DNA from: a virus
Lineage: Duplodnaviria; Caudoviricetes
DNA length: 56,311 nucleotides
Reading direction: 5' to 3' (one strand)
Virus record (IMG/VR): IMGVR_UViG_3300013763_000001
Location: 1-56,311 of that record
This document shows, one piece after another, positions 1 to 56,311 of the stretch. The notes under the pieces were generated by a model. That model did not search any database. It was given only the letters and a program-made list of their open reading frames with translations, and was not told the DNA's origin. How positions within the stretch are numbered: position 1 is the first letter of the stretch; every line of letters begins with the position of its first letter. Made by a program: the position numbers and the translations under genes.

Positions 1-110
1 GCGCTGGCCCAGGCGCTGGCCCAGGCGCTGTCCCAGGCGCTGGCCCAGGCGCTGGCCCAGGCGCTGGCCCAGGCGCTGGCCCAGGCGCTGGCCCAGGCGC
101 TGGCCCAGGC
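1..110. repeat. 12-bp tandem repeat (GCGCTGGCCCAG)n, left copy
   Basis: About 9 units, one with a GCGCTGTCCCAG variant; encodes AWAS/AWDS on the minus strand. Confidence 0.95.
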
Positions 111-449
111 GGATTCGAGGATTGGTGTCGCGGCTTGCGCGTCCCGCCAGGTCTCGAATTTGCATGCTGCTATCGCATCGGCGGTCGCTGTATCACCAGC
201 AGTAAGAAACAGCGACACGACATGGGGCTGCCGCTGCCGGAGCGTGTAAAGGATGAAGTCACGTCTGCCTTGCGCTGTGAGCAGGCGCAGCGCCGCCCAG
301 AGCACATCCACGCTCGCCGCTCGCAGGGCTTTTCCTGCCTCGGCGGTCAACGGCACCCCATCGGGGTACACCGCTGCGACCTTCTCGTAGTCTCTCAGAC
401 AGGGCTGCCATCGCTTGAGTCGAGCGAGTGATAAGACGGGCGCGCTCAT
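1..449 (-). CDS. AWAS-repeat protein, 5' part; continues across the circular junction into 56311..56125
   Basis: Hand-translated, not in the ORF track. ATG at 449 overlaps the TGA of the 446..688 gene (ATGA). Reads MSAPVLSLARLKRWQPCLRDYEK...PILESAWASAWAS and stays open to position 1. Confidence 0.8.
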   Translation of the reverse strand, partial: MSAPVLSLARLKRWQPCLRDYEKVAAVYPDGVPLTAEAGKALRAASVDVLWAALRLLTAQGRRDFILYTLRQRQPHVVSLFLTAGDTATADAIAACKFETWRDAQAATPILESAWASAWASAWASAWASAWASAWASAWDSAWASAWAS

Positions 450-688
450 CTCGCACCGCCGATCCGTCGCGTCGTCTGGTGATGTTCGCGGTAAGACTTC
501 AGCGCGTGTGGCGTGATGCGATAGTGGCGGATGCTTCCGGCGCCAACCGTGAACGCTGGGATTTCACCGGCAAGCACCAGCCGCCGTATCGTGCGCGGCG
601 ACACGCCCAGCTCGGCCGCCGCCTGCCCGGTGGACATTGGGCGGGGCGGGCTGTTGCCTGGTGGTGGATCGTGTGGTACGCTTTGCAT
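446..688 (-). CDS. excisionase-like HTH DNA-binding protein
   Basis: MSTGQAAAELGVSPRTIRRLVLAGEIPAF, typical MerR-like/HTH_17 pattern. Confidence 0.8.
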   Translation of the reverse strand: MQSVPHDPPPGNSPPRPMSTGQAAAELGVSPRTIRRLVLAGEIPAFTVGAGSIRHYRITPHALKSYREHHQTTRRIGGAR

Positions 689-780
689 GTTCTTTCCTCT
701 CGGCTGTGGTCGTTTCCGGCGACCACAGCCCCTTGCGTTTACGGTTCCGGCGACTTCACCGCGCGCCGGACGTCGCGGTC

Positions 781-1026
781 CTACTCCGGCGCCTCGGTAA
801 AGTCGAGGTAGTAGGTCTTCCCCGGCTTGAAGAACGTTGCCGCCGGACGGTCGGCCGGGTAGATACCCATCTGCACGTACCCGTAGGGCGTCGCCGCTGT
901 GAAGTCGGCGTTCTCGCCGGTCTCAGAGTGGACGGCGGTCAGGATCACTTCGGAGTTGCTGTACTGCTCCTTGATGCCCTGGCACACGACCTTTGCCCGG
1001 ACGCTGGTTATGGTTTCTGCTGGCAT
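781..1026 (-). CDS. hypothetical phage protein
   Basis: ORF with GGGAG RBS before ATG 1026; VRAK...VILTAV...EN.DFT.ATP.G...F.PGK.YYLDFTEA looks like a conserved small phage protein. Confidence 0.65.
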   Translation of the reverse strand: MPAETITSVRAKVVCQGIKEQYSNSEVILTAVHSETGENADFTAATPYGYVQMGIYPADRPAATFFKPGKTYYLDFTEAPE

Positions 1027-1152
1027 TCTGTTACTCCCAAAGCAGGCCACTTGCCTGCCTCACTTCCTCCATTGCCTCCACAATCACGGATCGGGGAGGC
1101 GTTCGCGTCTGGCCCGCCAGGAGCCGGTAGAGCCGGTATTGCGACCGCTCAA

Positions 1153-1428
1153 TCAGCGTCCTGGCAAGCGTGGTGGTGGGCCGGTGGCAACCTCAGCCGG
1201 GGCTTCTGTTCGGCTTGAGGCCGCGCCGTTGTTCTCGTAGAAAAGGAGATCCCTGGGAGCGTTCAGGCCCATGCAGATACGGGCAATAAATCCCGGCGTG
1301 ATCGGCTTCTTGCCGCGCCGAACCATGCTGATGTACTCCTCGGAGAAGCCCGTGAGCCGAGCGATTTCCTTTTGGGTCATCACCCCGGTTTCCACGTAGC
1401 GCTCGAAGAGCCGCGTCCTGATCGCCAC
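1153..1428 (-). CDS. Cro-like XRE HTH regulator
   Basis: MTQKEIARLTGFSEEYISMVRRG HTH; divergent from the 1522 HTH gene. Confidence 0.85.
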   Translation of the reverse strand: MAIRTRLFERYVETGVMTQKEIARLTGFSEEYISMVRRGKKPITPGFIARICMGLNAPRDLLFYENNGAASSRTEAPAEVATGPPPRLPGR

Positions 1429-1458
1429 TTGCCGTTCTCCCTGGCCCTCGCGGTGATT

Positions 1459-1515
1459 CTCTCACATGAGAGTGTACCACGGCAGCTAACAAAGTTCAAT
1501 AGGTAGCCGTATCAT
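1459..1515. promoter_or_regulatory. divergent cro/cI control region
   Basis: Minus promoter TTGAAC(1499-1494)-17 bp-TACACT(1476-1471); palindrome CTCTCA-CA-TGAGAG 1459-1472; plus-strand TATCAT 1510-1515 lies 6 nt before GTG 1522. Confidence 0.65.
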
Positions 1516-1521
1516 TCGTGC

Positions 1522-2151
1522 GTGATGAATTCAGCAACGAATCGCTACCCTGAACTGCAAGAATTGTTGGAACGCATCGTCAGCGGCGAGGGCGGTGTCA
1601 TGAAGGCCGACGCTGCGGCGGGCCTCCGTCCAGCGACGTTTTCGCGCTGGACGAACAATAAACATCAACGCCCTGACGCAGCACTTTTGGGTAAGCTCGC
1701 CGCCTCGTTGGGTGAGAAATACCGGTTCACGGAGCACGATGTGCTCTTGTGGGCGGGCTATCTTCTGGCCCAGGATGGGGCCGGTTCGCCCTCGGTCCGG
1801 CTCCAACTCCGAAGCAGCGTAATACTGCCCGGTGATAGCGGGTGGAAAGATGATGCCTGTGGGTACCGGACGGTCGTACCAGACGAAATAGGCGTGGTCT
1901 GTGACAAGCGGGCGGTCCGCCACGGCAACCGTGCCGACGCGCCCATCGTCGCTGCCGTCCAGGATGTGGTGATTGCTCCGACATTCCGCAGAGCGCCGTA
2001 CTCGCACACGTTGTGCAAGTTGCGGCGTCCAGGGCTGCCAGAGGTCGGCATCGTCAGTCGTTGCCATCACTCGCCGCCTTCCTGGCGGCGTCGCCGCAGC
2101 ACGACCCACGGTTGCCAGGTACCTACCTGCGTTACCGTGCTCGGGCGGTGA
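1522..2151 (+). CDS. CI-like repressor (XRE HTH), probably 3'-truncated; residues after about 90 are antisense read-through
   Basis: AAAGLRPATFSRW...RPDAALLGKLAASL...VLLWAGYL repressor-like N-domain; the rest overlaps a convergent gene. Confidence 0.7.
   Translation: MMNSATNRYPELQELLERIVSGEGGVMKADAAAGLRPATFSRWTNNKHQRPDAALLGKLAASLGEKYRFTEHDVLLWAGYLLAQDGAGSPSVRLQLRSSVILPGDSGWKDDACGYRTVVPDEIGVVCDKRAVRHGNRADAPIVAAVQDVVIAPTFRRAPYSHTLCKLRRPGLPEVGIVSRCHHSPPSWRRRRSTTHGCQVPTCVTVLGR
1531..2067 (-). CDS. hypothetical protein; plausible coding part 2067..~1795, then reads into the repressor antisense
   Basis: Start coupled to the stop of 2067..2282 (GTGATG); RVRVR...GRVGTV...YFVWYD...YAASELEP looks like a compact beta-rich phage protein. 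Confidence 0.55.
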   Translation of the reverse strand: MATTDDADLWQPWTPQLAQRVRVRRSAECRSNHHILDGSDDGRVGTVAVADRPLVTDHAYFVWYDRPVPTGIIFPPAITGQYYAASELEPDRGRTGPILGQKIARPQEHIVLREPVFLTQRGGELTQKCCVRALMFIVRPARKRRWTEARRSVGLHDTALAADDAFQQFLQFRVAIRC

Positions 2152-2282
2152 GGCATTGAGACTAGCTCCCATCCGTCGCTATCTAACTCGTTGAGTTGGA
2201 TAGCGACCATAGAAGGGGTATGGGAAGCGTGTAGCTGTATCACGCTGTACTCGTAGCCGGCGGCGCGGTTACGCTGTGCCAT
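2067..2282 (-). CDS. DUF4177-like small protein
   Basis: YEYSVIQL...LNELDSDGWELVS motif. Confidence 0.7.
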   Translation of the reverse strand: MAQRNRAAGYEYSVIQLHASHTPSMVAIQLNELDSDGWELVSMPHRPSTVTQVGTWQPWVVLRRRRQEGGE

Positions 2283-2487
2283 CGTCAGCTCCCCTCACCT
2301 TGCGTGGCCGGCCACGCGCCGGCTTTCCCTGTTCCGCCAGTGCTGCAACCTCTGCCCGACTTACAAGCATGCTCCGTGGCCCGACGCGCGTTGCTGTGAG
2401 CACGCCACGCCGTACCAGCGCGTAGACGTTGCTCCGGCGGTAGCCGAGTAGGCGAGCTGCCTCAGTCATTGTCACCATCTGATCCAT
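2269..2487 (-). CDS. excisionase-like HTH protein
   Basis: MVTMTEAARLLGYRRSNVYALVRRGVL; C-terminal RGRPRK; TATACT (2499-2494) 6 nt upstream. Confidence 0.85.
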   Translation of the reverse strand: MDQMVTMTEAARLLGYRRSNVYALVRRGVLTATRVGPRSMLVSRAEVAALAEQGKPARGRPRKVRGADDGTA

Positions 2488-2550
2488 AGCGCCAGTATAC
2501 CGTAAATCGAACGAATGTACAGAGATTCGCCAAAATGACGTCCCAACCTA

Positions 2551-2579
2551 TTGACAATAGTGTAAATATGTCCTAATAT
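2551..2579 (+). promoter_or_regulatory. sigma70-type promoter for the plus-strand cassette region
   Basis: TTGACA(2551-2556)-17 bp-TAATAT(2574-2579) in an AT-rich gap. Confidence 0.7.
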
Positions 2580-2629
2580 ATAGGTATGGACGGATTGACC
2601 CCGCCCATACAGAGTGGAGTATAGACGAG

Positions 2630-2977
2630 ATGACCATCAAGATTGCAGCGACCTACACCCCGGCTTGGCAGCGCGCGGTAGCCCGTGCCGACGTGAACGC
2701 CAAAGCCGGCCGTGTGGCCCGGCGCATCGGCGAGCGCACCTACCGTGTCATGAGCAGTCAGTCCGGCGACCAGTCCTACACCTGCTACGTGGGCAGCATC
2801 GTCAACCTGGACGTGCAATGCACCTGCCCGGCTGGCGTGTCAGGGTTGGTGTGCTGGCACAAAGCGGCATCCCTGTCGGCCGCTATCGCCCGGTGCAAGG
2901 CAGTCGCCGCTGCTCCGGCCCGCGTCTACGTGGACGCCGAAGCCGAGCGGCTGGCACGTGCGTCGTTCGCACGGTAG
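2630..2977 (+). CDS. SWIM-type zinc-finger protein
   Basis: YRVMSS...Y...CTCPAG...CWHK (CxC-x(n)-CxH); GGAG RBS. Confidence 0.8.
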   Translation: MTIKIAATYTPAWQRAVARADVNAKAGRVARRIGERTYRVMSSQSGDQSYTCYVGSIVNLDVQCTCPAGVSGLVCWHKAASLSAAIARCKAVAAAPARVYVDAEAERLARASFAR

Positions 2978-3024
2978 AGCATCAAGAGCGCCGGGGTCTG
3001 AACAGCCCCGGCAGAGAGGCAAGC

Positions 3025-3225
3025 ATGATGACTCCGACGAAACGCGACCAGGCGCGGTACGTTTGGTACCGCAGCTTCATGGTTATCAGGCATAACGAGG
3101 ATATCTACCAGATTGACGGCCTGCCGACGACGTGGAGCAGCCTAGGGGCCGCTCAGGCCTATGTGGACATACTACGGCGCACGATGGCACTAGCAATGAC
3201 CCCGGCTGAGAGGCAAGAGCAATGA
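3025..3225 (+). CDS. hypothetical protein
   Basis: Starts at the ATG of repeat copy 1 (MMTPTKRDQARY...). Confidence 0.6.
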   Translation: MMTPTKRDQARYVWYRSFMVIRHNEDIYQIDGLPTTWSSLGAAQAYVDILRRTMALAMTPAERQEQ

Positions 3226-3428
3226 ACAAAGTCCAGTCTGAGACGCATACCTGGTGCGTCCTCAAGGCGGCAGGGGGCGTCTGGCACGCGGTCATTCTGC
3301 CCGTCCACGATGCCGCCAGCGAGCGTCAGCGCGGGATGCCGGATGTCGCCGCGAGCAAGACGGGGTGCGGTCTCGCCGTCAGCGCCGGCGTTTTAGTAGC
3401 GAGTGAACGCCGGGGGCAACCCGGCTGA
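3222..3428 (+). CDS. hypothetical protein
   Basis: Starts at the ATG of repeat copy 2; ATGA overlap. Confidence 0.55.
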   Translation: MNKVQSETHTWCVLKAAGGVWHAVILPVHDAASERQRGMPDVAASKTGCGLAVSAGVLVASERRGQPG

Positions 3429-3477
3429 GAGGCAAGAGCAATGGCAGAGAAGATTATCGAGTGGACGGAAGGCCGAA

Positions 3478-3738
3478 ATGGCAGTTGACGATGCCGAAGG
3501 CGACACTACAACAGCCCTGCGGGACGCGCTCATAGCGCTGGTGGAAGCGAGCGCGGCGATGGAAAGCGTCACCTACCAGGATTTCGCTACAAAATACCGC
3601 GTGTACGCCGCCTACCGCGAGGCCGTCACGGTAGCCAGGGAGTTGATCGGGCGGACGGAAGATGCCGATTTGCTGGCGCTGCTGGCCAGCGACGAACGCG
3701 ACCAGGCCGGGTTGCCCGTTGAGGAGGAGCAATCGTGA
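3478..3738 (+). CDS. hypothetical protein
   Basis: Helical ORF MAVDDAEG...; coupled to the next gene (GTGA). Confidence 0.55.
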   Translation: MAVDDAEGDTTTALRDALIALVEASAAMESVTYQDFATKYRVYAAYREAVTVARELIGRTEDADLLALLASDERDQAGLPVEEEQS

Positions 3739-4061
3739 CCGACACCGATGCCGAACACCAGACCGCCGTAGACGAGTACGAGCAGGCACGCGCCGATCGC
3801 GTCGACCGCTACCGCACCTACGGCAGCAACGCCGCCGCGCGGTCGGCCGCTGCGATGGAGCGCGAACACGCCATCGCCGGGATGATACCCGCAGGCCAGC
3901 CGCTACTCATCGCGCATGGCTCAGAAGGCCGCCATCGCCGCGACATGCACCGCATCGACAGCCTGATCCGCAAGGCCGGCGTCTCGGCAGCCGAGGCCGT
4001 CGCAGCCATCACTGCCGAAAAGGCGGCGGCAGTCAAGGCGGTATGGGCGCGGCCCTGGTAG
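3735..4061 (+). CDS. DUF3560-like N-terminal fragment protein
   Basis: YEQARADRVDRY...IPAGQPLLIAHGSEGRHRRD resembles the DUF3560 'IP.GQPILVGHHSE..HRR' motif; GAGGAG RBS. Confidence 0.6.
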   Translation: MTDTDAEHQTAVDEYEQARADRVDRYRTYGSNAAARSAAAMEREHAIAGMIPAGQPLLIAHGSEGRHRRDMHRIDSLIRKAGVSAAEAVAAITAEKAAAVKAVWARPW

Positions 4062-4072
4062 CGTAGGTCCGT

Positions 4073-4101
4073 TTGACACCAGGGATTCCATCGGTTATAC
4101 T
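4073..4101 (+). promoter_or_regulatory. sigma70-type promoter
   Basis: TTGACA(4073-4078)-17 bp-TATACT(4096-4101). Confidence 0.8.
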
Positions 4102-4123
4102 CTAGATGTAAGGGGGACAATGG

Positions 4124-4438
4124 ATGAGCCGCTACTTTCACGTCGCGCCAGCAGATTATCATATCGGGGATGATCTGCTTTGCCGCGACGAGTTGGAAGC
4201 GGAGGGCCGCTTGCCGGTGTGGAAGTTTGATGGCGAACCGTTCGACACCGATGTCGTCTGCCTCTTTTCGACGCACGCTGAAGCGGTTGAGTTCGTGCGC
4301 GATTTTCTCAGCGACGGCATCGTTCTGGCCGTTAATCTCCATGATGCCGAAGCGTGGGGGCTACGCCTCACGCGCGTTGACGAAGGCTTTACCGCAGCCT
4401 TCGGGCGCATCCCGGCGCATCTCGTCACGGTAGCATAA
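4124..4438 (+). CDS. hypothetical protein
   Basis: Directly after the promoter and AAGGGGG RBS; TAATG coupling to the next gene. Confidence 0.7.
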   Translation: MSRYFHVAPADYHIGDDLLCRDELEAEGRLPVWKFDGEPFDTDVVCLFSTHAEAVEFVRDFLSDGIVLAVNLHDAEAWGLRLTRVDEGFTAAFGRIPAHLVTVA

Positions 4439-4872
4439 TGCCGTACAGGGACCGCGCCGCCAGGCTCGCCTACGCCGATCGTTACCACGCCGCGCACCGC
4501 CCAGCCCCGCAGCCCGCGCCGCAACGCGACGGCTCCCTGCCCCCTCGCGGCATCCTTGCTGTGGACGACGATGGTTCCCGCGTCCAGTGCCACGAGTGCG
4601 GGCGCTGGTTCGGCGGCTTGCCGGCGCACATTCGCACGCACGGCCTGGATGCCGACCGCTACAAAGAGCGGTACGACTTGGCGCGCGGACTCTCATTGTG
4701 GTCGCCACAGTACCAGGAGCGCCAGCGTCAGGCAGCGTTGGCGCGCAACCTTGGCGACGTTGGCCGCGCCGCGCTGGAAGAGATCGGGCCGTCCCCCCGG
4801 CCAGCAGGGATCACGGACCGACTCAGTTCGCGCCTTCGCTACAGCGCGGCAAAACGTAAGCCGCCGTGCTGA
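4438..4872 (+). CDS. Ros/MucR-type zinc-finger protein
   Basis: VQCHECGRWFGGL..HIRTHGLD...YKERY.L. Confidence 0.75.
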   Translation: MPYRDRAARLAYADRYHAAHRPAPQPAPQRDGSLPPRGILAVDDDGSRVQCHECGRWFGGLPAHIRTHGLDADRYKERYDLARGLSLWSPQYQERQRQAALARNLGDVGRAALEEIGPSPRPAGITDRLSSRLRYSAAKRKPPC

Positions 4873-5041
4873 TCACCCTCGACGAGTCCGGCATCCCGCA
4901 GTAGTCAGAGACGCCAAAGCACCCCACCGGCAATACGTCGGCACCGATCGCCGCCATCGCCGTGCCCAGCGCATACCCCCGGCGCTGAGTTGCTGGCCGG
5001 TGAAGTCGGGCGGCGTGGCGGTGTTGTCGTCTCTGGCGTAG

Positions 5042-5377
5042 TTAGTAATCGCAGTTGATTTGCTGCATGGCCATCATCCGCTCACCAACCGTGGCCGCCG
5101 GCGTCGGGCCATAGCTGAAGGTCAGCCAGTATTTCGCCTGTGGCGTCAAGGCGCTACCGGTAACGACTTGGACGAGCTTGGTGCCGCTGATCGTCGCCGC
5201 GCCGGAAAGTGCACCGGTCACGACGATCCCGGTGAGTTGCGTCGTCAACACGGACGTGATTCCGGTCGGACTGATGGCCTGGCCGGAGTCGAGTTGCGCT
5301 GCCACGTCGGTAAAGACGGCGGCGACCATCTTGGTGCCGACACTCGCTATGGTGTCGCTGACGTAGGGTACTGCCAT
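5042..5377 (-). CDS. putative virion beta-sandwich protein
   Basis: Last gene of the minus-strand late operon; T/V/S-rich. Confidence 0.6.
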   Translation of the reverse strand: MAVPYVSDTIASVGTKMVAAVFTDVAAQLDSGQAISPTGITSVLTTQLTGIVVTGALSGAATISGTKLVQVVTGSALTPQAKYWLTFSYGPTPAATVGERMMAMQQINCDY

Positions 5378-5379
5378 GA

Positions 5380-6831
5380 TTACCTTCCTGTCGCCTTACC
5401 GCCGAGGACATTGGCGCCGACCTTGCCACCCAGGACACTCGCCGCCGTTCGTCCGCCGAGGACATTGGCGCCGACCTTGCCACCGACCCAGGGTATGCCG
5501 GTGGTTGCCGTCTGGAGCACGAACCGGAAGCCGGCATCGCGGTACCCCAGCGCCGCCAGCTGTAGGCGGAGACCGGCATCGCGGTAGGCAAGGACGGCGA
5601 GCGCAAAGCGGAATCGCGCGTCATGCCAGGCTTGCCCAGCCAGCCGGAAGCGCAGCGCCGCATCGCGTGTGCTCGCCGCTGCCAACCGAACGCGCATCTG
5701 CGTGTCACGGTAGGTCGCCGCTGAGGCCAGCCGGAAGCGGCTGGTTGTATCGCGGTAGCCGGTCGCCATGAGCCGGAAGCGCAGCGCAACGTTCCGGTAG
5801 GCGGAGCCTGGCACATTCAGGACGAACCGCAGGCCGCTGTCCCGGTAGGCGGTTGCTCGCAGCCGGAAGCGCAGTGCCGTATCGCGGTACGCCTGGGCAG
5901 CAAGCCGGAAGCGGAGCGCGGCATCGCGCCAGGCGGCTCCCTGCAACCGGAAGCGGAGCGCTACATCCCGGAACGCCGGAGCGGATACTAGGCGGAACCG
6001 GAGCGCACTATCGCGCCAGGCTGTTGCCTGAAGTCTGAAGCGTGCAGCCGCGTCCCGAAACGTGACCGGCGAGACCAGGCGAAAGCGAAGTGCGGCGTCC
6101 TTATACGCCTGCGCAAGGAGGCGGAACCGTAGCGCCGCGTCCCGGTAGACGGTCGCCGATACGAGCCGGAAGCGCAGCGCCGCATCTTTGTACGCCGTCG
6201 CGCCAGAAGCTGCCTTGTAGCTGGCGCTGACGGCGGCGTAATCCGTCGCGGGGAATGTCCAAGAGGAAATCTCTGACGTTCCACCGGCCAGGAGCTTATA
6301 CGTGTAGCCGGATGACTCAATACCTGTCCCCGAGCCGGTAAAGTCCTGGGTCCAAGTCGTCGATGCCAGCGTTGGAGCGGTAGCGGTATTCCAGTCGATG
6401 TTGAGGATGGCTATGGCAAGACCGGCGCTAGCGCCAGTGGCAAGCGTGCCAGCGTTACCGGACGTGGCCGACGCAGCGGTATTGCTCGCGGTCACATCCA
6501 GCGGCGTGGTCGTCGCTGTGCCGCTCCATTCGTTGAATACCGCCGTCTGGAAAGTCGGGCCCGCTGCCGATTGCATACTCGTCACGCCGGAGGGTGCGAC
6601 CAGGGAGAAGATGTCGGCAAACTCATTGTCAGTGCCAACCGTCGCGTTGATATCCCGGTTGAACGTCCCAGCGCCACCGGTGGAAGTAACGCCGGTAGCA
6701 GCAACCCCGGTGCTATACGACGCAACCCGGTACGTCAGGAGATTGTTCGCTGCCGGACTATGTGTCCAACTAAGGGCGAGACTGCTGTTTGTATGCAGGA
6801 GTCCAGAGTTGGCGACGTTGACGACGGCCAT
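5380..6831 (-). CDS. putative virion protein with about 16 tandem 14-16 aa [YWF]RDAALRFRL repeats
   Basis: S/T/G-rich N-domain, repeat block at about 5510-6195, C-terminal 9-aa GGKVGANVL repeats. Confidence 0.8.
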   Translation of the reverse strand: MAVVNVANSGLLHTNSSLALSWTHSPAANNLLTYRVASYSTGVAATGVTSTGGAGTFNRDINATVGTDNEFADIFSLVAPSGVTSMQSAAGPTFQTAVFNEWSGTATTTPLDVTASNTAASATSGNAGTLATGASAGLAIAILNIDWNTATAPTLASTTWTQDFTGSGTGIESSGYTYKLLAGGTSEISSWTFPATDYAAVSASYKAASGATAYKDAALRFRLVSATVYRDAALRFRLLAQAYKDAALRFRLVSPVTFRDAAARFRLQATAWRDSALRFRLVSAPAFRDVALRFRLQGAAWRDAALRFRLAAQAYRDTALRFRLRATAYRDSGLRFVLNVPGSAYRNVALRFRLMATGYRDTTSRFRLASAATYRDTQMRVRLAAASTRDAALRFRLAGQAWHDARFRFALAVLAYRDAGLRLQLAALGYRDAGFRFVLQTATTGIPWVGGKVGANVLGGRTAASVLGGKVGANVLGGKATGR

Positions 6832-6832
6832 G

Positions 6833-7276
6833 CTAGCCCACCGTCTCCAGCACGGTCAGGCCGAATGAAATCGGCCCCCCGGCAACGGTCATATAGGCGC
6901 GGTAGGCCGTCGGATAGCCGCCTACCGTCGAATCGTAGGGAATACCCAGTCCCACACTCGGCGTCATAATCGGCAGTCCCGTATGCCGGTCAGTCCCCCA
7001 ACTGCCGGTCGGTTCCCCAGTGACGTCCCCCTCGGTGGACTGCGGGAACGTTGCGCCACCGTCCCAGGACCACTGGATGCCGAAGGTGATTGACATACTC
7101 GTGCTGCTAAACGGTTGTGCGAAACCGGTGAACGGCGCGGTGATAATTCCAGTCGTGCAGTCGACCGCAACGGTCGCATAATCGAACCCTGCCGGGACGG
7201 CGCTGGCCGGCGTGGTCCGTGTGCCGTTGTGCTGGTTGGCTATCGGCACAGTGGCGACGGTGGATGTAGTACTCAT
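6833..7276 (-). CDS. hypothetical (virion-like) protein
   Basis: T/G-rich; contains IQWSWDGGATF (Asp-box-like); GGAG RBS. Confidence 0.65.
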   Translation of the reverse strand: MSTTSTVATVPIANQHNGTRTTPASAVPAGFDYATVAVDCTTGIITAPFTGFAQPFSSTSMSITFGIQWSWDGGATFPQSTEGDVTGEPTGSWGTDRHTGLPIMTPSVGLGIPYDSTVGGYPTAYRAYMTVAGGPISFGLTVLETVG

Positions 7277-7314
7277 GTCACAATTCTCCCTTTACGATGG
7301 AAGTCGCCGGCGGT

Positions 7315-7764
7315 TCACGGCGCGGCGATGCCGAGATGATCCACCGCGAGCGGGCCGAGGTGCTCCCATTTGCAGTCGTAGGCGTTGTCCACAAACGTCC
7401 TCAACGTGTCGGTGCGATAGTCCCAGCAGGCGAAGGACGTTTCGCCGTTGAGACCGTAGAGGTAGCCAATCAGATGCGCCAAGGTATGGCGCCCCATTGA
7501 CGTTGAGGCGACGGCCAGCTTCAGTTGCACGAACCGGCCGGTATTGTCGTGACTGGTGCCGAGCTCCGCTACCTGGCCGTTGGGGCAGACTAGCCGGAGC
7601 TTCTGACGGCCCTTGCGCGGCAGTTCCGTCCAGTCGCGGCGGTATTCCTCAATGACGGTCCCATCGTGGAACTTCATCACCCAGAACGAGCGGCCGGACA
7701 GGCGTGCGTAGGCAACCGGATCACCGGACACGGCGAAACGGATGGGGTCAAGAATGCCGAGCAA
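7315..7764 (-). CDS. hypothetical protein
   Basis: TTG start with AAAGGA RBS; fits the operon. Confidence 0.65.
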   Translation of the reverse strand: MLGILDPIRFAVSGDPVAYARLSGRSFWVMKFHDGTVIEEYRRDWTELPRKGRQKLRLVCPNGQVAELGTSHDNTGRFVQLKLAVASTSMGRHTLAHLIGYLYGLNGETSFACWDYRTDTLRTFVDNAYDCKWEHLGPLAVDHLGIAAP

Positions 7765-7808
7765 GGGAAGTCCTTTCAGGCGCTACCAGGGGGAAAGCAA
7801 GCGCGGCG

Positions 7809-7891
7809 TGCTATACTGAAGGGTCAAATTGGAGTGCTCCCGCACTGCGCTAACAGCCGGGAGCCGTCACCGAAGATTGGAGCCTTCGATG
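7809..7891 (+). promoter_or_regulatory. HNH leader motif copy 1 (extended -10 plus two hairpins)
   Basis: TGCTATACT 7809-7817; stem GCTCCCG/CGGGAGC 7836-7864; CGAAG-ATTGGAGC-CTTCG directly before ATG 7889. Confidence 0.75.
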
Positions 7892-8548
7892 CCTGTTCAG
7901 TGTACCTGTCTCTCCTGCGGCGCGTCATTCCCAGTGTTCCCGCATGAAATTCGCCGTGGTCGTGGGCAGTACTGTTCCCGCTCGTGCAAGGCCGAAGGGC
8001 AACGTGGCCCGCGTACCGACCTGATTGAGCGCTTCTGGGCAAAGGTAGATACGTCCGGCGGCCCGGATGCGTGCTGGCCCTGGACAGCTTCACGCCATAG
8101 TTACGGGTACGGTCAAATTGGGCTGCCTGGTGGGGGAATCGTTCGTGCTCACCGTTTGGCCTGGGAAATTGCGAACGGCCCGATACCTGAAGGCAAAGGC
8201 ATCCTCCACTCTTGCGACAACCCACCTTGCTGCAATGCACGCCATTTGCGTCCGGGCACAGACTTGGACAATGCCGCTGACGCCAAAGCGCATGGAAGGC
8301 CACGTGGACGCCGCCGACTGTTGCAAAGAAAGCCGAAAGCACCGCCGAAGATTCCTAATCGGAGCGGTACTCACAACGGACGCGCGAAACTCTCGGAAGC
8401 AGCAGTTCACGACATCATTGCCCACTGCCCCCGCCGAAATGCCGCATACGCCGCCTTTGGGGCAAAATATGGCGTCTCGTTGACCGCAGTCGCATTTGTG
8501 GTGCGCGAGCAGACATGGAAGCATATCCCGCGCACTACAGAAACCTAG
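7889..8548 (+). CDS. free-standing HNH homing endonuclease (antisense insert 1)
   Basis: N-terminal CxxC...YCSRSC finger; RFWAKVD...CWPWT...YGYG...AHRLAW...HSCDNPPCCNARHL...DN; C-terminal 'AKL' HTH-like tail. Confidence 0.92.
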   Translation: MPVQCTCLSCGASFPVFPHEIRRGRGQYCSRSCKAEGQRGPRTDLIERFWAKVDTSGGPDACWPWTASRHSYGYGQIGLPGGGIVRAHRLAWEIANGPIPEGKGILHSCDNPPCCNARHLRPGTDLDNAADAKAHGRPRGRRRLLQRKPKAPPKIPNRSGTHNGRAKLSEAAVHDIIAHCPRRNAAYAAFGAKYGVSLTAVAFVVREQTWKHIPRTTET

Positions 8549-9276
8549 GCAAAAGTGTACTTCACCGAAACATCATTGGCGTAAGTACCCGTACTTTGGT
8601 TCGGGCCGGTGAACAGAGCGATCATAATATTTATGTTATCGGCTGTGGTTGCGGCTGGGGTAGCAGGGAACTGTAACCAGTCGTTATCTCCCTGTAAACC
8701 TTGGAAATTGGTTGCCCAGTTGGCTCCGGCAGTCGGCGTCACGGCGCCGGTCGTACCGTCCGTCACCACCGGTGCATTGGTCGGAGCAGCGGCAGGAGCG
8801 CCGGCAGTGACCACACGGCCGAACATATTGGCCTTGAGGTAGGAGCGTGCGGTAGCGCCGGTGTCGGTGGTGTTCCCACCCAGCAGCGAGTTATCGCCGC
8901 GCGTGACGGCAGCGTGCGCGTTGGTCGGGTAGGCGGTGAGAATGGGTGCGCTAGCGAAGCTGCCGACGGCATCGTAGTTGATGCGCGCCTGGAGGTAACT
9001 CGCGTTGGTGAACGCGGCCGGGGTCGTACTCGTGGTGCCGAGCACACCCAGCGAGGTCGTGTCTGCGCTGAACACGTAGAGGTAGGGCACCGCAGCGGTT
9101 GCGGCCGGCCGTGTCATGTACGGCCAGGATGCTGAGGCGGTGGCACCGGCGGTGTTGACATCCAGGAAGCGCAACTCCTGGCCGGTGCCAGCACCCCAGG
9201 CAGGGACGTTACTCCAAACGGGCGTCGCCTGGGTGCCGGTGTTGGCTTGGATCTGGAGCGTCGAAAAATCGGCCAA
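8545..9276 (-). CDS. putative virion structural protein
   Basis: A/T/G-rich 243 aa ORF with GAAAGG RBS; last ~55 codons unusually A/T-ending. Confidence 0.7.
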   Translation of the reverse strand: MADFSTLQIQANTGTQATPVWSNVPAWGAGTGQELRFLDVNTAGATASASWPYMTRPAATAAVPYLYVFSADTTSLGVLGTTSTTPAAFTNASYLQARINYDAVGSFASAPILTAYPTNAHAAVTRGDNSLLGGNTTDTGATARSYLKANMFGRVVTAGAPAAAPTNAPVVTDGTTGAVTPTAGANWATNFQGLQGDNDWLQFPATPAATTADNINIMIALFTGPNQSTGTYANDVSVKYTFA

Positions 9277-9310
9277 TGGGGTGCCTTTCCGCTATGGTGC
9301 AAGGGGTCAG

Positions 9311-9390
9311 CGCGCGGCTCGAGCGAGCCGCGCGAAACGAGCGAAGGGACGCCGCCTGGTCAGTGCCGAAGGCGACGTGCCAGGTGGTAG
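9311..9390 (-). other. structured intergenic RNA candidate
   Basis: 10-bp perfect stem CGCGCGGCTC/GAGCCGCGCG (9311-9334); second stem with a cUUCGg loop on the minus strand. Confidence 0.45.
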
Positions 9391-9393
9391 CGA

Positions 9394-9903
9394 CTACGGA
9401 AGTTTTCCAGCCGCCGCTTCACCGCCGCTCACCGGGGTGATGTCGATGATCCGGGCGTCGGGGGCGGCAGGCGTGGGGGCGATTTGCAGTGTGACGACGT
9501 GCTGGGTGGGGGGTGCTGGCTGAATGACAACCGGGGCAGGCTTGACGTTGGTGCTGTCGTCTCGGATGGTTTGCGCCATCGCGATTGGCACCGGGAGGCC
9601 GCTCACGGTGCCAGGTGGCGTGGCACTGCCGGTCAACAGGTGATAAATTCCTATTGCACTGGCGCCGGACAACGCACCGGAGCCGACCAACAAGAGCCAA
9701 GAATTGCCGGTGGCCGGCCACGGTCCCCCAATGAGCGTATCGACCGCCATCAACGCCACACCGAGCAAGAGCGCGAGCGCACGAACGAGCGTGTCATGGT
9801 TGGGGGCAGTCGGCTGGACCCACACCTCCAACAGTGGTTTGAATAGAGTTTGGATGAGTACCGCCACGAGTGCGGCGACGGTGCCATCGACGACAAAGTT
9901 CAT
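9394..9903 (-). CDS. holin-like membrane protein
   Basis: Three hydrophobic segments ending GALSGASAIGIY, then a Pro-rich tail; lies downstream of the endolysin. Confidence 0.7.
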   Translation of the reverse strand: MNFVVDGTVAALVAVLIQTLFKPLLEVWVQPTAPNHDTLVRALALLLGVALMAVDTLIGGPWPATGNSWLLLVGSGALSGASAIGIYHLLTGSATPPGTVSGLPVPIAMAQTIRDDSTNVKPAPVVIQPAPPTQHVVTLQIAPTPAAPDARIIDITPVSGGEAAAGKLP

Positions 9904-10526
9904 TGCGCGGGTACTCCTTCTGCTACCTGGGGGACGGCGGCCTGCATGACCGCTGCTTGTGCTTCCGGCGTGCTGGCCGGGGTTGGGATGGCGATGGGAG
10001 GATGAGTAGGTACTGGCTGGAGTTCCGGCTTACAGTGATTGTGTTCCCAGTCCCAGTTGAATTTGTCCAGAGCCTGCTGTACCTCGCCGGGATCATTGGT
10101 GTAGATGAAGATATTGTCCTGGAGTTGTGCGCTGTCGCTCAGGTTATAGCTTCCTGTGGCAAGTGCCGACGTGTCGGACAGCGCCCCGTCAGCGCCGTCG
10201 ATGATCGTGTTCTTAAGGTGGTCTAACTGACCATGTTCGCTACTGCCAATCTTGACCTGGATGCGACCGTTGACAGCGCCAGCATCAACCAGGATTTGAA
10301 CAGCGTGCTTGTCTGCGGGACCGCCGTATTGGCGAACGTCGTTGAACACTCGAACCAGGACGCCTCGATTCGCCGCCGTCACGATATTCGTGACGAACAC
10401 GAGATCGGTCAGGCCGAACATCTCACAATCGAGACTGTGCTGAGCCGTCAGAGGCAGCGCATCAACGACGCTCTTTACGTCGTCACCGGGTGAGTAAAGT
10501 GTGTGCCTGAAGCGGATGACGCTCAC
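9900..10526 (-). CDS. phospholipase D-family (single HKD, Nuc-like) protein
   Basis: AANRGVLVRV.ND; HLKNTIID (HxKxxxxD); TGSYNLS...DN. Confidence 0.85.
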   Translation of the reverse strand: MSVIRFRHTLYSPGDDVKSVVDALPLTAQHSLDCEMFGLTDLVFVTNIVTAANRGVLVRVFNDVRQYGGPADKHAVQILVDAGAVNGRIQVKIGSSEHGQLDHLKNTIIDGADGALSDTSALATGSYNLSDSAQLQDNIFIYTNDPGEVQQALDKFNWDWEHNHCKPELQPVPTHPPIAIPTPASTPEAQAAVMQAAVPQVAEGVPAQ

Positions 10527-10918
10527 TTGATTATCCTAGCGAGTTGTGCCACTTCCGTCACGACATCCTCACCCCTTCCGACGCGCCGCGTGATGCACAT
10601 TTTCTTGGTCGCAGCAAACAACAGTACGAACTCTGTAGAGACGATGGCCGTTAGGTTGCCGTGTGCTGCGCTGAATTCGGCCACGAGATCACCCTGATAC
10701 GTACTATCCAGGTACGGCTCACCAGGCAGTACGGCGGCTGTCGTGGCAAAGAAGTCGGTCCCTGCCGCTGCAATTTCTCGCGTGAGGTAGCACCCGTCGG
10801 TCTCAGTGAGGTCAGGTGGCAAGATCGAGTCTCGGATACGGCGCTGTATAATCGGCAGCCAACTAACGGTCTCAGCCGGAGTCGCCGTCAGCGTTGCGCC
10901 CTGCGGTTGGTCAGTCAC
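10523..10918 (-). CDS. hypothetical protein
   Basis: ORF coupled on both sides within the operon. Confidence 0.55.
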   Translation of the reverse strand: MTDQPQGATLTATPAETVSWLPIIQRRIRDSILPPDLTETDGCYLTREIAAAGTDFFATTAAVLPGEPYLDSTYQGDLVAEFSAAHGNLTAIVSTEFVLLFAATKKMCITRRVGRGEDVVTEVAQLARIIK

Positions 10919-11046
10919 GGTCGCCGTCCGGCCAGTCCGACAATCTCACGGATTGCCCACACCACCAGGTAGATGAACAGAAGCAGTTCGTCGGCATGCA
11001 GGAGCCAGTTCCAATCGAGTGACATTGAGAGTCCCTTTCGTTGCGA

Positions 11047-11628
11047 CTATGCGATGCCGAGTAGTTGCTCCACCCGGCGTCGAGTGTTCGGTGCGAGCAC
11101 CTTCTTGTCCTTGCCTTTGAGATACCAGGCGCGGGCGTCCGACTTCCTGCCTTGAATCGCCCGGCCAGCGCCCCGCCAGTCCGCTACCATCTCCCGGATG
11201 TATCGCTCCGGCATCTCTAGCACCTTGGTCTCGCCGCTGTCCTCTTTCAGAATGTAGAATTGGTAGTGGTGTGGATTCCTGTGGATGTGCAGCAGCCAGG
11301 CCTTGTCGAAGTCCGCTTCCACCCGCTCTTTCGTCCACCGGAAAAAGACGCGCTCCGAGATGTGGTTGCGGATGTCGCCGTGGTAGTTGCTCTCCAGGAG
11401 CGCCCGCGTCAGGTAGCCGCCACGGCTGCCCTTGCCGTCCTTGCCACCGTAGAAGTTGCGGGCATAGGGAATGAATTCACTGGGTCGGAACTTGCTCAGG
11501 TCATGGACGATGCCAGCGAAGGGGATGCCGAGTCGACAACAGGCGATGAAGACGTACCACTTATGCCGAAAGACGTACCAGAGATATCGGAGATTCACGC
11601 CGTCCCCCATCCACAGCCGGCGAAGCAC
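11047..11628 (-). CDS. DUF5662-like HD-type protein
   Basis: HKWYV...HDLSKF.P.E...AWLLH..RNPHH...EMP..YI.EMVADW. Confidence 0.75.
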   Translation of the reverse strand: MLRRLWMGDGVNLRYLWYVFRHKWYVFIACCRLGIPFAGIVHDLSKFRPSEFIPYARNFYGGKDGKGSRGGYLTRALLESNYHGDIRNHISERVFFRWTKERVEADFDKAWLLHIHRNPHHYQFYILKEDSGETKVLEMPERYIREMVADWRGAGRAIQGRKSDARAWYLKGKDKKVLAPNTRRRVEQLLGIA

Positions 11629-11632
11629 CTAT

Positions 11633-13720
11633 TTACCAGCCACACTCCTTGAACACGGCATCACGGTCTTTGGCCTCAATCTGGTAGGTGATGCCATCGC
11701 CACCGTGCCATTCGAGGACTATGCCGTTATCAAGCGGTAGGCGAGCCAGATTGTTGATAGCCCATTCCGGTCGTATCGCCGGCGTCGGGTCCGTCAGCGC
11801 ATCCCGGCCGCTCTTGATCCAGCGGTCTACCATCCGCGCGTAGGCTTTGAACAGCGCGCCATCGGTGAGAGGCTGCACGCCCAGCGCGCTGAATCGCGCT
11901 ACGGCGGCCGCCTTCAACGTATCGTCCACGGTCACTACCTCCTTTGCTCGCTGTACAATCACCAGCCAGCCACCCAGGCTGTTGACGTTCACGTCTGCCG
12001 CGCTCCACAGGTCGTAAGCGCCGGTCCAGGGGTTGGCAAATGTGTAGAGCGGCGCTCGGGGCACCGCCGCCACGAAATGGCCGCCAGTCTTTGTTGCCAC
12101 GTCGCCGTAGCGCAGATAGGCCACCGGCCAGCCGGTAGCGAGCGCATCGGCAATGGCGCCGGCGGGATCCTGCGTCTGCACCTGCAAGCACGGTACGCCC
12201 CGACTGGCAAACCAGGCTTGCATCTGCATCGTTGTGGTGTAGCCCGTCCAGTCCGCATTGCCCGTCTCTTCCAGCTTGACTTGCCGGACGGTTTCATCCA
12301 CCGGCACGAGGCCGAGGTCGCGCGCGATCATGTCTGCCGTCGCGGGGCCGCAGTCGTTCGCGTCGTTATTGTCCGGCTGCGCGAGTTGATTGATGATCGG
12401 CCAGTCAGGCACGGTCCCCTCCTGCATCACCACGTCCTGAAACGCCTGCAACGGGAAGTTCGGCCCAGGGCAGACCCGGCCTACGTCAATCTGGTCATGG
12501 AGGATCAAGGCAAGCGTGCCGTGCCGCGTGACGATGTCCTTCACGAGCGCAAGGCTAGCCGCCAGTTGTGCCGGTGTGATTGGGCTGGTGTTGGTTACGT
12601 CGCGGACATGCTCAATACCAATCGTCCAGAGGTTCGGATTTGGGCCGCCGGCGTAGGCGCTGTTCGCCGTGACGACGCCAGCGTGCCAGGCGCTGTCTGC
12701 CTCCGAGACGGTTTGCGTCACCGTACCGTCGACGTCGACCACGTAATGCGCGCTGACCTGGCTGATCGTATTACTAAACCAGGAGACAGCGCCCGGTCCT
12801 GCCGTGCCGTGCAACACCAGCGCCTTGATTGTGTTGCCTTGCCGACCGGCCCAGAAGTTCGGTGACGGCACCCAGGTTGCCTTGCTATAGTCCGGCATCT
12901 TTACTCCTGCCTGCGCTCGCACATACGCCGCAAGGTCAGCGGCGATCGGCGTAATGTCAAACGCTGCCCAGTCCGGCGTCGGGTTGCTCGCAAAGACGCA
13001 CCGGCACAGGACCGCCGCGTCCGCCTGGTCGCCGGCGTCCAATGCCTGCAACGTCGTCAGGTAGTCGGCAGCGGCCCAGCCGCGCGCCTGCCAGCCACCC
13101 TGGCCGCTCGCCTCCGGCTGCACGTTATCAGCGCCGCTCTCCGTGATGACCACCTGGACGGCGATACCCTGCCGGGCCAGGTCAGCCACGATCAGTCGGT
13201 GCCGTTGCGCCGTATACGGCCACCAGGCCGGTACACGCGGATCTGTGCTGAGGATGCCGGTGTACTCGTCAAGCGCCAGGTCAATGCCGGTGAGACGTAG
13301 CAGCGGGTAGAGCGGTTCAAGTTCCGGGAAGTGTGGGTCATTACCAACTACGGTTATTTGGGTCGGGTTGCCCGTGGGCAGCGCCCCCACTAGGATCGTG
13401 CCGCCGTAGCCGCCGTTCCGCAGGCCGTAATACACTTCCGTCTGCCACACCGGATCAAGCGAGCGCCCGGACTCACAGCAGATTTGCAGGTGCGTGACGG
13501 CGCTGAGGTCGTGTGCGAGCAGGATGTTCGCCGCGTCCGTTGAACCGGCGGCATCGGTGGACGTGTCACGGAAGATGCGTACCGGGATGCCGGCCGACGC
13601 TGCAACGGCCAGGGGAGCGGTGCTATTCACGCTCTTCCAGGCGGACCACTGGCAGGACTGGATCAGCGCGGTATCGTCGCCGGGGCCGGGCAGGGATTGA
13701 CCACAGGACTTGGACGGCAT
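11633..13720 (-). CDS. multidomain endolysin: N-terminal hydrolase-like domain, Amidase_2, and C39-like peptidase
   Basis: Amidase: LVLHGT...SAHYVV...AWHAG...N..TIGIEH...H...CPG. Peptidase: NDCGPA...GHFV..NPW. Confidence 0.85.
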   Translation of the reverse strand: MPSKSCGQSLPGPGDDTALIQSCQWSAWKSVNSTAPLAVAASAGIPVRIFRDTSTDAAGSTDAANILLAHDLSAVTHLQICCESGRSLDPVWQTEVYYGLRNGGYGGTILVGALPTGNPTQITVVGNDPHFPELEPLYPLLRLTGIDLALDEYTGILSTDPRVPAWWPYTAQRHRLIVADLARQGIAVQVVITESGADNVQPEASGQGGWQARGWAAADYLTTLQALDAGDQADAAVLCRCVFASNPTPDWAAFDITPIAADLAAYVRAQAGVKMPDYSKATWVPSPNFWAGRQGNTIKALVLHGTAGPGAVSWFSNTISQVSAHYVVDVDGTVTQTVSEADSAWHAGVVTANSAYAGGPNPNLWTIGIEHVRDVTNTSPITPAQLAASLALVKDIVTRHGTLALILHDQIDVGRVCPGPNFPLQAFQDVVMQEGTVPDWPIINQLAQPDNNDANDCGPATADMIARDLGLVPVDETVRQVKLEETGNADWTGYTTTMQMQAWFASRGVPCLQVQTQDPAGAIADALATGWPVAYLRYGDVATKTGGHFVAAVPRAPLYTFANPWTGAYDLWSAADVNVNSLGGWLVIVQRAKEVVTVDDTLKAAAVARFSALGVQPLTDGALFKAYARMVDRWIKSGRDALTDPTPAIRPEWAINNLARLPLDNGIVLEWHGGDGITYQIEAKDRDAVFKECGW

Positions 13721-13920
13721 CAGGCTTGCCGCTCCGGTACGCCTTCAGCAACACAGAGTTCCCGATACTCCGTTAGCGACTCGTCATAATCCAGCAGCGC
13801 CGCGTCTTCTGTTGCGCCCCATCCGTACGTCAGGGTCACATCGTCACTGACGACGTAGCTTTCGTCATCATCCTGTTCTGTGGTCAATGGATAGGGGCGA
13901 AGAGGAGTCATCGGTCCCAC
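13720..13920 (-). CDS. HicB-like small protein
   Basis: EQDDDESYVV......YGWGATEDAAL.......Y......G..P matches the HicB N-domain pattern. Confidence 0.6.
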   Translation of the reverse strand: MGPMTPLRPYPLTTEQDDDESYVVSDDVTLTYGWGATEDAALLDYDESLTEYRELCVAEGVPERQA

Positions 13921-14029
13921 GGTCCCTTCGGGCGATGCCGGTCCATCACCGCAATCGCCAGCACGGTCAGGCAGATAATGAGCACGCAGAGGACGGCGGC
14001 GATGGCGAGCGAGTAGACGGCGGGAGTGC

Positions 14030-14308
14030 TCACTCCTTCACCCGCGCATCACCGGAAGGCATCGTAGGGCGGATATTCCATTCTGCCATTCGCCCTCTTT
14101 TGTACTGTTCCCGCGCAAACTCCAGCCGCCGGCAGTTGGCCCCCAGACATTCCCGGTTTCGCAGCCCAGCCGCCCGAGCGCCATATCGCAAGCGCAACAG
14201 GCGGGGGATGCTGTGCATGCCTGGGAAGCACAGCATCGTCACCGTGCGACGTTCACCATCGGTGAGCAGTTTCACCAGTTCGGCAAGCTCCGGCATCACC
14301 CGTCCCAC
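14030..14308 (-). CDS. hypothetical protein
   Basis: ORF in the minus-strand operon. Confidence 0.4.
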   Translation of the reverse strand: MGRVMPELAELVKLLTDGERRTVTMLCFPGMHSIPRLLRLRYGARAAGLRNRECLGANCRRLEFAREQYKRGRMAEWNIRPTMPSGDARVKE

Positions 14309-14511
14309 CTCTCAACGTTGAGCACCGTCAGGTAGTCAGGAATAGTCGCCATCGGCGCTGCGTGGCTCCAGTAGTCGCCGCGCAGGAAGTAGTCCGGGAA
14401 GTAGTCCGGCAGGTCGTAGCGATATTTTGTCCAGGTCCCCCGCGACAGGCGGCGGTAGATGCGTAGGCATCCAAACAAGTTGTCTAGACCTTTCAACATA
14501 CACACTCCCAT
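14296..14511 (-). CDS. hypothetical protein
   Basis: ORF in the minus-strand operon; start could be ATG 14499. Confidence 0.5.
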   Translation of the reverse strand: MGVCMLKGLDNLFGCLRIYRRLSRGTWTKYRYDLPDYFPDYFLRGDYWSHAAPMATIPDYLTVLNVERWDG

Positions 14512-14542
14512 CCATAAGCAAGCGTAACCAGGGCAGAAGCGG

Positions 14543-14629
14543 TATAATAAATGGTCACTTAATGGTGGTGACGCCGCGAGCGTGCAAGGCTCCGGCGTCG
14601 TGGCTCAACGTAGCTTGGAGTACGTCATG
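14543..14629 (+). promoter_or_regulatory. HNH leader motif copy 2
   Basis: TATAAT 14543-14548; stem GACGCCG-C-GAGC-loop-GCTC-CGGCGTC 14570-14599; ACGTA-GCTTGGAG-TACGT-C-ATG 14627. Confidence 0.75.
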
Positions 14630-15301
14630 CAATCGCATTCTACCCTGCCACCACTCCCTCTGTACTGTCGATTCTGTGGAAGCACATTCCGGTATCATCG
14701 AGAGATATTCGCTAGCCTTATATATTGCTGCAGAGCATGCAAGGATTCTGATGCTCCGTATATGGCGCTCCGCCGATTTTGGCGTCACGTTGATCGGAGC
14801 AATCCCAATGGTTGCTGGATATGGAAAGGTGCGCTCAGAAGTAAAGGATACGGACACTGCACATTCGGCGACAGGACTATGGGTGCTCATAAAGTAGCGT
14901 ACCTAACGATGATTGGCCCTGTACCCAAGGGACTTTTCGTCATGCATACTTGCGACATTCCCCGCTGCTGCAATCCCGCACATCTTCGGCTGGGTACCTG
15001 TGCGGACAATAATGCAGACATGCGAGAAAAGAAACGTCACCGGTTCGGCGATCGTCACCCCATGCGTACCAATCCAGAATGTCGCGCTACAGGGGAAAGG
15101 AGCGGAATGCGTAAACATCCTGAGTTGGTACGGCGGGGCGAGGATGCAGCCGGAGCGAAATTGGAAGCTGCCGATATTGCTGTGATTAGATCACGATATG
15201 CCGCCGGAGAGATGCAAAAGGTACTCGCCGCACAGTTCAACATATCCTCAGCCCACGTCTCTGGAATCGTCAACCGCAAGTTCTGGAAACACCTACCATA
15301 G
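14627..15301 (+). CDS. free-standing HNH homing endonuclease (antisense insert 2)
   Basis: CRFCG...YCCRAC; RFWRHVD...CWIWKG...GYG...AHKVAY...HTCDIPRCCNPAHL.LGT..DN; lower GC than the flanks. Confidence 0.92.
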   Translation: MQSHSTLPPLPLYCRFCGSTFRYHREIFASLIYCCRACKDSDAPYMALRRFWRHVDRSNPNGCWIWKGALRSKGYGHCTFGDRTMGAHKVAYLTMIGPVPKGLFVMHTCDIPRCCNPAHLRLGTCADNNADMREKKRHRFGDRHPMRTNPECRATGERSGMRKHPELVRRGEDAAGAKLEAADIAVIRSRYAAGEMQKVLAAQFNISSAHVSGIVNRKFWKHLP

Positions 15302-15421
15302 AAGTTGGCACCCGCATGCCGCACAGAGATGCACATTGACCCTGCGCGGCGACATCACGGTCCAGTACGTATTGCTCATTTCCCGGCGGCAGCAGGAGCA
15401 GCGTGCGGTGTAGCCGGTCAC
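15293..15421 (-). CDS. small CxxC-CxxC zinc-binding peptide (42 aa)
   Basis: Hand-translated: GTG overlapping the upstream TGA; MTGYTARCSCCRREMSNTYWTVMSPRRVNVHLCAACGCQLLW. Confidence 0.5.
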   Translation of the reverse strand: MTGYTARCSCCRREMSNTYWTVMSPRRVNVHLCAACGCQLLW

Positions 15422-15963
15422 TGCACGTCCAGCCTTGCCAGCGCCGGTATCGGGATGCCGTGACGGTTCAGTTCACGCCGAAGTACGATGTTTGCGGCAT
15501 CAAGGTTATCGACGCGCGCTTTCAGTACATCGTGGCGTGTCGTCACATTCGCAAGTTGATCTCTCAGGCTGTCATTTTCCACGTGCAGCGCCGTGTTTGC
15601 ACGCCGCAACGTATCCAGGTCGGTGCTGAGGTGGTTCAGTTCCTCACGCAGCACGCGCTGATCCGCCGTCAAGGCAGTCACTTCAGTTCGCAGGTTGCTG
15701 ACAATCCATTGCCAGTCGGCACTGATCTGGGCGCGGTCGACTTCGCTCGCGTCAATCTTTGCTGTTGCCGTCGCCTCGTCCAGCAGTCGCTTCCGCTCAA
15801 TGGCGTCGGTTTGCGCCTTCTTGCGAGCGGTGTACGCTGCCAGTCGGGGCCCGGCGATGATCGTCCCCACCACGGTGATAATCGCTGCAATCACCGGGTA
15901 GGCCGTGCCGATATTTTCCATACGGAGCCTACTTCCCGACAGGCGGCGCAACAACAACATCAT
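15418..15963 (-). CDS. membrane-anchored coiled-coil protein (lysis-associated?)
   Basis: One TM segment (VIAAIITVVGTIIAG) then long heptad repeats; start at 15963 or 15921. Confidence 0.7.
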   Translation of the reverse strand: MMLLLRRLSGSRLRMENIGTAYPVIAAIITVVGTIIAGPRLAAYTARKKAQTDAIERKRLLDEATATAKIDASEVDRAQISADWQWIVSNLRTEVTALTADQRVLREELNHLSTDLDTLRRANTALHVENDSLRDQLANVTTRHDVLKARVDNLDAANIVLRRELNRHGIPIPALARLDVQ

Positions 15964-16372
15964 TTGCGCCCTCACGGGCCAGGAGCCAGATCGCAGCGGC
16001 AAAGCAGCACAGGGACTGCGCCCATAACACGATGATGGCCGGCGCGACAATCGCCGTCGCCGCGCCGATGTACACCCACCAGGCGACTGCTACCGCGCGC
16101 GCGCTGTGATGCACCCAGGGGCGGCCGCTCATCCAGCCGAGCGGCGTCACCAGCATGGCAAATGTTGCCGGCCATATCCAGACGCCTTTGTACGTCAGCA
16201 CGATATCGACACTGGTGTGCGCGTACATGCCGTCCGGGGTAAATGCCAGGAACACCACCCAGCAGAGGACGAAGGCATAGACGAGCGCGTCCACCGGGCC
16301 GGTGTTGGCGCGCAGGAGCACACGGAGCGCACGGCTGAGGACAGCGCGCAAGAGCGTTCGTGGTTTGATCAC
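15929..16372 (-). CDS. multi-pass membrane protein
   Basis: About four hydrophobic segments; AGGAGG RBS. Confidence 0.7.
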   Translation of the reverse strand: MIKPRTLLRAVLSRALRVLLRANTGPVDALVYAFVLCWVVFLAFTPDGMYAHTSVDIVLTYKGVWIWPATFAMLVTPLGWMSGRPWVHHSARAVAVAWWVYIGAATAIVAPAIIVLWAQSLCCFAAAIWLLAREGANDVVVAPPVGK

Positions 16373-16614
16373 GTTGTACCTCCTGTCACGACGGTGCTTC
16401 CCGCCGGCAACGTCACCAGCGTCGTCCCGGCGTCACCGACGACTGCGACAGCGACCGATGGCTCCGGCGGTGTGGTGGCGTGCACGGCGAACATCTCGTG
16501 CGTCGCGTCCAGTTGGATCGCGGCATGCGTCGGCGCCGTGGCGCTGCCTTCGGCCGCATCAATTGCGCGGTCGAGGAGCGAGCTGGTAGGTTGGAAAAGA
16601 AGCAATGTGAGCAT
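16369..16614 (-). CDS. hypothetical protein
   Basis: Coupled ORF (TGATG). Confidence 0.45.
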   Translation of the reverse strand: MLTLLLFQPTSSLLDRAIDAAEGSATAPTHAAIQLDATHEMFAVHATTPPEPSVAVAVVGDAGTTLVTLPAGSTVVTGGTT

Positions 16615-16934
16615 CAGAGGGTGATAACATCCGTCCCTGAAGGCAACACGATAATGTCGCCGGTGGTCAGCCCCTCAGCGGCAGCGATGCTTTGCAAAAT
16701 AGCCTGCTGAATCGCCAGCGCGCTGGTGGTGTTCGGCTCCGTCACCGTGACGCTACCTGTCCCCTGTTGGAAGGGTGGCGCGGTCGGGGCGTCGGAGAAG
16801 CTCGGCAGCGTCCCATGCATCGTCACCCAGCAGACGCGGTAACTCGCCGTCTGCACGATGTTGGAGCCGACGAACGATGGGGATGGAACGGCGGTGATGC
16901 GACAACCATTTATCGGACCAACGCTACGTGGCAT
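16614..16934 (-). CDS. hypothetical protein (possible tail-fibre chaperone)
   Basis: GGAG RBS; follows the fibre-like gene. Confidence 0.6.
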   Translation of the reverse strand: MPRSVGPINGCRITAVPSPSFVGSNIVQTASYRVCWVTMHGTLPSFSDAPTAPPFQQGTGSVTVTEPNTTSALAIQQAILQSIAAAEGLTTGDIIVLPSGTDVITL

Positions 16935-16944
16935 TGCTTACTCC

Positions 16945-17829
16945 CTAACTTGCGTACCAGGTCTCTTGTGACGTGCCCGTCACGTCCCCTGCCCCAAGGC
17001 CGTTTCCCTTGGTGACAACAGCAATGGCCGCCGTGTCTACCTCGGTGGACGTGCCGTTGAACTCCAGCGGCGCAAGGCCGCTGATGCTCAGCGTGGCGGA
17101 CCAGGTTTGGGCACTCGCACCAGTCTTGATGACCGTCGCCTCGACGCGATAGGCCAGGCCGCTGGCGGTACCGGTGTAGATCGCCATCTGCGTGCTGCCG
17201 AAATACGCCACGATCGTCTTGCTGTTGGCATTGGCAGCCAGAGTGCCACAGGACTTGATGCGGATCGCCTTCCCCGCCACATCCAACCCATTTGCCGGGA
17301 AGGCGTAGGTGAACAGGGTCGTCAGCACGCCGGCGGTGTTGCCGACCGGCGCGTACTGGATGTTGGCGACACCAATGCCGGAACAGAACTGTCCTGCACC
17401 ACCCATGATGATGTTCAGTTGCCCGTTTGCATTTAGGTTCGCGGCACTGATATTGCCACCGCTCAAGACGTTTCCGTACTTGTCTATAGTGAAGCTACTG
17501 ACCGTAAAGCCGCCGCCCGCCCCGTTCTGCACCAGCGTCAGCGCCGGGTTGGCGTCGTTGGCGGTGAGCCGGCGTATGACGCCTTGCCAGGAGCCGTTCA
17601 TGTACGCCCACAACTGGCCGGTGGTGCTGTCCAACACCAGCGGCGCATACCCGGTTGCCGCTGTCGGCACGCCGGTCGGTACGCCGGCCATCACCGGGAT
17701 GTACACGTAGCCGGTCGTGGCTGACGTTGCCGGCGACGGCGCACCCAGCGCCTTGCCGGGCAGCGTGGCCGCTGTGGATGGGTCCTCAGTGTGCTGCACA
17801 CCGTCTACCGGGCTGATATAGAGCGCCAT
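16945..17829 (-). CDS. tail fibre/spike-like protein
   Basis: G/T/A-rich; GYVYIP..AGVPTGVP...G.APLVLDST..QLWAY.NGSW fibre-type segment. Confidence 0.7.
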   Translation of the reverse strand: MALYISPVDGVQHTEDPSTAATLPGKALGAPSPATSATTGYVYIPVMAGVPTGVPTAATGYAPLVLDSTTGQLWAYMNGSWQGVIRRLTANDANPALTLVQNGAGGGFTVSSFTIDKYGNVLSGGNISAANLNANGQLNIIMGGAGQFCSGIGVANIQYAPVGNTAGVLTTLFTYAFPANGLDVAGKAIRIKSCGTLAANANSKTIVAYFGSTQMAIYTGTASGLAYRVEATVIKTGASAQTWSATLSISGLAPLEFNGTSTEVDTAAIAVVTKGNGLGAGDVTGTSQETWYAS

Positions 17830-17837
17830 CGTCTCCC

Positions 17838-19010
17838 CTACAGGATGGTTTCGAGCAGCGCGGCGATGTCCGCGTGGCCGGCGTTCGTCGGATGGTTCGC
17901 CTTGGTGATGTCGATCAGGCCGTTTGTAGACGGGTACATCCCCCACTTCTGGGAAAAATCCGCCACCCCGCAGCCGCGCAAGGCCGCCACGTCATAGACG
18001 GCCTTGCAGTACAGCGACCATGCCTGCCCTGTTGCCTCATTGCCGCCAGCGTCGCTGCTCACACCATCGCCCAGCGAATGGATCACGAACAGCACGCTGC
18101 ACTGCCCCTGGCCGCGCTGGAATGCCCGTACCATCCGGTCTAGCCCTGCCTGGTACTGCTCCAGCGGCTTGCCGTTGCCGACATCATTGAGGCCGAAGCT
18201 GATGATGGCGAGTGATGGCTGCGTGGGGAAGCCAAAGCCGGTTGGCGTGCCGGAGGCCGTCCATCCCTGCCAGAGGATGATCCGGTCGGCAGGCTGCCCG
18301 GCAGTGCCGACGTGATTCGCTACCTGATCGCCACCGACCGCGCAGTTGGCGAATGCCAGCCCGGGCCCGCCGCTCGTCTTGATCGTCTGCACGCCCTGCA
18401 CGCACAGGACGTTGCCGGCAGACTGCGCGGTGAAATGGATGGTATGGGCAGTGTTGGCAAGGCCGGCCAGCCCTGCCGTCGTCAGTTTGAGTTGCCCGCT
18501 GCCGGCGCAGGTAATGGTCTGGGCAGCACCGCCGTCAACGTTGTAACTGAAGGTGCCGATCGCATAGTCATAGTAGATAATGGCGAGCGTCGTACAGGCA
18601 TAGGGTGTGGTGAAGGTCAGCAGGTCACTCACGGTTGCCGCCGCCGGCCACGTCGATGTCCAGGTCAGCCCCCAGAGCTGCCACAGTTGATTGGCCGCCG
18701 CGCCGGAGTTAATCACCCACGGCGCCGTTCCGGCCCAGGTGTTTGTGTAGCCGAAAAAGGCGCAGTTTGTCGTCGGCCAATAGTCGGCGTAGAGGCCGTA
18801 GCCACGCGCCAGGATGTTCGCGCGCAACAGCCCCCACCAGCCGAGGTTGAGATAGTCGGTCGCAACCATGCCCTCGGTGAAAGAGTCTCCGAGCGCGGTC
18901 ATCCAGTAGGTGCTGCTGCCACTCGCCGCTTTGGCGTTGCGCCAGGCGGTGTCCCAGCTGCCAGGCAGCGACAGGTTGGCGTAGCTCGGCGGCGGTGTGA
19001 AGAGTGGCAT
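17838..19010 (-). CDS. SGNH/GDSL hydrolase-domain virion protein
   Basis: LGDSFTEG; N.AVGG; ISFGLND; HPTNAGH. Confidence 0.85.
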   Translation of the reverse strand: MPLFTPPPSYANLSLPGSWDTAWRNAKAASGSSTYWMTALGDSFTEGMVATDYLNLGWWGLLRANILARGYGLYADYWPTTNCAFFGYTNTWAGTAPWVINSGAAANQLWQLWGLTWTSTWPAAATVSDLLTFTTPYACTTLAIIYYDYAIGTFSYNVDGGAAQTITCAGSGQLKLTTAGLAGLANTAHTIHFTAQSAGNVLCVQGVQTIKTSGGPGLAFANCAVGGDQVANHVGTAGQPADRIILWQGWTASGTPTGFGFPTQPSLAIISFGLNDVGNGKPLEQYQAGLDRMVRAFQRGQGQCSVLFVIHSLGDGVSSDAGGNEATGQAWSLYCKAVYDVAALRGCGVADFSQKWGMYPSTNGLIDITKANHPTNAGHADIAALLETIL

Positions 19011-19747
19011 TATTGGAACGCCTTCAGGACGATGCCGCCAGCAGTTGCTCCGTCCACGCTGCTCGCTAGCGTCGAGTAGAGATGCACGTCGGTCCCCTCC
19101 CACCAGAATTCCAGGTAACTGCCCACGCCACCGCTCGCAGGCGGCAGGCAGAGACTGCCCGGTGATGCCGGCGTGCCAAACTCAACGTAGAGCGCAACCG
19201 TGGTGTTGTTCTGGAGGATGAACCGGTGCGCAGTGGACGCGAATCGGTAGAGCGTGTCGGCGCTGGCGGTCAGCGCCGCCGGAAAGCCCACGCCTGCTCC
19301 GACAGCAACAGAGCCAAGGGAGGACGGCACCCGATTATTGATGAAAGTCAGCGCATTACCGGCAGTGTCCGTCGGCGCGGTCTTCAGGGTCTTGTTAGCA
19401 TCGACGCGCAGTCGGTCCCAGGACGTGCCGTTGAAACCGAACAGGTAGCCGAGGGTGATGAGACCTTGCGCGGTCGCACCCTGACCGTCAGTACTCGCCT
19501 GTGTGCCGTTGACGGCGCCGCCGCCCGCCCAGATTGCGGTTTTGAGGTTGCCGCTCCCATCCACGTTGAGCGGGTTCCCGGCGGCATCCAGTGGCATCGT
19601 CGCCAAGGCTGCTGTCGCCGCGCTGCCGGGCCCGTTCGTCGCGCCGTTGCGGCCTTGCCACAGCGCCCAGCGGCCGTTCGCGGTATCCCACAATCCCAGG
19701 TACGGGTTATTTGCCCCGTCCTGCGGCAGGTTAACGCTCAGCGCCAT
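19010..19747 (-). CDS. putative tail/baseplate-associated protein
   Basis: G/A/T-rich; FNGTSWDRLR segment; position in the tail module. Confidence 0.65.
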   Translation of the reverse strand: MALSVNLPQDGANNPYLGLWDTANGRWALWQGRNGATNGPGSAATAALATMPLDAAGNPLNVDGSGNLKTAIWAGGGAVNGTQASTDGQGATAQGLITLGYLFGFNGTSWDRLRVDANKTLKTAPTDTAGNALTFINNRVPSSLGSVAVGAGVGFPAALTASADTLYRFASTAHRFILQNNTTVALYVEFGTPASPGSLCLPPASGGVGSYLEFWWEGTDVHLYSTLASSVDGATAGGIVLKAFQ

Positions 19748-19970
19748 GTGTCGCATCCTCCGGGACAGACGGCGCTACCGTCTGATCGTGCGCTTCCTTT
19801 GCTGCCAGCAGCGCATCGTGCGTACTGGATCGCAAGATCGCCTGTGGTTCTGGTCGCCCGAAGATGATCATCTCAGCACCGGCCAGGACGGGGGCCAGTC
19901 CCTCACTCGCCAGCGCCAGCACGTTGGCTGCCGTCCAGTCGCGGCGCAAGAGCACGTAGGTCTCGGTCAT
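19731..19970 (-). CDS. hypothetical protein
   Basis: ATGA-coupled ORF. Confidence 0.5.
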   Translation of the reverse strand: MTETYVLLRRDWTAANVLALASEGLAPVLAGAEMIIFGRPEPQAILRSSTHDALLAAKEAHDQTVAPSVPEDATHGAER

Positions 19971-20188
19971 GCGGTCCTCCGGCAGCGTAGCCCGGGCACG
20001 TCGGAATGGTGCGGGAACGCCACTTTAGACGCGAACCTGCCGGGTAGCGGTGTGTCCAGCAACACCGTCACGTGTGCCGCCGACACCTCGGTAATCTTCC
20101 CTGTCGCGGTGCGCTCGCCGTCGTGCTCCACCCAGCCGCAATGCACAGCGTCGCCCACGGCAGGATCATCGTCAGTGACCGGATGCAT
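19967..20188 (-). CDS. hypothetical protein
   Basis: AAGGAG RBS before ATG 20188. Confidence 0.5.
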   Translation of the reverse strand: MHPVTDDDPAVGDAVHCGWVEHDGERTATGKITEVSAAHVTVLLDTPLPGRFASKVAFPHHSDVPGLRCRRTA

Positions 20189-20190
20189 GA

Positions 20191-20673
20191 CTAGGCTCCT
20201 TGCGCCATAATCGAAAAGTTCGTCATCGTCTGTGTGCCCGGATCGGTGTTCTCGAAAATGAACGTCGTCGCTGTGGTGCTGATAGCGGTCGGCTGCCACG
20301 TTGCGTTCGGATGGATTGCGCCGCCGTTCATGCAGCTCCCAGAGACGGCCGGGAGACTGGCGAAGGACCGCGCAAACGTCAGGGTGTAGCTCACCGTGCC
20401 CGAGCTGGCGACACTCACGCTGCCTTGCGCCGGGTACACCTCGGCGTGGGTCGCCGCTGCCGTGCCTTCAACGCACCGGTTGCCATTGGCCGTCACATTG
20501 CCGGTTGCCGCCATGACGCCGGCCACGCCGCCAGTCAGCGTGGTTGCGCCGGTCACGGCCAGCGTCCCGGCCAGCGCTACCGGGTTGTTGACCGCAGCGG
20601 TAAGTGTGTTCACAATTTGATTAACGTCAGCGGCCAGGATTCCCCCGCCGCTCGCTACCTGATAAAGCGCCAT
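20191..20673 (-). CDS. short tail-fibre-like protein (C-terminal H-type-lectin-like fold)
   Basis: ILAADVNQI N-terminus; G.V.V...TLTFARSFASLPAV...STTATTF. Confidence 0.65.
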   Translation of the reverse strand: MALYQVASGGGILAADVNQIVNTLTAAVNNPVALAGTLAVTGATTLTGGVAGVMAATGNVTANGNRCVEGTAAATHAEVYPAQGSVSVASSGTVSYTLTFARSFASLPAVSGSCMNGGAIHPNATWQPTAISTTATTFIFENTDPGTQTMTNFSIMAQGA

Positions 20674-20699
20674 GCGGTCCCTCTCAGCCGATAGTCAGA

Positions 20700-20787
20700 T
20701 GGTAAAATGAAGGCAGTTAATTGGTGTGGACCGGCGACGCTACCAACGTCCCGGTCCCGGCACAAACGTGATTGGAGCACGCTCATG
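20700..20787 (+). promoter_or_regulatory. HNH leader motif copy 3
   Basis: TGGTAAAAT 20700-20708; stem GGACCGG-C-GACG-loop-CGTC-CCGGTCC 20728-20757; CGTG-ATTGGAG-CACG-CTC-ATG 20785. Confidence 0.75.
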
Positions 20788-21438
20788 CGGAGCAATTCTA
20801 CCCCGTCGCCCAGAATGCGCCCATCGTTCGAGCGCATCTCGTGTACCTGCAATGCTTGCAACAAAGTATTTACGATTCACCCATCAGCAGCACGGAGAGG
20901 AGGAGGCGTGTACTGTTCCAGCAATTGCTATCACACAGGCCGCTATGAACATACCGCCGCTGAACGCTTCTGGGCACGTATTGACAAGACAGGAGAATGT
21001 TGGCTGTGGACGGGTAAAGCGCACTTGTCGTTTGGTTATGGACATCTGAGTTTTCACGGACGTACTACGTCCTCCCATCGAGTCGCTTGGGAACTAACAT
21101 ATGGTCCTATCCCAGACGGAATGACGGTAATGCATTCCGTCTGTGACAATCCGCCGTGTTGTCGTCCAGACCATCTGAAGTTAGGTACGAATGCCGATAA
21201 CCTTAAGGAAATGTGGGCAAAGGGGAGAGGGCATACCCCAATGATGGACGGTAGCTTCATTCGGCTCATTGGCTCTCAACACCCTCTATCGAAACTCACT
21301 GAAAGTGATGTCTGCGAAATGCGCCGCCTCTATGATACTAAGTTATGTACGGTCGCTGAGTTGGCGCGTCGGTACCCCATCTCGTACATGGTTGCAAAGA
21401 GAATCGTGTTTCGTCTATCTTGGAAGCATCTTCCGTGA
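20785..21438 (+). CDS. free-standing HNH homing endonuclease (antisense insert 3)
   Basis: CNACN...YCSSNC; RFWARID...CWLWTG...GYG...SHRVAW...CDNPPCCRPDHL.LGT..DN; SKLT tail. Confidence 0.92.
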   Translation: MRSNSTPSPRMRPSFERISCTCNACNKVFTIHPSAARRGGGVYCSSNCYHTGRYEHTAAERFWARIDKTGECWLWTGKAHLSFGYGHLSFHGRTTSSHRVAWELTYGPIPDGMTVMHSVCDNPPCCRPDHLKLGTNADNLKEMWAKGRGHTPMMDGSFIRLIGSQHPLSKLTESDVCEMRRLYDTKLCTVAELARRYPISYMVAKRIVFRLSWKHLP

Positions 21439-21439
21439 T

Positions 21440-21916
21440 CTACCCGATACTTATTTGGCATGCAAGAACAGCCGTCAGTAGGTTCGTCTTGACTTCGCTC
21501 ACGACCGTATGGCTCAGCAGGCTGCCGTTATTCACCGCGCTCGTTGCACCGAGGAACAGCCCCGCCTCTGTCCAGGTGCCGTTTGCCTGCGAGGTGCTGA
21601 AAAAGAAGGACATTGTCACGGCATTCGCCGCGCGGCTGTTTGTGCCCAGGAGCACCCTTGCCAGCTCCGTGCCGAGTTGCGTATCCGCCGCCGCCGGCGC
21701 AACCGCGCTCGTCCCCACCGCGCCATAGATGTTGGCCAGCGTCTGTGCAGGCGTTTCGACATTGAGCCATTGGGCGATATAGGCCTTGCCGTTGACACAA
21801 ATTGTGTTGCGATACTGGTGCTCGCTCACCAGTCGGCCGCTGCGTGCGTCAAACATGCGCGTCGTCCAGATACCGGTGACGCGGATGGTGTCCGCGACTG
21901 TGACTAGCCTATCCAT
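21440..21916 (-). CDS. tail-collar/baseplate-like structural protein
   Basis: N.I...G...IA...AVGT...P...DTQL..EL.R...ANGTWTEAGLF pattern. Confidence 0.7.
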   Translation of the reverse strand: MDRLVTVADTIRVTGIWTTRMFDARSGRLVSEHQYRNTICVNGKAYIAQWLNVETPAQTLANIYGAVGTSAVAPAAADTQLGTELARVLLGTNSRAANAVTMSFFFSTSQANGTWTEAGLFLGATSAVNNGSLLSHTVVSEVKTNLLTAVLACQISIG

Positions 21917-22148
21917 ATTGCGCCAGCCCCCAGATGGCATCAGCGGCGTTGTACAGGTAGTTTGGCGGTGTTGCCCGCGCCGTGACGGTCACGCTGTCCG
22001 TGATCACCACGTCGTCACTGCCGGTGGCCGGCGACGGCACAAAGTCGCTCAGTTGCTCTGCCGGGTTGTCCGGGACATCATCGCCGGTCGTGCTCATGAG
22101 TAACTTGAGCAAGTCGGGCGCATCCAGGACCCTTAGCGGCGTTGCCAT
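21909..22148 (-). CDS. small tail-associated protein
   Basis: ORF between tail genes ending YN...WG..QYG. Confidence 0.6.
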   Translation of the reverse strand: MATPLRVLDAPDLLKLLMSTTGDDVPDNPAEQLSDFVPSPATGSDDVVITDSVTVTARATPPNYLYNAADAIWGLAQYG

Positions 22149-22159
22149 CTATCTTCCTC

Positions 22160-23536
22160 TCACGCGAATGCGGCGAGTCGCAGCGAGTGCCGGTAGCCGC
22201 CGCCTGGCTGGCCGGTGATGGTGCAATCGGTGACGATCATTTGCGTATTGATGCCGAGCTGCGTATTCACCAGCGTCACGAGTTGCCCCGCGCCTAGGCT
22301 GCCCCGGTACGTGCGGTCAACGTCCACCGTCGCCGTCGCCAGCGGGTGCGCAAACTGACTCAGCATGGATCCCGCCCGTTGCGCCGCCTCACCGATGCTC
22401 TTGACGGTCGTATCCGTGACGTACTCTTCCCAGGTCGATGCATACTTGGCGATAGATCCCGCGTCCTTGATGCGCTGGAGGATCGGGAAATCGTAGACGT
22501 AGGTCGCCACGATTACTGCCGCACTGGCCGGCGCCACAGCAAAGCGCAGCGTTACCGTCTGGCTCTGCTGATCCAGCGACACCAGGCAGGCCGAGCCGCC
22601 AAAGCCGCCGCCGTTGTCTAGCGCGACGGTCTGATAGACGCCGCCGATGGCGACTTTGGTCAGACTAGCCCCGCCGGTCGCCGTCGTGTCCGGCGGGTAG
22701 CCGCCGCTCAGCGCCGTCGTGTCCGGGCTGTAGTCAAACAGGAAGCTGGTCTGCTGCCCATTGCCGACCCACGTCTGCGCGTAGGGATTGCTGATCGACG
22801 TGCCGCCGCGAAACGTAATCGAGTTGGCGAACTGTGATGCGTCCGTCTCGTACTCGAACGTGTCGCGCGCATAGTTGGCGTAGCCGGTCGCTCCCCCGGC
22901 CTGCGCGAACACCTCCGGCACGGTCGGGCTACGGACAGGACGGCCAAAGGTCGGTACGAGGTCAGTCAGTACCACATCCGCCGCCGGCACATGGTTCTGG
23001 TCAAAAAAGTGTAGGTCGCCGGACGGGTCGACGTCCCACATCAGATAGGCCGTGGTGTTGCTCAGGCGTACCAGTTTGTCGAACGCCTTCGCCAGCGTCA
23101 GGTGCGGCGCGTTGAACGTCGGCAGCACCGGCAGATTGGCCTGGACGTTGACCGTCGTGATGGCATGGCCCGGTGGAAAGCTCGCTAGGAGGTCCTTCGC
23201 AATGACATCGACGCCTTGATTTTGGTACTTTTTGTTCGCCAGCACATGGCTCAGATAGTAGGTGTAGTCCTGGCACTGCATCCGCCAGCGATTGGTGCTC
23301 GGACCATCAGATACTCGCTGCCCCAGCCGCGTCGCCACGCCACCGAACTTCACGTTGCCGAGCTCGTCAGTAATCGTCACCGCCTGGAGCGGCGAGTAGG
23401 TGCGTAGCAGCGACGGATCCAGGATGTCGAAACTCGCCGTGTCGCCGCGCCGGGTCAATACCTCAGTGATCGTCAGCGTGGACACGTCCACTAACGCCGA
23501 CACGTCCACGCCGGCGACCTTGACGGTCAGGCCCAT
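22160..23536 (-). CDS. minor tail (hub-like) protein
   Basis: Directly after the tape measure (TGATG); ASFDILD...FGG...CQDY...WDVDP.GDLHFF. Confidence 0.75.
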   Translation of the reverse strand: MGLTVKVAGVDVSALVDVSTLTITEVLTRRGDTASFDILDPSLLRTYSPLQAVTITDELGNVKFGGVATRLGQRVSDGPSTNRWRMQCQDYTYYLSHVLANKKYQNQGVDVIAKDLLASFPPGHAITTVNVQANLPVLPTFNAPHLTLAKAFDKLVRLSNTTAYLMWDVDPSGDLHFFDQNHVPAADVVLTDLVPTFGRPVRSPTVPEVFAQAGGATGYANYARDTFEYETDASQFANSITFRGGTSISNPYAQTWVGNGQQTSFLFDYSPDTTALSGGYPPDTTATGGASLTKVAIGGVYQTVALDNGGGFGGSACLVSLDQQSQTVTLRFAVAPASAAVIVATYVYDFPILQRIKDAGSIAKYASTWEEYVTDTTVKSIGEAAQRAGSMLSQFAHPLATATVDVDRTYRGSLGAGQLVTLVNTQLGINTQMIVTDCTITGQPGGGYRHSLRLAAFA

Positions 23537-26500
23537 CAGCGGATGAGGCTGATGCTGGCGCCGGTCTGGCGGACGATGACGCGACCGACCTTGCTTGCCA
23601 GCTCTTCGAGGTCGCGGTTGCTCAGCAGGTAGTTGCCGGTGATGTAGACGTTGACGGAGCCGGTTTTGCCGTCCGGTGAGACGTACTCACGTCCCTTCTC
23701 GCCAAAACTGTAACGCTGGCCGGATGCGCCGACGCCCATAATCGGCTCATTGATCCAACCGCCGTTGTAGAACGGCTGGACATAGCCGAGGTACGGCGCA
23801 TTGTTCGCCTGCTCATAGGCGCTCATGCTCATGGTGGTAACGCCCCACGGCGAATCTAAGGCGCTGGTGAACTGGCCGCCGCCGGCGTAGACGCCGACGT
23901 GCCCGTCTGCGCCATAGCCGAAATACACCAAATCGCCAACCTTATCCGGCATACCGGTCTGCTGGCCCTTGCCCCAGTTGCCCCAGGCGCCCCGCGCCGA
24001 GCCGCCCATATTGCCAACGCCGGAGACCCGTTCAGCGAATGCCTCACACCAGCCGTCATAGGACTGGTCGCCAGTCATGGCCTGCGCATTGGCAAGTATT
24101 TGCTGGCCGCGCGCGTCGTTGCTGCCGTCGTGCTGAGCAGGCCCACCGCCAGGCGCCGGGATACCACCGCCAGTGCCGCCGGCGTTGCCAGTCCCGTATT
24201 GCATGCCGGTCCCGCTCGCCGCCTGTGCAGCGTTGAGCGCAGTTTGCGCCGCCGCCTGGCCGTTGAGCGCACCGTTCATGGCGTCCAGAGCGCTCGTCAC
24301 GGCGTCAATCGCCGCCGTTTCGCTACCGCTCCAGGTATTGGCGTCATTCGCCATCTGTTGCAGTTGCTTTTGGTGCTCCCTCGCAACCGCATCAATGCCG
24401 TCCGTCTCATCTTTGTATGTAACATTCGCCGCAGCGGTCTGCTCCGTGTAGAGCTTGGCGCGCGCCGTCTCGCTCGCCGCGTACACGGCATCCTGCGCCG
24501 TCTTATCCGCCTGGAGTTTGGCAAGGTCCGCCGCCGCCTGTGCAGCATCAACGGAGCGCTTGTTATCCTCTGCCAGCTTGATCGCCGCGAGCTGCGCATC
24601 GTGCGCTCGTTTGGCGATGATGTCGTCACCGGCGATAATGGCGAGCGCTTGCTTATGGTTGAAGGTCGCCGTATCCTGCTTCTGCTGCTCGGTCACCTTG
24701 TATGCCGCGAGGTGCGCCGCCTGATCGTCCTTGTACGCCGCCAACTGCCCGCGCCACATCTCAATCTCAGCAGCGAACCAGGCATCGGAAGCGGCTTTCT
24801 TGTCGGCTTCCATCTCCTTGAACGCCGCAAGCTCGTCACCCATGCTCTGCTTCTGGGCGTTGGCCTGGTCCTGGATAGACGTCGCCTGACTCTGGAGCGC
24901 CGCCTCCTGCCGGTTGAGTTGGTCCTGTGCCATCATGTCGGCAAGGTTCTGGTCAATGCCGGAGAGCTTGGTCGCTATCGCCTCAGCGCCGGTGACGTTG
25001 CCGGCATCAAGCAAGTCGTGATACTGCCGCAGCAGCGCCTCCGCCGGCTTGCCTTCCTTGCCGCCAACCTGCTGCTCCTGCTTGCGGTAGTCGTACTCGC
25101 GTCGCAGCGCGTCTTCCTGGCCTTTGATCGCCGCCAGTTGCGCCTTGGTCGTCGCATCCAGGATGCGCACGTCCATGGTGTACTGGTTCTGCCGCGCCTG
25201 GATCTCCTCGGCGATGGTATTGTCGAACGCCTGCTTTTCGTTCTGAAGGTTCTGGATTGTGGCGTTGGTCGCGTCCGTTGCCGCCTCTACCCGCTGCCGC
25301 TCAGCGTTGGTCGCGTCCGTCACTTCCTGGTTGATATGGTCCGTGACGATGCTGTAGTAGGTATCAGCAGCGACCTTCTGTGCAGCGTAGCCGGCGACCA
25401 CGTCGTTGTAGCGGCTATTCTCCGACGCGGTAGCCGTCGCCGCCTCAATCTGGAGTTCTTTGTCATTGGCGACCTGCTGTTCCCGGCGCGCCTTGATCTC
25501 AGCATCCATAGCGTCGTTGTAGTTTTTGACTTCATCCGCCAACGCCATCTTGCTGGCGTCCGCGTTTGCCTGGATAGTTGCCAGCGCCGCGCTGTGCGAC
25601 TGCTCGGCCATGACCTTATCGGCAGCGGTCGCGGTTGCGAGTTGGTCAGTAACGGTGGAGATCGCGTCATGCCAGGCATCGACATTGGCCTTGGCAGTAT
25701 CCTTGACTAATTGCTTGATTGCCTCCGCCCGCGCCTTATCCTGCGCCGCGATCGCCTCGGCCTGCGTCGCCATAGATGCGCTCTGCTCATTGGCGGAGGC
25801 CATCGCGCCGGAGAGGCCGTCAGTGATTGCCATTTCCTCGGCTCTGGCAGCGCCGGCCGTAGCGTACATTTGGAGTTCTAGATTGTGCTGGACGCTCACA
25901 AGATTATCAGTAGATGTATCAACGCCTTCGAGTGCCGTGCCAATAGCGCCAGTCGAGATCACCCAATTTCGGAAAAATGCGGTCATCTGGAAGATTTTGT
26001 CGTTGAGCGCCTGAAATTCCTGGATGGTGCCGACGATGTCCGACAGCAACGCACCAAAGGCGTCGTTTAGCGGTCCGCCGAAGGCGATCGCCAGCGCTAA
26101 CGCCATGGCCTTGAGTTGGTCCATCTCGCCGGCAGTCGTCTGGAGATAGCGGTTGTAGTCATCCTGTCGTTTGGCAGCCGAGGCCGTGGCGTCATCAACC
26201 TGGCCGAGGATGGCCGTATAGTCGGTCAAACCGTTACCGGCCAGGATGGCAAGTCCGCGCCCACCTCGAAGCGAGTCGCCCAGGAGCATATTCTCAGCAA
26301 ATGCCGCCTCAGACGACATGCCCATTTTGTTCTCAGCATCGGTCAGATCAGCATAGATACCGGTCAGCCCCTTCGACGCGAGACCGGCGGAAGTAAAGTC
26401 CCCAACTAGGTCAACGCCGGTCAACTGCGAAACGCGCTTGAGCTCCGTTTCCACCTTCGGCGTGACTGTCGTCAGTCGAAGAAATTGGTCGGCCATCTGG

Positions 26501-27192
26501 GTATTGGCATCGGCAGCATCCATGCCGTGTTTGGTCAGAGCGATGTAAGCGGCGCTCACCTGGTCAAGAGGCACCTTGTAGTTGGCAGCCATCGCCAGAG
26601 CGTTGCCGCTGTTGGCAGTGAATTGTTCCAGGGTGAGGTCGCCGGCAGCAGCGGCAGTGTGGAGCATGTCCATCGCGGCGGCCGCTTCACTGCCGGACAT
26701 AGCGAACTCATGCAGCACGCGGGCAAGTGTTTGCGCATAACTCGCAACGCTGCCGCCTGTCGATGCCGCGCTCTCTTGTGCGACGTTGAGTACGTTTACC
26801 GCAGTCGTGGTGTCGTTCATAATATTCGACACGTGAACATATCCGGCACCTAAGTCAGATAAGCTCATGCCGGACTGCTGGCTCATCTGCAAGATGGCAT
26901 CGCCCATGGCCACCGTCTCTTTAGTTGTCAGCGTTGTGTTGGCCTCTGCGCGGCTAAGTTGCGTTTGGAAGTCCGCCGCTGCCTTTGTTGCGACGATCAG
27001 TGCAGCGCCGGCCGCCGCCGCGCCAGCAGCCAGGGCCATCATCGCTGGCCCCATGGCGGCAAGTGCCTTAGCCGCCTTTCCTGCCTCACCACCTAGGCCG
27101 TTGAGGTCATTGGCGATGGCGCTAATCACGTCGCTTGCCGCGTTCTCAGCGCCGAATTGCAATTTCAGGAGCAACGCCATCGTTTCGTTCAT
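23536..27192 (-). CDS. tape measure protein with C-terminal NlpC/P60-CHAP-like domain
   Basis: 1218 aa Ala-rich helical protein; TP901-type N-region; WCEAF...GDLVYF...GHVGVY; C-terminal GG.I.EP...GE.G.E.V.P. Confidence 0.92.
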   Translation of the reverse strand: MNETMALLLKLQFGAENAASDVISAIANDLNGLGGEAGKAAKALAAMGPAMMALAAGAAAAGAALIVATKAAADFQTQLSRAEANTTLTTKETVAMGDAILQMSQQSGMSLSDLGAGYVHVSNIMNDTTTAVNVLNVAQESAASTGGSVASYAQTLARVLHEFAMSGSEAAAAMDMLHTAAAAGDLTLEQFTANSGNALAMAANYKVPLDQVSAAYIALTKHGMDAADANTQMADQFLRLTTVTPKVETELKRVSQLTGVDLVGDFTSAGLASKGLTGIYADLTDAENKMGMSSEAAFAENMLLGDSLRGGRGLAILAGNGLTDYTAILGQVDDATASAAKRQDDYNRYLQTTAGEMDQLKAMALALAIAFGGPLNDAFGALLSDIVGTIQEFQALNDKIFQMTAFFRNWVISTGAIGTALEGVDTSTDNLVSVQHNLELQMYATAGAARAEEMAITDGLSGAMASANEQSASMATQAEAIAAQDKARAEAIKQLVKDTAKANVDAWHDAISTVTDQLATATAADKVMAEQSHSAALATIQANADASKMALADEVKNYNDAMDAEIKARREQQVANDKELQIEAATATASENSRYNDVVAGYAAQKVAADTYYSIVTDHINQEVTDATNAERQRVEAATDATNATIQNLQNEKQAFDNTIAEEIQARQNQYTMDVRILDATTKAQLAAIKGQEDALRREYDYRKQEQQVGGKEGKPAEALLRQYHDLLDAGNVTGAEAIATKLSGIDQNLADMMAQDQLNRQEAALQSQATSIQDQANAQKQSMGDELAAFKEMEADKKAASDAWFAAEIEMWRGQLAAYKDDQAAHLAAYKVTEQQKQDTATFNHKQALAIIAGDDIIAKRAHDAQLAAIKLAEDNKRSVDAAQAAADLAKLQADKTAQDAVYAASETARAKLYTEQTAAANVTYKDETDGIDAVAREHQKQLQQMANDANTWSGSETAAIDAVTSALDAMNGALNGQAAAQTALNAAQAASGTGMQYGTGNAGGTGGGIPAPGGGPAQHDGSNDARGQQILANAQAMTGDQSYDGWCEAFAERVSGVGNMGGSARGAWGNWGKGQQTGMPDKVGDLVYFGYGADGHVGVYAGGGQFTSALDSPWGVTTMSMSAYEQANNAPYLGYVQPFYNGGWINEPIMGVGASGQRYSFGEKGREYVSPDGKTGSVNVYITGNYLLSNRDLEELASKVGRVIVRQTGASISLIR

Positions 27193-27262
27193 CGCTACTC
27201 CTTCCCGACGCTGTGTGCTAGGCTGTCGCCATCAAATGATCAAACGTTGATTGGAGAGCGTC

Positions 27263-27676
27263 ATGCGCCCGCCGCGATGGTTCGTGGTATTTATTCTTGG
27301 TGTTGCTGGTCTTTTGCTGGCCGTCGTGTTCAGTTCGCATCCTAGCCAGGATGTCCCGCAAGGGGCAGCGCCAACCAAAGCGCCGCCTGCTTACTCGCTA
27401 GCAGTAATCCAGAACGGCGGCTACGTCGGCCCTGACGATCTGCTCGTGCGCCAGTTTCAGCGCCAACTTGACCTTCTCAGCAGTAAATGCAACGACGCTG
27501 AAAGCACCATCGCGGATCAAGTCGTGACAACACACGACATCCTCAAGAAGCGTGGCATCGTTGAAAGCTACCTGGCTGTTCTCACTGACGTTGATCGCGT
27601 CGTGCCCGCTGGTACGTCCATGACGTGCGCTCAGGACTTCGCAGCCTGGGCGACTATCCGTATCGACACACCCTAG
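27263..27676 (+). CDS. antisense moron: membrane-anchored/exported protein
   Basis: N-terminal TM (WFVVFILGVAGLLLAVVF); own -10 TGCTAGGCT at about 27216-27224; CTAG tail-to-tail overlap. Confidence 0.75.
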   Translation: MRPPRWFVVFILGVAGLLLAVVFSSHPSQDVPQGAAPTKAPPAYSLAVIQNGGYVGPDDLLVRQFQRQLDLLSSKCNDAESTIADQVVTTHDILKKRGIVESYLAVLTDVDRVVPAGTSMTCAQDFAAWATIRIDTP

Positions 27677-27924
27677 CCCCGATTCGCCGCCATCCACTCA
27701 CGGCCCTCGGATTCAGCGTTGAGGATCATCACCAGTAGTTCCTGGGCGATGATCGGCAACCGCGCCCAGCCTTCGAGCGCCTGCCAGCCGAACCGGTCCG
27801 CCATTCGGAATTCCGTCAGCATCGGGATAGGCTCGTCACAGACGTTGCCGGCCGGGTCCGTCATCGGGTCGCCCTTGCCGGCGAAGATCAGGCCGAGACG
27901 GTACTGATACTCTGCCCTTTTGGG
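27673..27924 (-). CDS. tail assembly chaperone -1 frameshift extension (gpGT-like)
   Basis: The -1 frame is open from slippery C-CCA-AAA (27924-27918) to the stop at 27673. Confidence 0.7.
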   Translation of the reverse strand, partial: PKRAEYQYRLGLIFAGKGDPMTDPAGNVCDEPIPMLTEFRMADRFGWQALEGWARLPIIAQELLVMILNAESEGREWMAANRG

Positions 27925-28292
27925 GCCGGGATCTCCGTGCGTGCGTTGACTGCCAACAGCAGCCGGTCGTAGTCCGCTGCGCTGCCCTCCGTCTGAAGCA
28001 TCTGCATGGTCTCAGTCGTAATCGGCAGCACCTTGCCGTCGTCATCGTCCAGCGTCCACTCACAGACGCACCGCGCCAGCAGTTCACGATTGAAGGCGTC
28101 GCCGTCGAACGGGATGTCGGCCTCTGGGTCAATGCGCCGCAGTTTGACCGCCGCCGCCACGCCATCCTTGCCCCCCTGGGCAATCTCGCGCGCCTGGTCG
28201 CGTTCGTCCGGGCGCAACGCCCGTACCTTGGCGACGTAACCGCCGGACAGCGCCACCTCAACCGGCACGCGCAACTTGCTCAGATAGCCCAT
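27888..28292 (-). CDS. tail assembly chaperone (gpG-like)
   Basis: Between tube and tape measure; CVCEWTLDDDDGKVLPIT motif. Confidence 0.8.
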   Translation of the reverse strand: MGYLSKLRVPVEVALSGGYVAKVRALRPDERDQAREIAQGGKDGVAAAVKLRRIDPEADIPFDGDAFNRELLARCVCEWTLDDDDGKVLPITTETMQMLQTEGSAADYDRLLLAVNARTEIPAPKGQSISTVSA

Positions 28293-28335
28293 GTCGTTGT
28301 CTCTCTCATCAGGAGCGACACACGCCGCCCCACGT

Positions 28336-29568
28336 CTAAATGAACGGCAACCAGGTTCCGTTCGTCACTGTGACGGCGACGCTATGCCCGGTCACGTCGT
28401 CAAGCGGAGCGTCGAAGGTTGCGTCGTACAGCAGCAGATCGCCAAGCTTCAAGGGCATGGAAAGTTTGGTCATGATGATCTTCGGCAGGGTGAACACAAT
28501 ACTATTCGCCGCTTGCGCGAGCGTCAGCACTGCCGCACCCACCGTCCCGGCTACCATCGCGTTGTACCGCGTCATATCCTGGACGATGTTCGCGAACTTG
28601 CCGCTGATCTTGCGCTTCACCGGCGGTACCATCGCCGGAAGATTCGTGCCGTTGAACGTGTAGAACTCCTTCGCCATCTGATCGATGTCGAGGCTGAAGC
28701 TCTGCACGCTCGTATCGTTCGCGCCGAACAGCGACAGCGCGTAGTTGGCGAGCGCCAGCGGAGACGACGTGCCGTAGGTCGGGACGCTGGCGGTGATCTG
28801 CGCCTCCGGGCCAACGGCGGACACGTCGTAGCCCATCTTGGCAGCGCCCTTGGTGTCAAGGCTCAACGAGGCCTTGCTCACGGTCGTCCCGGCATATTGC
28901 AGGCTCGTGAGCCCGTTCAAGTTCTTTTCCATGGTCACGGTTTTGTAGCTGCTTGCTCCGGGCTGATCGGGCAGCAGATTGTGCGTAAACACCACGGTCG
29001 CCGCCGGGATGCGCGCCACCACACCGGCGGTCGTGTACGTATTGCGGAGCGTCTCACCGGTCTGCAACGCCAGGACGTAGGGTCCGGCGCCGGTCACGCT
29101 GAGCACCTTATGCACCTCGGAGAGGTTGACCGTACTCGGCGCCCCCGTTGCCTGCTGAATCTGGAGATAATCGCCGGCGGCAATCGGCGTGGCAGTCTGC
29201 GTGGTGATCGTCACGGCGCTGGAGCCGGCCGCCAGTCCCGCGCCGGATGCGCCAATGGCAACAAGCACCCCGGCAGCAGTCGAACTCTGATAGGTGTCGC
29301 TGCCGATCGCCGCCGCCAGCAGCGGCAAGCCCTGATCGACGTACAGCGGCACATCGACCTTGCCCTTGATCGCCTGCTCGGCGATCACCGGGACATAGGA
29401 CGTGTCGCGGCTATTCCGTAGCAAATCCTCGAACACGACGCCCGGCGTGTGCTCGATGGACTCGTCCAGCAGTTGCAGGTAGCTGCTGGCTGGCACCGGT
29501 GTGCCGATCACCGCCTCCGGCGCCACGCCGATGAAGCCCTTGCCGAAATACTGATTGAGGGCAGGCAT
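28336..29568 (-). CDS. major tail tube protein
   Basis: IGVAPE...GTPV N-terminus; FTH...SY.TVTMEK...Y.G..V...L...R.ISG.F; synteny. Confidence 0.8.
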   Translation of the reverse strand: MPALNQYFGKGFIGVAPEAVIGTPVPASSYLQLLDESIEHTPGVVFEDLLRNSRDTSYVPVIAEQAIKGKVDVPLYVDQGLPLLAAAIGSDTYQSSTAAGVLVAIGASGAGLAAGSSAVTITTQTATPIAAGDYLQIQQATGAPSTVNLSEVHKVLSVTGAGPYVLALQTGETLRNTYTTAGVVARIPAATVVFTHNLLPDQPGASSYKTVTMEKNLNGLTSLQYAGTTVSKASLSLDTKGAAKMGYDVSAVGPEAQITASVPTYGTSSPLALANYALSLFGANDTSVQSFSLDIDQMAKEFYTFNGTNLPAMVPPVKRKISGKFANIVQDMTRYNAMVAGTVGAAVLTLAQAANSIVFTLPKIIMTKLSMPLKLGDLLLYDATFDAPLDDVTGHSVAVTVTNGTWLPFI

Positions 29569-29790
29569 TTATTCGCTCGCTTTCTGCGCGCTCAGCGCCG
29601 AATCGTTGGTGGGCGGCGCTGGCGGTGGGACTTCCTCCGCCACGTGCGCGGCAGTCACGACTTCCACGCCGGGCAAGGTCAGCAACGAGGCGACGTGCTC
29701 TTCGCCAACGCTCCGCACTTCACCCGGCTGCCAGGCAGGCAATCCTGGGGTATAGATCGTCTCCGTACCGGTATGGATGAGGTCGGGCAT
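29569..29790 (-). CDS. small hypothetical protein
   Basis: AGGAG RBS; precedes the tube gene. Confidence 0.6.
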   Translation of the reverse strand: MPDLIHTGTETIYTPGLPAWQPGEVRSVGEEHVASLLTLPGVEVVTAAHVAEEVPPPAPPTNDSALSAQKASE

Positions 29791-29896
29791 ATCGGATACT
29801 CCTGTCCTGATTGTCTGCTCGTGACCGCAGGCGGAAGTGCGCCGCCTTGACCGCTGGAAGAGAACGAAACAACGGCTGACGACTCGCCCCGGTCGG

Positions 29897-30337
29897 TCAA
29901 AACGAAATTGCCAGGTCGCGGACTTCGACTTCTACCAGCGCTTGCAGCACCGGGAAACCCAGCGTCTCATCGTGAATGGGTGTCCCGACGGTGGTCTTCA
30001 TCGTCAGTCCGGCGTAGAGCCAGACGCCGGTGACTTCTCGATTGGCGCGGATCGTCGTCTTGATCGTTTCCAGCACGACGCGCGCATCGGTCATGATCTG
30101 CTCCAGCGTGCGCGTGGTCGCCTCCCAGCGGTCGAAATAATCCAGGTGGATCATGTGTGTTTCCTGAGAGGAGCGGAACGACAGCAGCGTTTCCATGGTG
30201 TCCGGCGCGGTGATCGTCATGGCCGGGAAGCTGCCCGACGTGAAATCCACGCCATCCTCCACTACGACCGTCGCTAGCGCCGTACCGCTGCTCTGGATCA
30301 ACGTCTGCATCTGGTTCATCACGGTCGTTGCACTCAT
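29897..30337 (-). CDS. tail terminator-like protein
   Basis: Size, synteny, FPA.TI motif. Confidence 0.6.
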   Translation of the reverse strand: MSATTVMNQMQTLIQSSGTALATVVVEDGVDFTSGSFPAMTITAPDTMETLLSFRSSQETHMIHLDYFDRWEATTRTLEQIMTDARVVLETIKTTIRANREVTGVWLYAGLTMKTTVGTPIHDETLGFPVLQALVEVEVRDLAISF

Positions 30338-30807
30338 GGGACTGCCACCGCCCGGCGCAGTTCGGCCCAGGCGAGCGCGTTCAGCAGCGGCTTGGCGCGT
30401 TCTACCGTGCGCGTGAGGAAGTCGTTGGGCTTCGTGCCGGGGTGATGCACCACCTTGGCAAACACTCTGCCGCCGGCAACGTCGAACGCCAGCGCCCCAC
30501 CGCTCCGCGCCACAATGAGATGCGGCCGCGTGCCGAGCAGGACATACTGTGCATACGGCGCTTCCGTGGTGAATTCCACCGTCACGTGCAGGCCGGTGCC
30601 AGAGAGATGCGCCGTCGTGGTACTGCGCAGGTTGCCGGTTTTGGACGGCTCCTCCGAGCGGAGGATCGGCAAGACCACCGTTTCCGCGCTCTTGCCCAGC
30701 CGCAACGCGCCAATCGTCCGCCAGGCCGCGATGCCGCTGTCGATACCGAGGATGCGGGAGCGCGCAGCGGCAATACTGCCGCCGTCATCGAGCTTGAGGG
30801 TAATCAC
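30334..30807 (-). CDS. HK97 gp10-like neck protein
   Basis: P.KTGNLRS...APYAQYV..GTRPH...V.HPGT.PN.FL. Confidence 0.8.
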   Translation of the reverse strand: MITLKLDDGGSIAAARSRILGIDSGIAAWRTIGALRLGKSAETVVLPILRSEEPSKTGNLRSTTTAHLSGTGLHVTVEFTTEAPYAQYVLLGTRPHLIVARSGGALAFDVAGGRVFAKVVHHPGTKPNDFLTRTVERAKPLLNALAWAELRRAVAVP

Positions 30808-31133
30808 TCGGCCATACCCTTCAGCATCGCGCTCTTGTAGGCCATCAGCAGCCCTTGATGCAGTTCGACGTGCTGGACGGTGTAGATCATCGGCTTGGTG
30901 CGCGTCTGTGGCGTGTAGCCGGTGATCTGGTCGAGGTCGCGGAGGTCAACCGTGGCATCCACGATCAGCCGCAGTGTGTCAGCCGCCGCCACACCGCGTA
31001 GCGCGAACTGCTCGGCCAGGTCTTGGATGTACGCCGGCACGCTCGCCTGCACCACGGACTCGGTACTCTGCTTGGTGGTAGCGTTGTATGACGCCCGGTT
31101 GATGCTGATCGTGGCGTTGTGGAACAGCAGCAT
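30804..31133 (-). CDS. head-closure-like protein
   Basis: Size and synteny. Confidence 0.6.
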   Translation of the reverse strand: MLLFHNATISINRASYNATTKQSTESVVQASVPAYIQDLAEQFALRGVAAADTLRLIVDATVDLRDLDQITGYTPQTRTKPMIYTVQHVELHQGLLMAYKSAMLKGMAE

Positions 31134-32075
31134 CTAGGCGAACCCCGGCCCGCCGCGCATGAACGGTTCCAGCATGTCGGTAATCTCCGGGGGGATGGCA
31201 AGTGGATGCGGGTTCTGGCGCGTCGGCCAGCGCAGCATCTGCTCACCGAGACGTATTTCGTTGAGTGCGCCGATCTGCGCCTGCTCCCCTGCCATGACCA
31301 GGCAGAGGCTGGCGCACGCTTCCTTGAGCGCATCCGGGTAGGCGTTGCCGAGGTAGCCATACGTATAGCGGATCGCCATCGGCACCCGACGCGGAAACGT
31401 CGTCGTGTAGTTGATGCTCTGAATGAGCAGCGGCGTGTAGTTGATCATGCTGCCTTCGGCGGCGTTGACCACCAGGCCCGCCGCCCACACCGGCAAGCTG
31501 AGCATGCCCGGCGTGAGGATGGTGATAAAGTCGATGGTGTTGACAGCCACACGAGCGCCGGCGCTATGCGCGTAGGTAAACGGTCGCAGCAACGTCAGCG
31601 TTCCGCTGATCGCCGGAGAGGCGTCCGCTACGACACCGGCTGGCGCAATCTCGTTGCCCGGCTCGCCCAGGCTGTCGCCCCATTGCAAAAACTGACCGGG
31701 TAGGAAGTTGGCGATGTTGGTGACGTGGCAGGAGGCGGCGCCGGCGGCTACGCCCGCCGTGATCGTCGTGTCACAGACGATACTGCTGCCGATTCCAGCC
31801 GCCGCCGGCGGCGTTGTCTGGTAGGTTGACAGTTGCGCCAGCGGGTAGCGCAGCAGCCGCAAGATGTTGGTGCCGTTGCCGGTGCGCTCTTCCGTGACAT
31901 TGGTCAGGCTGAACGTTTGCCGGCAGTAGGCGTCGATCTTGCGGCTGGCGCGGGTAATCAAGTCGGTCAGTTGCGCCGTGCTGTACTGCGTGAAGTCCAC
32001 ACCCAGCGCGCCAAACGACCCGATGAACTGCGACGCCATCCCAATGAGATCCCACGGCTGAAGATACGCTGCCAT
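31134..32075 (-). CDS. head-tail connector/adaptor with inserted beta domain
   Basis: ITRASRKIDAYC...F...E...G.G..L.L..YP...Y.YGY...P..LKEAC...L.PF. Confidence 0.75.
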   Translation of the reverse strand: MAAYLQPWDLIGMASQFIGSFGALGVDFTQYSTAQLTDLITRASRKIDAYCRQTFSLTNVTEERTGNGTNILRLLRYPLAQLSTYQTTPPAAAGIGSSIVCDTTITAGVAAGAASCHVTNIANFLPGQFLQWGDSLGEPGNEIAPAGVVADASPAISGTLTLLRPFTYAHSAGARVAVNTIDFITILTPGMLSLPVWAAGLVVNAAEGSMINYTPLLIQSINYTTTFPRRVPMAIRYTYGYLGNAYPDALKEACASLCLVMAGEQAQIGALNEIRLGEQMLRWPTRQNPHPLAIPPEITDMLEPFMRGGPGFA

Positions 32076-32078
32076 CGG

Positions 32079-32432
32079 CTAGGAGTAGGCGACGGTGGCC
32101 TGCCCACCCTGCACGCTCACAGCCGCCCACAGACCGTTGACAAACGGCACGCCCTCGGCCAGCGTCGCCACCCACACGTCAACTGCCTGCGCCGCCGGCA
32201 CTTGCAAGACAATGCGACCGCTGGCAGCGGTCGCATTGTCGTAAAAGGTGAGCACTCCGGCCAGCGCCGTGGTGAGCATCGTGCCGAACAAGCGCCCGAC
32301 GCCCACCTTGACCGCTTGCCCGGTGACGGTGATCGGGTTGGCGGTCGCCGCGAGTGCGTGCGCGCCGGTCAGTGGGTTGCCGATACCGATAGGTATGGTC
32401 TTGTCATCCAGCAGTTGGACTGTCTGGCTCAT
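32079..32432 (-). CDS. putative virion protein
   Basis: VK.G.GRL...LTFYDNATAASG...GVPFVNGL pattern. Confidence 0.65.
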   Translation of the reverse strand: MSQTVQLLDDKTIPIGIGNPLTGAHALAATANPITVTGQAVKVGVGRLFGTMLTTALAGVLTFYDNATAASGRIVLQVPAAQAVDVWVATLAEGVPFVNGLWAAVSVQGGQATVAYS

Positions 32433-32433
32433 G

Positions 32434-32913
32434 CTAGACCACCGGCCCGGTCGCCGTGATGCCCACCTCGGCGCAGGCGAGAAGGATCGGCAGGGCCGCG
32501 CCGGTGCCGCTGGTCACGCTCTGTAGCGTGATGATGTCCCCCGGCTGCAATACTACCGGAACCTGGGTAGCGCTAATGGTGAACAACGCCAACTCGGTCT
32601 GTACCGCCAGCGCAGCGCTGGTGGCATAGGTCGTGCCAAGGTTGGCAAGGAAGGCGCCGGCCCGCCACTGGCGAAAGCGCAATGTCTGCAGGTTGGTCGC
32701 CACGGCGGCAATCGCCACAGCGGCGACGATGGACAGGCGAATGACCGTCGCCGATGTCGCCTGACTAGGCACCTTGTAGATCGGCACCTCGTAGGCGGCA
32801 GCAGCGGCGGCGGCGGCGGCGGACTCCTGATAGCACAGCGGCGTGCCGAGGTCCGCCTCAATCTCCCCCAGAGTATCGCTCTGGGCCCGGTCAAACACTC
32901 CGGCAGTTGGCAT
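32434..32913 (-). CDS. putative capsid decoration/virion protein
   Basis: Ala-rich beta protein after the capsid gene; GGAG RBS. Confidence 0.6.
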   Translation of the reverse strand: MPTAGVFDRAQSDTLGEIEADLGTPLCYQESAAAAAAAAAYEVPIYKVPSQATSATVIRLSIVAAVAIAAVATNLQTLRFRQWRAGAFLANLGTTYATSAALAVQTELALFTISATQVPVVLQPGDIITLQSVTSGTGAALPILLACAEVGITATGPVV

Positions 32914-32915
32914 GG

Positions 32916-33230
32916 TTACGCTCCATTCTGCCGGTATGGCCGGCGTTGCGGCTTACGCCGCTTCTCTACTGGCAACAGGACATTGGACCGGCGAGTACGT
33001 GACGGCAGCGCATCATCATCGGCATCCGCTGCGACCGGTAGCCGCTTGACGAACACGGCGCGCCCACGCTCGTCGGCGGCGATCCCTTGCAAGAAGGTGA
33101 TCTCGTCGGGGTCGCTCGTCGTGTACTCGCCGGCTGAAAAGATGATGCGATACTCCCGGCCAGTCGCACGGTCGAAGCCATGCGCCATATAGCCGGGGTA
33201 AGGGCTGCCGAAGATAGCCTCGGTCGTCAT
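32916..33230 (-). CDS. hypothetical protein
   Basis: MTTEAIFGSPYPG...F..GEYTTSDPDEI.FL. Confidence 0.65.
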   Translation of the reverse strand: MTTEAIFGSPYPGYMAHGFDRATGREYRIIFSAGEYTTSDPDEITFLQGIAADERGRAVFVKRLPVAADADDDALPSRTRRSNVLLPVEKRRKPQRRPYRQNGA

Positions 33231-33289
33231 AATAGCGTAATGTCCATACGCTATACTCCTTTCACGAACGTGTGTATGGAGGATGCATC

Positions 33290-33937
33290 TTGGAAGAGAC
33301 AAAGCGCTGTCCCAGTTGCGGGGAGACGAAGCCCCGTACGTTCGAGTTCTTCTATCACAACAGCAGGACTGTCAGCGGTTTTACTGTGTACTGCCGGAAA
33401 TGTACGAACGCGAAGTATGCGCTGATCCGCTATGCCGTGACTGAGCGTAGCAAGGAGAAGGTGCGAGATGGCACCGTCACCGAGAAACGCTGTCCAACCT
33501 GCGGCGAGACGAAGGCGCTAGACGCTTTCTACGGACATCGGGGCAACACCTACGGGAAAACAGCCCTCTGCAAAATATGCCTGGACGCGAAGCAAAAGGC
33601 GCGAGCGATGGCCCGCAAGGAAGCTGGGCTGCCGCACGTTCAGTCCGAGCGTCGGCGCGCCTTCCGCATGCGCGTCCTGTGCCACTACAGCGGCGGCGAG
33701 ACGCCGTTCTGCGCCTGCTGCCACACCACCTACCTGCCCCACCTGACGATGGACCATATCAACGGTGGCGGCGCTGAGGATAGAAAAACCAAGTCGAGTT
33801 CCACACTCTACCAGCGCATCTGCGAAGCAGGGTTCCCTCCTGAGTTCCAAATACTTTGTTGGAGTTGCAATATGGCAAAGTTCCAACTTGGTGCGTGTGG
33901 ATGCCAGGAAGTGAGGGTTACGACTGCCTTGCGCTAG
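33290..33937 (+). CDS. zinc-finger HNH-like endonuclease (antisense insert 4)
   Basis: Two KRCP.CGETK...F...C..C fingers; CACC...LTMDHINGGG...QILCWSCN; TATACT 33252-33257; GGAGG before TTG 33290. Confidence 0.85.
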   Translation: MEETKRCPSCGETKPRTFEFFYHNSRTVSGFTVYCRKCTNAKYALIRYAVTERSKEKVRDGTVTEKRCPTCGETKALDAFYGHRGNTYGKTALCKICLDAKQKARAMARKEAGLPHVQSERRRAFRMRVLCHYSGGETPFCACCHTTYLPHLTMDHINGGGAEDRKTKSSSTLYQRICEAGFPPEFQILCWSCNMAKFQLGACGCQEVRVTTALR

Positions 33938-35004
33938 TAGGCAAGCCCGTAGACGACCCCAAACGCCTTTTGTACCCTTAGCTCAAGGGACATTTCTGAC
34001 GTTATCATCCGCTCGATCTGCGTTTGGACCCTTGCAAGCGGCTCCGTGCCGAGCTTGATGAGCGTCGCGCGCTTCAACAGCTTGGTGTTGAGCAGGACCA
34101 TGACGCCTGCGGGCAGCTTCGGCTCCCAGGCGATGGCGACCTTGCTGAAGCCGGTGTTGTAGTAGCTGGTGTTCGATCCCGCCGTGAGGTCGCCGTTCTG
34201 CGGCGTCATAATCGTCGGGTGCCAGGTGTTGATGACCTCCAACTGACTGGCGTTGACCAGCAGCAGGTCGGGCATGTACGGCGTCAACTGATTGGCCATG
34301 TTCTTGGCCAGGTCGCGCAGCATCTGCTCTACCAGCGCCGTGCCGGTGTAAGGAGCGGCCGCGGCATTGATCAGCTGCCCGCCACCGTAGCCGGTCTGCG
34401 CGCCAAAGCCGGCCAGGACGCCAGCGCCGAGGATCTCCAAGATGCCGTTGAACTGGCTGGTGATGGCCGTACCGCTGGCGGGTGACGGCGAGGCCGGGAC
34501 CGGCGCGTTGGTGTTGTTGGCGCTGTTGCCGTTGACCAGGCACCACTCAATCTCGTTGAGGACTTCTTCCATCTTGAGCGTGGTGTCGAGGTCCAGCGCA
34601 TCCTGGATGTTTCGCTCGAGCTCGCCATCGGCCAGGCGCCAGGAACCGGCGCCGGTGAACAGCGCGGCTTCAGTATCGGTCACGGCGGCGGTCTTGCCGA
34701 AGCGGCCGACGGTATTGCTGATCTGCGTCGGCGCCTGGAAGTCGGCGACCGGCTTGCCGCCTTCGGCATAACCGGCGGTGCTACCGGTCGCAGCAATCAA
34801 GCCTTGCTCGTCCCAGACGTGCGTCTTTGCGCGCATCGGCACTTCGCCGATGGCCGGCACCGGCGCGCCGCCCCGGATGTTCTGCGCCTGGAGCAACGGC
34901 CGGATCGGGCCATCCACGACGCTAATCAGGCCGGAGAGGTCTTGCCGGATATAGTTCGCGGCCTGGACGCTATCCATTGCCTTGCGGACTTCGACCATGG
35001 TCAT
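33934..35004 (-). CDS. major capsid protein (DUF5309/SU10-like)
   Basis: DLS..I..VD...P...H.WDE...EG...N.....K...VTDT...EIE..L..G...GI...E.LA...E..LE; synteny; strongly GC3-biased. Confidence 0.85.
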   Translation of the reverse strand: MTMVEVRKAMDSVQAANYIRQDLSGLISVVDGPIRPLLQAQNIRGGAPVPAIGEVPMRAKTHVWDEQGLIAATGSTAGYAEGGKPVADFQAPTQISNTVGRFGKTAAVTDTEAALFTGAGSWRLADGELERNIQDALDLDTTLKMEEVLNEIEWCLVNGNSANNTNAPVPASPSPASGTAITSQFNGILEILGAGVLAGFGAQTGYGGGQLINAAAAPYTGTALVEQMLRDLAKNMANQLTPYMPDLLLVNASQLEVINTWHPTIMTPQNGDLTAGSNTSYYNTGFSKVAIAWEPKLPAGVMVLLNTKLLKRATLIKLGTEPLARVQTQIERMITSEMSLELRVQKAFGVVYGLAY

Positions 35005-35080
35005 GTCACTACCCTACTTTCTTTGACAGGCGGGTCTGCTGACCCAACGTGCAACGGGCCAGCGCCCGCGTGCAAAGGTG

Positions 35081-36304
35081 CTAAACGGTGGCGCTGTTGC
35101 GGTGCGTCAGGTACTTCACGGCGTCGGCAAAGCTCATCTTCGCCGCCTTGGCATTCGCTTCGGCGTCGGTCTCGGTCGCCACGTTGCCGCTTCCCGGAGC
35201 AATCTCGCCGGTGACGTTTGGCGTGCGGCTCACGGCTGCCTGCGCGATGCCGAGGTCGGACAGGGCCTTGCTGATCGGCTTGAGGCCGGCAGCGATACCA
35301 GCCGCCACGCGCTCATCCACGATCTTCGCAAGGTCTTCGGCGCTGATCGTCTTGTTCGCGACGTCCTCTTGCGCCTTGGCCACGGTCTCAGCGGCAGTCG
35401 TCGCCGTCGCTTCCGCCTTGCCGTTGCTGGCGATCAGCAGGTCAATGCGGCTGACCAGTGCGGCGATATTGGTACTGAGTTCCTCGTTCACGGTTGCCTC
35501 CTGTGCCTTGGTGACGGCTGCGCCGCCAGTTGCCGAGTCCTGATGGCCCGGCATATCGTGATAGTGATCACTGCCACCATCGTGCGTGTGCTCGTGCGCG
35601 TGGCTATAGCTGCCACCTTTGCCGTTGCTGTGGCTGTGCATGTGCTGGTGGATGCCATTCATCGCGCCGTGACTGCCGTCATCCGCAACGACTTGCGTCG
35701 CTACCTGCGCCTTCTCGATCGGCAACCCCAGGCCGGCCTTGAGCGACTGCCAGAAGCTGCGTTGCGCCGTATCTTGGTCCATAGTCTCATCCTCCTGCGC
35801 CTTGACGATGCTGATAATCGCGCCGTTGTTCACTGGCCGGTAGCCACGGCGTACCAGGGAGATGCCGGTGATGGTGAGCGGCGACAGGATGCGCGGCGGC
35901 GGCTGAGTGAGGTCCTTGTTCGCCATACCGTCGATGCTGAAGCCGACGTACTCGCCATCGGCAGCCGCCTTCGCCACCGCAATGTCGTTTGGCTTGTAAG
36001 CAATGTGCCACTTGCCGCCGCTAATATGCGACTCCACCAGCCGCCCCGGTAGCTCCACCTGTCCGAAGACCGGCTGTGAGCCCGGCTTGGTAAAGCCGTG
36101 CGTATCATAGAACGGTTGTTGTGGCAAGGACAAGAAGGCGTGTGCGGCAAGACGTAGGTCACGCTCCGGCACGACGTCGCCTTCATCGTCCATCACACCG
36201 GCGACACTGGCGACACCTTCGATGATGCCTTCCAGTGCGGAGGCTTTGGCGATCGGGACGTAGCAGCCAACTACCGCCTGGTTTGGCTCAAGCGTTAACT
36301 GCAT
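35081..36304 (-). CDS. prohead protease/scaffold fusion (XkdF-like) with His-rich linker
   Basis: IAK...G.ASV...D.EGD.V...AAH.F...H...VES...GEY.GFSI.G...ISLV..P.N. Confidence 0.75.
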   Translation of the reverse strand: MQLTLEPNQAVVGCYVPIAKASALEGIIEGVASVAGVMDDEGDVVPERDLRLAAHAFLSLPQQPFYDTHGFTKPGSQPVFGQVELPGRLVESHISGGKWHIAYKPNDIAVAKAAADGEYVGFSIDGMANKDLTQPPPRILSPLTITGISLVRRGYRPVNNGAIISIVKAQEDETMDQDTAQRSFWQSLKAGLGLPIEKAQVATQVVADDGSHGAMNGIHQHMHSHSNGKGGSYSHAHEHTHDGGSDHYHDMPGHQDSATGGAAVTKAQEATVNEELSTNIAALVSRIDLLIASNGKAEATATTAAETVAKAQEDVANKTISAEDLAKIVDERVAAGIAAGLKPISKALSDLGIAQAAVSRTPNVTGEIAPGSGNVATETDAEANAKAAKMSFADAVKYLTHRNSATV

Positions 36305-36668
36305 CCCATGCCTCCTTGTGCTCGGTGATGGCGTCCGGCTGGTACTGCGCCCGAGCGCCGATGAGGTCACGCCGCCCGCCTTGCTGCTCTTTCGCTCGCT
36401 TGGCAATGATGCGGCACAGTTCGGACAGCCCCTCGTGCCGTGACTCGCCGGTACGCGCCAGGATCACGGCCAGCGCGCGCACGCCCACCGGCACCAGCGC
36501 GCGTGTCCCGGCAATGTCCCAGCACTCGACATAGACCAGGCCGTTGTCAACAGAGAGTCGCGCGGCGGCCAGATCAACCCGATGCGTCAAGGCGCGGATG
36601 AACGGCTCAATGACGAGGCCCGCGTGGCGCATGCGCTGGTCTTCGGAAAGGGATAGCGTGACTTGCAT
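36288..36668 (-). CDS. hypothetical protein
   Basis: GAGGGGAG RBS; TGATG coupling. Confidence 0.6.
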   Translation of the reverse strand: MQVTLSLSEDQRMRHAGLVIEPFIRALTHRVDLAAARLSVDNGLVYVECWDIAGTRALVPVGVRALAVILARTGESRHEGLSELCRIIAKRAKEQQGGRRDLIGARAQYQPDAITEHKEAWDAVNA

Positions 36669-37294
36669 CACTCTCCCCTCCAGGGAGCCGCTATCTTGGT
36701 CGTGTGCAAGCCCCAGCGATCGTGGCAATTTGGATGGGGTATATCCCCCACCAAGCTATCGTTGATGTCGTAGGGGTTGCCGCTGGCGATTGACTGGCAC
36801 AGTTTGCAGGCCAAACTACCGCCAAATACGGCCGTGCCGCTCGCCTGGCTCTGTGCGATGAACTCGCGTTGCGCCGCGCCGGCTCCATGCGCCACCTCGG
36901 TCAGCGCCAACTGCGGCACCTTCCAGGCGTCGCGCTCCACCGACCACTGCGCGATTTCTTCCGGCGTTGCGCCGCCGTCTTTGCTGTCGAGAAACTCCAG
37001 CAGGTCATGCTCCCAGGTGGTGCCTACCTGCATCGCCACCCGTTCGGCGTGCTGGCGAATATCGGCCACGACCGCCGGGTTGCTGATCCGCACATAGCCA
37101 GGATCAATGCCGGCGGTCGCCAGTTCGTACATCACGGCCTGCTGGTACGTTTGCAGGCCAGTCTGAAAGAGGATATCGGCCAGGCTGTTGCCACCCGTGG
37201 CGCTTTCCTCAGCGTTGAGCCGCGCTATCGCCTGCCGTACCTGGACGCGGAAACGACCAGACGGGAGCGTGGCGAGCGCGGCGGCGGTGGGCAT
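36668..37294 (-). CDS. MuF-like head morphogenesis protein
   Basis: A.TE...CKLC...N.PY...PHPNC. Confidence 0.7.
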   Translation of the reverse strand: MPTAAALATLPSGRFRVQVRQAIARLNAEESATGGNSLADILFQTGLQTYQQAVMYELATAGIDPGYVRISNPAVVADIRQHAERVAMQVGTTWEHDLLEFLDSKDGGATPEEIAQWSVERDAWKVPQLALTEVAHGAGAAQREFIAQSQASGTAVFGGSLACKLCQSIASGNPYDINDSLVGDIPHPNCHDRWGLHTTKIAAPWRGE

Positions 37295-37305
37295 TTACCG
37301 CACTC

Positions 37306-37491
37306 CTACCGGATTTCCAAAGGTGTGTGAATTTCGGTGATAATCCGCCTGGTTGCCCGGTTGACAGTATTTACGTACTGCTCAACGGCACAGAGGCGGC
37401 AAGGCAGGTTCTTACGTACCGCCGTGTAGACCGTGCCGCACTCGGGGCAGGCGTAGAGGTCTGCCCCAGCGGCGATGCGAATCAGGTCCAT
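37306..37491 (-). CDS. small zinc-ribbon protein
   Basis: CPECG...CRLC. Confidence 0.55.
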   Translation of the reverse strand: MDLIRIAAGADLYACPECGTVYTAVRKNLPCRLCAVEQYVNTVNRATRRIITEIHTPLEIR

Positions 37492-37494
37492 CGC

Positions 37495-38067
37495 TTACCG
37501 CTTCGCAGCCGGCTTGGCCTGCGGCGGCAACGGCTCACTGCTCACCGACTCGCGTACCTGCGAACGGTAGGCGTCGGCACGGTCGCCGGCGGCGTCGGCC
37601 AGGTCGTTCTGGCGGCGCTTCTCGCCCTTGTCGTCAGCGTTGGCGGCGCGTTCCTTCGCGCTCGCTTCCTCCAGGTCGGCTGGCCCGCCTTGCAACGGTC
37701 GCTTCTCCGCCTCGGTCGCAAACTGTCCCGGCGCGTTCAGGTCGGCAGGCGACACGGCGGCCACCGGCGAATCTTCGAAGATGCTGGGCCGGATGCCGGT
37801 CACGCGGTGAATCTGGTGCGCGTTGAGGTTGCCGGGAATGTGCTCCGGCAAGAGGTCCTTTACGTCCAGGACGCGACTCGGCAGGATGCGGATGACCGGT
37901 ACGCTGCAATTGCCGCAACGCTCATCTAGGCCAGCCGTCTGGTACGGCGCGCTGCCGTCACTATGCACGACGTGCTCCGGCTTGATCCCCGCGCCGTCTG
38001 CCGGCGCGTCCTTCAGGAAAAAGGCAATATGGTTGCAGTGCTCACACTGGTAGGCTTTGACGCTCAT
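37495..38067 (-). CDS. hypothetical zinc-binding protein
   Basis: CEHC...CGNC; RBS AAAGGAG at 38081-38075. Confidence 0.65.
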   Translation of the reverse strand: MSVKAYQCEHCNHIAFFLKDAPADGAGIKPEHVVHSDGSAPYQTAGLDERCGNCSVPVIRILPSRVLDVKDLLPEHIPGNLNAHQIHRVTGIRPSIFEDSPVAAVSPADLNAPGQFATEAEKRPLQGGPADLEEASAKERAANADDKGEKRRQNDLADAAGDRADAYRSQVRESVSSEPLPPQAKPAAKR

Positions 38068-38072
38068 GCTAT

Positions 38073-39284
38073 GACTCCTTTAAGATTCGGATGATTCCCC
38101 GCCCCGTTTGTGTTATACTGAGCATATGCACAAATCCTTTCGATATCGCCTGTACCCAACGAAGGCACAGGCTCGCGTGATGCAGCAAACGCTGGACGAG
38201 TGCCGCTGGTTGTACAACCACCTCCTGGAACAGCGCAAGACATCCTGGGAGGAACGGCAGGAGTCGATCTCGCTGTATCAGCAACTTGGCACGATCCCGT
38301 CGCTCAAGCTGGAGCGCCAGTCCCTGGCATCTGTCCACAGCCAGGTCTTGCAGAATGTCGGGGTGCGATTGGACCTCGCCTTCCAGGCATTCTTCCGGCG
38401 CGTCAAGGCGGGTGAGGAGCCGGGCTATCCCCGATTCCGGGGGGCTGGTTGGTACGATGGCTTCACCTACCCGCAGGAAGGACGCAAGGGCGGCACGTGG
38501 CTGGAGACGCTCCCAAACGGGAAGCAGGCCATCCGGCTTGCCAAGATCGGCGCGATCAAGATGGTCTACCATCGCCCCGTGGAAGGGCACATCAAGACCA
38601 CCTGCGTCAAGCGTTGTAGTACCGGCAAGTGGTACGTTACCTTTAGTTGCGAAGTCGAGGACGCGCCCCTGCCGGAACGCACCGAGCAGGTCGGCATCGA
38701 CGTTGGCCTGAAGACGTTCGCCACTCTCAGTGACGGGTCCACGATCGACAGTCCGCGTTTCTTCCGGGCTGAGGAAAAGGCGCTCAAGCGGGTGTCCCGA
38801 CAGCACGCCAAGCTTGCCAAGGGCACTCCTGAACGCCGGAAGCACCGCAAGGCCGTGGCCCGCGTGCATGAGCGGGTCAGCTTCCGTCGCCATAACTTCG
38901 TGCATCAGGAGTCGCGTCGAATCGTGGACGGCCACCAGGTTATCGCGGTAGAGGACCTGGCCGTCAACCGTCTGCTGCACAACCACTGTCTATCGAAGAG
39001 CATCAGCGATGCGGCATGGGGTATGTTCGCGTCGATACTGTCTGGCAAGGCCGCAAGTGCCGGTCGGCAGTACATCGCCGTCAATCCAGCGTACACTAGC
39101 CAGGACTGTAGCCGCTGCCACCATCGGCAAAAGATGCTGCTGTCCGACCGGGTGTACCGCTGCCCGTGCTGTGGTTTGGTCATTGGCCGGGACCACAATG
39201 CGGCCTTGAATATTTTGGGCTTGGGACAACAAGCCCTGGGACTCGTCCCGAGAAGCCCCTGTCTTTAGACAGGGGAGTTGTCAC
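38073..39284 (+). mobile_element. tnpB-only IS200/IS605-derived element
   Basis: Right-end hairpin CCCCTGTC-TTTA-GACAGGGG (39256-39275) then TCAC (39281-39284); no tnpA; no matching left-end hairpin seen; left boundary uncertain. Confidence 0.8.
38126..39268 (+). CDS. tnpB: RNA-guided endonuclease TnpB
   Basis: KSFRYRLYPT HTH; GYPRF; RuvC-I VGIDVG, RuvC-II AVEDL, zinc finger TSQDCSRC...CPCC, RuvC-III RDHNAA.NI; TGTTATACT 6 nt before ATG. Confidence 0.97.
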   Translation: MHKSFRYRLYPTKAQARVMQQTLDECRWLYNHLLEQRKTSWEERQESISLYQQLGTIPSLKLERQSLASVHSQVLQNVGVRLDLAFQAFFRRVKAGEEPGYPRFRGAGWYDGFTYPQEGRKGGTWLETLPNGKQAIRLAKIGAIKMVYHRPVEGHIKTTCVKRCSTGKWYVTFSCEVEDAPLPERTEQVGIDVGLKTFATLSDGSTIDSPRFFRAEEKALKRVSRQHAKLAKGTPERRKHRKAVARVHERVSFRRHNFVHQESRRIVDGHQVIAVEDLAVNRLLHNHCLSKSISDAAWGMFASILSGKAASAGRQYIAVNPAYTSQDCSRCHHRQKMLLSDRVYRCPCCGLVIGRDHNAALNILGLGQQALGLVPRSPCL

Positions 39285-39300
39285 GACTCCTTGCTGTCTG
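39190..39300 (+). ncRNA. predicted TnpB omegaRNA/reRNA 3' part; guide begins GACTCCTTGCTGTCTG at 39285
   Basis: Inferred from established TnpB biology: the scaffold overlaps the tnpB 3' end/right end and the guide is the flank after the end. The 5' boundary is not determinable. Confidence 0.6.
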
Positions 39301-40882
39301 CGTTCGGGCCACGATTGGCACCGATCTCACGCGCCAGATGCGCGCTCTTGTTGCCGAGGTTCTCGGCCAGGCGTGACGCGGTGTCCTTGACAATCTGCCG
39401 GAACCACTCCGGCGTCTCGTCCTCAGCCTTCTTCACCGGCGTGTTGCTGCTCGCTACCGGCGCTGGCACGACTGGCATCCCCGGTGCGGTTGGCGTTGCA
39501 CTACCAGCAACCGGCGGTTGTCGCAATCCTGCAGGCGGCTGTTTCGTGCCGTTGATGTCCTCCGGGTCCTGAATCTCCGCGCTCATCGCACCTTTCGCCG
39601 TCAGCAGGACGCTATCGGGATCACCTGGCTTGCCGACCACCCACAACTGCCGTCCGCCCATGTACAGCGGCTCATCCATGCCATCGACTGGCGGAAGATT
39701 GAGCACCTTCAACGCTTGATTGCCGGACGCGCCGACGTGCGTCATCAGTTCAGCAGCTTGCAGGCGATCCAGGCGTATCTTCGTCGTGTTGGGAGCAAGG
39801 ATGGTGATGTCACTGTTCGCAAGCGCGCCGAGCATCACCACGCGGTTGAAGTCCTCGAAGACGGCTTTCTGCTCCGGCGCGATGACGTTCTCGTCAAACA
39901 TCACCTGGTCTTGCTCTTTACCGTTGCCGCCCAGCGAGCCGCTAAACGCCGTAATCAGCGAGAGCGGCACGCTGAAGACCGCCGACACTTCCTCTCGGTT
40001 CCACGTGCGCAACGCGACGAATTCCATATCCTTGTGCAGGCTGGCGCCGTCGCGTACCATGGCGATCTGGCCGTTGAGAAAGAGCGGCGAGTGTGACTGC
40101 GCGGGGTCCGTGAAGTTCTGGAGCAGGTACTCGCGTTCGCGCTCCAGCTTGATCGGGTCCATGTCGTCTTTGATGGCGTACACGTCGCCGGCCTTGACGC
40201 CGTTGCGAAAGAACCCGGTGTTGTACTTCAGCGCCGCCATGTCGTTGGCGAGCGTCGCGTCCAGCGATTCCAGCGGCGCGAGGCCGCCGCCGTTCGGCCC
40301 GCTGTCGTTGAGCGTGCTGTGCCAGATGTCCGCCGCCGGTATCGGCGTGCTGGTGCTCGTCCAACGCCCGTTCGGAAACAGGTCGTACACCTTCACCGGG
40401 CCGCTTGGCTCTGGCCGTGCAACGATGGTGCGAAAGTCGATGCGATGGAGGGCGGCAAGCGTGCCGTCTGGCGCGCGCTGAATCCGCACGTAGCTGTTGC
40501 CGTTGATCTGGCGGTCACGATAGATCGTCCGCAGCAGCCGGTCGAACGATTGCGTCGGGTTGATCTGCGCCAGCCACGTCCGCACCGCCGTGATGCCGGT
40601 CTCGTCTTCCGACTCACTCTTGATGCCGTACTCGTCAGCGGTCGCCGCCTGTGCGATGTAGTCCACGCAGGTGCGTACCCAGGGGCCTTTGGCGTAGAGG
40701 TGATACTGGTAGGCGGCGTCCTCCAGGTGTTCACGCTGCCAGGCGATCGCATCCTGGCTACGTCCGCCGCCAAGGTCGGAGCCGCCCAGGATCACCAGAC
40801 CGTTGCCGTAGGTTTCGAGCTGCCCGGGGTCGCCAATCCCCTTGGCTACCCGCGACGTTGCGCCACGCGCTGTGCTTGCCAT
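39281..40882 (-). CDS. portal protein (HK97 family)
   Basis: V..CVD.IA...NP...GNSY..I.R...G.APL...YN..FF.NG...DMEF..LR...E....F.VP; follows terL. Confidence 0.92.
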   Translation of the reverse strand: MASTARGATSRVAKGIGDPGQLETYGNGLVILGGSDLGGGRSQDAIAWQREHLEDAAYQYHLYAKGPWVRTCVDYIAQAATADEYGIKSESEDETGITAVRTWLAQINPTQSFDRLLRTIYRDRQINGNSYVRIQRAPDGTLAALHRIDFRTIVARPEPSGPVKVYDLFPNGRWTSTSTPIPAADIWHSTLNDSGPNGGGLAPLESLDATLANDMAALKYNTGFFRNGVKAGDVYAIKDDMDPIKLEREREYLLQNFTDPAQSHSPLFLNGQIAMVRDGASLHKDMEFVALRTWNREEVSAVFSVPLSLITAFSGSLGGNGKEQDQVMFDENVIAPEQKAVFEDFNRVVMLGALANSDITILAPNTTKIRLDRLQAAELMTHVGASGNQALKVLNLPPVDGMDEPLYMGGRQLWVVGKPGDPDSVLLTAKGAMSAEIQDPEDINGTKQPPAGLRQPPVAGSATPTAPGMPVVPAPVASSNTPVKKAEDETPEWFRQIVKDTASRLAENLGNKSAHLAREIGANRGPNADSKES

Positions 40883-42264
40883 CCGCCAGCGCCTCCTGCA
40901 AATCGCGCACCCGCGTCGAGACGGGTTACTTCAAGGTCCGGTCGCGTCCGGTATAACTGCTCAATTGCGCCAGCGACGGCGTCAACGGCGTCATCGTGCG
41001 CGCCGCCTGGGAAGCTTTCCGCCTCGTCCAGGAACGCGCTGATCCAGGATCCGCGCACTAGGAGGACGTTTCCGGCTTCGGCAGCGCTACTCACCGGGTT
41101 AGCGCGTATCTCCTTGCTCCCGGTAGAGCGGTTGCCATAAAACGCATAGCCCGGCAGAACATGGCGGCGATAGTGGTCAATCGTGTTGACGCCACTACTG
41201 CCCGGTTCCTGCTCCATCCAGATCGGGATGGCGTAGGTGTCTAGCGCCGCCGTCTGCGCTACCAGCGCCTCGACTGCCTGCGGTGTGCCGCGCATCCGCC
41301 GTATGTCACGGATGTAGTAGCGGCCGTCGTGCATACTCACGAGCGCGCCGACAGTCCAATCAGGATCAGCACCCTTGCGCGCCTCGGTTGCCGCAAGGTC
41401 CCAGAAGCGCACCGAACGTGCCGCTGCCGGCGCCTGATCCACGATCGGGAACCACTGCCGCTGGAACTTGGTGCCGGGTGGACGCGCGAACCAGTCGCCG
41501 GCCAGGAGTTGCGCAAGCGTATACGGATCAAGTTTGGACAGCGACCGGATGTACTCGTCACGATCCAGATGCGGATTGTCGTCCAGGGTCGAAGGAATGA
41601 ACGCGCGTTCCGGGTCGTGCTCCACCATGAAGCGCTGCATCACCCAGGCGTGCCCCGGCCCTCCGGGGTTGGTTGCCGCCCGCATGCGCGTCGGCACCGG
41701 CAACGTCTTCAATCGACGGAGACGACTGAACAAATAACGGTACTGCGATTCGCTGAACTGCGTGAGTTCGTCGAAACAAATTGTTTGAAACGCTGCACCC
41801 TGGTATCGCAGCTTATCGTCTTCGTGCTCCAGGTAGCCAAAGGTCAAGGTGGCCCGACTGGGGAACGTCCACGTCTTCGTCGTCTCGTTCCAGTGCGCCG
41901 CCGTGCCGCTCAGCCACTCCTTGCTGCGCGCCATGATCGCCTCAGGCAAGGAAAGATCAGCATATGTCCGGCGAAGAATCAACGCGGCGTAGCCGGGTAT
42001 ATCGACATATTGCAGTGCCGCCATGAGCAGCGCCTGACTCTTACCGCCGCCCGCCGCGCCGCCAAACAGCGCCTCGTCTTGATGCAGCGTCAGGAATCGC
42101 GCCTGTTTTGGCGTCGGGTTAGACGGTATCCACGGATTGGCGAAGATCGTCTGTTCCAGCAGCAGTTTCGATTGCTGGAACCGTTCCTCCTGAATCGTCA
42201 GTGAAGAGCCGGCGGTAGGCGTCAAAGTCGAAGACGGCAACGGCGCCAACGATAGGCTCGCCAT
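40846..42264 (-). CDS. terL: terminase large subunit
   Basis: Walker A GGAAGGGKS, Walker B ICFDE, ATNPGG.GH.WV, DNP, WDLA, HDD.VDA. Confidence 0.95.
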   Translation of the reverse strand: MASLSLAPLPSSTLTPTAGSSLTIQEERFQQSKLLLEQTIFANPWIPSNPTPKQARFLTLHQDEALFGGAAGGGKSQALLMAALQYVDIPGYAALILRRTYADLSLPEAIMARSKEWLSGTAAHWNETTKTWTFPSRATLTFGYLEHEDDKLRYQGAAFQTICFDELTQFSESQYRYLFSRLRRLKTLPVPTRMRAATNPGGPGHAWVMQRFMVEHDPERAFIPSTLDDNPHLDRDEYIRSLSKLDPYTLAQLLAGDWFARPPGTKFQRQWFPIVDQAPAAARSVRFWDLAATEARKGADPDWTVGALVSMHDGRYYIRDIRRMRGTPQAVEALVAQTAALDTYAIPIWMEQEPGSSGVNTIDHYRRHVLPGYAFYGNRSTGSKEIRANPVSSAAEAGNVLLVRGSWISAFLDEAESFPGGAHDDAVDAVAGAIEQLYRTRPDLEVTRLDAGARFAGGAGGWQAQRVAQRRG

Positions 42265-42610
42265 CCTTGCCTGTCACCTCCACGCGGTCAGCCCACAGCT
42301 TGTGATACTTGCCGAGGAGTTCCAGCGCCTTGACCTTGCTCCCCAACTCGCGCGCCCTGGCCAGGACGTGCCACTCAACACGGGCAACCTCGGCCAGTTC
42401 ACTCAGCACCTCATACTGGCTCATCGCACGCGCCTGGAGTTCGGCGTCGATCCGCGCGCGGATACTAGCTTTCGCTAAGGTCTGGCTACCCTGCACGTTC
42501 GGCTGCTTGTAACCCGCGCTCCGGGCCGCTCCGGTCGCGTTGCCGTGGGCAGAACCAAGGTACGCCGCAATGAACTGCTCCTGCTTGGAGGTCAGTCGTC
42601 CATCTGGCAT
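42119..42610 (-). CDS. terS: terminase small subunit
   Basis: LTSKQEQF...Y...NATGAARSAGY...KALELLGK...E.TGKDG.PI. Confidence 0.92.
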   Translation of the reverse strand: MPDGRLTSKQEQFIAAYLGSAHGNATGAARSAGYKQPNVQGSQTLAKASIRARIDAELQARAMSQYEVLSELAEVARVEWHVLARARELGSKVKALELLGKYHKLWADRVEVTGKDGEPIVGAVAVFDFDAYRRLFTDDSGGTVPAIETAAGTDDLRQSVDTV

Positions 42611-42813
42611 CACACTGTCCTGCGCTCCGGTCCTACCGGCCGTACCCGCATCACCCGTTCGCATTCCTCATCCGGCGCCACATCCCACCAGCGGTAGGCC
42701 GGCGGCTCGACTGGCATCTGCCGTGCGGCTCGTGCGACCGCCTCCGGCGCAATGGCGGCCAGGGTAGCGAGGGATGCCGTACTCACGATGTCGCAGAGAC
42801 GGTAGAGGGTCAT
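42610..42813 (-). CDS. hypothetical protein
   Basis: GAGGA RBS; TGATG coupling to terS. Confidence 0.5.
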   Translation of the reverse strand: MTLYRLCDIVSTASLATLAAIAPEAVARAARQMPVEPPAYRWWDVAPDEECERVMRVRPVGPERRTV

Positions 42814-43059
42814 TGCGCCGTCCTCACCGCTGCTACCGCGAACGCTACACAACAGGTGATCAGCAGCAAGCTACCGAGGAAGGTCAGCACGGGACGCTCC
42901 TGTATACGCGAAAGGAGAAAGCGAGCAACGGCGTCGGGAGGAAGGGTGACGCACGGGAAGAACGATAGGTAGCGATTTGGCGATGGCATTGCCCGCTTGC
43001 GCTTATCCTACCCGCTGCCGTTGCGCTTCCTGCGGCATTTGCGGTCGTTGCGGTCACGA

Positions 43060-43602
43060 TTAAGCGACCTCCTGCTCTTGCCAGCGTTCGGCGTAGAGCC
43101 AGGACGCGATGACGCGCACGGACGTATGCGCGTAGGCACTGACCGTCTCCCGACCGATGTGCAACTTCTCCGCCGCCGCGACGGAAGTCCGTCGCTGCAC
43201 AAGGATCAGGTCGTAGGCTCCGGCCAGATGCGTCGGCAGTTGGATGGCGAGCTTGCGGAAGACGGCGGTGTCGATGGACTGACGCTCGCCGACCCATACC
43301 TCTATCGCGCGTGGTCCGTCAATGTTGATGCACGCCTGGGTACCGGTCGGGTCGCTGATGCCGTGCGGCGGACGGCGCGCGATCTGCCCGACGCTCACGT
43401 CGTCCGGGACGTGATCAGGATGGTAGTAATGCTTGATCGGTCGGAACGTCGGCATCTGGTAGGGGTAGCCGCTCTGGTAGAAGCCGGCGAAGTAGAGATG
43501 CAGTTCGGACAGCACGATGCGCTGTTGCTCCGGCGTCAGGGGCTTTGGGGGTGCTTCAACCAAGATACTGCCTCCCTGCTGCTGCGATAGACCGTCAATC
43601 AC
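43060..43602 (-). CDS. putative late-gene activator (C-terminal HTH)
   Basis: Last early gene before the non-coding gap and terminase; SVAAAEKLHIGRETVS HTH. Confidence 0.6.
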   Translation of the reverse strand: MIDGLSQQQGGSILVEAPPKPLTPEQQRIVLSELHLYFAGFYQSGYPYQMPTFRPIKHYYHPDHVPDDVSVGQIARRPPHGISDPTGTQACINIDGPRAIEVWVGERQSIDTAVFRKLAIQLPTHLAGAYDLILVQRRTSVAAAEKLHIGRETVSAYAHTSVRVIASWLYAERWQEQEVA

Positions 43603-43711
43603 TGCTTTCGCTCCCTCCCCCGGTCGTCGTACCCCAGGATGTACCCCGCCACGAAGACGCCGCACGACAACCAGGCGATGCCGGCCAGGAGCAGGATGGC
43701 GTGGTCGATGG

Positions 43712-44239
43712 TCATGGTGATGGCACCTCCGGCGGGAAGATGCGCTCCCAGGCTTTCTGTCGTTTGGCCTCTAACTCCTGATTCCGCAGGATGCCGCCAT
43801 CCTCCGCCACTTCGGTCTTCACCGGCCACCGGCTGAGATAACGCACCGGGGCGGCGTACCATTCCAGCGCCGACTGCTGGCGGCGCAACGCTCGCTTATC
43901 TCGGTCATGGGCGTCGTGCGATTCCGTGACCGCTACCGCCAAATTGTCCTCACGCTCACGCGCCTTGGCGAACGCCTCTCGCAACCGCTCCACCTCCGCC
44001 AGCGCAGCCGGCAGCGCGTCGGCATCGGCAACGGCGGCGAGTATCTCAGCCGCGCTCGAAGAGGTGTACCGAATCCGCTCGTCACGCGGGCAACGCCAGC
44101 GCAGCGTGCCGTCGTTGAGGTCAATCCTGGTGTTGACCATCTCGCCGCCGCACTGCCGGCAGGAGGGGTGCATCTCCAGGTCGTACCGCTGTCGCAACGC
44201 TTGCCGCTGCTCTACCGTCGTCTGCTGCTCAGTGCTCAC
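43712..44239 (-). CDS. hypothetical protein
   Basis: CRQCGG...C; LPAALAEVERLR coiled coil. Confidence 0.6.
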   Translation of the reverse strand: MSTEQQTTVEQRQALRQRYDLEMHPSCRQCGGEMVNTRIDLNDGTLRWRCPRDERIRYTSSSAAEILAAVADADALPAALAEVERLREAFAKAREREDNLAVAVTESHDAHDRDKRALRRQQSALEWYAAPVRYLSRWPVKTEVAEDGGILRNQELEAKRQKAWERIFPPEVPSP

Positions 44240-44495
44240 CGGTCGCCCCTTTCTCTATCGCCTTCTTTTGCTCGGTTGCAAATCCCGCTTCCAGACGCCG
44301 GCAGTACGCCAGGATGGGCGTTCGCCGGGGTAACTTGCTGTAGCCGACTATTGCGGAATGGATGATCATTGCAGCGACCTGGGTGTATGGGCGCTGCTCG
44401 TCCTCAGCAATGAAGTTGAGATTGTCAACGTCCTCCGGCGTCATGCGGAGAAAGAACGATTTACTGCGGGCGTCAGACACCGCGTTTGACATCAC
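44229..44495 (-). CDS. ribbon-helix-helix-like protein
   Basis: FFLRMT...L..IAEDEQRP. Confidence 0.55.
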   Translation of the reverse strand: MMSNAVSDARSKSFFLRMTPEDVDNLNFIAEDEQRPYTQVAAMIIHSAIVGYSKLPRRTPILAYCRRLEAGFATEQKKAIEKGATGEH

Positions 44496-44716
44496 TCGCT
44501 CCCTTCCCCGCGCTGCCCCGGCGCTGGCGTCAGCATGTAGCTCACGATCATCTGGATATGCGCCAGCGGGTAAGACTCTTCCTGCACAGCGTCGCTAATC
44601 TGCCGCAGGGAAAGTTCCAACGCCATCACGCGCTGGCGTTCGCGGGCAAGGGCAGCCGCTTGGTTATCCAGGCGTTCGTACAGTAGCGCGCCGTAGTTGG
44701 CCGGTTGCTCGCTCAT
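44492..44716 (-). CDS. hypothetical protein
   Basis: ATGA-coupled coiled-coil ORF. Confidence 0.5.
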   Translation of the reverse strand: MSEQPANYGALLYERLDNQAAALARERQRVMALELSLRQISDAVQEESYPLAHIQMIVSYMLTPAPGQRGEGSE

Positions 44717-45123
44717 TGCGTCACCAACTTTCCCTGCTTTTCCAGCAACAGCAACGCACCGAAGATGCGCAGCACGCTCCCCTCATCCAAGAGCGGCGAC
44801 ACCGTTCCCGGCTCGTACTCCCAGAATTCGACCGGCTTGTGCAGGCTCCGCGCGTACGCCAGTTCACCCGCAGTCGATGTTCCGACATAGCCACCGACAT
44901 TGAGGATGAGGACCGTATTCGCAAGGTCAATCTTTCGCAGGTGCAATTCGTCCATCCGCGCCTTGTCGCCGTCCGTCAAGCCAAGCGCATCGTCGCTCTT
45001 GAAGTCGCAGCCGATAGACAGGACAATCCTTCCGGCGAGCGTCTCCCGCAGATTTGCCGCGCGAAACGCCTCTCCAAAGCGGGTGCTCCCGCAGAGGCAG
45101 ACGATTGTCGGCTGCTCGGTCAT
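44713..45123 (-). CDS. nucleoside 2-deoxyribosyltransferase-like protein
   Basis: IVCLCGSTRF...LHLRKIDLA..VLILNVGGYVGTST..EL.YA. Confidence 0.75.
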   Translation of the reverse strand: MTEQPTIVCLCGSTRFGEAFRAANLRETLAGRIVLSIGCDFKSDDALGLTDGDKARMDELHLRKIDLANTVLILNVGGYVGTSTAGELAYARSLHKPVEFWEYEPGTVSPLLDEGSVLRIFGALLLLEKQGKLVTQ

Positions 45124-45344
45124 ACCGTTCCTCCCTTCGCGCACTTCGGGCACAGCCACAGGCCGTCCCGCATCTCCCAGCCGTCATACCGCAACTCGCG
45201 GACGGCCTCACGCTGGGTTGACGCGGCCCAGGTCGTGATCTGGCCGCACCCCTGGCAATGGCCCGCGTAGCTCACGGTCCGCACCAAGCGCGCCGCTCGC
45301 ATCGTGACGCGCTCCGGCTTGTCTCCCGTTTCCTGCTCGGTCAC
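45120..45344 (-). CDS. small zinc-binding protein
   Basis: CQGC...GW...WLCPKC. Confidence 0.6.
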   Translation of the reverse strand: MTEQETGDKPERVTMRAARLVRTVSYAGHCQGCGQITTWAASTQREAVRELRYDGWEMRDGLWLCPKCAKGGTV

Positions 45345-46441
45345 TTCCCGACCCCTCCCTTTGCTCCCACGCTCGCCTCAGTCCGCCACCAGGCGATGCC
45401 CACCGCACGGCACGCCGCACTTTCCTGCCGTCGCCCGTATCTGGTGTCTTGCGCCGGCCAGGTGCGGATCGGTCGCACCCAGGCGATCCCTTCGGCGATC
45501 AGGGCGGCACTGCGTATCGTCCTCGTCGGCGGCTTGCGCGCTCGCGGCTGGTAAGCATCCAGGTCGCTTTGGCGGTACTTCCACACGCCCTCCGCCGCGC
45601 CGCCCTGATCGTGTGCCCGGATGCCGCCGATACGACCCTCACGCCGGAAACGCTCCAGCGTGTTTAGATGGATGCCGACCTTCGCCGCCGCCTCAGCATT
45701 GCTGTAGATCGGGTCGGCACGCCATGCCGCGTCGGCGATGCGGTGGTAGTAGCCGCTCGGATCGTGCACCCGGGCCCGGTCGTACTCATGCGGGCAGGCC
45801 CGCAGAAACCGGATCAGCGCCGGCTCACTCACTACTCGGACCTTCCCCGCGCCCTGCAAGAACGGCGCATGGGTCGCTTTCAGCCAGCCGTTGGCGATCC
45901 ACTGCCGGATGACCTTGTGGTCGTCGACACCCATCAGTCGGGCGATGCCCCGGCCGGTCCAGCCGTCGATGTTGTCACGCCGGCAGCGGCCCAACGCTCG
46001 TTGCGCCCGAATTTTGCAGGCGTTCACCGTGCGCCCCAGCCGCTTCGCCACCGTTGCATCCGGTAGGCGTCCCCACCACTGGGACAAACGTTCCGTATCG
46101 GCGTCAGTCCAGTCCGGCGTCTTTCTGGCGGCGATCCCCAGTTGGTGGGCCTTGGCCGTGATCTGCCAGCGCGGCCGACCTGTCACGGCCACCAGCGCGT
46201 CAATCGCCGCGCTGTCGCCGCTGGCATAGTGCGCTCGCAGCAACGCCAGTTCACGATCGGTCCAGACGACCGGCTTGACCAGGCCCAACTGCCTGGCCCG
46301 CCCGACGATCTGGTGTGCCGACCGGCCCAGCGCCTTGCCGATCTGGCGGTTGGTGAGCTTGCCGAAGTTGGCCGCAATGTAACGGTCGATGACCTCAGGG
46401 CTGAAACGATACGCCGCCTCACGCGCGATGTCAGCGCCCAT
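45341..46441 (-). CDS. multi-HTH protein with WT..E..L repeats
   Basis: Repeated WT-x-x-[ED]...L...A..LGRT/S...A..LG units plus C-terminal excisionase-like HTHs. Confidence 0.75.
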   Translation of the reverse strand: MGADIAREAAYRFSPEVIDRYIAANFGKLTNRQIGKALGRSAHQIVGRARQLGLVKPVVWTDRELALLRAHYASGDSAAIDALVAVTGRPRWQITAKAHQLGIAARKTPDWTDADTERLSQWWGRLPDATVAKRLGRTVNACKIRAQRALGRCRRDNIDGWTGRGIARLMGVDDHKVIRQWIANGWLKATHAPFLQGAGKVRVVSEPALIRFLRACPHEYDRARVHDPSGYYHRIADAAWRADPIYSNAEAAAKVGIHLNTLERFRREGRIGGIRAHDQGGAAEGVWKYRQSDLDAYQPRARKPPTRTIRSAALIAEGIAWVRPIRTWPAQDTRYGRRQESAACRAVGIAWWRTEASVGAKGGVGK

Positions 46442-47087
46442 CTTCGTTCTCTTGCTGTCGCGGGACGTGCTTCCAAGCCTGGCCGGATAGCACCGCCTGT
46501 ACCGTTTGCGGAGCCACGCCGAAACGCCGCCCCAACGCGACCCCGCTCCAGCCCTCGCTGGCGGAAAGGCGCAGGATTTCCCGTACAGCCCCGTCATTGA
46601 GTTTGCTCATGCCAATGGACGTGCCGCGCGGTTGGGCCTCGGGGTGACGTTGCGCGCCGTTCCGACCTTTTGCAAGCATATCTGCCGTGTTCTGCTGCGC
46701 AGTTCCCAGCCAAAGGTGAGCAGGATTGACGCAGGAAGGGTTGTCTCCGTCCGGGCAATCATGGAGCACCCAAAGACCATCGGGGATAGCGCCGTTGGTG
46801 AGCTCCCACGCGACGCGATGGGTGAGCAGGTGGCGTCTCCCGTCGCTGGTTTGCCCATAGCCGCTCGGGTCTTTTCCCCCCGTCCATAACCAGCAGGAAT
46901 CGACGCCACCCGATCTATCAACGCGGGGCCAAAATCTTTCGGAAAGCGGGACACGTTTCGCGGCGAAATAGCACGGCTGCCCGCAGTATTTCCCCAACCC
47001 CCGACTTACGGCATCCTTGCGGGTAATGAACTGCTTCCCGCACTGCGCACATGCGCGCTCAACGAGCGTTCTCTTGTACCTGTCCAA
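46431..47087 (-). CDS. HNH homing endonuclease (insert 5)
   Basis: CAQCG...YCGQPC; RFWPRVD...CWLWTG...GYG...THRVAW...DNPSCVNPAHL.LGT; own TGCTATAAT on the minus strand (47130-47122); TTG start 47087. Confidence 0.9.
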   Translation of the reverse strand: MDRYKRTLVERACAQCGKQFITRKDAVSRGLGKYCGQPCYFAAKRVPLSERFWPRVDRSGGVDSCWLWTGGKDPSGYGQTSDGRRHLLTHRVAWELTNGAIPDGLWVLHDCPDGDNPSCVNPAHLWLGTAQQNTADMLAKGRNGAQRHPEAQPRGTSIGMSKLNDGAVREILRLSASEGWSGVALGRRFGVAPQTVQAVLSGQAWKHVPRQQENEDGR

Positions 47088-47171
47088 TCTCGCCCTCTCA
47101 TGAGACACCACAATGGTATCATTATAGCACCATAGTGGCGAAAGGGCATTGAGATGGTGTATCCTGGCGGA

Positions 47172-47318
47172 ATGGCAGAGTTGGTGGTCCGGTTGATGCT
47201 GCGATTGCCGCGCGATTTGCACGACGCGATCTACGCAATGGCGCACGCCGAACAGCGGAGCCTCAATGGGCAGATCATTTACCTGCTCAGGCGGGCGATA
47301 GAGGGGCACACGATCTAG
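47172..47318 (+). CDS. Arc-family ribbon-helix-helix repressor (48 aa)
   Basis: Hand-translated MAELVVRLMLRLPRDLHDAIYAMAHAEQRSLNGQIIYLLRRAIEGHTI; LRLP...RSLN..I Arc signature; TATCCT 6 nt upstream. Confidence 0.85.
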   Translation: MAELVVRLMLRLPRDLHDAIYAMAHAEQRSLNGQIIYLLRRAIEGHTI

Positions 47319-47320
47319 CG

Positions 47321-47350
47321 CGGCGTCCTGGTTTGGCGTCCAGGACGCCG
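47321..47350. other. 11-bp perfect inverted repeat after the Arc gene
   Basis: CGGCGTCCTGG-TTTGGCGT-CCAGGACGCCG; no U-tract. Confidence 0.5.
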
Positions 47351-47377
47351 GAGCGGTGGTCGGCGTTGGTTGCGCGC

Positions 47378-47587
47378 TCATCGTTGCCCCACCCCTCCCT
47401 TCTCTCCCCACGCCCGCAGGATCAACCACCGCAGGCGATCGTACGCTTGCAGCCGTTCCAGCCCCCGCACGGCGATGTCGCGGCTGTGCGCCACCGGCTG
47501 CCCCCGCCGGTATTCCGCCCGCCCGTAGGTGTCCACGGCGGCCAGGATGGCGGCGGCGGTCGGCACCTCAATGGGCAGGGTGGTCAT
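47378..47587 (-). CDS. hypothetical protein
   Basis: ATGA-coupled on both sides. Confidence 0.5.
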   Translation of the reverse strand: MTTLPIEVPTAAAILAAVDTYGRAEYRRGQPVAHSRDIAVRGLERLQAYDRLRWLILRAWGEKGGVGQR

Positions 47588-48630
47588 CGCACGGCCCCAT
47601 TGGCGTGCCTGGACGTGATGCCTGCCAATGCCGACGTGTAGCGAAGGTTTCGCCCGCCTACCTCTACGTCCCAGGTCTGGTAGATCACCCGCTCCGTGAC
47701 GCGCTCGCCCAGATGCGCCCGCAACGCCACCATGTCGAGGTTGCTGGTGAACACGGTTTCCCGCTCGCCGCGCATCCGCCCGTCCAGAATCTGGAAGAGC
47801 TTTTCGAGCACCCAGGCAGTTGGCCGTTCTACCCCTACATCGTCCAACACCAGCAGGTCGACGTCTCGGAGCTTGCGCAGTAGGGTATCGGTATCGTCGC
47901 TCGCCTCGCCTGCCGACCGTTCAAAGGTGCGCCGGATACGGTCGAGCAGGTCCGGCAACGTGTAATACACGCCCGCCTGACCTTGATGCAGACGCGCCCG
48001 AAGGATGCTCACCCCTAGCCCGGTTTTGCCGGTTCCTAGCGGACCAAAGAGGTAGAGATTACGCATCGGTGGGTCCATGCGTCCCAGGTCGCCGCGTGCG
48101 AAAGCGGCTGCTATCCGCAGCGCCTCCACCTTCTCTACCTCTCCGCCGATGCACGCTCGGTAACTGTCGAGATCCCACGTTTCGCTATTGCGTGGCAGTT
48201 GCGCGTCCGCAAGGAGTGACTGAAACGCCACGCGGCGCCGCGCGTTCTCATAGCCTTCCGTCCCCTGGCACGTCGGGCACGGCAGCATAGCCCGCGGTCG
48301 CTCATGCTGCGCATCTGTCGGCGACTCCGCAACAACCCAGCCGTGCGCCCCTTCCGCTACGTCGAAATGACAAGTAGGGCAGTGGCGCAACTCACCCCGC
48401 GTCGGCCGGTGGCACAACGGGCACCAGTTCTTCGAGGATGTGCCGGTTGGCGGCCTTGAATCGCTGCTGGTGCTCTCGCCATCCGCGCGCGTTGGCGGAC
48501 TCGGGTGGCGGCGACGCAGTTCCTCGAGGAGCGCCGCGAATCCCTGAGTCTGGCCGATCTGTATCAGGCCGCTGGTTTGTTGCCGGTGCGGCCCCCGCCG
48601 CCGCAAGACCGGCCCCCCGTTGTGGTCCAT
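47584..48630 (-). CDS. DnaC/IstB-like AAA+ helicase loader
   Basis: LYLFGPLGTGKT; LLVLDDVG.E; TVFTSN; R..ER; start uncertain. Confidence 0.9.
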   Translation of the reverse strand: MDHNGGPVLRRRGPHRQQTSGLIQIGQTQGFAALLEELRRRHPSPPTRADGESTSSDSRPPTGTSSKNWCPLCHRPTRGELRHCPTCHFDVAEGAHGWVVAESPTDAQHERPRAMLPCPTCQGTEGYENARRRVAFQSLLADAQLPRNSETWDLDSYRACIGGEVEKVEALRIAAAFARGDLGRMDPPMRNLYLFGPLGTGKTGLGVSILRARLHQGQAGVYYTLPDLLDRIRRTFERSAGEASDDTDTLLRKLRDVDLLVLDDVGVERPTAWVLEKLFQILDGRMRGERETVFTSNLDMVALRAHLGERVTERVIYQTWDVEVGGRNLRYTSALAGITSRHANGAVR

Positions 48631-49504
48631 GCTCTGCTTCCTCCCTCGGTTCTTTTTTGCACCAGTTGCGATAGGCCGAAACGCTCGCCGGACGGTGATG
48701 ATTCCGCAGCCACCAGTCCGCGCACACTGCCGCCACACTCGCGTGGTGGACGTGCGGGAACTCGTCGAGGATTGCGCCGAGGGCGCGTACCTCTGAGGCC
48801 GTACCGAGGAGACCCAACGCCGTCAGAATCACTTGCACCCCTGGCGATGCCGCCGCCGTTTCCGGCTGCAGGATGCGAGACCCTGCCGCATCACCGCCTG
48901 CTCGTGTCGAGGACGTTGCCATGCGCGCACGCGCATGCTGCTGCTGAATTACTGGTTCATGGTTCTGGTTAACTGGTTCTGGTTCTACCTTAATGTGCAT
49001 GTCGTTTTTTGCCGGATTCGGACGGCAACCGTTGCCGGATTCGGTGGCAGAATTTGCCGGATTCGGTTCCTGAGCACCCTTGAATCCGGCAACCGTTGCC
49101 GGATTCAAGCGGCAGAATTTGCCGGATTCTGCCGCTGTTCCGTTCGGGTAGAGCCGGTATCGGTTGCGTGCGGTGCCGCCCTGGGTGTGACGGACGAACC
49201 CGGCGTGCTCGAGCTCGGCAACGTAGGTACGCACCGATCGCTCACTGCATGACGCCTGCGCGGCGATGACGCCGTGCGCGGGGAAACACTCCTCGTTTTT
49301 TCCAAGGTGGCGCTGGAGCACCGCGTAGACCAGCTTTGCCCCCGTTGACAGGCGAGTGTCGAGCACCGTGCCAGGCAACCGGGCATGCGCCGCGCCGCCG
49401 GCAATCTCAGCCGCTGTCGGCTCATGCGCATCGTAGCCGTCGGTTGTCTCACTCACGAGGCGCAGGTATCCGCGTACCGTCTGTATCTCAGGCTCTGCAC
49501 TCAC
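48392..49504 (-). CDS. replication initiator (N-terminal winged HTH)
   Basis: LSTGAKLVYAVL...CFP....A.....SERSV..Y..ELE.AG; internal iterons; upstream of the DnaC-like gene. Confidence 0.85.
   Translation of the reverse strand: MSAEPEIQTVRGYLRLVSETTDGYDAHEPTAAEIAGGAAHARLPGTVLDTRLSTGAKLVYAVLQRHLGKNEECFPAHGVIAAQASCSERSVRTYVAELEHAGFVRHTQGGTARNRYRLYPNGTAAESGKFCRLNPATVAGFKGAQEPNPANSATESGNGCRPNPAKNDMHIKVEPEPVNQNHEPVIQQQHARARMATSSTRAGGDAAGSRILQPETAAASPGVQVILTALGLLGTASEVRALGAILDEFPHVHHASVAAVCADWWLRNHHRPASVSAYRNWCKKEPREEAEHGPQRGAGLAAAGAAPATNQRPDTDRPDSGIRGAPRGTASPPPESANARGWREHQQRFKAANRHILEELVPVVPPADAG
49009..49129. repeat. putative replication origin iterons TTGCCGGATTC
   Basis: Direct copies at 49009, 49032, 49054, 49096 and 49119; inverted copy at 49082-49092. 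Confidence 0.8.
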
Positions 49505-49596
49505 GCTCGCTCCTGTTCATAACGGTACGGCACTACGGGATTATAACATTCTAGTATTGTAGTATGCAAGTCCGGTGATACGGTAGACTTGCGAAT

Positions 49597-49815
49597 ATGG
49601 AAGCAAGAGAGGATGGACTGATGAGCGCCAAGGAGATCGCCGCACGTTTCGATATGCCGGTGAGCACTGTGTACTGGTTGGCGGACGCCGGCCAGATACC
49701 CTACGTCGATGCCCGCAAGCCGTACCACAGCCGGCGCCGGCTGTTGTTTGATCCGGCAAAGGTCAGCGCCGCGTTGGAACACCGCCTGCTCACCGGCCAG
49801 CCGCAGGGCGAGTAG
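49597..49815 (+). CDS. excisionase-like HTH protein (antisense)
   Basis: LMSAKEIAARFDMPVSTVYWLADAGQIP...LLFDP. Confidence 0.75.
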   Translation: MEAREDGLMSAKEIAARFDMPVSTVYWLADAGQIPYVDARKPYHSRRRLLFDPAKVSAALEHRLLTGQPQGE

Positions 49816-49817
49816 GG

Positions 49818-50210
49818 TCACGCCGTCACCCCCGCCGGCGGCCACGCGAGCTCGAGCCGCGTCCCATCGCTCAGCAGTCGCCACACGCGCCACGTTGCCG
49901 GGTTGTCTGGGGTGAGCCAGCAAAGTAGGTACTTGATCCCCGGCGGATGGGGCAGCGCCAGGAAGCGCGCGCGCCAGATGGGGGCCGGCGGCCACGGTTC
50001 CCGCGCCGTGGCCTTGATTTGACAGAAGAGCACGTCGCCGGCGGTGAGGCCGATGCAATCGAAGCAAGCAAAGATGTCGGTATTCCAGCGCGCACTCGTG
50101 CCTGCGTTTACGCGCCAGGCAACGGCGCCTAGGCGGGTTAGCTCGTTGCACCATTGCTCCTCAGCGGCAGCGCCGGTCTGCACGTTATAGCGCTGTTGGA
50201 GCGCGCTCAC
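49818..50210 (-). CDS. PD-(D/E)xK nuclease / Holliday junction resolvase-like
   Basis: G...E......L...G...DIF..FD.I......LF.QIK. Confidence 0.7.
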   Translation of the reverse strand: MSALQQRYNVQTGAAAEEQWCNELTRLGAVAWRVNAGTSARWNTDIFACFDCIGLTAGDVLFCQIKATAREPWPPAPIWRARFLALPHPPGIKYLLCWLTPDNPATWRVWRLLSDGTRLELAWPPAGVTA

Positions 50211-50479
50211 AGGCGTACCACCTTGCGCCGCGTTGCCTGCTGTGACCTCCGCCGCTGCCGTTCCCGCGCTTCGGCGTCGCGCTCTCCGGCGCGCTGCCAG
50301 TCGGCGTAGTACGGTGCGCTCTCCGGCGCCGCCGCCTCAAAACAAGCGCCGCAGACGGGGCCAATCACCGTCTCTAGCCGGCGATGCCTGCCCGCGTCGC
50401 CGCACAGCACACAGGCGATGCGCTCCGGGTTGCGGTCGACCGGGACGACGCCAGCGCCGACAATGTAGAAGTCGGTCAT
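50207..50479 (-). CDS. hypothetical zinc-binding protein
   Basis: CVLC...CGAC. Confidence 0.5.
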   Translation of the reverse strand: MTDFYIVGAGVVPVDRNPERIACVLCGDAGRHRRLETVIGPVCGACFEAAAPESAPYYADWQRAGERDAEARERQRRRSQQATRRKVVRL

Positions 50480-50586
50480 AACGCCATCGCCTCCTGGCCC
50501 GCTGCCGTCCGCCGCTCCCGTTCCTTGCGCGCCCTGGTCGCCGTCGCGTTGCGCGCGTGTAGCGGCCCATCAAGGCCAAGGTGGGG
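50476..50586 (-). pseudogene. orphaned 3' end of the HNH gene 51419..51883
   Basis: Encodes HLGLDGPLHARNATATRARKERERRTAAGQEAMAL*, a paralogue of HLALDGPLHARNAAITRARKRQERQGAVGQKAFDL. Confidence 0.8.
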
Positions 50587-50625
50587 AAATCGGCTATAAG
50601 GTGGTAATGGTGCTATAATGTTTCT

Positions 50626-51549
50626 ATGAAAACGATGGTGACGTACCAATGCGCCTACTGCGGCCAGCCATACCAACGGCAAAAGGGCAACCCGTCCGGA
50701 CGTTTCTGTGGTCAGCGGTGCGCTACGTTCATGAACCGTCCGAGCGCAGCATTGCTTATTCCCGATGGGGAACCAATGAGCAAGAGGACGCGCTTCCGCC
50801 GCCGTCGTGCTGCGGGTCTCACCCGACCAGACGGGTTCTACGCGTTCAATGAGGAATTCTTTTTCCGCTGGTCCGACGAACTCGCATGGGTGCTTGGACT
50901 GATCTGGAGTGATGGTTGCCTCTTCGGGAACACGGTCGAAATTTGCTCGAAGGATTCCCAGATCGTAGAACTGGTTGCCGCACTGATCGACCAACCAAAC
51001 GGAATTCGCCTGAAGAATGGCGGGGGAGCGCTGCGAGTCGTATTTACGTCGTGCGCGGTCGCTGCGTTCCTTCGGTCGTTGGGTCTGACGGAAGCGAAGA
51101 GTTTCACGGCACCTTGGCCCGAACTTCCTCCCCGCCTGGAAGGGCACTTTCTCAGGGGATTGCTCGACGGCGACGGATCGGTACTGTTGAACCAGCGTCG
51201 CCCAGGGCAGCAGGTACCAGACCTTTCGGTACAGTGGTGCGGGGCTGCGCCGCTTTTGTTGGCTGGAATCACTTCCTATCTCAGCGCGAACCAAATACGC
51301 TTTTCCGCCGGATGGCAAGAGCGGAACGGAAGGGCGCTTGGTCTCTGGAAGATCACAGTCCAGCAACAGGATTCGCTTCGGCGACTTTACGGGTTGATGT
51401 ATCCTCACCAAGACGTGCCTACCCTTTCTCGCAAGGCTGCGGGTTATTTGGTGTGGATGGAGACGCCGCGGGTGCGTCCAGGAAGGCCAAATCGAACGCC
51501 TTCTGCCCCACCGCCCCTTGCCGTTCCTGTCGTTTCCGGGCCCGCGTAA
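50626..51549 (+). CDS. LAGLIDADG-like homing endonuclease with N-terminal zinc finger (antisense insert)
   Basis: LAWVLGLIWSDG and FLRGLLDGDGSV helices; L.RK near the C-terminus; TGCTATAAT 50611-50619, 6 nt before ATG. Confidence 0.9.
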   Translation: MKTMVTYQCAYCGQPYQRQKGNPSGRFCGQRCATFMNRPSAALLIPDGEPMSKRTRFRRRRAAGLTRPDGFYAFNEEFFFRWSDELAWVLGLIWSDGCLFGNTVEICSKDSQIVELVAALIDQPNGIRLKNGGGALRVVFTSCAVAAFLRSLGLTEAKSFTAPWPELPPRLEGHFLRGLLDGDGSVLLNQRRPGQQVPDLSVQWCGAAPLLLAGITSYLSANQIRFSAGWQERNGRALGLWKITVQQQDSLRRLYGLMYPHQDVPTLSRKAAGYLVWMETPRVRPGRPNRTPSAPPPLAVPVVSGPA

Positions 51550-51883
51550 TCGCGGCGTTCCGTGCATGAAGGGGCCCATCGAGGGCCAGATGATGGAACT
51601 GGCATAATGCGGTCAGGTTGCTGTCCTCACTACTCCCCCCGTCGGCCAGGGCGACGATGTGATGCACCGTGAGCACCACGCGGATGATCTTGTGCTCCGG
51701 CTCGCAGCCGAGGCCGTCATAGCCACTGACGGCGTACCAGCCGCCGCGCCGATCGCGGTAGCCATATGCGCCGTGGGTCAGGCCGCAACGCTCGCAGCGC
51801 CAGTGCGCGCGCTCCTTTACGCGGTCGCTGATCTCGCGCCAATCAAGCGGGTAAAGCAAACGCAGTTGGGCGGAGATAGGCAC
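51419..51883 (-). CDS. HNH-family protein (resident)
   Basis: YP.DW.EIS..VKERA..RCE.CG...VLTVHH...NL.ALCQ.HHL..D. Confidence 0.85.
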   Translation of the reverse strand: MPISAQLRLLYPLDWREISDRVKERAHWRCERCGLTHGAYGYRDRRGGWYAVSGYDGLGCEPEHKIIRVVLTVHHIVALADGGSSEDSNLTALCQFHHLALDGPLHARNAAITRARKRQERQGAVGQKAFDLAFLDAPAASPSTPNNPQPCEKG

Positions 51884-52180
51884 CTACACCGCCTCCTCTC
51901 GGTCGTACAGCCCCAGCATGGGCTGGCGTTCCGGCTGTGATTGCCGGCTCACGCGCTCCGTCGTGCGGCCCTTCATCCACAGGTCAGCGCCCAGCCCCAG
52001 AAAGTAGGCTGCGACCGTCTCGTGATCCGTAGCCAGGGCCCGCGCCGCCTGCCGGAACACCGCCGCTGCCAGGCCTTCTAGCGTGATCGACAGCACCAAC
52101 GGGTCGCCGTCAGATTCCATCAGCTCCCCCAGCCCCATCTCAACACCGTTATCGGCAACCATCTGCGTCCCCAGTTCCAT
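51884..52180 (-). CDS. hypothetical protein
   Basis: ORF in the operon; start uncertain. Confidence 0.45.
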   Translation of the reverse strand: MELGTQMVADNGVEMGLGELMESDGDPLVLSITLEGLAAAVFRQAARALATDHETVAAYFLGLGADLWMKGRTTERVSRQSQPERQPMLGLYDREEAV

Positions 52181-52464
52181 GCCGCCCCGCAATCCCCAGG
52201 CATGCTTAAATCCAGGTCGAATAAGCCCGGAACACCACGATCCGTTACGAGCACGTCCCCATACGAACTGACGGCGACGATGCTGCCGAGCGGCAGCCAG
52301 GACGCCCCCGCCGCCGTGCCCCAGGCCGTCCACCGCCCGGAGGCCGTCCATCCCTGGTCACAGTAGGCGGATACGTTCGCCAGGTAGCCGCCGTGTGCCC
52401 CGGCAGGCGTTGCCGGCAGCAGGGCCAGGGCGAGCAGCAGCGCGGCGAGGGTGCGACGGGTCAT
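52120..52464 (-). CDS. secreted 3D-domain protein
   Basis: Signal peptide; VSAY...TASG...LPLGSIV.V..YG...VTDRG...DLSM. Confidence 0.75.
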   Translation of the reverse strand: MTRRTLAALLLALALLPATPAGAHGGYLANVSAYCDQGWTASGRWTAWGTAAGASWLPLGSIVAVSSYGDVLVTDRGVPGLFDLDLSMPGDCGAAWNWGRRWLPITVLRWGWGS

Positions 52465-53312
52465 ACCAGGGACCGTTCCGCATCAGCGATAGCCTGGAAT
52501 ATGGGTAGGCACTGTGCCGGAATGCATGCATTGCCCAGCGCGCGCAACTTTGCCGCTCGCTCCGGTATGCGCTCCGTCACGGTACGCGGCGCTTCCCAGG
52601 GCGCCTGGTCGTTGCCGGGGCGGGCAGGCCATCGGGGATGCTCAACCAGTCGTCGGGGAATCCCATGAGTTGCCCGACAAACGCCGGGTTGAGTCGGCCC
52701 GGCTGTACGTCGTGCATCGTCTCTGGCAATGTGATCCCATGCCCCTGATCCCGACGTATCGCCTGACTCTGCGTACCGCGCTGATCCCCGTCTCGCGCCT
52801 GCGGTGTCGGCCAGGTGTCCGACGATGAACACTCGTTCGCGTCGGTGTGGCGCCCCAACGTCGGAAGCGCGTAGGCTCGTCCATCCAACGCGATACCCGA
52901 TTCCGGCCAGGTCCGCGACAATGGCGCCGAACACCCGTCCATCGTCAATACTCCGTAGCCCGCTGACGTTCTCACCGACCACCCAGCGGGGTCGGCACTC
53001 TCCGACGATGCGAAGCATTTGAGGCCAGAGATGTCGGTCGTCTCCTGTACCAGCACGCCGACCAGCAACGCTAAAAGGCTGGCAGGGGAATCCCCCGGAT
53101 ACGATGTCGATAGGTCCGATACCGTCGTCTCGCAGTCGTTCGGCGGTAACGCTGTGGATGTCGTCATAGCAAGGCACTCCCGGCCAATGCGCCGCCAGCA
53201 CACGCCGGCAGAAGGCGTCACGCTCAACGAAGGCGACAGTAGGGAAGCCGGCCACCTCCGAAGCCAGGTCCATGCCACCGATCCCGGAAAATAGCGAAAG
53301 GTGGCGCATCAT
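52461..53312 (-). CDS. DNA (cytosine-5) methyltransferase, main (alpha) polypeptide
   Basis: SLFSGIGG (I), GGFPCQPFS (IV), ENV (VI), H.RERVF (VIII), LGNA (X); motif IX not seen in this frame. Confidence 0.95.
   Translation of the reverse strand: MMRHLSLFSGIGGMDLASEVAGFPTVAFVERDAFCRRVLAAHWPGVPCYDDIHSVTAERLRDDGIGPIDIVSGGFPCQPFSVAGRRAGTGDDRHLWPQMLRIVGECRPRWVVGENVSGLRSIDDGRVFGAIVADLAGIGYRVGWTSLRASDVGAPHRRERVFIVGHLADTAGARRGSARYAESGDTSGSGAWDHIARDDARRTAGPTQPGVCRATHGIPRRLVEHPRWPARPGNDQAPWEAPRTVTERIPERAAKLRALGNACIPAQCLPIFQAIADAERSLV
52577..53167 (-). CDS. overlapping alternative-frame methyltransferase beta polypeptide
   Basis: Long nested ORF with WPTP.A.D and LNPAFVGQLMGFPDDW (motif IX-like); start uncertain. 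Confidence 0.7.
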   Translation of the reverse strand: MTTSTALPPNDCETTVSDLSTSYPGDSPASLLALLVGVLVQETTDISGLKCFASSESADPAGWSVRTSAGYGVLTMDGCSAPLSRTWPESGIALDGRAYALPTLGRHTDANECSSSDTWPTPQARDGDQRGTQSQAIRRDQGHGITLPETMHDVQPGRLNPAFVGQLMGFPDDWLSIPDGLPAPATTRRPGKRRVP

Positions 53313-53749
53313 CCCTGCCCCTCCCGCGCCACTGCCGCAGCTTCTCTCACGCCGTCCCCGTCCAACACGAGCACGTGATAGCTCGCGGCGATCTGGGCTC
53401 TAAGCGTCTGCACCACCGGCTCCGGCGATTGCCTGAGCAGTCGCACCAGTTGCCGCACGGTGCAATCGCTCGAATAGGAAGGCGCGTACCCTGCCGCGAC
53501 TAGCCAGCGGTCAGTGTCGTACTGATCCAGGCCGAGCGCATCGGCCAGGTCGAGCAGGTGCATGGGGTCAGGCGGGTACGGCGCGCTGTCTTCCCACACG
53601 CCGATGGTTTTCTCGGCTTTCCGGCAGCCGCGCGCCAGTTCCCAGCGGCTCATCTCTGCCGACACACGGAAGGCGGTCAACAGACGCGCCCAGGGCGGTC
53701 GGAGTATCGGGGGCCGTGCTGGCGTCAGGGTATCGGGGACAGCGCTCAT
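53309..53749 (-). CDS. XRE-family HTH regulator
   Basis: L..FR....MSRWELA......TI..WE...P......LADALGL...LVAAGY. Confidence 0.8.
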   Translation of the reverse strand: MSAVPDTLTPARPPILRPPWARLLTAFRVSAEMSRWELARGCRKAEKTIGVWEDSAPYPPDPMHLLDLADALGLDQYDTDRWLVAAGYAPSYSSDCTVRQLVRLLRQSPEPVVQTLRAQIAASYHVLVLDGDGVREAAAVAREGQG

Positions 53750-54753
53750 GCGGATGCCGCCCCCAGCTCCTCAAACGCCGCGTCTGCCGCCGCCTCTGCC
53801 GCCGTGGCTGGAGCTGGCCCGCCCCCCGCCGCATGCGCGGTCGCCCACTGCCGCAGGTCCGCCGCGCCGCGCAGGGTCACGGCGGTCACATCTGCCAGGC
53901 CCAGCGCCGTCATGCGCTCGGCTACGGCTGCCCGCACTTCCTCATCCCGCCAGCCCGCCTGACGGAAGATGTTGGTCACGTCCTGACGAAACGCCTTGGT
54001 CTCCGTCGGCGTCAGGATGCGGTCGGCAGGGTTGGCCTGCGTTTTCACCGTGTCTGCCGCCTCCATGATGCGCGCCTGTGCTGGCGCCTGCTGTTGCGTG
54101 ACTACCGGCACATCCGCCTTGCGTTCGGCCAGCCAGATCGGCTTCTGGCCGCACTTAGCGGAGCAAAAGTAGGCGCTATACGGCCGGCCGTCGCGGGTGG
54201 TGCCGCTATGCAGGCTCATCGGCTCATCACAGGACGGACAAAGGCGGGTTTCCCCAACGTCCCCGCCAGGCTGCTGAGCGGTGCGCGCCGCCTGGCTGAC
54301 CGCCTCGCCGTTGCCGTTCTGACGGGCGGCATTGGCGGCGGCGTTCTCCTCCTTGTCATAGAGGCTGTTGCCGAAGGCGTTTCCGAAGGTGCGCAGCGCC
54401 CGCTTCAAGGCGTCAGTGACCGCTCCCTTGATGGCGGTCTCGTTGGCGTCAGGGGATACCTGATCGCTGTCGCGCGGGATAGCAGCGATGCCAACCCCCA
54501 CGTCCTCCCGCATCACCGGATCTCCACCGGCGTTGACCGTCACGAGCAGTGTGGCGATCCAGACACCTTGTTGGGACTCCAGCTTGGTGACGGTGTAGCC
54601 CCAGCCGTGGAACCCGAACACTTCGTTGGCGGCGTCAATGACGTCGTGCCCCTCCAGGTAGCGCAGTTCCAACCCCTGCTTGCGGCGGGTGTGGACGCGC
54701 GCCTCATCAATGCGCGCGGTGAGCAGCGCCTCTTGACTTTGACTAAAGGGCAT
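53746..54753 (-). CDS. Rad52/Rad22-family (Sak-like) ssDNA annealing protein
   Basis: YLEGHDVI..ANEVFGF.GW...ED.G.G...AIKGAVTDALKRALRTFGN.FGNSLY. Confidence 0.92.
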   Translation of the reverse strand: MPFSQSQEALLTARIDEARVHTRRKQGLELRYLEGHDVIDAANEVFGFHGWGYTVTKLESQQGVWIATLLVTVNAGGDPVMREDVGVGIAAIPRDSDQVSPDANETAIKGAVTDALKRALRTFGNAFGNSLYDKEENAAANAARQNGNGEAVSQAARTAQQPGGDVGETRLCPSCDEPMSLHSGTTRDGRPYSAYFCSAKCGQKPIWLAERKADVPVVTQQQAPAQARIMEAADTVKTQANPADRILTPTETKAFRQDVTNIFRQAGWRDEEVRAAVAERMTALGLADVTAVTLRGAADLRQWATAHAAGGGPAPATAAEAAADAAFEELGAASA

Positions 54754-54855
54754 TTTGACCCTCCCAACGCTGAACCCCAAGCAGCTCCGGTGGCCGGTAG
54801 AAGCGCATTGCATGGCGATGTAGTTGGGGGACTGGTCGGATGCTCAACTGCGCGC

Positions 54856-55062
54856 TCATGCCGGTACCGCCAGCCGCTCGCACTCCGCGCACGCCTGCTG
54901 CCCGCCAGGCACCGTCCCGACGTACCCAATCCACGTCCCGCCACCAGGGCGGGCGCCGCACAACGCGGGCGCAAACGCTGTAGGCAGTTCGCCGGCCATA
55001 TCGATTACATGCCAGATAGCAAGGCCGCGTGAGGTGGCGTAGCGATGGTCAACGCCGGTCAC
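54856..55062 (-). CDS. hypothetical zinc-binding protein
   Basis: WH...ALCG...CAEC; GTGA coupling. Confidence 0.5.
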   Translation of the reverse strand: MTGVDHRYATSRGLAIWHVIDMAGELPTAFAPALCGARPGGGTWIGYVGTVPGGQQACAECERLAVPA

Positions 55063-55259
55063 GATGGCACCTCTACTATCTCGTAGGTCGCGCTGCACTC
55101 GGAGCATTGGTATGTAGTGGTTCGCTGGCTCATGCTCTGCCTGACTCGCACGTAAGCGGGTTTGTGCTTCCCGCACATAGGGAGCGCAACGCCGTTGCTA
55201 TCCGACGCTGGTTGCCACTTCTGTGAGGAGCGGAATAGGGATACGATGCCTTGCTTCAT
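55059..55259 (-). CDS. hypothetical zinc-ribbon protein
   Basis: CGKH...CSEC; ATGA coupling. Confidence 0.5.
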   Translation of the reverse strand: MKQGIVSLFRSSQKWQPASDSNGVALPMCGKHKPAYVRVRQSMSQRTTTYQCSECSATYEIVEVPS

Positions 55260-55513
55260 CCGTCGACCTCCCCTGCCAGCGCGCGTAGGCGGTCCCGTAC
55301 CCGGCGTAGCACGCTCGCCGGCTGCACGAACTCTGGGTGCGCCTCGGCTAGCTCGCACAGTCCGGCAAGGCCCAGTAGCCGGTCGGACAGATCGCCGGAC
55401 GTAACCCTGACAGCCCGCACCCGGTCCAGCCAGGCGAGTTGGTCATCCGTCAGCGGCCCCTCCTGGTCCAATACGAGCGAAGCCGAGTAGTCGCCGTGGC
55501 GTTGCGTGGTCAT
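55256..55513 (-). CDS. hypothetical protein
   Basis: GGAGG RBS; ATGA coupling. Confidence 0.55.
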   Translation of the reverse strand: MTTQRHGDYSASLVLDQEGPLTDDQLAWLDRVRAVRVTSGDLSDRLLGLAGLCELAEAHPEFVQPASVLRRVRDRLRALAGEVDG

Positions 55514-55803
55514 CGCACCGCCTCCCAAACCAAGTAGGCGATAAACGCCAGTGAAGCGATGACGCCAAACCACGCCGACCAATCGACGCGCCGCCACCAG
55601 GCCGCCAGCCGTTCCCGGCGACTGAACCGGAGCAACGTCGGCGGGTAGTGACCGTGCTGCGGTCGTACGTAGCGGTAGCGCACCGGCTGCGACACGACGT
55701 AGCCCGCGCGTGGGTCCGTCCCGTGAGCCTGCAGCCAGGCGGCGGTATCGGCATCGCAGAGCAGGTCAGTAAGGACCGAATCGTGAATGACGCGGTCATG
55801 CAT
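55510..55803 (-). CDS. hypothetical protein with C-terminal TM
   Basis: GGAGG RBS; WFGVIASLAFIAYLVW. Confidence 0.55.
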   Translation of the reverse strand: MHDRVIHDSVLTDLLCDADTAAWLQAHGTDPRAGYVVSQPVRYRYVRPQHGHYPPTLLRFSRRERLAAWWRRVDWSAWFGVIASLAFIAYLVWEAVR

Positions 55804-56128
55804 TGCGCCCCACCTCCAACCGCGCCAGAGCGAAGGCGACGTTATCCCATTCCTGTGCCCATTCCCGCATCCACGATTGCGCACGCGTGCGCTCCAACTG
55901 GCCCAGCCGCTGGCGCAACCGTCGCATGCGGTCGCGGCCGGCAAGGGGAGCATCCGCCTCCAACACGGCCAAGCGCGCAGCCAGGTCGGGCAGGTTGCGA
56001 CGCCGCCCGTAACCCCCCTTGTCCTGGGTGCCTGCCCATTCAAGGCAGCCGTTCGCTCCTTGCCTTGTGTGACGGGTAACTCCATCGGGCATACTTGGCA
56101 GGGCCTGACGGTCGGCGGTCGGCATCAT
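55796..56128 (-). CDS. hypothetical protein with HNH-like N-terminal fragment
   Basis: NGCLEWAG..DKGGYG resembles the start of an HNH_3 domain, but the H-N-H part is absent. Confidence 0.45.
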   Translation of the reverse strand: MMPTADRQALPSMPDGVTRHTRQGANGCLEWAGTQDKGGYGRRRNLPDLAARLAVLEADAPLAGRDRMRRLRQRLGQLERTRAQSWMREWAQEWDNVAFALARLEVGRNA

Positions 56129-56311
56129 CGCCCTGCCCTTCTTTCCGCTGTGTTATGGCGGTCGGCGGACAACCGCACGGCAACCCATTCGATCTGCTCA
56201 TTTGTGGCGCTGTCCCTGGTGCTGGCCCTGGCGCTGTCCCAGGCGCTGGCCCAGGCGCTGTCCCAGGCGCTGGCCCAGGCGCTGGCCCAGGCGCTGGCCC
56301 AGGCGCCGGCC
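56125..56311 (-). CDS. AWAS-repeat protein, 3' part
   Basis: ...AWASAWDSARASARDSATNEQIEWVAVRLSADRHNTAERRAGR*; TGA 56127-56125 overlaps the next ATG. Confidence 0.75.
   Translation of the reverse strand, partial: AGAWASAWASAWASAWDSAWASAWDSARASTRDSATNEQIEWVAVRLSADRHNTAERRAGR
56207..56311. repeat. 12-bp tandem repeat, right copy
   Basis: Same GCGCTG[GT]CCC[AT]G unit as at 1-110. Confidence 0.95.

Follow-up and report, generated by a model that had tools for sequence, protein, structure and literature searches.

The stretch of DNA analysed (hereafter the window; 56,311 nucleotides of the Caudoviricetes virus record IMGVR_UViG_3300013763_000001) contains three homing endonuclease genes on the plus strand, located at 7889..8548 (copy 1), 14627..15301 (copy 2) and 20785..21438 (copy 3), which were recognised as open reading frames and supported by Pfam matches and protein alignment. 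The three ORFs matched HNH_3 (PF13392) at 44.3-49.2 bits, exceeding the gathering score of 24.8 (E-values from 4e-13 to 1.4e-11), and the pairwise identity among their products was 35-38%. All three are antisense to the late genes, which lie on the minus strand. A megablast search for cultured-phage relatives with 9 kb of the window gave zero matches. Among listed sequencing runs, this DNA occurs in four DNA runs from a single soil study and in no RNA run. A coding N-terminal extension of the endonuclease genes was considered and rejected, since the protein alignment begins at the ATG even though the upstream frames are open. An upstream mini-ORF behind the first TTGGAG-like box was also discarded, because a start codon at usable spacing is absent.

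The same organisation precedes each of these genes. The putative -10 box of a sense promoter, P_in, was located on the plus strand at 7812..7817 (TATACT, aligned with the TATAAT of relatives), 14543..14548 (TATAAT) and 20703..20708 (TAAAAT); it is the sole sense -10 box of each copy and lies upstream of two hairpins. Hairpin 1 (7836..7864, 14570..14599 and 20728..20757) consists, on the plus strand, of outer and inner stems of 7 and 4 bp, with an unpaired C bulging out between them, and of a 6-7-nt loop in the three copies. Its 21 outer-stem pairs were confirmed to be Watson-Crick without exception, and the inner stem of copy 1 includes one A.C mismatch, which reads as G.U on the minus strand. 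Hairpin 2 carries TTGGAG in its loop directly before the ATG at 7889, 14627 and 20785, and the GGAG of the Shine-Dalgarno sequence (SD) is therefore in the loop and not base-paired in the stem in all three copies. The leader coordinates and sequences of the original prediction were all correct on re-reading, as was the shared architecture that it had described for the three HNH_3 genes (-10 box, bulged 7+4-bp hairpin and a hairpin with the ribosome-binding site in its loop). Three further pairings or signals were tried in this region and abandoned: the 5' TGGNGT box did not pair with the linker consistently from copy to copy; a sigma-54 promoter built on the linker TGGCAC had the wrong spacing to the next element when inspected by eye; and pairing of the conserved bases at +13..+18 with the linker or the -10 region, also inspected by eye, showed no covariation.

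The bare hairpin shape is common, as a loose search of the window returned 74 instances on the plus strand and 75 on the minus strand. In contrast, the full two-hairpin unit is far from chance. Covariance model R1 found three sites only in the window at E<=10, namely the three HNH leaders, and model R2 with filters off detected the three copies at E<1e-14, together with a weak partial site at 672-742 (22 bits) that was not counted as a copy. Outside the window, the covariance models placed the unit 5' of nuclease genes from three sources: contigs of IMG/VR, MAG contigs with the labels Chloroflexota, Acidobacteriota and Sumerlaeota, and two cultured-phage groups, represented by Propionibacterium phages and one Pseudanabaena phage. 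Acetobacter phage phiAP1 has a hairpin-only copy, which is intergenic, and two weak R1 hits (L038 and L062) were not confirmed by R2 at E<=0.01. Up to several copies occur per genome, with three in the window and four in one 15.9-kb contig. No Rfam 15 family matched either strand of the whole window at the gathering threshold, and at E<=5 five leader-bearing loci gave two weak hits only, both unrelated and located elsewhere, so the novelty check proposed with the original prediction came out in its favour.

The ORF downstream of the unit was HNH_3 in 31 of 38 cases. The remaining ORFs included other HNH types, GIY-YIG, an MTES_1575/DUF559 nuclease and a LAGLIDADG-like protein, which amounts to four or five nuclease families; one domain common to all these ORFs was not found. 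Hence, the unit is not specific to HNH, and the earlier idea that it travels with this HNH family holds for the majority of the cases but has to be widened to other nuclease families. The presence of the unit before several nuclease types makes an operator or cofactor dedicated to a single protein less plausible, and the autoregulatory operator and RNA cofactor suggested originally lost their support. The combination of many nuclease families with many phage hosts is consistent with an element that depends on machinery universal among hosts and not on a single protein.

The conserved and covarying structure claimed for the three leaders was borne out by an alignment of 38 units made with MAFFT, 19 of which had been retrieved by a DNA pattern fixing the inner stem and the GGCAC linker. 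Pairing was observed in 94.4% of the pairing cells of this alignment versus 74.5% in shuffles, and two-sided changes were seen in 14 of 18 pairs. None of 500 shuffles reached the observed pairing, and slid controls paired at 34-51%, with the reservation that shuffle controls overstate the significance because the sequences are related. RNAalifold independently recovered all 11 pairs of hairpin 1 from the 38 units. The second hairpin as read on the minus strand (P2') was not predicted by RNAalifold on the same MAFFT alignment; its pairing derives from a structure that we specified, in which four of the seven basal pairs are nearly invariant.

The strand on which this structure is selected was indicated by several features. 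The wobble cells of the 38 units comprise 85 G.U on the antisense strand versus 7 would-be G.U on the sense strand, and the asymmetry persisted when a near-invariant U.G pair was left out (51 versus 7) and in the 19 units that were not pattern-retrieved (44 versus 5). The antisense fold was the more stable one for hairpin 2 in 36/36 units, for hairpin 1 in 27/36 and for the whole unit in 34/36, while random window segments divided about 50:50 and GGAG..ATG contexts leaned the opposite way. The antisense folds of window copies 1-3 gave z values of -3.3, -3.45 and -4.1, respectively, whereas their sense folds gave -1.6, -1.4 and -1.7 in this comparison and, over all sense determinations (z from -0.8 to -1.7), were not better than shuffles. 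Read on the minus strand, hairpin 1 (named P1', at the coordinates given above) was supported by folding and covariation, and in copy 1 it is terminator-like with a bulged G. P2', obtained by folding, occupies 7868..7891, 14603..14630 and 20760..20788 on this strand. In copy 1 it would form the first stem-loop, at the 5' end, of the predicted antisense RNA; it has CUCC in its loop and is complementary to the SD and AUG, and its helix has 9 bp on the minus strand versus 5 bp only on the plus strand. In copy 2 it starts at 14630, the predicted antisense start, and in copy 3 it forms an 11-bp helix from the predicted start (20788). The base opposite the A of the AUG can pair exclusively on the antisense strand in 34 of 38 units. 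As judged from this comparison, the G.U asymmetry, the fold stability and the opposite-strand -10 box described below together show the complementary strand, opposite the nuclease gene, to be the one under selection. The original view of a structured leader on the sense strand was not upheld, given the wobble counts and the greater stability of the antisense fold in 34/36 units. Two resemblances, of the 7-nt loops to anticodon loops and of the bulged hairpin to coat-protein operators, went no further than likeness and were removed by the strand result. The bulged G is kept in 37/38 units and the loop starts with YU in 36/38, two features not accounted for by a plain terminator.

A candidate promoter on the antisense strand, P_out, was located within codons 4-6 of the nuclease genes. 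Its -10 box on the minus strand lies at 7899..7904 (TACACT, predicted start 7892), 14637..14642 (TAGAAT, predicted start 14630) and 20795..20800 (TAGAAT, predicted start 20788). The hexamer TAnnnT was present on the antisense strand at CDS +16..+11 in 34/36 units, C was found at CDS +4 in 35/36, and the third base of codon 5 was T in 36/36 genes that encode 10 different residues at this codon. With a baseline of 0.20 for third-position T, this constancy has a p of about 1e-25, and the TAnnnT, +4 and codon-5 positions were outside every search model and pattern. The comparison shows a constraint at the nucleotide level on the putative antisense -10 box. P2' pairs from the seventh base past the TAnnnT hexamer onwards, that is, from the predicted start, and its first pair (18-61) is a standard one in 35/38 units. 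The P_in and P_out -10 boxes are 87-94 bp apart in the three window copies, and a -35 element was not recognisable at either of them. A promoter and terminator scanner, whose rules require a -35 box and, for terminators, at least 5 T in 8, called 0 promoters and 0 terminators in the window at 7700-8000; in the relative L197 it called the sense promoter only. The neighbouring gene was co-directional with the antisense RNA in 27/36 callable units according to a GC-position heuristic, a count that also fits a promoter directed at that neighbour.

The sequence following hairpin 1 on the antisense side is moderately U-rich. The mean number of U in the first 8 nt past the hairpin was 4.1 on the antisense side versus 0.97 on the sense side, and the hairpin is GC-rich enough for a terminator; the U-run reached at least 5 U in the first 8 nt in 17/38 tails. 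The window copies have 1-2 U in the tail and lack the U-rich tail of most relatives. Hence, termination there is doubtful, and the P_out transcripts of the window may run into the next late gene. The tails of these copies bear a second anti-SD-like motif (ACNCCAAU).

The explanation that we favour, and regard as probable by a small measure, is that each endonuclease cassette has a convergent promoter pair and a cis-antisense RNA of ~65-80 nt covering the whole nuclease 5' UTR. The two promoters, with a -10 box only, would face each other about 90 bp apart. The TATAAT-like P_in would produce the nuclease mRNA with a 5' UTR of ~75-85 nt, and P_out, the TAnnnT written into nuclease codons 4-6 on the opposite strand, would produce an RNA that begins opposite the C following the ATG and measures ~65-80 nt in most relatives. 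This RNA would fold from its very first base into a 5' stem-loop exposing the anti-SD CUCC in the loop, followed by a 3-nt spacer and the GC-rich, G-bulged, terminator-like hairpin (hairpin 1 on the other strand), and the U-rich tail would end the unit in most relatives. By construction, such an RNA is perfectly complementary to the 5' UTR, SD and AUG of the nuclease mRNA. The expected effect is a lowered translation of the endonuclease or a lowered stability of its mRNA, aided by collisions of convergent polymerases. From these features we infer that the antisense RNA would be made, would end at the hairpin and would repress the nuclease.

A broader proposal, which we consider speculative and rather unlikely in its entirety, sees in the unit a governor cartridge of selfish nucleases that is portable and crosses phyla, with asymmetric tuning, timing and insulation. 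A cartridge of about 110 bp and the first six codons might then be fused to any nuclease ORF; the restriction of G.U to the antisense RNA might yield a stable RNA lock and leave the mRNA weakly folded and translatable; and the nuclease might be made briefly, for instance before the P_out RNA accumulates or, alternatively, when late-operon transcription passes over P_out. The same hairpin might also insulate the cassette, which could then be tolerated in reverse orientation within essential operons, and the tail-less window copies might act in trans on the UUGGAG ribosome sites that they share with their sister copies.

Other explanations of these features were weighed. P_out could mainly transcribe the phage gene beyond the cassette, repairing the polarity of a backward insertion, with the hairpins as a stabilising 5' leader and the antisense effect on the nuclease as a by-product; we give this a minor but real chance, and it can coexist with the antisense-RNA explanation. 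It agrees with the 27/36 units in which the promoter-side gene is on the antisense strand by the GC-position heuristic, usually a few bases away, with the position of the three window copies inside the late operon without a U-rich tail, and with the account in PMC2988022 of promoters that may arrive with invading endonuclease genes and affect the genes next to them. However, in most relatives the U-rich tail behind the 11-bp GC-rich hairpin would stop such transcripts, the nuclease is co-oriented with its neighbours in the Propionibacterium phage Anatole, the Pseudanabaena phage Pan2 and 9/36 heuristic calls, and a mere promoter needs neither the SD/AUG complementarity nor a helix starting at the first base. 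A structured 5' UTR acting in the nuclease mRNA itself, as an autoregulatory operator, translation damper or stabiliser, seems improbable. The non-Watson-Crick cells would be nearly all A.C in that RNA (85 versus 7), its folds are weaker in 34/36 units and no better than shuffles, the base opposite the A of the AUG can pair exclusively on the antisense strand in 34/38 units, the constraint on codons 4-6 would be left unexplained, and the downstream ORFs have no common domain. This is so even though both hairpins can form in the sense RNA, the linker GCA can pair with the UGC of AUGC and place the start codon in a short helix, and translational control by hairpins is described for T4 endonuclease genes (PMC2988022).

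Hairpin 1 could also be just an intrinsic terminator, or an insulator, of phage transcripts reading backwards through the cassette, without a dedicated promoter, since the GC-rich hairpin and the U-rich tail behind it lie on the strand of the surrounding genes and the hairpin-only copy of phiAP1 is between genes. This is quite improbable: the TAnnnT box with its synonymous-site constraint, the second helix starting exactly at the predicted start, and the conserved bulge and loop would remain unexplained, and efficient termination within the late operon would be harmful. A palindrome acting at the DNA level, as a protein operator or a cruciform and read as double- or single-stranded DNA, might be suggested by the purely Watson-Crick outer stems of the window, but the stem sequences vary freely while the pairing is kept, and strand-specific G.U pairs are common and would not be tolerated asymmetrically by a DNA duplex or cruciform. 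This reading is thus disfavoured to the point of being highly improbable, and with it went the ssDNA element of the original prediction, given the asymmetric G.U pairs across the 38 units.

The means by which free-standing homing endonuclease genes are kept from harming their phage have been studied mostly in T4-like phages, where they involve promoter choice, autorepression and RBS hairpins. The antisense-RNA explanation would point to a different, self-contained restraint, apparently widespread in GC-rich soil and freshwater phages, by a candidate module that is conserved better than the proteins it accompanies. The conserved nuclease N-terminus M-x-x-polar-x-T would be explained as a promoter written into codons. 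The unit may represent a new RNA family for Rfam, and with it the start of at least one gene of a cultured phage is corrected.

Several known systems share part of these features. The unit resembles intrinsic terminators in that, on the antisense strand, most relatives have a U-rich stretch behind the GC-rich stem-loop, and differs from them in its imperfect tails, the conserved bulged G (37/38) and the YU loop start (36/38). HEARO and the IscB omega RNA are structured RNAs encoded beside an HNH-domain gene, as is predicted here, but the present unit is much smaller, is on the opposite strand and has no Rfam hit; its small size, its strand and its GIY-YIG and other partners make a guide or cofactor role unlikely. 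The T4 genes I-TevI, I-TevII, I-TevIII, segB and mobE are described in PMC2988022 as tightly controlled at several levels, by promoters of their own and by RNA structure close to the RBS, with the SD within a stem that is formed on read-through transcripts only and a late promoter within the structure that frees the RBS. The unit likewise has a putative promoter of its own and RNA structure near the RBS. However, its SD is in a loop and its promoter upstream of both hairpins, so the RBS-sequestering scheme of I-TevI and mobE, including the T4-like damping originally suggested, does not apply, and selection acts on the other strand. An RNA antisense to a homing endonuclease gene was seen experimentally in cyanophage S-PM2, as reported for CfrI in PMC2984593; this RNA of ~225 nt extends over psbA as well as the endonuclease gene. 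Unlike CfrI, the predicted RNA of the unit has ~65-80 nt, covers the 5' UTR and start only, has a two-hairpin fold and recurs in many unrelated phages. In IS10, RNA-OUT is a small structured RNA made from an outward promoter that covers the 5' UTR and start of the transposase gene. IS200 combines a cis-antisense RNA, art200, opposite the 5' end of the transposase mRNA with mRNA secondary structure, according to the account in PMC4513863. The unit is similar to both in that a structured RNA, here predicted, from an outward-facing promoter covers the 5' UTR of a mobile-element gene: the opposite-strand promoter near the 5' end is indicated by comparative evidence, the stable structure is selected on the antisense strand, and the complementarity to the SD and start codon is given by construction. 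It differs from IS10 and IS200 in having no sequence or Rfam match, in that the gene presumably regulated encodes a homing endonuclease instead of a transposase, and in the location of its putative promoter inside codons 4-6, an arrangement common to several nuclease families.

The 56,311-bp window represents a siphovirus-like phage record whose completeness is estimated at 85%, and its minus strand carries the terminase, portal, tape-measure, tail and endolysin genes. Three ORFs encoding a Pfam HNH_3 domain lie on the plus strand, at positions 7889–8548 (copy 1), 14627–15301 (copy 2) and 20785–21438 (copy 3), and their proteins share pairwise identities of 35–38%. Each ORF is preceded by a −10 box (TATACT, TATAAT and TAAAAT in copies 1, 2 and 3, respectively), a spacer of about 20 nt, hairpin 1 (7-bp outer stem, bulged C, 4-bp inner stem and a loop of 6–7 nt), a short linker and hairpin 2, with TTGGAG in its loop, followed by the ATG. 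Both hairpins were reproduced by RNAfold, and in all three copies this layout coincides with that described in the original prediction. An extra AATTGGNGT box was found in the window copies between the start of the sense transcript (sense being the nuclease-gene strand) and hairpin 1.

Hairpin shape alone is common in this GC-rich window, where a loose search returned 74 sites on the plus strand and 75 on the minus strand. A covariance model of the unit (R1), built from the three window leaders and two IMG/VR relatives, matched only the three leaders in the window, and a later model (R2), run with the filters off, recovered the three copies at E<1e-14 plus one weak partial match at 672–742. 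This last match (plus strand, opposite the minus-strand ORF 446–688; 22 bits, obtained only with the filters off) consists of a perfect 11-bp hairpin without the bulge and a TACGCT box, the latter located antisense to an excisionase-like gene (80 aa) that likewise starts with ATGC; it may represent either a simplified version of this design or a common terminator. A fourth HNH_3 paralogue (46461–47063, within the stretch 46461–47111, minus strand), oriented in the same direction as the phage genes, has a similar promoter TGCTATAAT and a ATTGTGGTGT box, and neither hairpin 1, an antisense −10 box nor an R2 match was found there. The plus-strand gene at 33290–33937 is nuclease-like and of a different family (PHROG matches to Lar-like protein, endonuclease VII and HNH), with a TATACT box of its own and a short leader that lacks the unit. 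At 27220–27676 (plus strand), a 137-aa ORF without any family match, whose product is probably a membrane protein, shows a GATTGGAG ribosome site in a small hairpin and an ATGC start, as in the unit-bearing genes, with neither hairpin 1 nor an antisense −10 box. A TnpB-like gene (38108–39268, plus strand; domains OrfB_IS605, Cas12f1-like TNB and HTH_OrfB_IS605) is inserted between the portal gene and the head genes, with a TATACT box just 5′ of its start. Finally, a cluster of overlapping inverted repeats with the core GGATTC/GAATCC-CGGCAAC (49014–49140), near the DnaC-like helicase loader gene (47584–48738), may represent an origin or an operator array.

Outside the window, R1 also detected the unit ahead of related HNH genes in other viral contigs, and one copy precedes a LAGLIDADG-like gene, so assigned from a motif read by eye. 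IMG/VR was scanned with a DNA pattern specifying just inner stem and linker; six of the seven outer-stem pairs were left free on both sides, and the innermost G-C pair was constrained. Among the matches listed, 23 of 80 pattern-matched loci carried the full unit, with the outer stem paired at 5–7 of its 7 positions. The remaining 57 had at most four Watson-Crick outer pairs and lacked the promoter and start context. Additional copies, unselected by the pattern, were present in the flanks of retrieved loci. With R2, the unit was found in 8 of 80 IMG/VR loci picked solely for an HNH relative (9 matches), and in 5 of 80 HNH-relative loci from genome and MAG contigs labelled Thermomicrobiales, Chloroflexia, Pyrinomonadaceae and Sumerlaeota. 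Some contigs bear several copies (4, 4 within 15.9 kb, and 2). The 38 ORFs located 3′ of a unit include 31 HNH_3, four PF01844 HNH, one GIY-YIG and one MTES_1575/DUF559.

When one leader was compared with cultured phages by blastn, three groups emerged. The full unit is present in Pseudanabaena phage Pan2 (ON968453, 6454–6538), and in the Propionibacterium freudenreichii phages Anatole, B3 and E1 it lies ahead of an HNH ORF at 505–1260. In Anatole (NC_041890, unit at 439–522) this gene adjoins the terminase gene and is annotated in the record only from position 772; a GTG start at 505, with a predicted product of 251 aa, is indicated by the open frame together with the conserved unit and an N-terminal zinc-finger-like motif. 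In the Acetobacter phage phiAP1 (LC644972) only a hairpin matched (1501–1527). It is nearly identical to the consensus hairpin 1 and stands alone between two co-oriented small genes, with no promoter pair or nuclease gene at the locus, and may be either a remnant or a terminator in its own right. The three window sites recovered by both models, together with the copies in other viral contigs, MAG contigs and cultured phages, confirm that the element is real and conserved; its absence from Rfam 15 is likewise confirmed.

The original prediction had placed the structure on the sense strand, as a leader of the nuclease mRNA, and this part, strand and mechanism alike, had to be revised. Three independent lines, namely wobble pairs, fold energy and a promoter embedded in the codons, allow us to conclude with high confidence that selection acts on the structure formed by the strand opposite the nuclease gene (antisense). 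Thirty-eight units were aligned with MAFFT, without fitting to structure, and 18 named pairs were counted (11 belonging to hairpin 1, the other 7 to the base of hairpin 2). Antisense pairing occurred in 94.4% of the cells, against 74.5% in shuffles, and slid controls paired at 34–51%. Changes on both sides were seen in 14 of the 18 pairs, which bears out the predicted covariation. On the sense strand, pairing would be 83.0%. Cells with G·U on the antisense strand, and thus a would-be A·C on the sense strand, numbered 85, whereas the reverse was found in only 7; the asymmetry was 51 versus 7 without the near-invariant U·G pair, and 44 versus 5 in the 19 units not obtained through the DNA pattern. 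Furthermore, in 34 of 38 units the base partnered with the adenine of the AUG can pair on the antisense strand only.

The antisense fold was the more stable for hairpin 2 in 36/36 cases, for hairpin 1 in 27/36 and for the whole unit in 34/36. As controls, random window segments were divided about evenly between the strands, and GGAG..ATG contexts favoured the sense strand. Relative to shuffled sequence, the sense-strand folds of the window copies were not better (z −0.8 to −1.7); the antisense RNAs gave z values of −3.3, −3.45 and −4.1, and the antisense 5′ helix of copy 3 has 11 uninterrupted pairs. A bulged G is kept in 37 of 38 units and the hairpin loop begins with YU in 36 of 38; U-turn loops accelerate antisense pairing in other systems, which may offer a lead to the role of this loop. 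The persistence of antisense pairing, set against repeated loss of sense pairing, suggests that selection favours a stable antisense RNA along with an mRNA that folds weakly and can be translated.

Over the first 20 nt of the ORFs it is the nucleotides, not the protein, that are conserved, with C at +4 in 35/36, A at +11 in 33/36, and T at +15 and A at +16 in 34/36 before the register of two genes was corrected. With the register corrected, codon 5 ends in T in all 36 genes, although this codon specifies ten different residues, compared with 20% T at third positions elsewhere in the same genes (p ~1e-25). These codon positions were absent from every search model and pattern. Locus L220, for which the script found no ORF of at least 90 codons, and L018 and L085, with uncertain start codons, were left out of the counts; L038 and L062, weak R1 matches, were never counted. 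In the antisense direction the conserved bases read TAnnnT, often after TGG or GGG, and counting seven bases on from this hexamer leads to the G that faces +4, where the pairing of the antisense 5′ helix begins (pair 18–61). We are therefore fairly confident that the antisense strand has a promoter of its own, the predicted P_out, inside codons 4–6.

The cassette would contain two convergent promoters, each with a −10 box and no clear −35: P_in, giving the nuclease mRNA, and P_out. The P_out RNA would have its 5′ end locked in a helix whose loop shows CUCC opposite the Shine-Dalgarno (SD) sequence, followed by a 3-nt spacer, usually CAC, and by a GC-rich hairpin as its 3′ end. In most relatives a U-rich stretch follows this hairpin on the antisense side (mean 4.1 U in the first 8 nt, versus 0.97 on the sense side), with 3–7 U in the relatives except L041 (2). 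This tail corresponds to the purine-rich beginning of the sense RNA, so that both transcripts would span nearly the same extent of the 5′ UTR. IS10 is an analogue for antisense control. As inferred from IS10 and IS200, the antisense RNA would obstruct ribosome access or promote duplex cleavage, and convergent transcription would contribute interference. A search for sequencing runs containing this DNA listed no RNA run.

One important question is whether P_out serves as an outward promoter repairing polarity, a possibility compatible with the antisense RNA. The window cassettes are reversed within the late operon, each immediately ahead of the next minus-strand ORF, and hence P_out transcripts may run into that gene; their antisense tails, ACNCCAAU, have just 1–2 U in the first 8 nt. 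According to a GC-position heuristic, 27 of 36 callable units have a promoter-side neighbour oriented like the antisense RNA. At least one of the heuristic's 'same' calls is probably mistaken: for window copy 3 the nearest ORF (20191–20673) is on the minus strand. The orientation, the possible read-on and these neighbours make the outward promoter a serious rival, which leaves unexplained the U-rich tails of most relatives and the units in co-oriented contexts such as Anatole and Pan2. On balance we favour, with moderate confidence, a short, terminated repressor RNA, whose expression, 3′ end and repressive effect are inferred from sequence features and by analogy.

Phage endonuclease genes of the T4 type are controlled by promoter choice, autorepression and SD-burying hairpins on read-through transcripts (PMC2988022). 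Two defining features of that scheme, an SD paired inside a stem and a promoter inside the structure, were tested and neither was found here. In S-PM2, a phage antisense RNA of ~225 nt across an endonuclease gene, CfrI, is on record, with unknown function (PMC2984593), and IS200 is an analogue for cis-antisense control (PMC4513863). Among the matches listed by full-text searches, covering titles and the starts of abstracts, with subscription journals and supplements outside their range, none described an antisense module dedicated to free-standing endonuclease genes, whether HNH or other. The unit is classed not as a new principle, but as a new family belonging to an established type of regulation, in which a gene of a mobile element is under cis-antisense control.

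Follow-up and report, generated by a model that had tools for sequence, protein, structure and literature searches.

Why should the major capsid protein gene of a phage lose its codon preference over its last few dozen codons, right where it meets an endonuclease gene? The question is raised by the 56,311-nt stretch of viral DNA analysed here (the window). The initial annotation proposed that the 3' ends of essential genes beside endonuclease inserts look synonymously recoded, each recoded tract marking the target of the nuclease and a patch of self-immunity. The codons quoted for three gene ends are in the sequence as described, and a GC3 drop at the 3' end is real in all three genes named (permutation p 0.010 for the capsid gene, 0.0018 for the gene at 8545-9276 and 0.013 for the gene at 21440-21916).

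Insert 1 (7829..8548, plus strand), insert 2 (14582..15301, plus strand) and insert 3 (20707..21438, plus strand) are HNH_3 endonuclease genes, which match PF13392 at 48.2, 44.1 and 48.9 bits against a Pfam cut-off of 24.8 (E 8.3e-13, 1.5e-11 and 4.9e-13) and have GC3 values of 0.59, 0.52 and 0.525. Insert 4 (33272..33937, plus strand; GC3 0.71) encodes a free-standing endonuclease that combines zinc-ribbon repeats with an Endo VII-like motif at its C-terminus. It gave no Pfam match at E 0.01; its PHROG matches are phrog_2255 (HNH, E 4e-13), phrog_1035 and phrog_2633 (both endonuclease VII), these three spanning E 4e-13 to 2e-8, together with phrog_5558. The reading of the inserts as endonuclease genes is therefore borne out, by HNH_3 scores above the cut-off in three of the four and by PHROG endonuclease families for the fourth. 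All four lie on the strand opposite to the minus-strand genes whose 3' ends they face. They are intergenic, the neighbouring genes being complete and ending at the junctions, and Rfam, introns included, returned 0 matches in the window. The stop codon of insert 1 overlaps that of 8545-9276 in a common CTAG, as does the stop codon of insert 4 with that of the capsid gene; insert 3 ends 1 nt short of the stop codon of 21440-21916, and insert 2 lies 116 nt away from the 3' end of 15418-15921. No direct or inverted repeats marking the insert ends were found besides a perfect 13-nt inverted repeat flanking insert 2 (14374-14386 / 15341-15353), which may be chance. The four genes are best explained as free-standing homing endonuclease genes, inverted behind the stops of conserved minus-strand genes, and homing is predicted for them.

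The motif of insert 4 resembles the DHHRN / Endo VII motif of F-CphI from cyanophage S-PM2, as set out in the available part of PMC6083498. Insert 4 and its homologue in the related locus L005 have in common C147/C150, D-H162, R171, C196, C199 and N200, which would correspond to a C-terminal C-x-x-C ... D-H ... R ... C-x-x-C-N arrangement, in agreement with the PHROG endonuclease VII matches; measured against the CX2-4C ... DHDH ... R ... CX2C ... N motif, insert 4 lacks the second histidine of DHDH. Both nucleases are free-standing beside a conserved structural gene. A structure model of insert 4 was too poor for use (pLDDT 50.5), and sequence searches of inserts 4 and 1 against solved structures gave no match. 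Among viral contigs, 12 distant zinc-ribbon matches to insert 4 were found, none of which adjoins a capsid gene.

The gene facing insert 4 encodes an SU10-type major capsid protein (33934..35004, minus strand; PF17236, E 3.8e-29; phrog_1328) with 58 homologues, the best 66% identical. Its last 34 sense codons (33937..34038, minus strand) have a GC3 of 0.647 against 0.872 in the body, with a permutation p of 0.010 for GC3 and of at most 0.0002 for the codon-adaptiveness score. Both measures place the change point at k=34, and by codon score (z -5.81, rank 1/60) no other codon-usage break in the genome is as strong. The rare-codon tail of 8545-9276 covers the last 56 codons (8548..8715, minus strand; GC3 0.518 against 0.785; rank 1/60), with the break placed at 52-63 codons. 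That of 21440-21916 is confined to the last 10-13 codons (21443..21481, minus strand; GC3 0.30-0.385 against 0.77; rank 4/60). The description of these genes as essential suits the capsid gene, identified by PF17236; the other two are conserved genes with no function assigned. The structure model of the 8545-9276 protein (pLDDT 71) is all-beta, and no fold match was found for it (Foldseek best E 0.38; wide search best Z 4.7).

What changes in these tails is mainly the choice of codons, which shifts towards A/T-ending and rare ones. In the alignment, the best-conserved part of the capsid protein, PLARVQTQxERMIT, is encoded by the tail, and the capsid gene is the only one of the three in which the tail is more conserved than the gene body. 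The tail protein of 8545-9276, whose closest homologues among at least 521 are 84-87% identical, is also conserved and clade-typical. The tail of 21440-21916 (22 homologues, the closest 79%) shows an identity of 0.23-0.62 against 0.51-0.73 for the body when compared with orthologues besides the two closest relatives. At the protein level, tail and body affinities to relatives are correlated in all three genes (Spearman 0.79, 0.55 and 0.89). Since the tail proteins track the gene bodies, the tails are native proteins written in different codons, and the change is mostly synonymous in two genes and less so in the third. The term "synonymously recoded" therefore applies to the capsid gene and 8545-9276 and fits 21440-21916 less well, its tail amino acids also differing from most orthologues.

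The codons adopted resemble those of the nuclease genes. All three tails fit pooled nuclease-gene codon usage better than genome usage (top 1.6%, 0.23% and 0.78% of stretches of equal length), and the GC3 of each tail is near that of the adjoining nuclease gene (0.65/0.71, 0.52/0.59 and 0.30-0.39/0.525 for tail and nuclease gene, respectively). The whole tract from junction to break is altered rather than a short patch, an extent that suits an obligatorily co-converted flank at least as well as an immunity patch by itself. RNA folding of the capsid tail is nothing unusual (z -0.10), and neither a terminator-like site nor a promoter was found in it. The palindrome CTTGCAAG, located at the break point, was considered and rejected, as its 27 matches compared with 20.9 expected amount to no enrichment.

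To what extent is a terminal drop particular to the genes that abut a nuclease? Every 3' end among the 60 called genes of at least 75 codons went into an unbiased scan, the calls coming from a purpose-made crude caller. The four nuclease-abutting ends rank 1, 3, 4 and 16 of 60 by GC3 (Mann-Whitney p 0.0019) and 1, 6, 7 and 17 of 60 by codon score (p 0.0037); the chance probability that at least three of four ends fall in the top 4 of 60 is 4.6e-4. Such a drop is consequently not equally common at other 3' ends. The exception is the neighbour of insert 2 (15418..15921, minus strand; rank 16-17 of 60), which has no clear terminal drop and a tail codon usage that is not nuclease-like. Tail drops also occur in two mobile genes, the transposase at 38126-39268 and the HNH gene at 51419-51859, and in the genes at 15929-16321, 36668-37294 and 40846-42225. 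Little is altered on the far side of the inserts, a 5' drop being present in 20191-20673 only. In the portal gene, which is convergent with the transposase, GC3 does not fall in the tail (0.80 against 0.805), which argues that convergent transcription alone is insufficient.

Related genomes allow alleles with and without a nuclease to be compared, as the inserts are sporadically present or absent at the same sites. All four are absent from c654. The insert 4 site, empty in c654, is filled in L005 by a homologue 41% identical in the same place. The insert 1 site is empty in 8 loci, and in 7 insert-free loci the 8545-type gene joins the orthologue of 7315-7764 directly; in L017 and L025, this same position between genes, behind the 8545-type gene, is occupied by other nuclease families (phrog_5046, E 2.7e-24 and 2e-30). 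The insert 3 site is empty in 6/6 orthologous loci examined, and in L039 the 21440-type gene is joined to the 20191-type gene, with no insert 3. The two capsid alleles with a nuclease both carry the drop (p 0.010 in the window, p 0.005 in L005), compared with 0/3 insert-free capsid alleles (p 0.80, 0.94 and 0.44). None of the 6 insert-free alleles of gene 21440 has it, and among the 8 insert-free alleles of 8545-9276 two do, both marginally (p 0.039 and 0.042). Insert-free relatives are thus mostly without the drop, and neither of the two refuting outcomes named in the initial annotation was obtained. Pooling the three genes, p<0.05 is reached in 5/7 nuclease-adjacent alleles against 2/17 insert-free alleles (Fisher p 0.0086); with the window's own alleles removed, the figures are 2/3 against 2/17 (p 0.088).

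The 8545-9276 family is the least clear-cut. In several more of its insert-free alleles a brief drop is confined to the last ~14 codons, with p staying above 0.05, and in L017, a carrier of nuclease genes, the drop is not significant (p 0.126). Drops in some insert-free alleles, together with the non-significant one in L017, indicate that the gene itself contributes part of the signal. Of 11 alleles, only those of the window and L017 have the long drop at codons -56 to -15.

The capsid genes of the window and L005, whose proteins are 64% identical, break at codons -34 and -33, respectively, by both measures. At identical amino acids, their codons are alike at 8/24 positions in the tail and 124/196 in the body (p 0.007). 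With fewer like codons in the tails, no common co-travelling DNA segment is demonstrated. Further comparisons were sought in several collections. GenBank phages held no match to the capsid locus at the DNA level, nor to the capsid and 8545-9276 proteins by tblastn, and no capsid homologue was found in 400 further genomes of the G001 phylum. A degenerate DNA pattern, designed on another motif of the 8545 family, retrieved only two distant partial homologues and the contig of L017 itself. In these searches, neither a donor sequence of the tails nor a donor/recipient pair was found. Displaced old 3' ends were also looked for, and tblastn detected no second copy of the tail peptide in the window, L005, L017 or L025 (best off-target E 0.05). 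The locus is present in 4 soil sequencing runs of one study, two of which may be where the window comes from. One contig in run X3 skips 33222-34000. The summed contig depth over insert 4 is lower in X3 and X4, a figure that proves nothing. Contigs cannot reveal rare variants.

We favour, with a confidence a little better than even, the reading that the tails are nuclease-linked homing flanks, which would reach towards the cut site, be co-converted with the nuclease gene and carry resistant codons. Each tail would then be the stretch from the insertion point to the point of recognition or cutting in insert-free alleles, and at each homing event it would be copied from the donor along with the nuclease gene. 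Such a tail would have to differ from the sensitive allele, as the carrier would otherwise be cut. A constrained protein and the preference for G/C-ending codons (genome GC3 0.78-0.87) would confine the differences to synonymous sites and away from preferred codons, and this would give the tail a flat, nuclease-gene-like codon usage. The anomaly, its tie to an insert being present and the common break point are observed; where cleavage takes place, that the resident allele resists it and that co-conversion occurs are what we infer from the sequence.

The same tails might be pure hitch-hikers, that is, co-conversion tracts from donor phages of lower GC or weaker codon bias, as yet unadapted, with no role in immunity and no precise relation to the cut site. 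Co-conversion of flanks is established for homing (available parts of PMC2790892 and PMC5378118), the family has members of lower GC3 (L003 and L007, ~0.64-0.65), and both the GC3 of the tails and their fit to nuclease-gene codon usage agree with such an origin. We nevertheless hold it to be unlikely, as the tail proteins have the same nearest relatives as the gene bodies and show nothing mosaic, the capsid tails of the two nuclease carriers are unlike at synonymous sites (8/24) and no donor was found, GenBank phages being without a match. That unlikeness, suggesting independent divergence, would suit a locally raised mutation rate at the junction, caused by repeated nuclease-induced breaks, error-prone repair or nuclease binding, where a GC-to-AT bias would erode preferred codons and selection would remove amino-acid changes. 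The shift towards A/T-ending, rare codons runs in the expected direction, and for yeast mitochondria it has been proposed that repair in the vicinity of mobile introns is mutagenic (available part of PMC5378118). However, instead of a gradient there is a sharp break, at the same codon in two phages, the far sides of the inserts are mostly spared (the 5' drop of 20191-20673 excepted), and an uncut resident allele should not undergo repeated repair; we therefore judge this process decidedly improbable as the source of the tails.

Least credible is an ordinary gene-end effect in which the nucleases have no part, such as a rare-codon ramp before termination, signals for the gene that follows or chance in a set of 60. 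Low GC3 in the last ~14 codons of the insert-free 8545-9276 orthologues L019, L020, L021 and L022 speaks for it, as do the drops elsewhere in the window (15929-16321, 36668-37294 and 40846-42225). Yet it would leave unexplained the enrichment of nuclease-adjacent ends (p 0.002), the restriction of the long -56 to -15 drop to the window and L017 among 11 alleles, and the lack of a drop in insert-free alleles of the capsid gene and gene 21440 (a drop in 0/3 and 0/6, respectively). No same-strand gene starts behind the tails either, and we give this account very little weight.

If the tails are homing flanks, the underlying mechanism is already well described and it is the signal that is unusual; in the literature searched, no description of a drop in codon bias beside phage homing endonuclease genes was found. 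In T-even phages, the genes of MobE, SegF and SegG, the last reportedly a free-standing homing endonuclease of the MobE/SegF kind, lie as here between conserved genes. Their target lies within the gene next door, some way off from the insertion point; co-conversion includes the flank, and sequence differences protect the carrier allele. For MobE, nicking within the neighbouring gene and co-conversion of the flank are described in the available part of PMC2790892. Unlike the genes of these enzymes, all four inserts have the opposite orientation to their neighbours and abut their stops, two junctions having a common CTAG stop, and the putative flank is visible as a codon-usage break in a high-GC genome. 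F-CphI differs in its self-protection, which relies on an intron in the target gene and not on recoded codons. HNH nicking endonucleases of the I-HmuI kind have an HNH_3-type domain as in inserts 1-3 and nick one strand near the insertion site, but their location in group I introns is not matched here. Beside mobile group I introns, a coding stretch may have a distinct nucleotide history with its protein kept (available part of PMC5378118). Those elements (plant cox1, yeast mitochondria), beside which exon co-conversion tracts and raised synonymous diversity occur, lie inside the gene and leave polymorphism or foreign substitutions, whereas ours lie between genes and the signal is a loss of codon bias.

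Another parallel may be the WHO elements of the yeasts Torulaspora and Lachancea. As far as the available parts of PMC7282813 and bioRxiv 2026.08.13.744650 describe them, these elements pair a nuclease gene with a 3' end of FBA1 that resists cleavage, with the nuclease gene just downstream of the essential gene, as here, and a target region that diversifies in an arms race. By analogy, and only tentatively, the present loci could be a phage counterpart, in which the mobile unit would be the nuclease gene plus the recoded 3' end of an essential gene, an arms race would drive synonymous diversification, and in genomes of strong codon bias the extent of the lost bias would show how far the cut lies from the insertion. 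The counterpart of the alternative 3' end is seen here in codon usage only. There are also differences: WHO nucleases are LAGLIDADG-zinc-finger proteins related to HO, whereas the inserts of the window match HNH_3 and Endo VII-type families only; WHO homing leaves clusters of displaced old 3' ends, of which none were found here; and the WHO hosts are eukaryotes, not a phage.

The reading of the tails as homing flanks yields three concrete predictions of cut sites, with insertion-to-cut distances of ~100 bp (the Endo VII-type nuclease), ~170 bp (one of the HNH_3 nucleases) and 30-40 bp (another HNH_3 nuclease). If it is true, a scan of codon bias would locate the target and the cut site of free-standing homing endonucleases in high-GC phages without biochemistry. 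Local breaks of codon usage in phage core genes can then stem from neighbouring mobile elements, and not from expression or error. It would also mean that in uncultured soil phages, as in T-even phages and yeasts, the capsid gene and other core genes have their coding sequence reshaped by these selfish elements.

The window is a whole IMG/VR viral record, comprises 56,311 bases at 63% G+C and carries nearly all of its genes on the minus strand. No relative was found among GenBank phages; the nearest genome found, G001:C654 (c654), is a 45-kb contig binned in a Chloroflexota MAG that has a syntenic structural module in common with the window at 35-66% protein identity. The minus-strand gene order is interrupted by four plus-strand endonuclease genes. 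Inserts 1 (7829-8548), 2 (14582-15301) and 3 (20707-21438) match HNH_3 above the Pfam cut-off and are 33-35% identical to one another. Insert 4 (33272-33937) is unrelated to these, hits PHROG families annotated as HNH endonuclease and as endonuclease VII, and encodes repeated zinc-ribbon modules plus a C-terminal C-x-x-C ... D-H ... R ... C-x-x-C-N pattern that recalls the F-CphI family as described in PMC6083498. The GC3 of the inserts is 0.52-0.71, versus 0.78 for the genes of the genome. In all four cases the 3' end of the insert meets that of a minus-strand gene: a single CTAG serves both stop codons at insert 1, at insert 4 and at the latter's homologue in the related locus L005, and the converging ends lie 1 nt apart at insert 3 and 116 nt apart at insert 2. 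The shared palindromic CTAG (8545-8548, 33934-33937, and 3891-3894 of L005) involves two unrelated nuclease families. Insert 2 is bracketed by a perfect 13-nt inverted repeat (14374-14386 / 15341-15353; chance about 0.03 for the region by a rough estimate) which might mark the cassette ends.

A simple codon-model caller yielded 65 genes, and in the 60 of at least 75 codons we located the terminal stretch of 10-70 codons with the strongest departure from the remaining codons, permuting codons within each gene. The rare codons quoted by the initial annotation for three gene ends are present in the sequence as quoted. By GC3, the top four comprise 8545-9276 (56 codons, 0.518 vs 0.785, p 0.0018), the capsid gene 33934-35004 (34 codons, 0.647 vs 0.872, p 0.010), 21440-21916 (10 codons, 0.30 vs 0.77, p 0.013) and 15929-16321 (12 codons). 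By codon-adaptiveness score, the capsid tail ranks first of the 60 genes (z -5.81, p at most 0.0002). Of the 60 3' ends, those next to the four inserts take ranks 1, 3, 4 and 16 by GC3 (Mann-Whitney p 0.0019, hypergeometric p 4.6e-4) and ranks 1, 6, 7 and 17 on the codon score (Mann-Whitney p 0.0037); the drops are thus enriched beside nucleases and not equally common at other gene ends, the outcome that would have refuted the annotation's reading. The exception is the neighbour of insert 2 (15418-15921), which has no clear terminal drop. No special RNA fold or terminator-like site was detected in the capsid tail, nor any Rfam match in the window.

Two other high-ranking tails belong to mobile genes. 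One is a possibly TnpB-like transposase (38126-39268, plus strand; phrog_506, E 2e-103) in which rare codons likewise abound over the final 20 positions (z -4.5); a guide RNA overlapping its 3' end could account for them. Together with an adjoining 190-codon gene (37495-38067, minus), it separates the portal gene (39281-40882) from 36668-37294, two genes that are adjacent in c654; the portal gene, convergent with the transposase, shows no GC3 drop. The other is a fifth HNH endonuclease gene (51419-51859, minus; phrog_1571, E 3.9e-14), unrelated to inserts 1-4 and flanked by genes on the same strand, whose own last 63 codons differ in codon usage from the remainder.

At the protein level, conservation in the capsid peaks in its tail, the only one of the three tails to be more conserved than its body (0.68 vs 0.58, versus 0.66 vs 0.74 for 8545-9276 and 0.47 vs 0.63 for 21440-21916); the other two tails align with those of their homologues. 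For each of the three genes, body and tail point to the same nearest relatives (Spearman 0.79, 0.55, 0.89), so what the tails encode is native protein, spelled with unusual codons. Amino-acid differences occur too in 21440-21916, whose final 13 residues depart from those of every homologue but the two closest. Synonymous choice in the three tails is nearer to the usage pooled from inserts 1-4 than to that of the genome, and among equal-length windows they reach the top 1.6%, 0.23% and 0.78%; the tail beside insert 2 lacks such usage.

L005, whose capsid protein is 64% identical to that of the window, carries an insert 4 homologue (41% identity) that occupies the same site, runs the same way and overlaps the capsid stop codon in a CTAG as insert 4 does, and its last 33 capsid codons have a GC3 of 0.70 vs 0.92 (p 0.005). 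By both measures, the change point falls at codon -34 of the window allele and at codon -33 of the L005 allele. The two tails show no sign of a shared DNA segment: at identical amino acids, codons agree at 8/24 positions in the tail versus 124/196 in the body (p 0.007). Insert-free capsid alleles show no drop (c654, identical to the L004, L006 and L011 allele and counted once, p 0.80; L003, p 0.94; L007, p 0.44).

Among 11 alleles of the 8545-type gene (the window and loci L017-L026), the gene is followed by a phrog_5046 nuclease gene in L025 and by phrog_5046 and HNH_3 genes in L017. Relative to the preceding codons, the last 55 differ in GC3 by -0.27 for the window, -0.14 for L025 and -0.10 for L017, versus +0.10 to -0.06 in the eight insert-free alleles. 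The permutation test is significant for the window (p 0.0012) and L025 (p 0.0002) but not for L017 (p 0.126). GC3 is lowered over the last 14 codons in four insert-free alleles, an effect of the 8545-type gene itself. The expectation that insert-free relatives lack the drop held in 3/3 capsid and 6/6 21440-type alleles (the latter p 0.06 to 0.46) and less cleanly in the 8545-type, where 2/8 are marginal (p 0.039 and 0.042). Pooling the three genes, p<0.05 was obtained for 5/7 nuclease-adjacent and 2/17 insert-free alleles (Fisher p 0.0086); leaving out the window's own alleles gives 2/3 vs 2/17 (p 0.088), so that independent replication is suggestive only. The locus is present in four soil runs of one study, two of which may be where the window came from, and in one of the four a single contig of depth 4, of which only the two ends are known and whose shorter side spans 57 letters, joins 33221 to 34001. 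It skips 33222-34000, the 779 bases that hold the whole of insert 4 together with the final 21 capsid sense codons and the stop, which faintly hints at an insert-free form that again resembles the window from within the tail onwards.

Nuclease genes from at least two families make the site behind the 8545-type gene a hot spot, and L026 carries tandem paralogues of this gene (3001-3717 and 3727-4449), the second 41% identical to the window protein. The 243-residue protein of 8545-9276 has over 500 homologues, with 62-92% identity in 119 others among the matches listed, and no Pfam or PHROG family; its predicted all-beta model (pLDDT 71) matched no solved fold (best Z 4.7). Beyond insert 3, the first 25 codons of 20191-20673 (minus) have a GC3 of 0.52 vs 0.81 (rank 1-2 of 61 genes), and the gene matches its longer orthologue in locus L039 from residue 63 on only; insert 3 may therefore have altered this 5' end too. 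A PLD-like nuclease-family gene (9900-10421, minus; PF13091, E 1.5e-10) has a low GC3 of 0.65. Since its orthologue adjoins that of 21440-21916 in c654, the approximately 11 kb between them in the window reflects rearrangement or insertion.

The codon break is real and linked to the inserts. Ordinary gene-end effects, which would account for the last-14-codon lowering in the 8545-type gene, are very improbable as a general cause given the enrichment beside nucleases. Local mutagenesis near the junction is a doubtful explanation. Nuclease-like codon choice is what pure hitch-hiking from lower-GC donors would bring, an explanation we regard as unlikely, if less so than mutagenesis; the capsid tails of the window and L005 show no sign of a common DNA segment, and the window's tails encode native protein. 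We lean, at slightly better than even confidence, towards each tail being a nuclease-linked homing flank.

This homing-flank reading follows the same logic as T4 SegG and MobE. SegG cuts inside a neighbouring gene and the flank is co-converted; MobE is described as nicking inside a neighbouring gene, again with co-conversion of the flank (PMC2790892). According to accounts of the yeast WHO elements, which share this logic, the unit joins a nuclease gene to a resistant FBA1 3' end under diversifying selection (PMC7282813; bioRxiv 2026.08.13.744650). Membership of the inserts in the WHO family was rejected: their nucleases are of another type, and a displaced older 3' end was found beyond none of them. 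Raised synonymous diversity is described beside mobile introns in mitochondria (PMC5378118), and nuclease genes at boundaries of inter-phage genetic exchange (PMC10448857); our literature search found no report of a codon-bias break adjoining phage nuclease genes. The initial annotation had taken each recoded tract to mark the nuclease target and a self-immunity patch. Combined with obligatory co-conversion, such a patch would explain why the whole tract is affected and not a short site. Copying would take in the flank together with the nuclease gene; the flank would extend from the point of insertion as far as the site of cutting or recognition and would carry differences sparing the carrier from cutting. 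Cleavage, resistance and conversion are steps we infer; the mechanism is plausible and well precedented. Where codon bias is strong and the protein sequence fixed, differences that spare the carrier could only lower the bias.

What the first reader, a model, noticed from the sequence alone, without database searches (positions are those of the whole stretch)
38068..39300. TnpB without tnpA or a left-end hairpin, flanked by an 8-bp duplication equal to its guide seed
Seen: all three RuvC acidic residues are present, and a typical right-end hairpin plus TCAC (39256-39284) is followed by GACTCCTTGCTGTC. The same GACTCCTT occurs at 38073-38080, only 30 bp before the tnpB promoter, with no matching hairpin there. 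On the minus strand GACTCCTT is AAGGAGTC, the RBS of the 38067 gene, and the terminal TCA(C) supplies the portal stop codon. Deleting the insert and one copy reconstructs ...GAC AGC AAG GAG TCA TAG C ATG, a clean portal end (DSKES*) with RBS and next start. Established: IS200/IS605 transposition makes no target duplication and needs both end hairpins, and the TnpB guide is the right flank. Inference: the element now spreads as an RNA-guided homing endonuclease between related phages and leaves both neighbours functional. The retained 8-nt seed next to the putative TAM (GCTAT) could allow binding without cutting, i.e. autorepression or control of the downstream head gene.
Basis: partly seen in the sequence, partly recalled or inferred. 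Interest (0 to 1): 0.8.

Follow-up and report, generated by a model that had tools for sequence, protein, structure and literature searches.

The report
Left-end-less TnpB nuclease in phage
An RNA-guided nuclease gene (TnpB) sits between two head genes of a soil phage with its guide-RNA end intact but its left transposon end gone, and an 8-base repeat at its edges looks like the scar of copying by cut-and-repair rather than by transposition.

Summary
tnpB (38126-39268, +) is intact. Its right end and omegaRNA scaffold stop exactly at GTCAC (39284). GACTCCTT occurs at 38073-80 and 39285-92, and nowhere else in the window. No tnpA and no left-end hairpin are present.

Relatives (55-65% identical) do have a conventional left end: a strong hairpin preceded by TTAC or TTAT in 58 of 65. 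The window's copy is therefore left-end-truncated and cannot be moved by a Y1 transposase. The site left of the repeat is CTAT.

The repeat is probably real. An independent phage locus (L139, TnpB 57% identical) has the same anatomy. In both loci, removing the insert plus one repeat copy restores a tightly coupled gene pair.

A repeat that starts at target position 1 cannot arise by deletion within one molecule. It needs an unoccupied allele joined to the interior of an occupied copy at a short microhomology. I read this as error-prone, TnpA-independent homing, kept because it restores the neighbour's ribosome-binding site.

No empty allele was found. Cleavage and the TAM are untested. Autorepression through the 8-nt site has no support.

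The parts
37495..38067 (-). Next head-module gene (190 aa, CxxC...CxxC, no Pfam or PHROG match). Its ATG is at 38065-38067.
38068..38072 (+). GCTAT, the position a TAM would occupy next to the left repeat copy. On the minus strand it holds the TAG that would end the portal gene in the reconstructed empty site. It shares only TAY with the family target TTAC/TTAT.
38073..38080 (+). Left copy of GACTCCTT. On the minus strand it is the Shine-Dalgarno sequence (AAGGAG) 7 nt before the ATG at 38067. Its last 6 bases match a CTCCTT/TTCCTT motif that relatives carry inside the left end.
38081..38125 (+). Remnant of the left end plus the tnpB promoter. An extended -10 (TG 38111-38112, TATACT 38114-38119) lies 6 nt before the ATG. 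Similarity to relatives is above shuffles only from about 38088 onward. There is no hairpin and no TTAY.
38126..39268 (+). tnpB, 380 aa, with the RuvC D192/E276/D356 triad and the zinc finger intact.
39200..39284 (+). 3' part of the omegaRNA scaffold and right end. Hairpins at 39217-39236, 39238-39249 and 39256-39275, then AGTTGTCAC. In the RNAalifold consensus, GTC of the terminal GTCAC pairs with GAC at 39191-39193. Conservation in relatives stops exactly after CAC.
39285..39300 (+). Guide/target, the first bases outside the right end. Its first 8 nt are the right copy of GACTCCTT. The 16-nt length is inferred from ISDra2, not measured. It encodes the last portal codons on the minus strand.
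39281..40882 (-). Portal gene (533 aa, PF04860). Its TGA stop at 39281-39283 is supplied by the element's terminal bases.

Best explanation
This is a tnpA-less (IS1341-type) member of the IS200/IS605 TnpB family. It has lost its left end but keeps everything needed to make an active TnpB-omegaRNA complex: its own promoter, an intact nuclease and an intact RNA scaffold and right end.

The guide is the first 16 or so bases outside the right end. These are the last portal codons, which also carry the ribosome-binding site of the next gene. Without the left hairpin and target, a Y1 transposase can neither excise nor move the element.

Proposed origin of the 8-bp repeat (inferred). It formed when the TAM-proximal stub of a broken, unoccupied allele was joined to the interior of an occupied copy at a 5-6-nt microhomology (CTCCTT). 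The right side was copied faithfully through the right end. This is an error-prone version of TnpB-triggered homing or recombinational repair. The product survived because it puts an AAGGAG back in front of the next gene, which a canonical insertion would have separated from its RBS.

Today the element can persist, spread to unoccupied alleles of related phages or damage such competitors only through RNA-guided cleavage plus recombination.

Shown: the anatomy, the truncation, the right-end boundary, family left-end and target features, the second locus, and the clean reconstructions. Inferred: nuclease activity, the TAM, the break-and-join origin, and present-day homing.
For: Nuclease domains and catalytic residues are intact. 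The right-end boundary is defined by comparison: conservation ends at ...GTCAC, and the last three columns are invariant in 72 of 72 sequences. Of 19 predicted omegaRNA pairs, 17 show compensatory changes.

Relatives have a left-end hairpin (-15.4 and -16.2 kcal/mol, z -3.2 and -4.4). It is preceded by TTAC (40) or TTAT (18) in 58 of 65. Three copies in one genome diverge exactly left of TTAC. The window has only 58 nt between the neighbour's ATG and tnpB's ATG, and that stretch forms no hairpin. No Y1 tnpA is present.

The right repeat copy starts at target position 1. The left copy is preceded by TAT, and the family motif is TAY.

An independent parallel is L139, in a 163.6-kb viral record with TnpB 57% identical. 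It has an 8-nt repeat of the first flank bases (GTCTCCCC) and only 45 nt between the neighbour's ATG and tnpB. The left copy is preceded by TAC. Its reconstruction gives an upstream gene ending ...WGDV, with the TGA stop overlapping the ATG of the next gene and GGAG upstream.

Prefix repeats of 8 nt or more occur in 3 of 153 elements against 2 of 765 offset controls.

Left-end interiors of relatives carry CTCCTT (7) or TTCCTT (12) within 24 nt after the hairpin in 63 elements. Control windows gave 2 and 0 of 91. This supplies the microhomology.

Both junctions are bridged by contigs of a second strain in other runs. That strain has 12-14 SNPs at 37600-37972 and none from 37973 to 39839.
Against: No unoccupied allele was found. 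The contigs of 4 runs, all from one study, show no joint that skips the insert, and contigs drop rare variants. Neither flank has an exact match in IMG/VR. The only portal relative with DNA in hand is 53% identical and has a different neighbour gene.

Position -4 of the putative TAM is C in the window and A in L139, against T in 58 of 65 relatives. Cleavage of such sites is untested.

The enrichment test is weak once the window is left out: 2 of 152 against about 0.4 expected. One of those two, L168, has no TAY and no informative reconstruction.

AAGGAG is a common RBS here, with 18 copies on the coding strand and 9 extended by T, so part of the identity could be functional convergence.

Homology of 38073-38087 to relatives is ambiguous: it could be a post-hairpin motif or a hairpin-loop remnant. 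It does not exceed shuffles.

All three repeats are exactly 8 nt. A microhomology model does not predict this. I attribute it to where the RBS lies, but that is an assumption.
Confidence: 0.45

Rival explanations
1. Ordinary decay. A Y1 transposase, supplied in trans by the host, inserted a full element at a TTAY or TAY site. A later deletion removed the left end. The left GACTCCTT is a new or element-derived ribosome-binding site that matches the right flank only by functional convergence. tnpB is a stranded passenger with no current role.
For: Relatives have canonical ends and targets. CTCCTT/TTCCTT is common just inside their left ends. AAGGAG(T) is a frequent RBS in this phage. Control 8-mers recur by chance at about 0.3-0.8%, and the window was selected for the repeat. 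A TTAC target before the flank would also give an in-frame portal stop (TAA), by my reading.
Against: This needs several independent coincidences in two unrelated loci: two or three extra matching bases beyond the motif; TAY directly left of the left copy (TAT in the window, TAC in L139); and reconstructions that give an immediate in-frame stop coupled to the next start. A deletion within one molecule cannot place the target's first bases to the left of the element. The promoter, ORF and scaffold are all intact.
Confidence: 0.3
2. The 8-bp repeat is a true target-site duplication. An unrecognised insertion mechanism, for example an 8-bp staggered cut followed by fill-in, acted on a left-end-less TnpB unit.
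For: All three prefix repeats found are exactly 8 nt. In each, the unit between the repeats is just promoter, tnpB and right end.
Against: No transposase or integrase is encoded in or beside the unit. The family is known to make no duplication (PMC13565253, passage). The left boundary differs relative to the promoter in the three loci. L168 may be a chance hit.
Confidence: 0.07
3. Domesticated regulator. TnpB-omegaRNA binds the 8-nt self site at 38073-38080 without cutting, and so represses its own promoter or controls the next head gene.
For: The site lies 30-50 nt upstream of the tnpB -10 and over the neighbour's RBS. Nuclease-dead TnpB relatives (TldR) are phage-encoded repressors (abstracts seen in the listings).
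Against: The catalytic triad and full length are kept, unlike TldR. Only 8 of about 16 guide bases match. The adjacent motif is not the family TTAY. The guide has no other match in the window.
Confidence: 0.05
4. Assembly artefact or chimera joining a bacterial TnpB element to a phage contig.
For: None beyond the fact that this is a metagenome-derived record.
Against: Contigs from 4 runs cover the stretch. Separate contigs bridge the left junction in three runs: X1 record 1, X3 record 10 and X4 record 16. Contigs bridge the right junction in X1 record 1 and X4 record 17. Two of these runs (X3, X4) carry a strain with SNPs in the flank. All runs belong to one study, and two may be the source sample.
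Confidence: 0.02

Closest known systems
IS200/IS605-family TnpB elements of the IS1341 (tnpB-only) group; ISDra2 TnpB is the structural reference (PDB 8bf8/8exa/8h1j)
   Same: Same domain set, catalytic triad and zinc finger. The omegaRNA is encoded over the gene's 3' end and the right end. There is a subterminal right-end hairpin with a fixed terminal tetranucleotide (TCAC). The guide is the adjacent flank.
   Different: There is no left-end hairpin and no TTAY target at the left. An 8-bp direct repeat of the flank is present. The element is therefore not an intact insertion sequence.
Transposon homing by TnpB: restorative homing, and 'non-restorative' homing into homologous plasmids or co-infecting phages (review PMC13565253, passages read; Meers et al. 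preprint PMC10055086, abstract only)
   Same: The proposed mechanism is the same. The guide RNA directs cleavage of the unoccupied site, and recombination with an occupied copy installs the element without TnpA.
   Different: Here the evidence is a natural genomic scar, not an experiment. The product is imprecise (left end lost, target prefix duplicated) and is then fixed for TnpA-independent life. I found no description of such scars in my two full-text searches. Supplements were not available.
Free-standing homing endonuclease genes of T-even phages (Seg, Mob; intronless homing, as summarised in PMC13565253)
   Same: A nuclease gene wedged between conserved phage genes, leaving both functional. 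It is expected to spread by double-strand-break repair in co-infection and to exclude competitors.
   Different: Target recognition would be by RNA guide plus TAM rather than by protein. Self and non-self are told apart by the insert itself (TCAC against TAY next to the target).
TldR, nuclease-dead TnpB-derived RNA-guided repressors in prophages (abstracts seen)
   Same: A phage-borne TnpB homologue with a fixed guide and no transposase.
   Different: TldR has lost its catalytic residues. This protein keeps D, E and D and its full length.

Membership tests
TnpB RNA-guided nuclease (OrfB_IS605) | N-terminal HTH/WED-REC, a RuvC domain with the D-E-D triad, and a zinc-finger TNB domain | tested here: met
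   Pfam PF12323, PF01385 and PF07282. D192, E276, D356 and four Cys are invariant among 20 relatives. Full-length alignment to ISDra2 TnpB structures.
TnpB RNA-guided nuclease (OrfB_IS605) | A conserved structured omegaRNA scaffold overlapping the gene's 3' end and ending at the transposon boundary | tested here: met
   Alignment of 72 sequences; 17 of 19 predicted pairs show compensatory changes; conservation stops at GTCAC. No Rfam family matched.
TnpB RNA-guided nuclease (OrfB_IS605) | RNA-guided, TAM-dependent DNA cleavage | not testable with these tools
   Needs a TAM library and a cleavage assay.
Intact IS200/IS605 insertion sequence | A subterminal right-end hairpin and a conserved cleavage tetranucleotide | tested here: met
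   Hairpin at 39256-39275 (-11.3 kcal/mol, z -3.1). A strict ...GTCAC-type terminal motif was found in 95 of 129 relatives, and most of the rest show close variants.
Intact IS200/IS605 insertion sequence | A subterminal left-end hairpin, preceded by the target tetranucleotide | tested here: not met
   Relatives have the hairpin plus TTAC/TTAT in 58 of 65. The window has no hairpin, only 58 nt of room, and CTAT at the junction.
Intact IS200/IS605 insertion sequence | No target-site duplication | tested here: not met
   An 8-bp direct repeat of the flank lies at both edges.
Intact IS200/IS605 insertion sequence | A Y1 (HUH) TnpA in the element or supplied in trans | tested here: not met
   PF01797 was not found in the 56-kb record, while the control genomes gave hits. 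The host genome is unknown.
Homing endonuclease gene (works-like comparison) | Presence/absence polymorphism at the same site among related genomes, with the nuclease cutting the empty allele | tested here: inconclusive
   No empty allele in the contigs of 4 runs, in IMG/VR or in genomes. Close relatives of this phage are not in the collections.
TldR (nuclease-dead TnpB repressor) | Loss of RuvC catalytic residues or C-terminal truncation | tested here: not met
   The triad and full length are retained.

The most novel reading that the evidence does not exclude
Left-end-less TnpB units flanked by a repeat of the first bases of their own guide target are natural scars of TnpA-independent, RNA-guided homing between phage genomes. 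They would form a recurrent class (this window and L139 at least) of free-standing RNA-guided homing endonuclease genes. In this class, an imprecise repair event both freed the nuclease from its transposon and repaired the host operon.
Probability: 0.35. Interest if true: 0.8.

Novelty: new variant of a known kind. Interest (0 to 1): 0.6.

Why it matters
TnpB is the ancestor of Cas12. Its proposed natural role is homing that keeps or spreads its transposon, and this rests mostly on laboratory systems. A natural junction that only an encounter between an occupied and an unoccupied allele can produce would be field evidence for that role. It would also show how a guide-RNA nuclease can leave its transposon and live as a stand-alone selfish gene in phages. 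That is a plausible first step toward domestication, such as competitor exclusion or the CRISPR-like and TldR-like routes. The signature is simple and searchable: right end intact, left end gone, flank prefix repeated next to a TAM-like motif.

Tried and rejected
Empty-allele hunt.
- Single-protein and alignment scans of IMG/VR with the portal gave no relatives.
- Exact 30-mers of both flanks had no match in IMG/VR.
- The phage collection holds portals only at 25% identity or less.
- The genome collection gave one Chloroflexota MAG locus at 53% identity with a different neighbour gene.
- Contigs of 4 runs showed no joint across the insert. A hole or missing joint in contigs proves nothing.
- An exact flank 29-mer of L139 matched only its own contig.

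Closest TnpB relatives. Proteins 77-81% identical (P0005-P0008) could not be fetched as DNA.

Methods that gave nothing usable.
- An nhmmer profile of relatives' upstream regions found no hit in the window.
- A perfect-stem hairpin finder was too strict, detecting 14 of 91.
- A sliding-window energy classifier for left ends was confounded by GC-rich flanking genes and was dropped.
- Rfam had no match.
- The consensus promoter scan proposed TTGACG-N18-TAAGAT across the junction. I set it aside because relatives conserve the TG-TATAAT box next to the ATG instead.

Rejected ideas. A cis deletion or replication slippage within one occupied copy cannot be the source of the repeat: by geometry it cannot put target bases left of the element. 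TldR-type domestication is ruled out because the catalytic residues are intact.

Full report
**What the window is**

The window is a 56,311-bp IMG/VR virus record holding a single tnpB copy. Around the finding, the minus strand carries a head and packaging module:
- small terminase, 42119-42664;
- large terminase, 40846-42264;
- portal, 39281-40882 (PF04860);
- a 190-aa protein with no family match, 37495-38067;
- further on, a major head protein, 33934-35004.

tnpB lies on the opposite strand between the portal gene and the 190-aa gene. TnpB relatives are abundant in Chloroflexota and Ktedonobacteria-like genomes. The only portal relative with DNA in hand comes from a Chloroflexota MAG. The host is therefore probably of that phylum; this is an inference.

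**The observation**

- The TnpB ORF (38126-39268) has all three Pfam domains.
- The D192/E276/D356 triad and the four zinc-finger cysteines are invariant among 20 relatives.
- The protein aligns over its full length with ISDra2 TnpB structures.
- GACTCCTT occurs exactly twice in the window, at 38073 and 39285.
- No Y1 transposase is encoded anywhere in the record.

**The right end**

I collected 80 metagenomic loci, about 50 genomic loci and about 150 viral loci that encode TnpB 40-65% identical. In these, sequence conservation runs through three hairpins and stops abruptly after ...AGTnGTCAC, and the flanks beyond are unrelated. In a 72-sequence alignment the final CAC is invariant, and 17 of 19 predicted base pairs show compensatory changes. 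The consensus structure also pairs the terminal GTC with a GAC inside the codons around the third catalytic residue. The right end at 39284, and the guide beginning at 39285, are thus established by comparison. No Rfam family matches.

**The left end**

Relatives have a conventional left end. It consists of TTAC or TTAT, about 12 nt, a long imperfect hairpin (outer stem, AGAAAG-type internal loop, CCCC...GGGG inner stem), and then a promoter whose TG-extended -10 sits 6-7 nt before the start codon. TTAC (40) or TTAT (18) was found in 58 of the 65 relatives where my pattern detected the hairpin. One of the 7 misses is an anchoring error. True exceptions include CTAC, TTAA and TCAC. Three copies in one genome lose similarity exactly to the left of TTAC, which fixes the boundary. 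Two example left ends fold at -15.4 and -16.2 kcal/mol (z -3.2 and -4.4).

In the window, only 58 nt separate the neighbour's ATG from tnpB's ATG. That stretch folds no better than shuffles. Similarity to relatives exceeds shuffles only for the promoter-proximal part, from about 38088 (top local score 27; 100 shuffles gave mean 20.4, maximum 26). The element is therefore left-end-truncated. I think it instead identifies the window's copy as a derivative.

**Is the repeat chance?**

Arguments for chance:
- AAGGAG is a common RBS in this phage (18 copies on the coding strand, 9 followed by T).
- Relatives often carry CTCCTT (7) or TTCCTT (12) within 24 nt after the hairpin, among 63 elements, against 2 and 0 in 91 control windows.
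- Control 8-mers from the flank recur upstream at 0.3-0.8%.
- The window was chosen for this feature.

Arguments against chance:
- The right copy starts at target position 1.
- The left copy is directly preceded by TAT, and the family motif is TAY.
- Removing the insert plus one copy yields portal ...DSKES, a TAG stop, one base, then the neighbour's ATG with GGAG upstream.

The strongest argument is an independent locus. L139 comes from a complete 163.6-kb viral record, with TnpB 57% identical and different flanking genes. It shows the same anatomy:
- an 8-nt repeat of the first flank bases;
- only 45 nt between the neighbour's ATG and tnpB, so no room for a left end;
- TAC directly left of the left copy;
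- a reconstruction in which the upstream gene ends ...WGDV, with its TGA overlapping the ATG of the next gene and GGAG upstream.

A third case, L168, has the 8-nt repeat but no TAY and no informative reconstruction. It may be the chance hit one expects among 167 elements. Overall, 3 of 153 elements have a prefix repeat of 8 nt or more 25-110 nt upstream, against 2 of 765 offset controls. Another 14 elements added none.

**Mechanism**

A deletion or slippage within one occupied molecule cannot place the first bases of the target to the left of the element. That requires a molecule with the unoccupied site as the left partner and an occupied molecule as the right partner.

The simplest route is as follows. 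TnpB-omegaRNA cuts an unoccupied allele. From recalled work on ISDra2, not from a call, the cut is 15-21 nt from the TAM. The portal-side end invades an occupied copy and is extended through the right end, tnpB and the promoter. The join to the other end is then made not in homologous flank but at a short microhomology, between the TAM-proximal stub (GA-CTCCTT) and a CTCCTT-like stretch in or just after the left-end hairpin.

A canonical insertion at this point would separate the neighbour's ATG from its RBS, which lies inside the target. The truncated product puts AAGGAG back 7 nt before the ATG, and in L139 it puts GGGGAG back. It also becomes immune to excision. Selection would therefore retain exactly such products.

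Which step made the break is inferred. That the nuclease is active is also inferred. Position -4 of the putative TAM (C here, A in L139) departs from the family's T, so cleavage of these sites must be tested. The base that differs between the occupied junction (TCAC) and both putative sites (TAT, TAC) is -3, which would fit self/non-self discrimination; this too is an inference.

**Population data**

Four soil runs from one study hold the phage, and two of them may be the source sample. A second strain, seen in runs X3 and X4, carries both junctions unchanged. It differs at 12-14 positions within 37600-37972 and at none from 37973 to 39839. An identical block centred on the element would fit recent co-conversion. 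However, the portal side is poorly diverged anyway, so this is only a weak hint. No contig skips the insert.

**What is known**

TnpB homing and its TnpA-independent 'non-restorative' form, including between co-infecting phages or plasmids, are described in a 2026 review (PMC13565253; passages read). For the primary papers I saw only abstracts in listings. tnpB genes are common in phage genomes: 438 of 50,697 phage records match this protein. They have been noted in cyanophages and Thermus phages (passages).

I did not find a description of left-end-less units with a repeated target prefix in two full-text searches. Supplements were closed and could hold such cases. The finding is therefore a new variant of a known kind. 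The nuclease is a family member, but the unit fails two defining features of an intact IS200/IS605 element: the left end, and the absence of a duplication.

**Verdict**

- Observation: confirmed.
- Interpretation: partly supported. The TAM claim and the autorepression idea lack support. The homing idea is plausible, already in print as a concept, and strengthened here by a second locus and by a junction geometry that needs an unoccupied partner.
- Confidence: about 0.45 for the specific break-and-join origin, about 0.9 for the truncated, TnpA-immobile anatomy, and about 0.75-0.8 that the reconstruction is the true pre-insertion site.

Noticed in passing
L139:2456-3653 (IMG/VR record behind handle G402): An independent phage locus with the same anatomy as the window. 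The TnpB unit has no left end, the first 8 flank bases are repeated 43 nt before the ATG, TAC lies left of the left copy, and the flanking gene is extended by 6 codons read from the right end.
   Followed up: yes
L139:1943-2006: A solo, inverted copy of the last 64 nt of that element's right end (97% identical) lies about 450 nt from the unit. It supplies the TGA stop of the + strand ORF 1395-1946. It may be the remnant of a second, oppositely oriented insertion.
   Followed up: partly
L168:2438-2445 and 3630-3637: A third 8-nt flank-prefix repeat (CTCTGAGC) lies just upstream of the -35 of a tnpB that lacks a left end. It has no TAY motif beside it and may be chance.
   Followed up: partly
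window 38111-38128, and relatives: The conserved TG-extended -10 box ends only 6-7 nt before the tnpB start codon, in the window and in most relatives. tnpB mRNAs of this clade are therefore probably leaderless.
   Followed up: no
window 37253-37972 versus 37973-39839: A second strain in runs X3 and X4 differs at 12-14 positions clustered in the 190-aa gene. It is identical across that gene's first 95 nt, the whole TnpB unit and 550 nt of the portal gene.
   Followed up: partly
window 39209-39241: In run X2 a 33-nt contig at depth 60 (neighbouring contigs at 38-42) breaks the assembly inside the omegaRNA region. Other TnpB copies in the sample probably share this 33-mer.
   Followed up: no
alignment A3, columns 76-78 and 202-204 (window 39191-39193 and 39280-39282): In the RNAalifold consensus, GAC in the codons around the third catalytic Asp pairs with GTC of the terminal GTCAC (G-C in 72 of 72, A-U in 71 of 72). 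The pair barely varies, so covariation neither supports nor refutes it.
   Followed up: no
L082:3761-6066: The only genomic portal relative (53% identical, Chloroflexota MAG) is followed by a different gene whose start overlaps the portal stop. Tight portal/next-gene coupling thus looks typical, but the neighbour gene is not conserved.
   Followed up: partly
window 37495-38067 (-): The 190-aa neighbour has two CxxC pairs near its N-terminus and an acidic, low-complexity tail. It has no Pfam or PHROG match, and its function in the head module is unknown.
   Followed up: no
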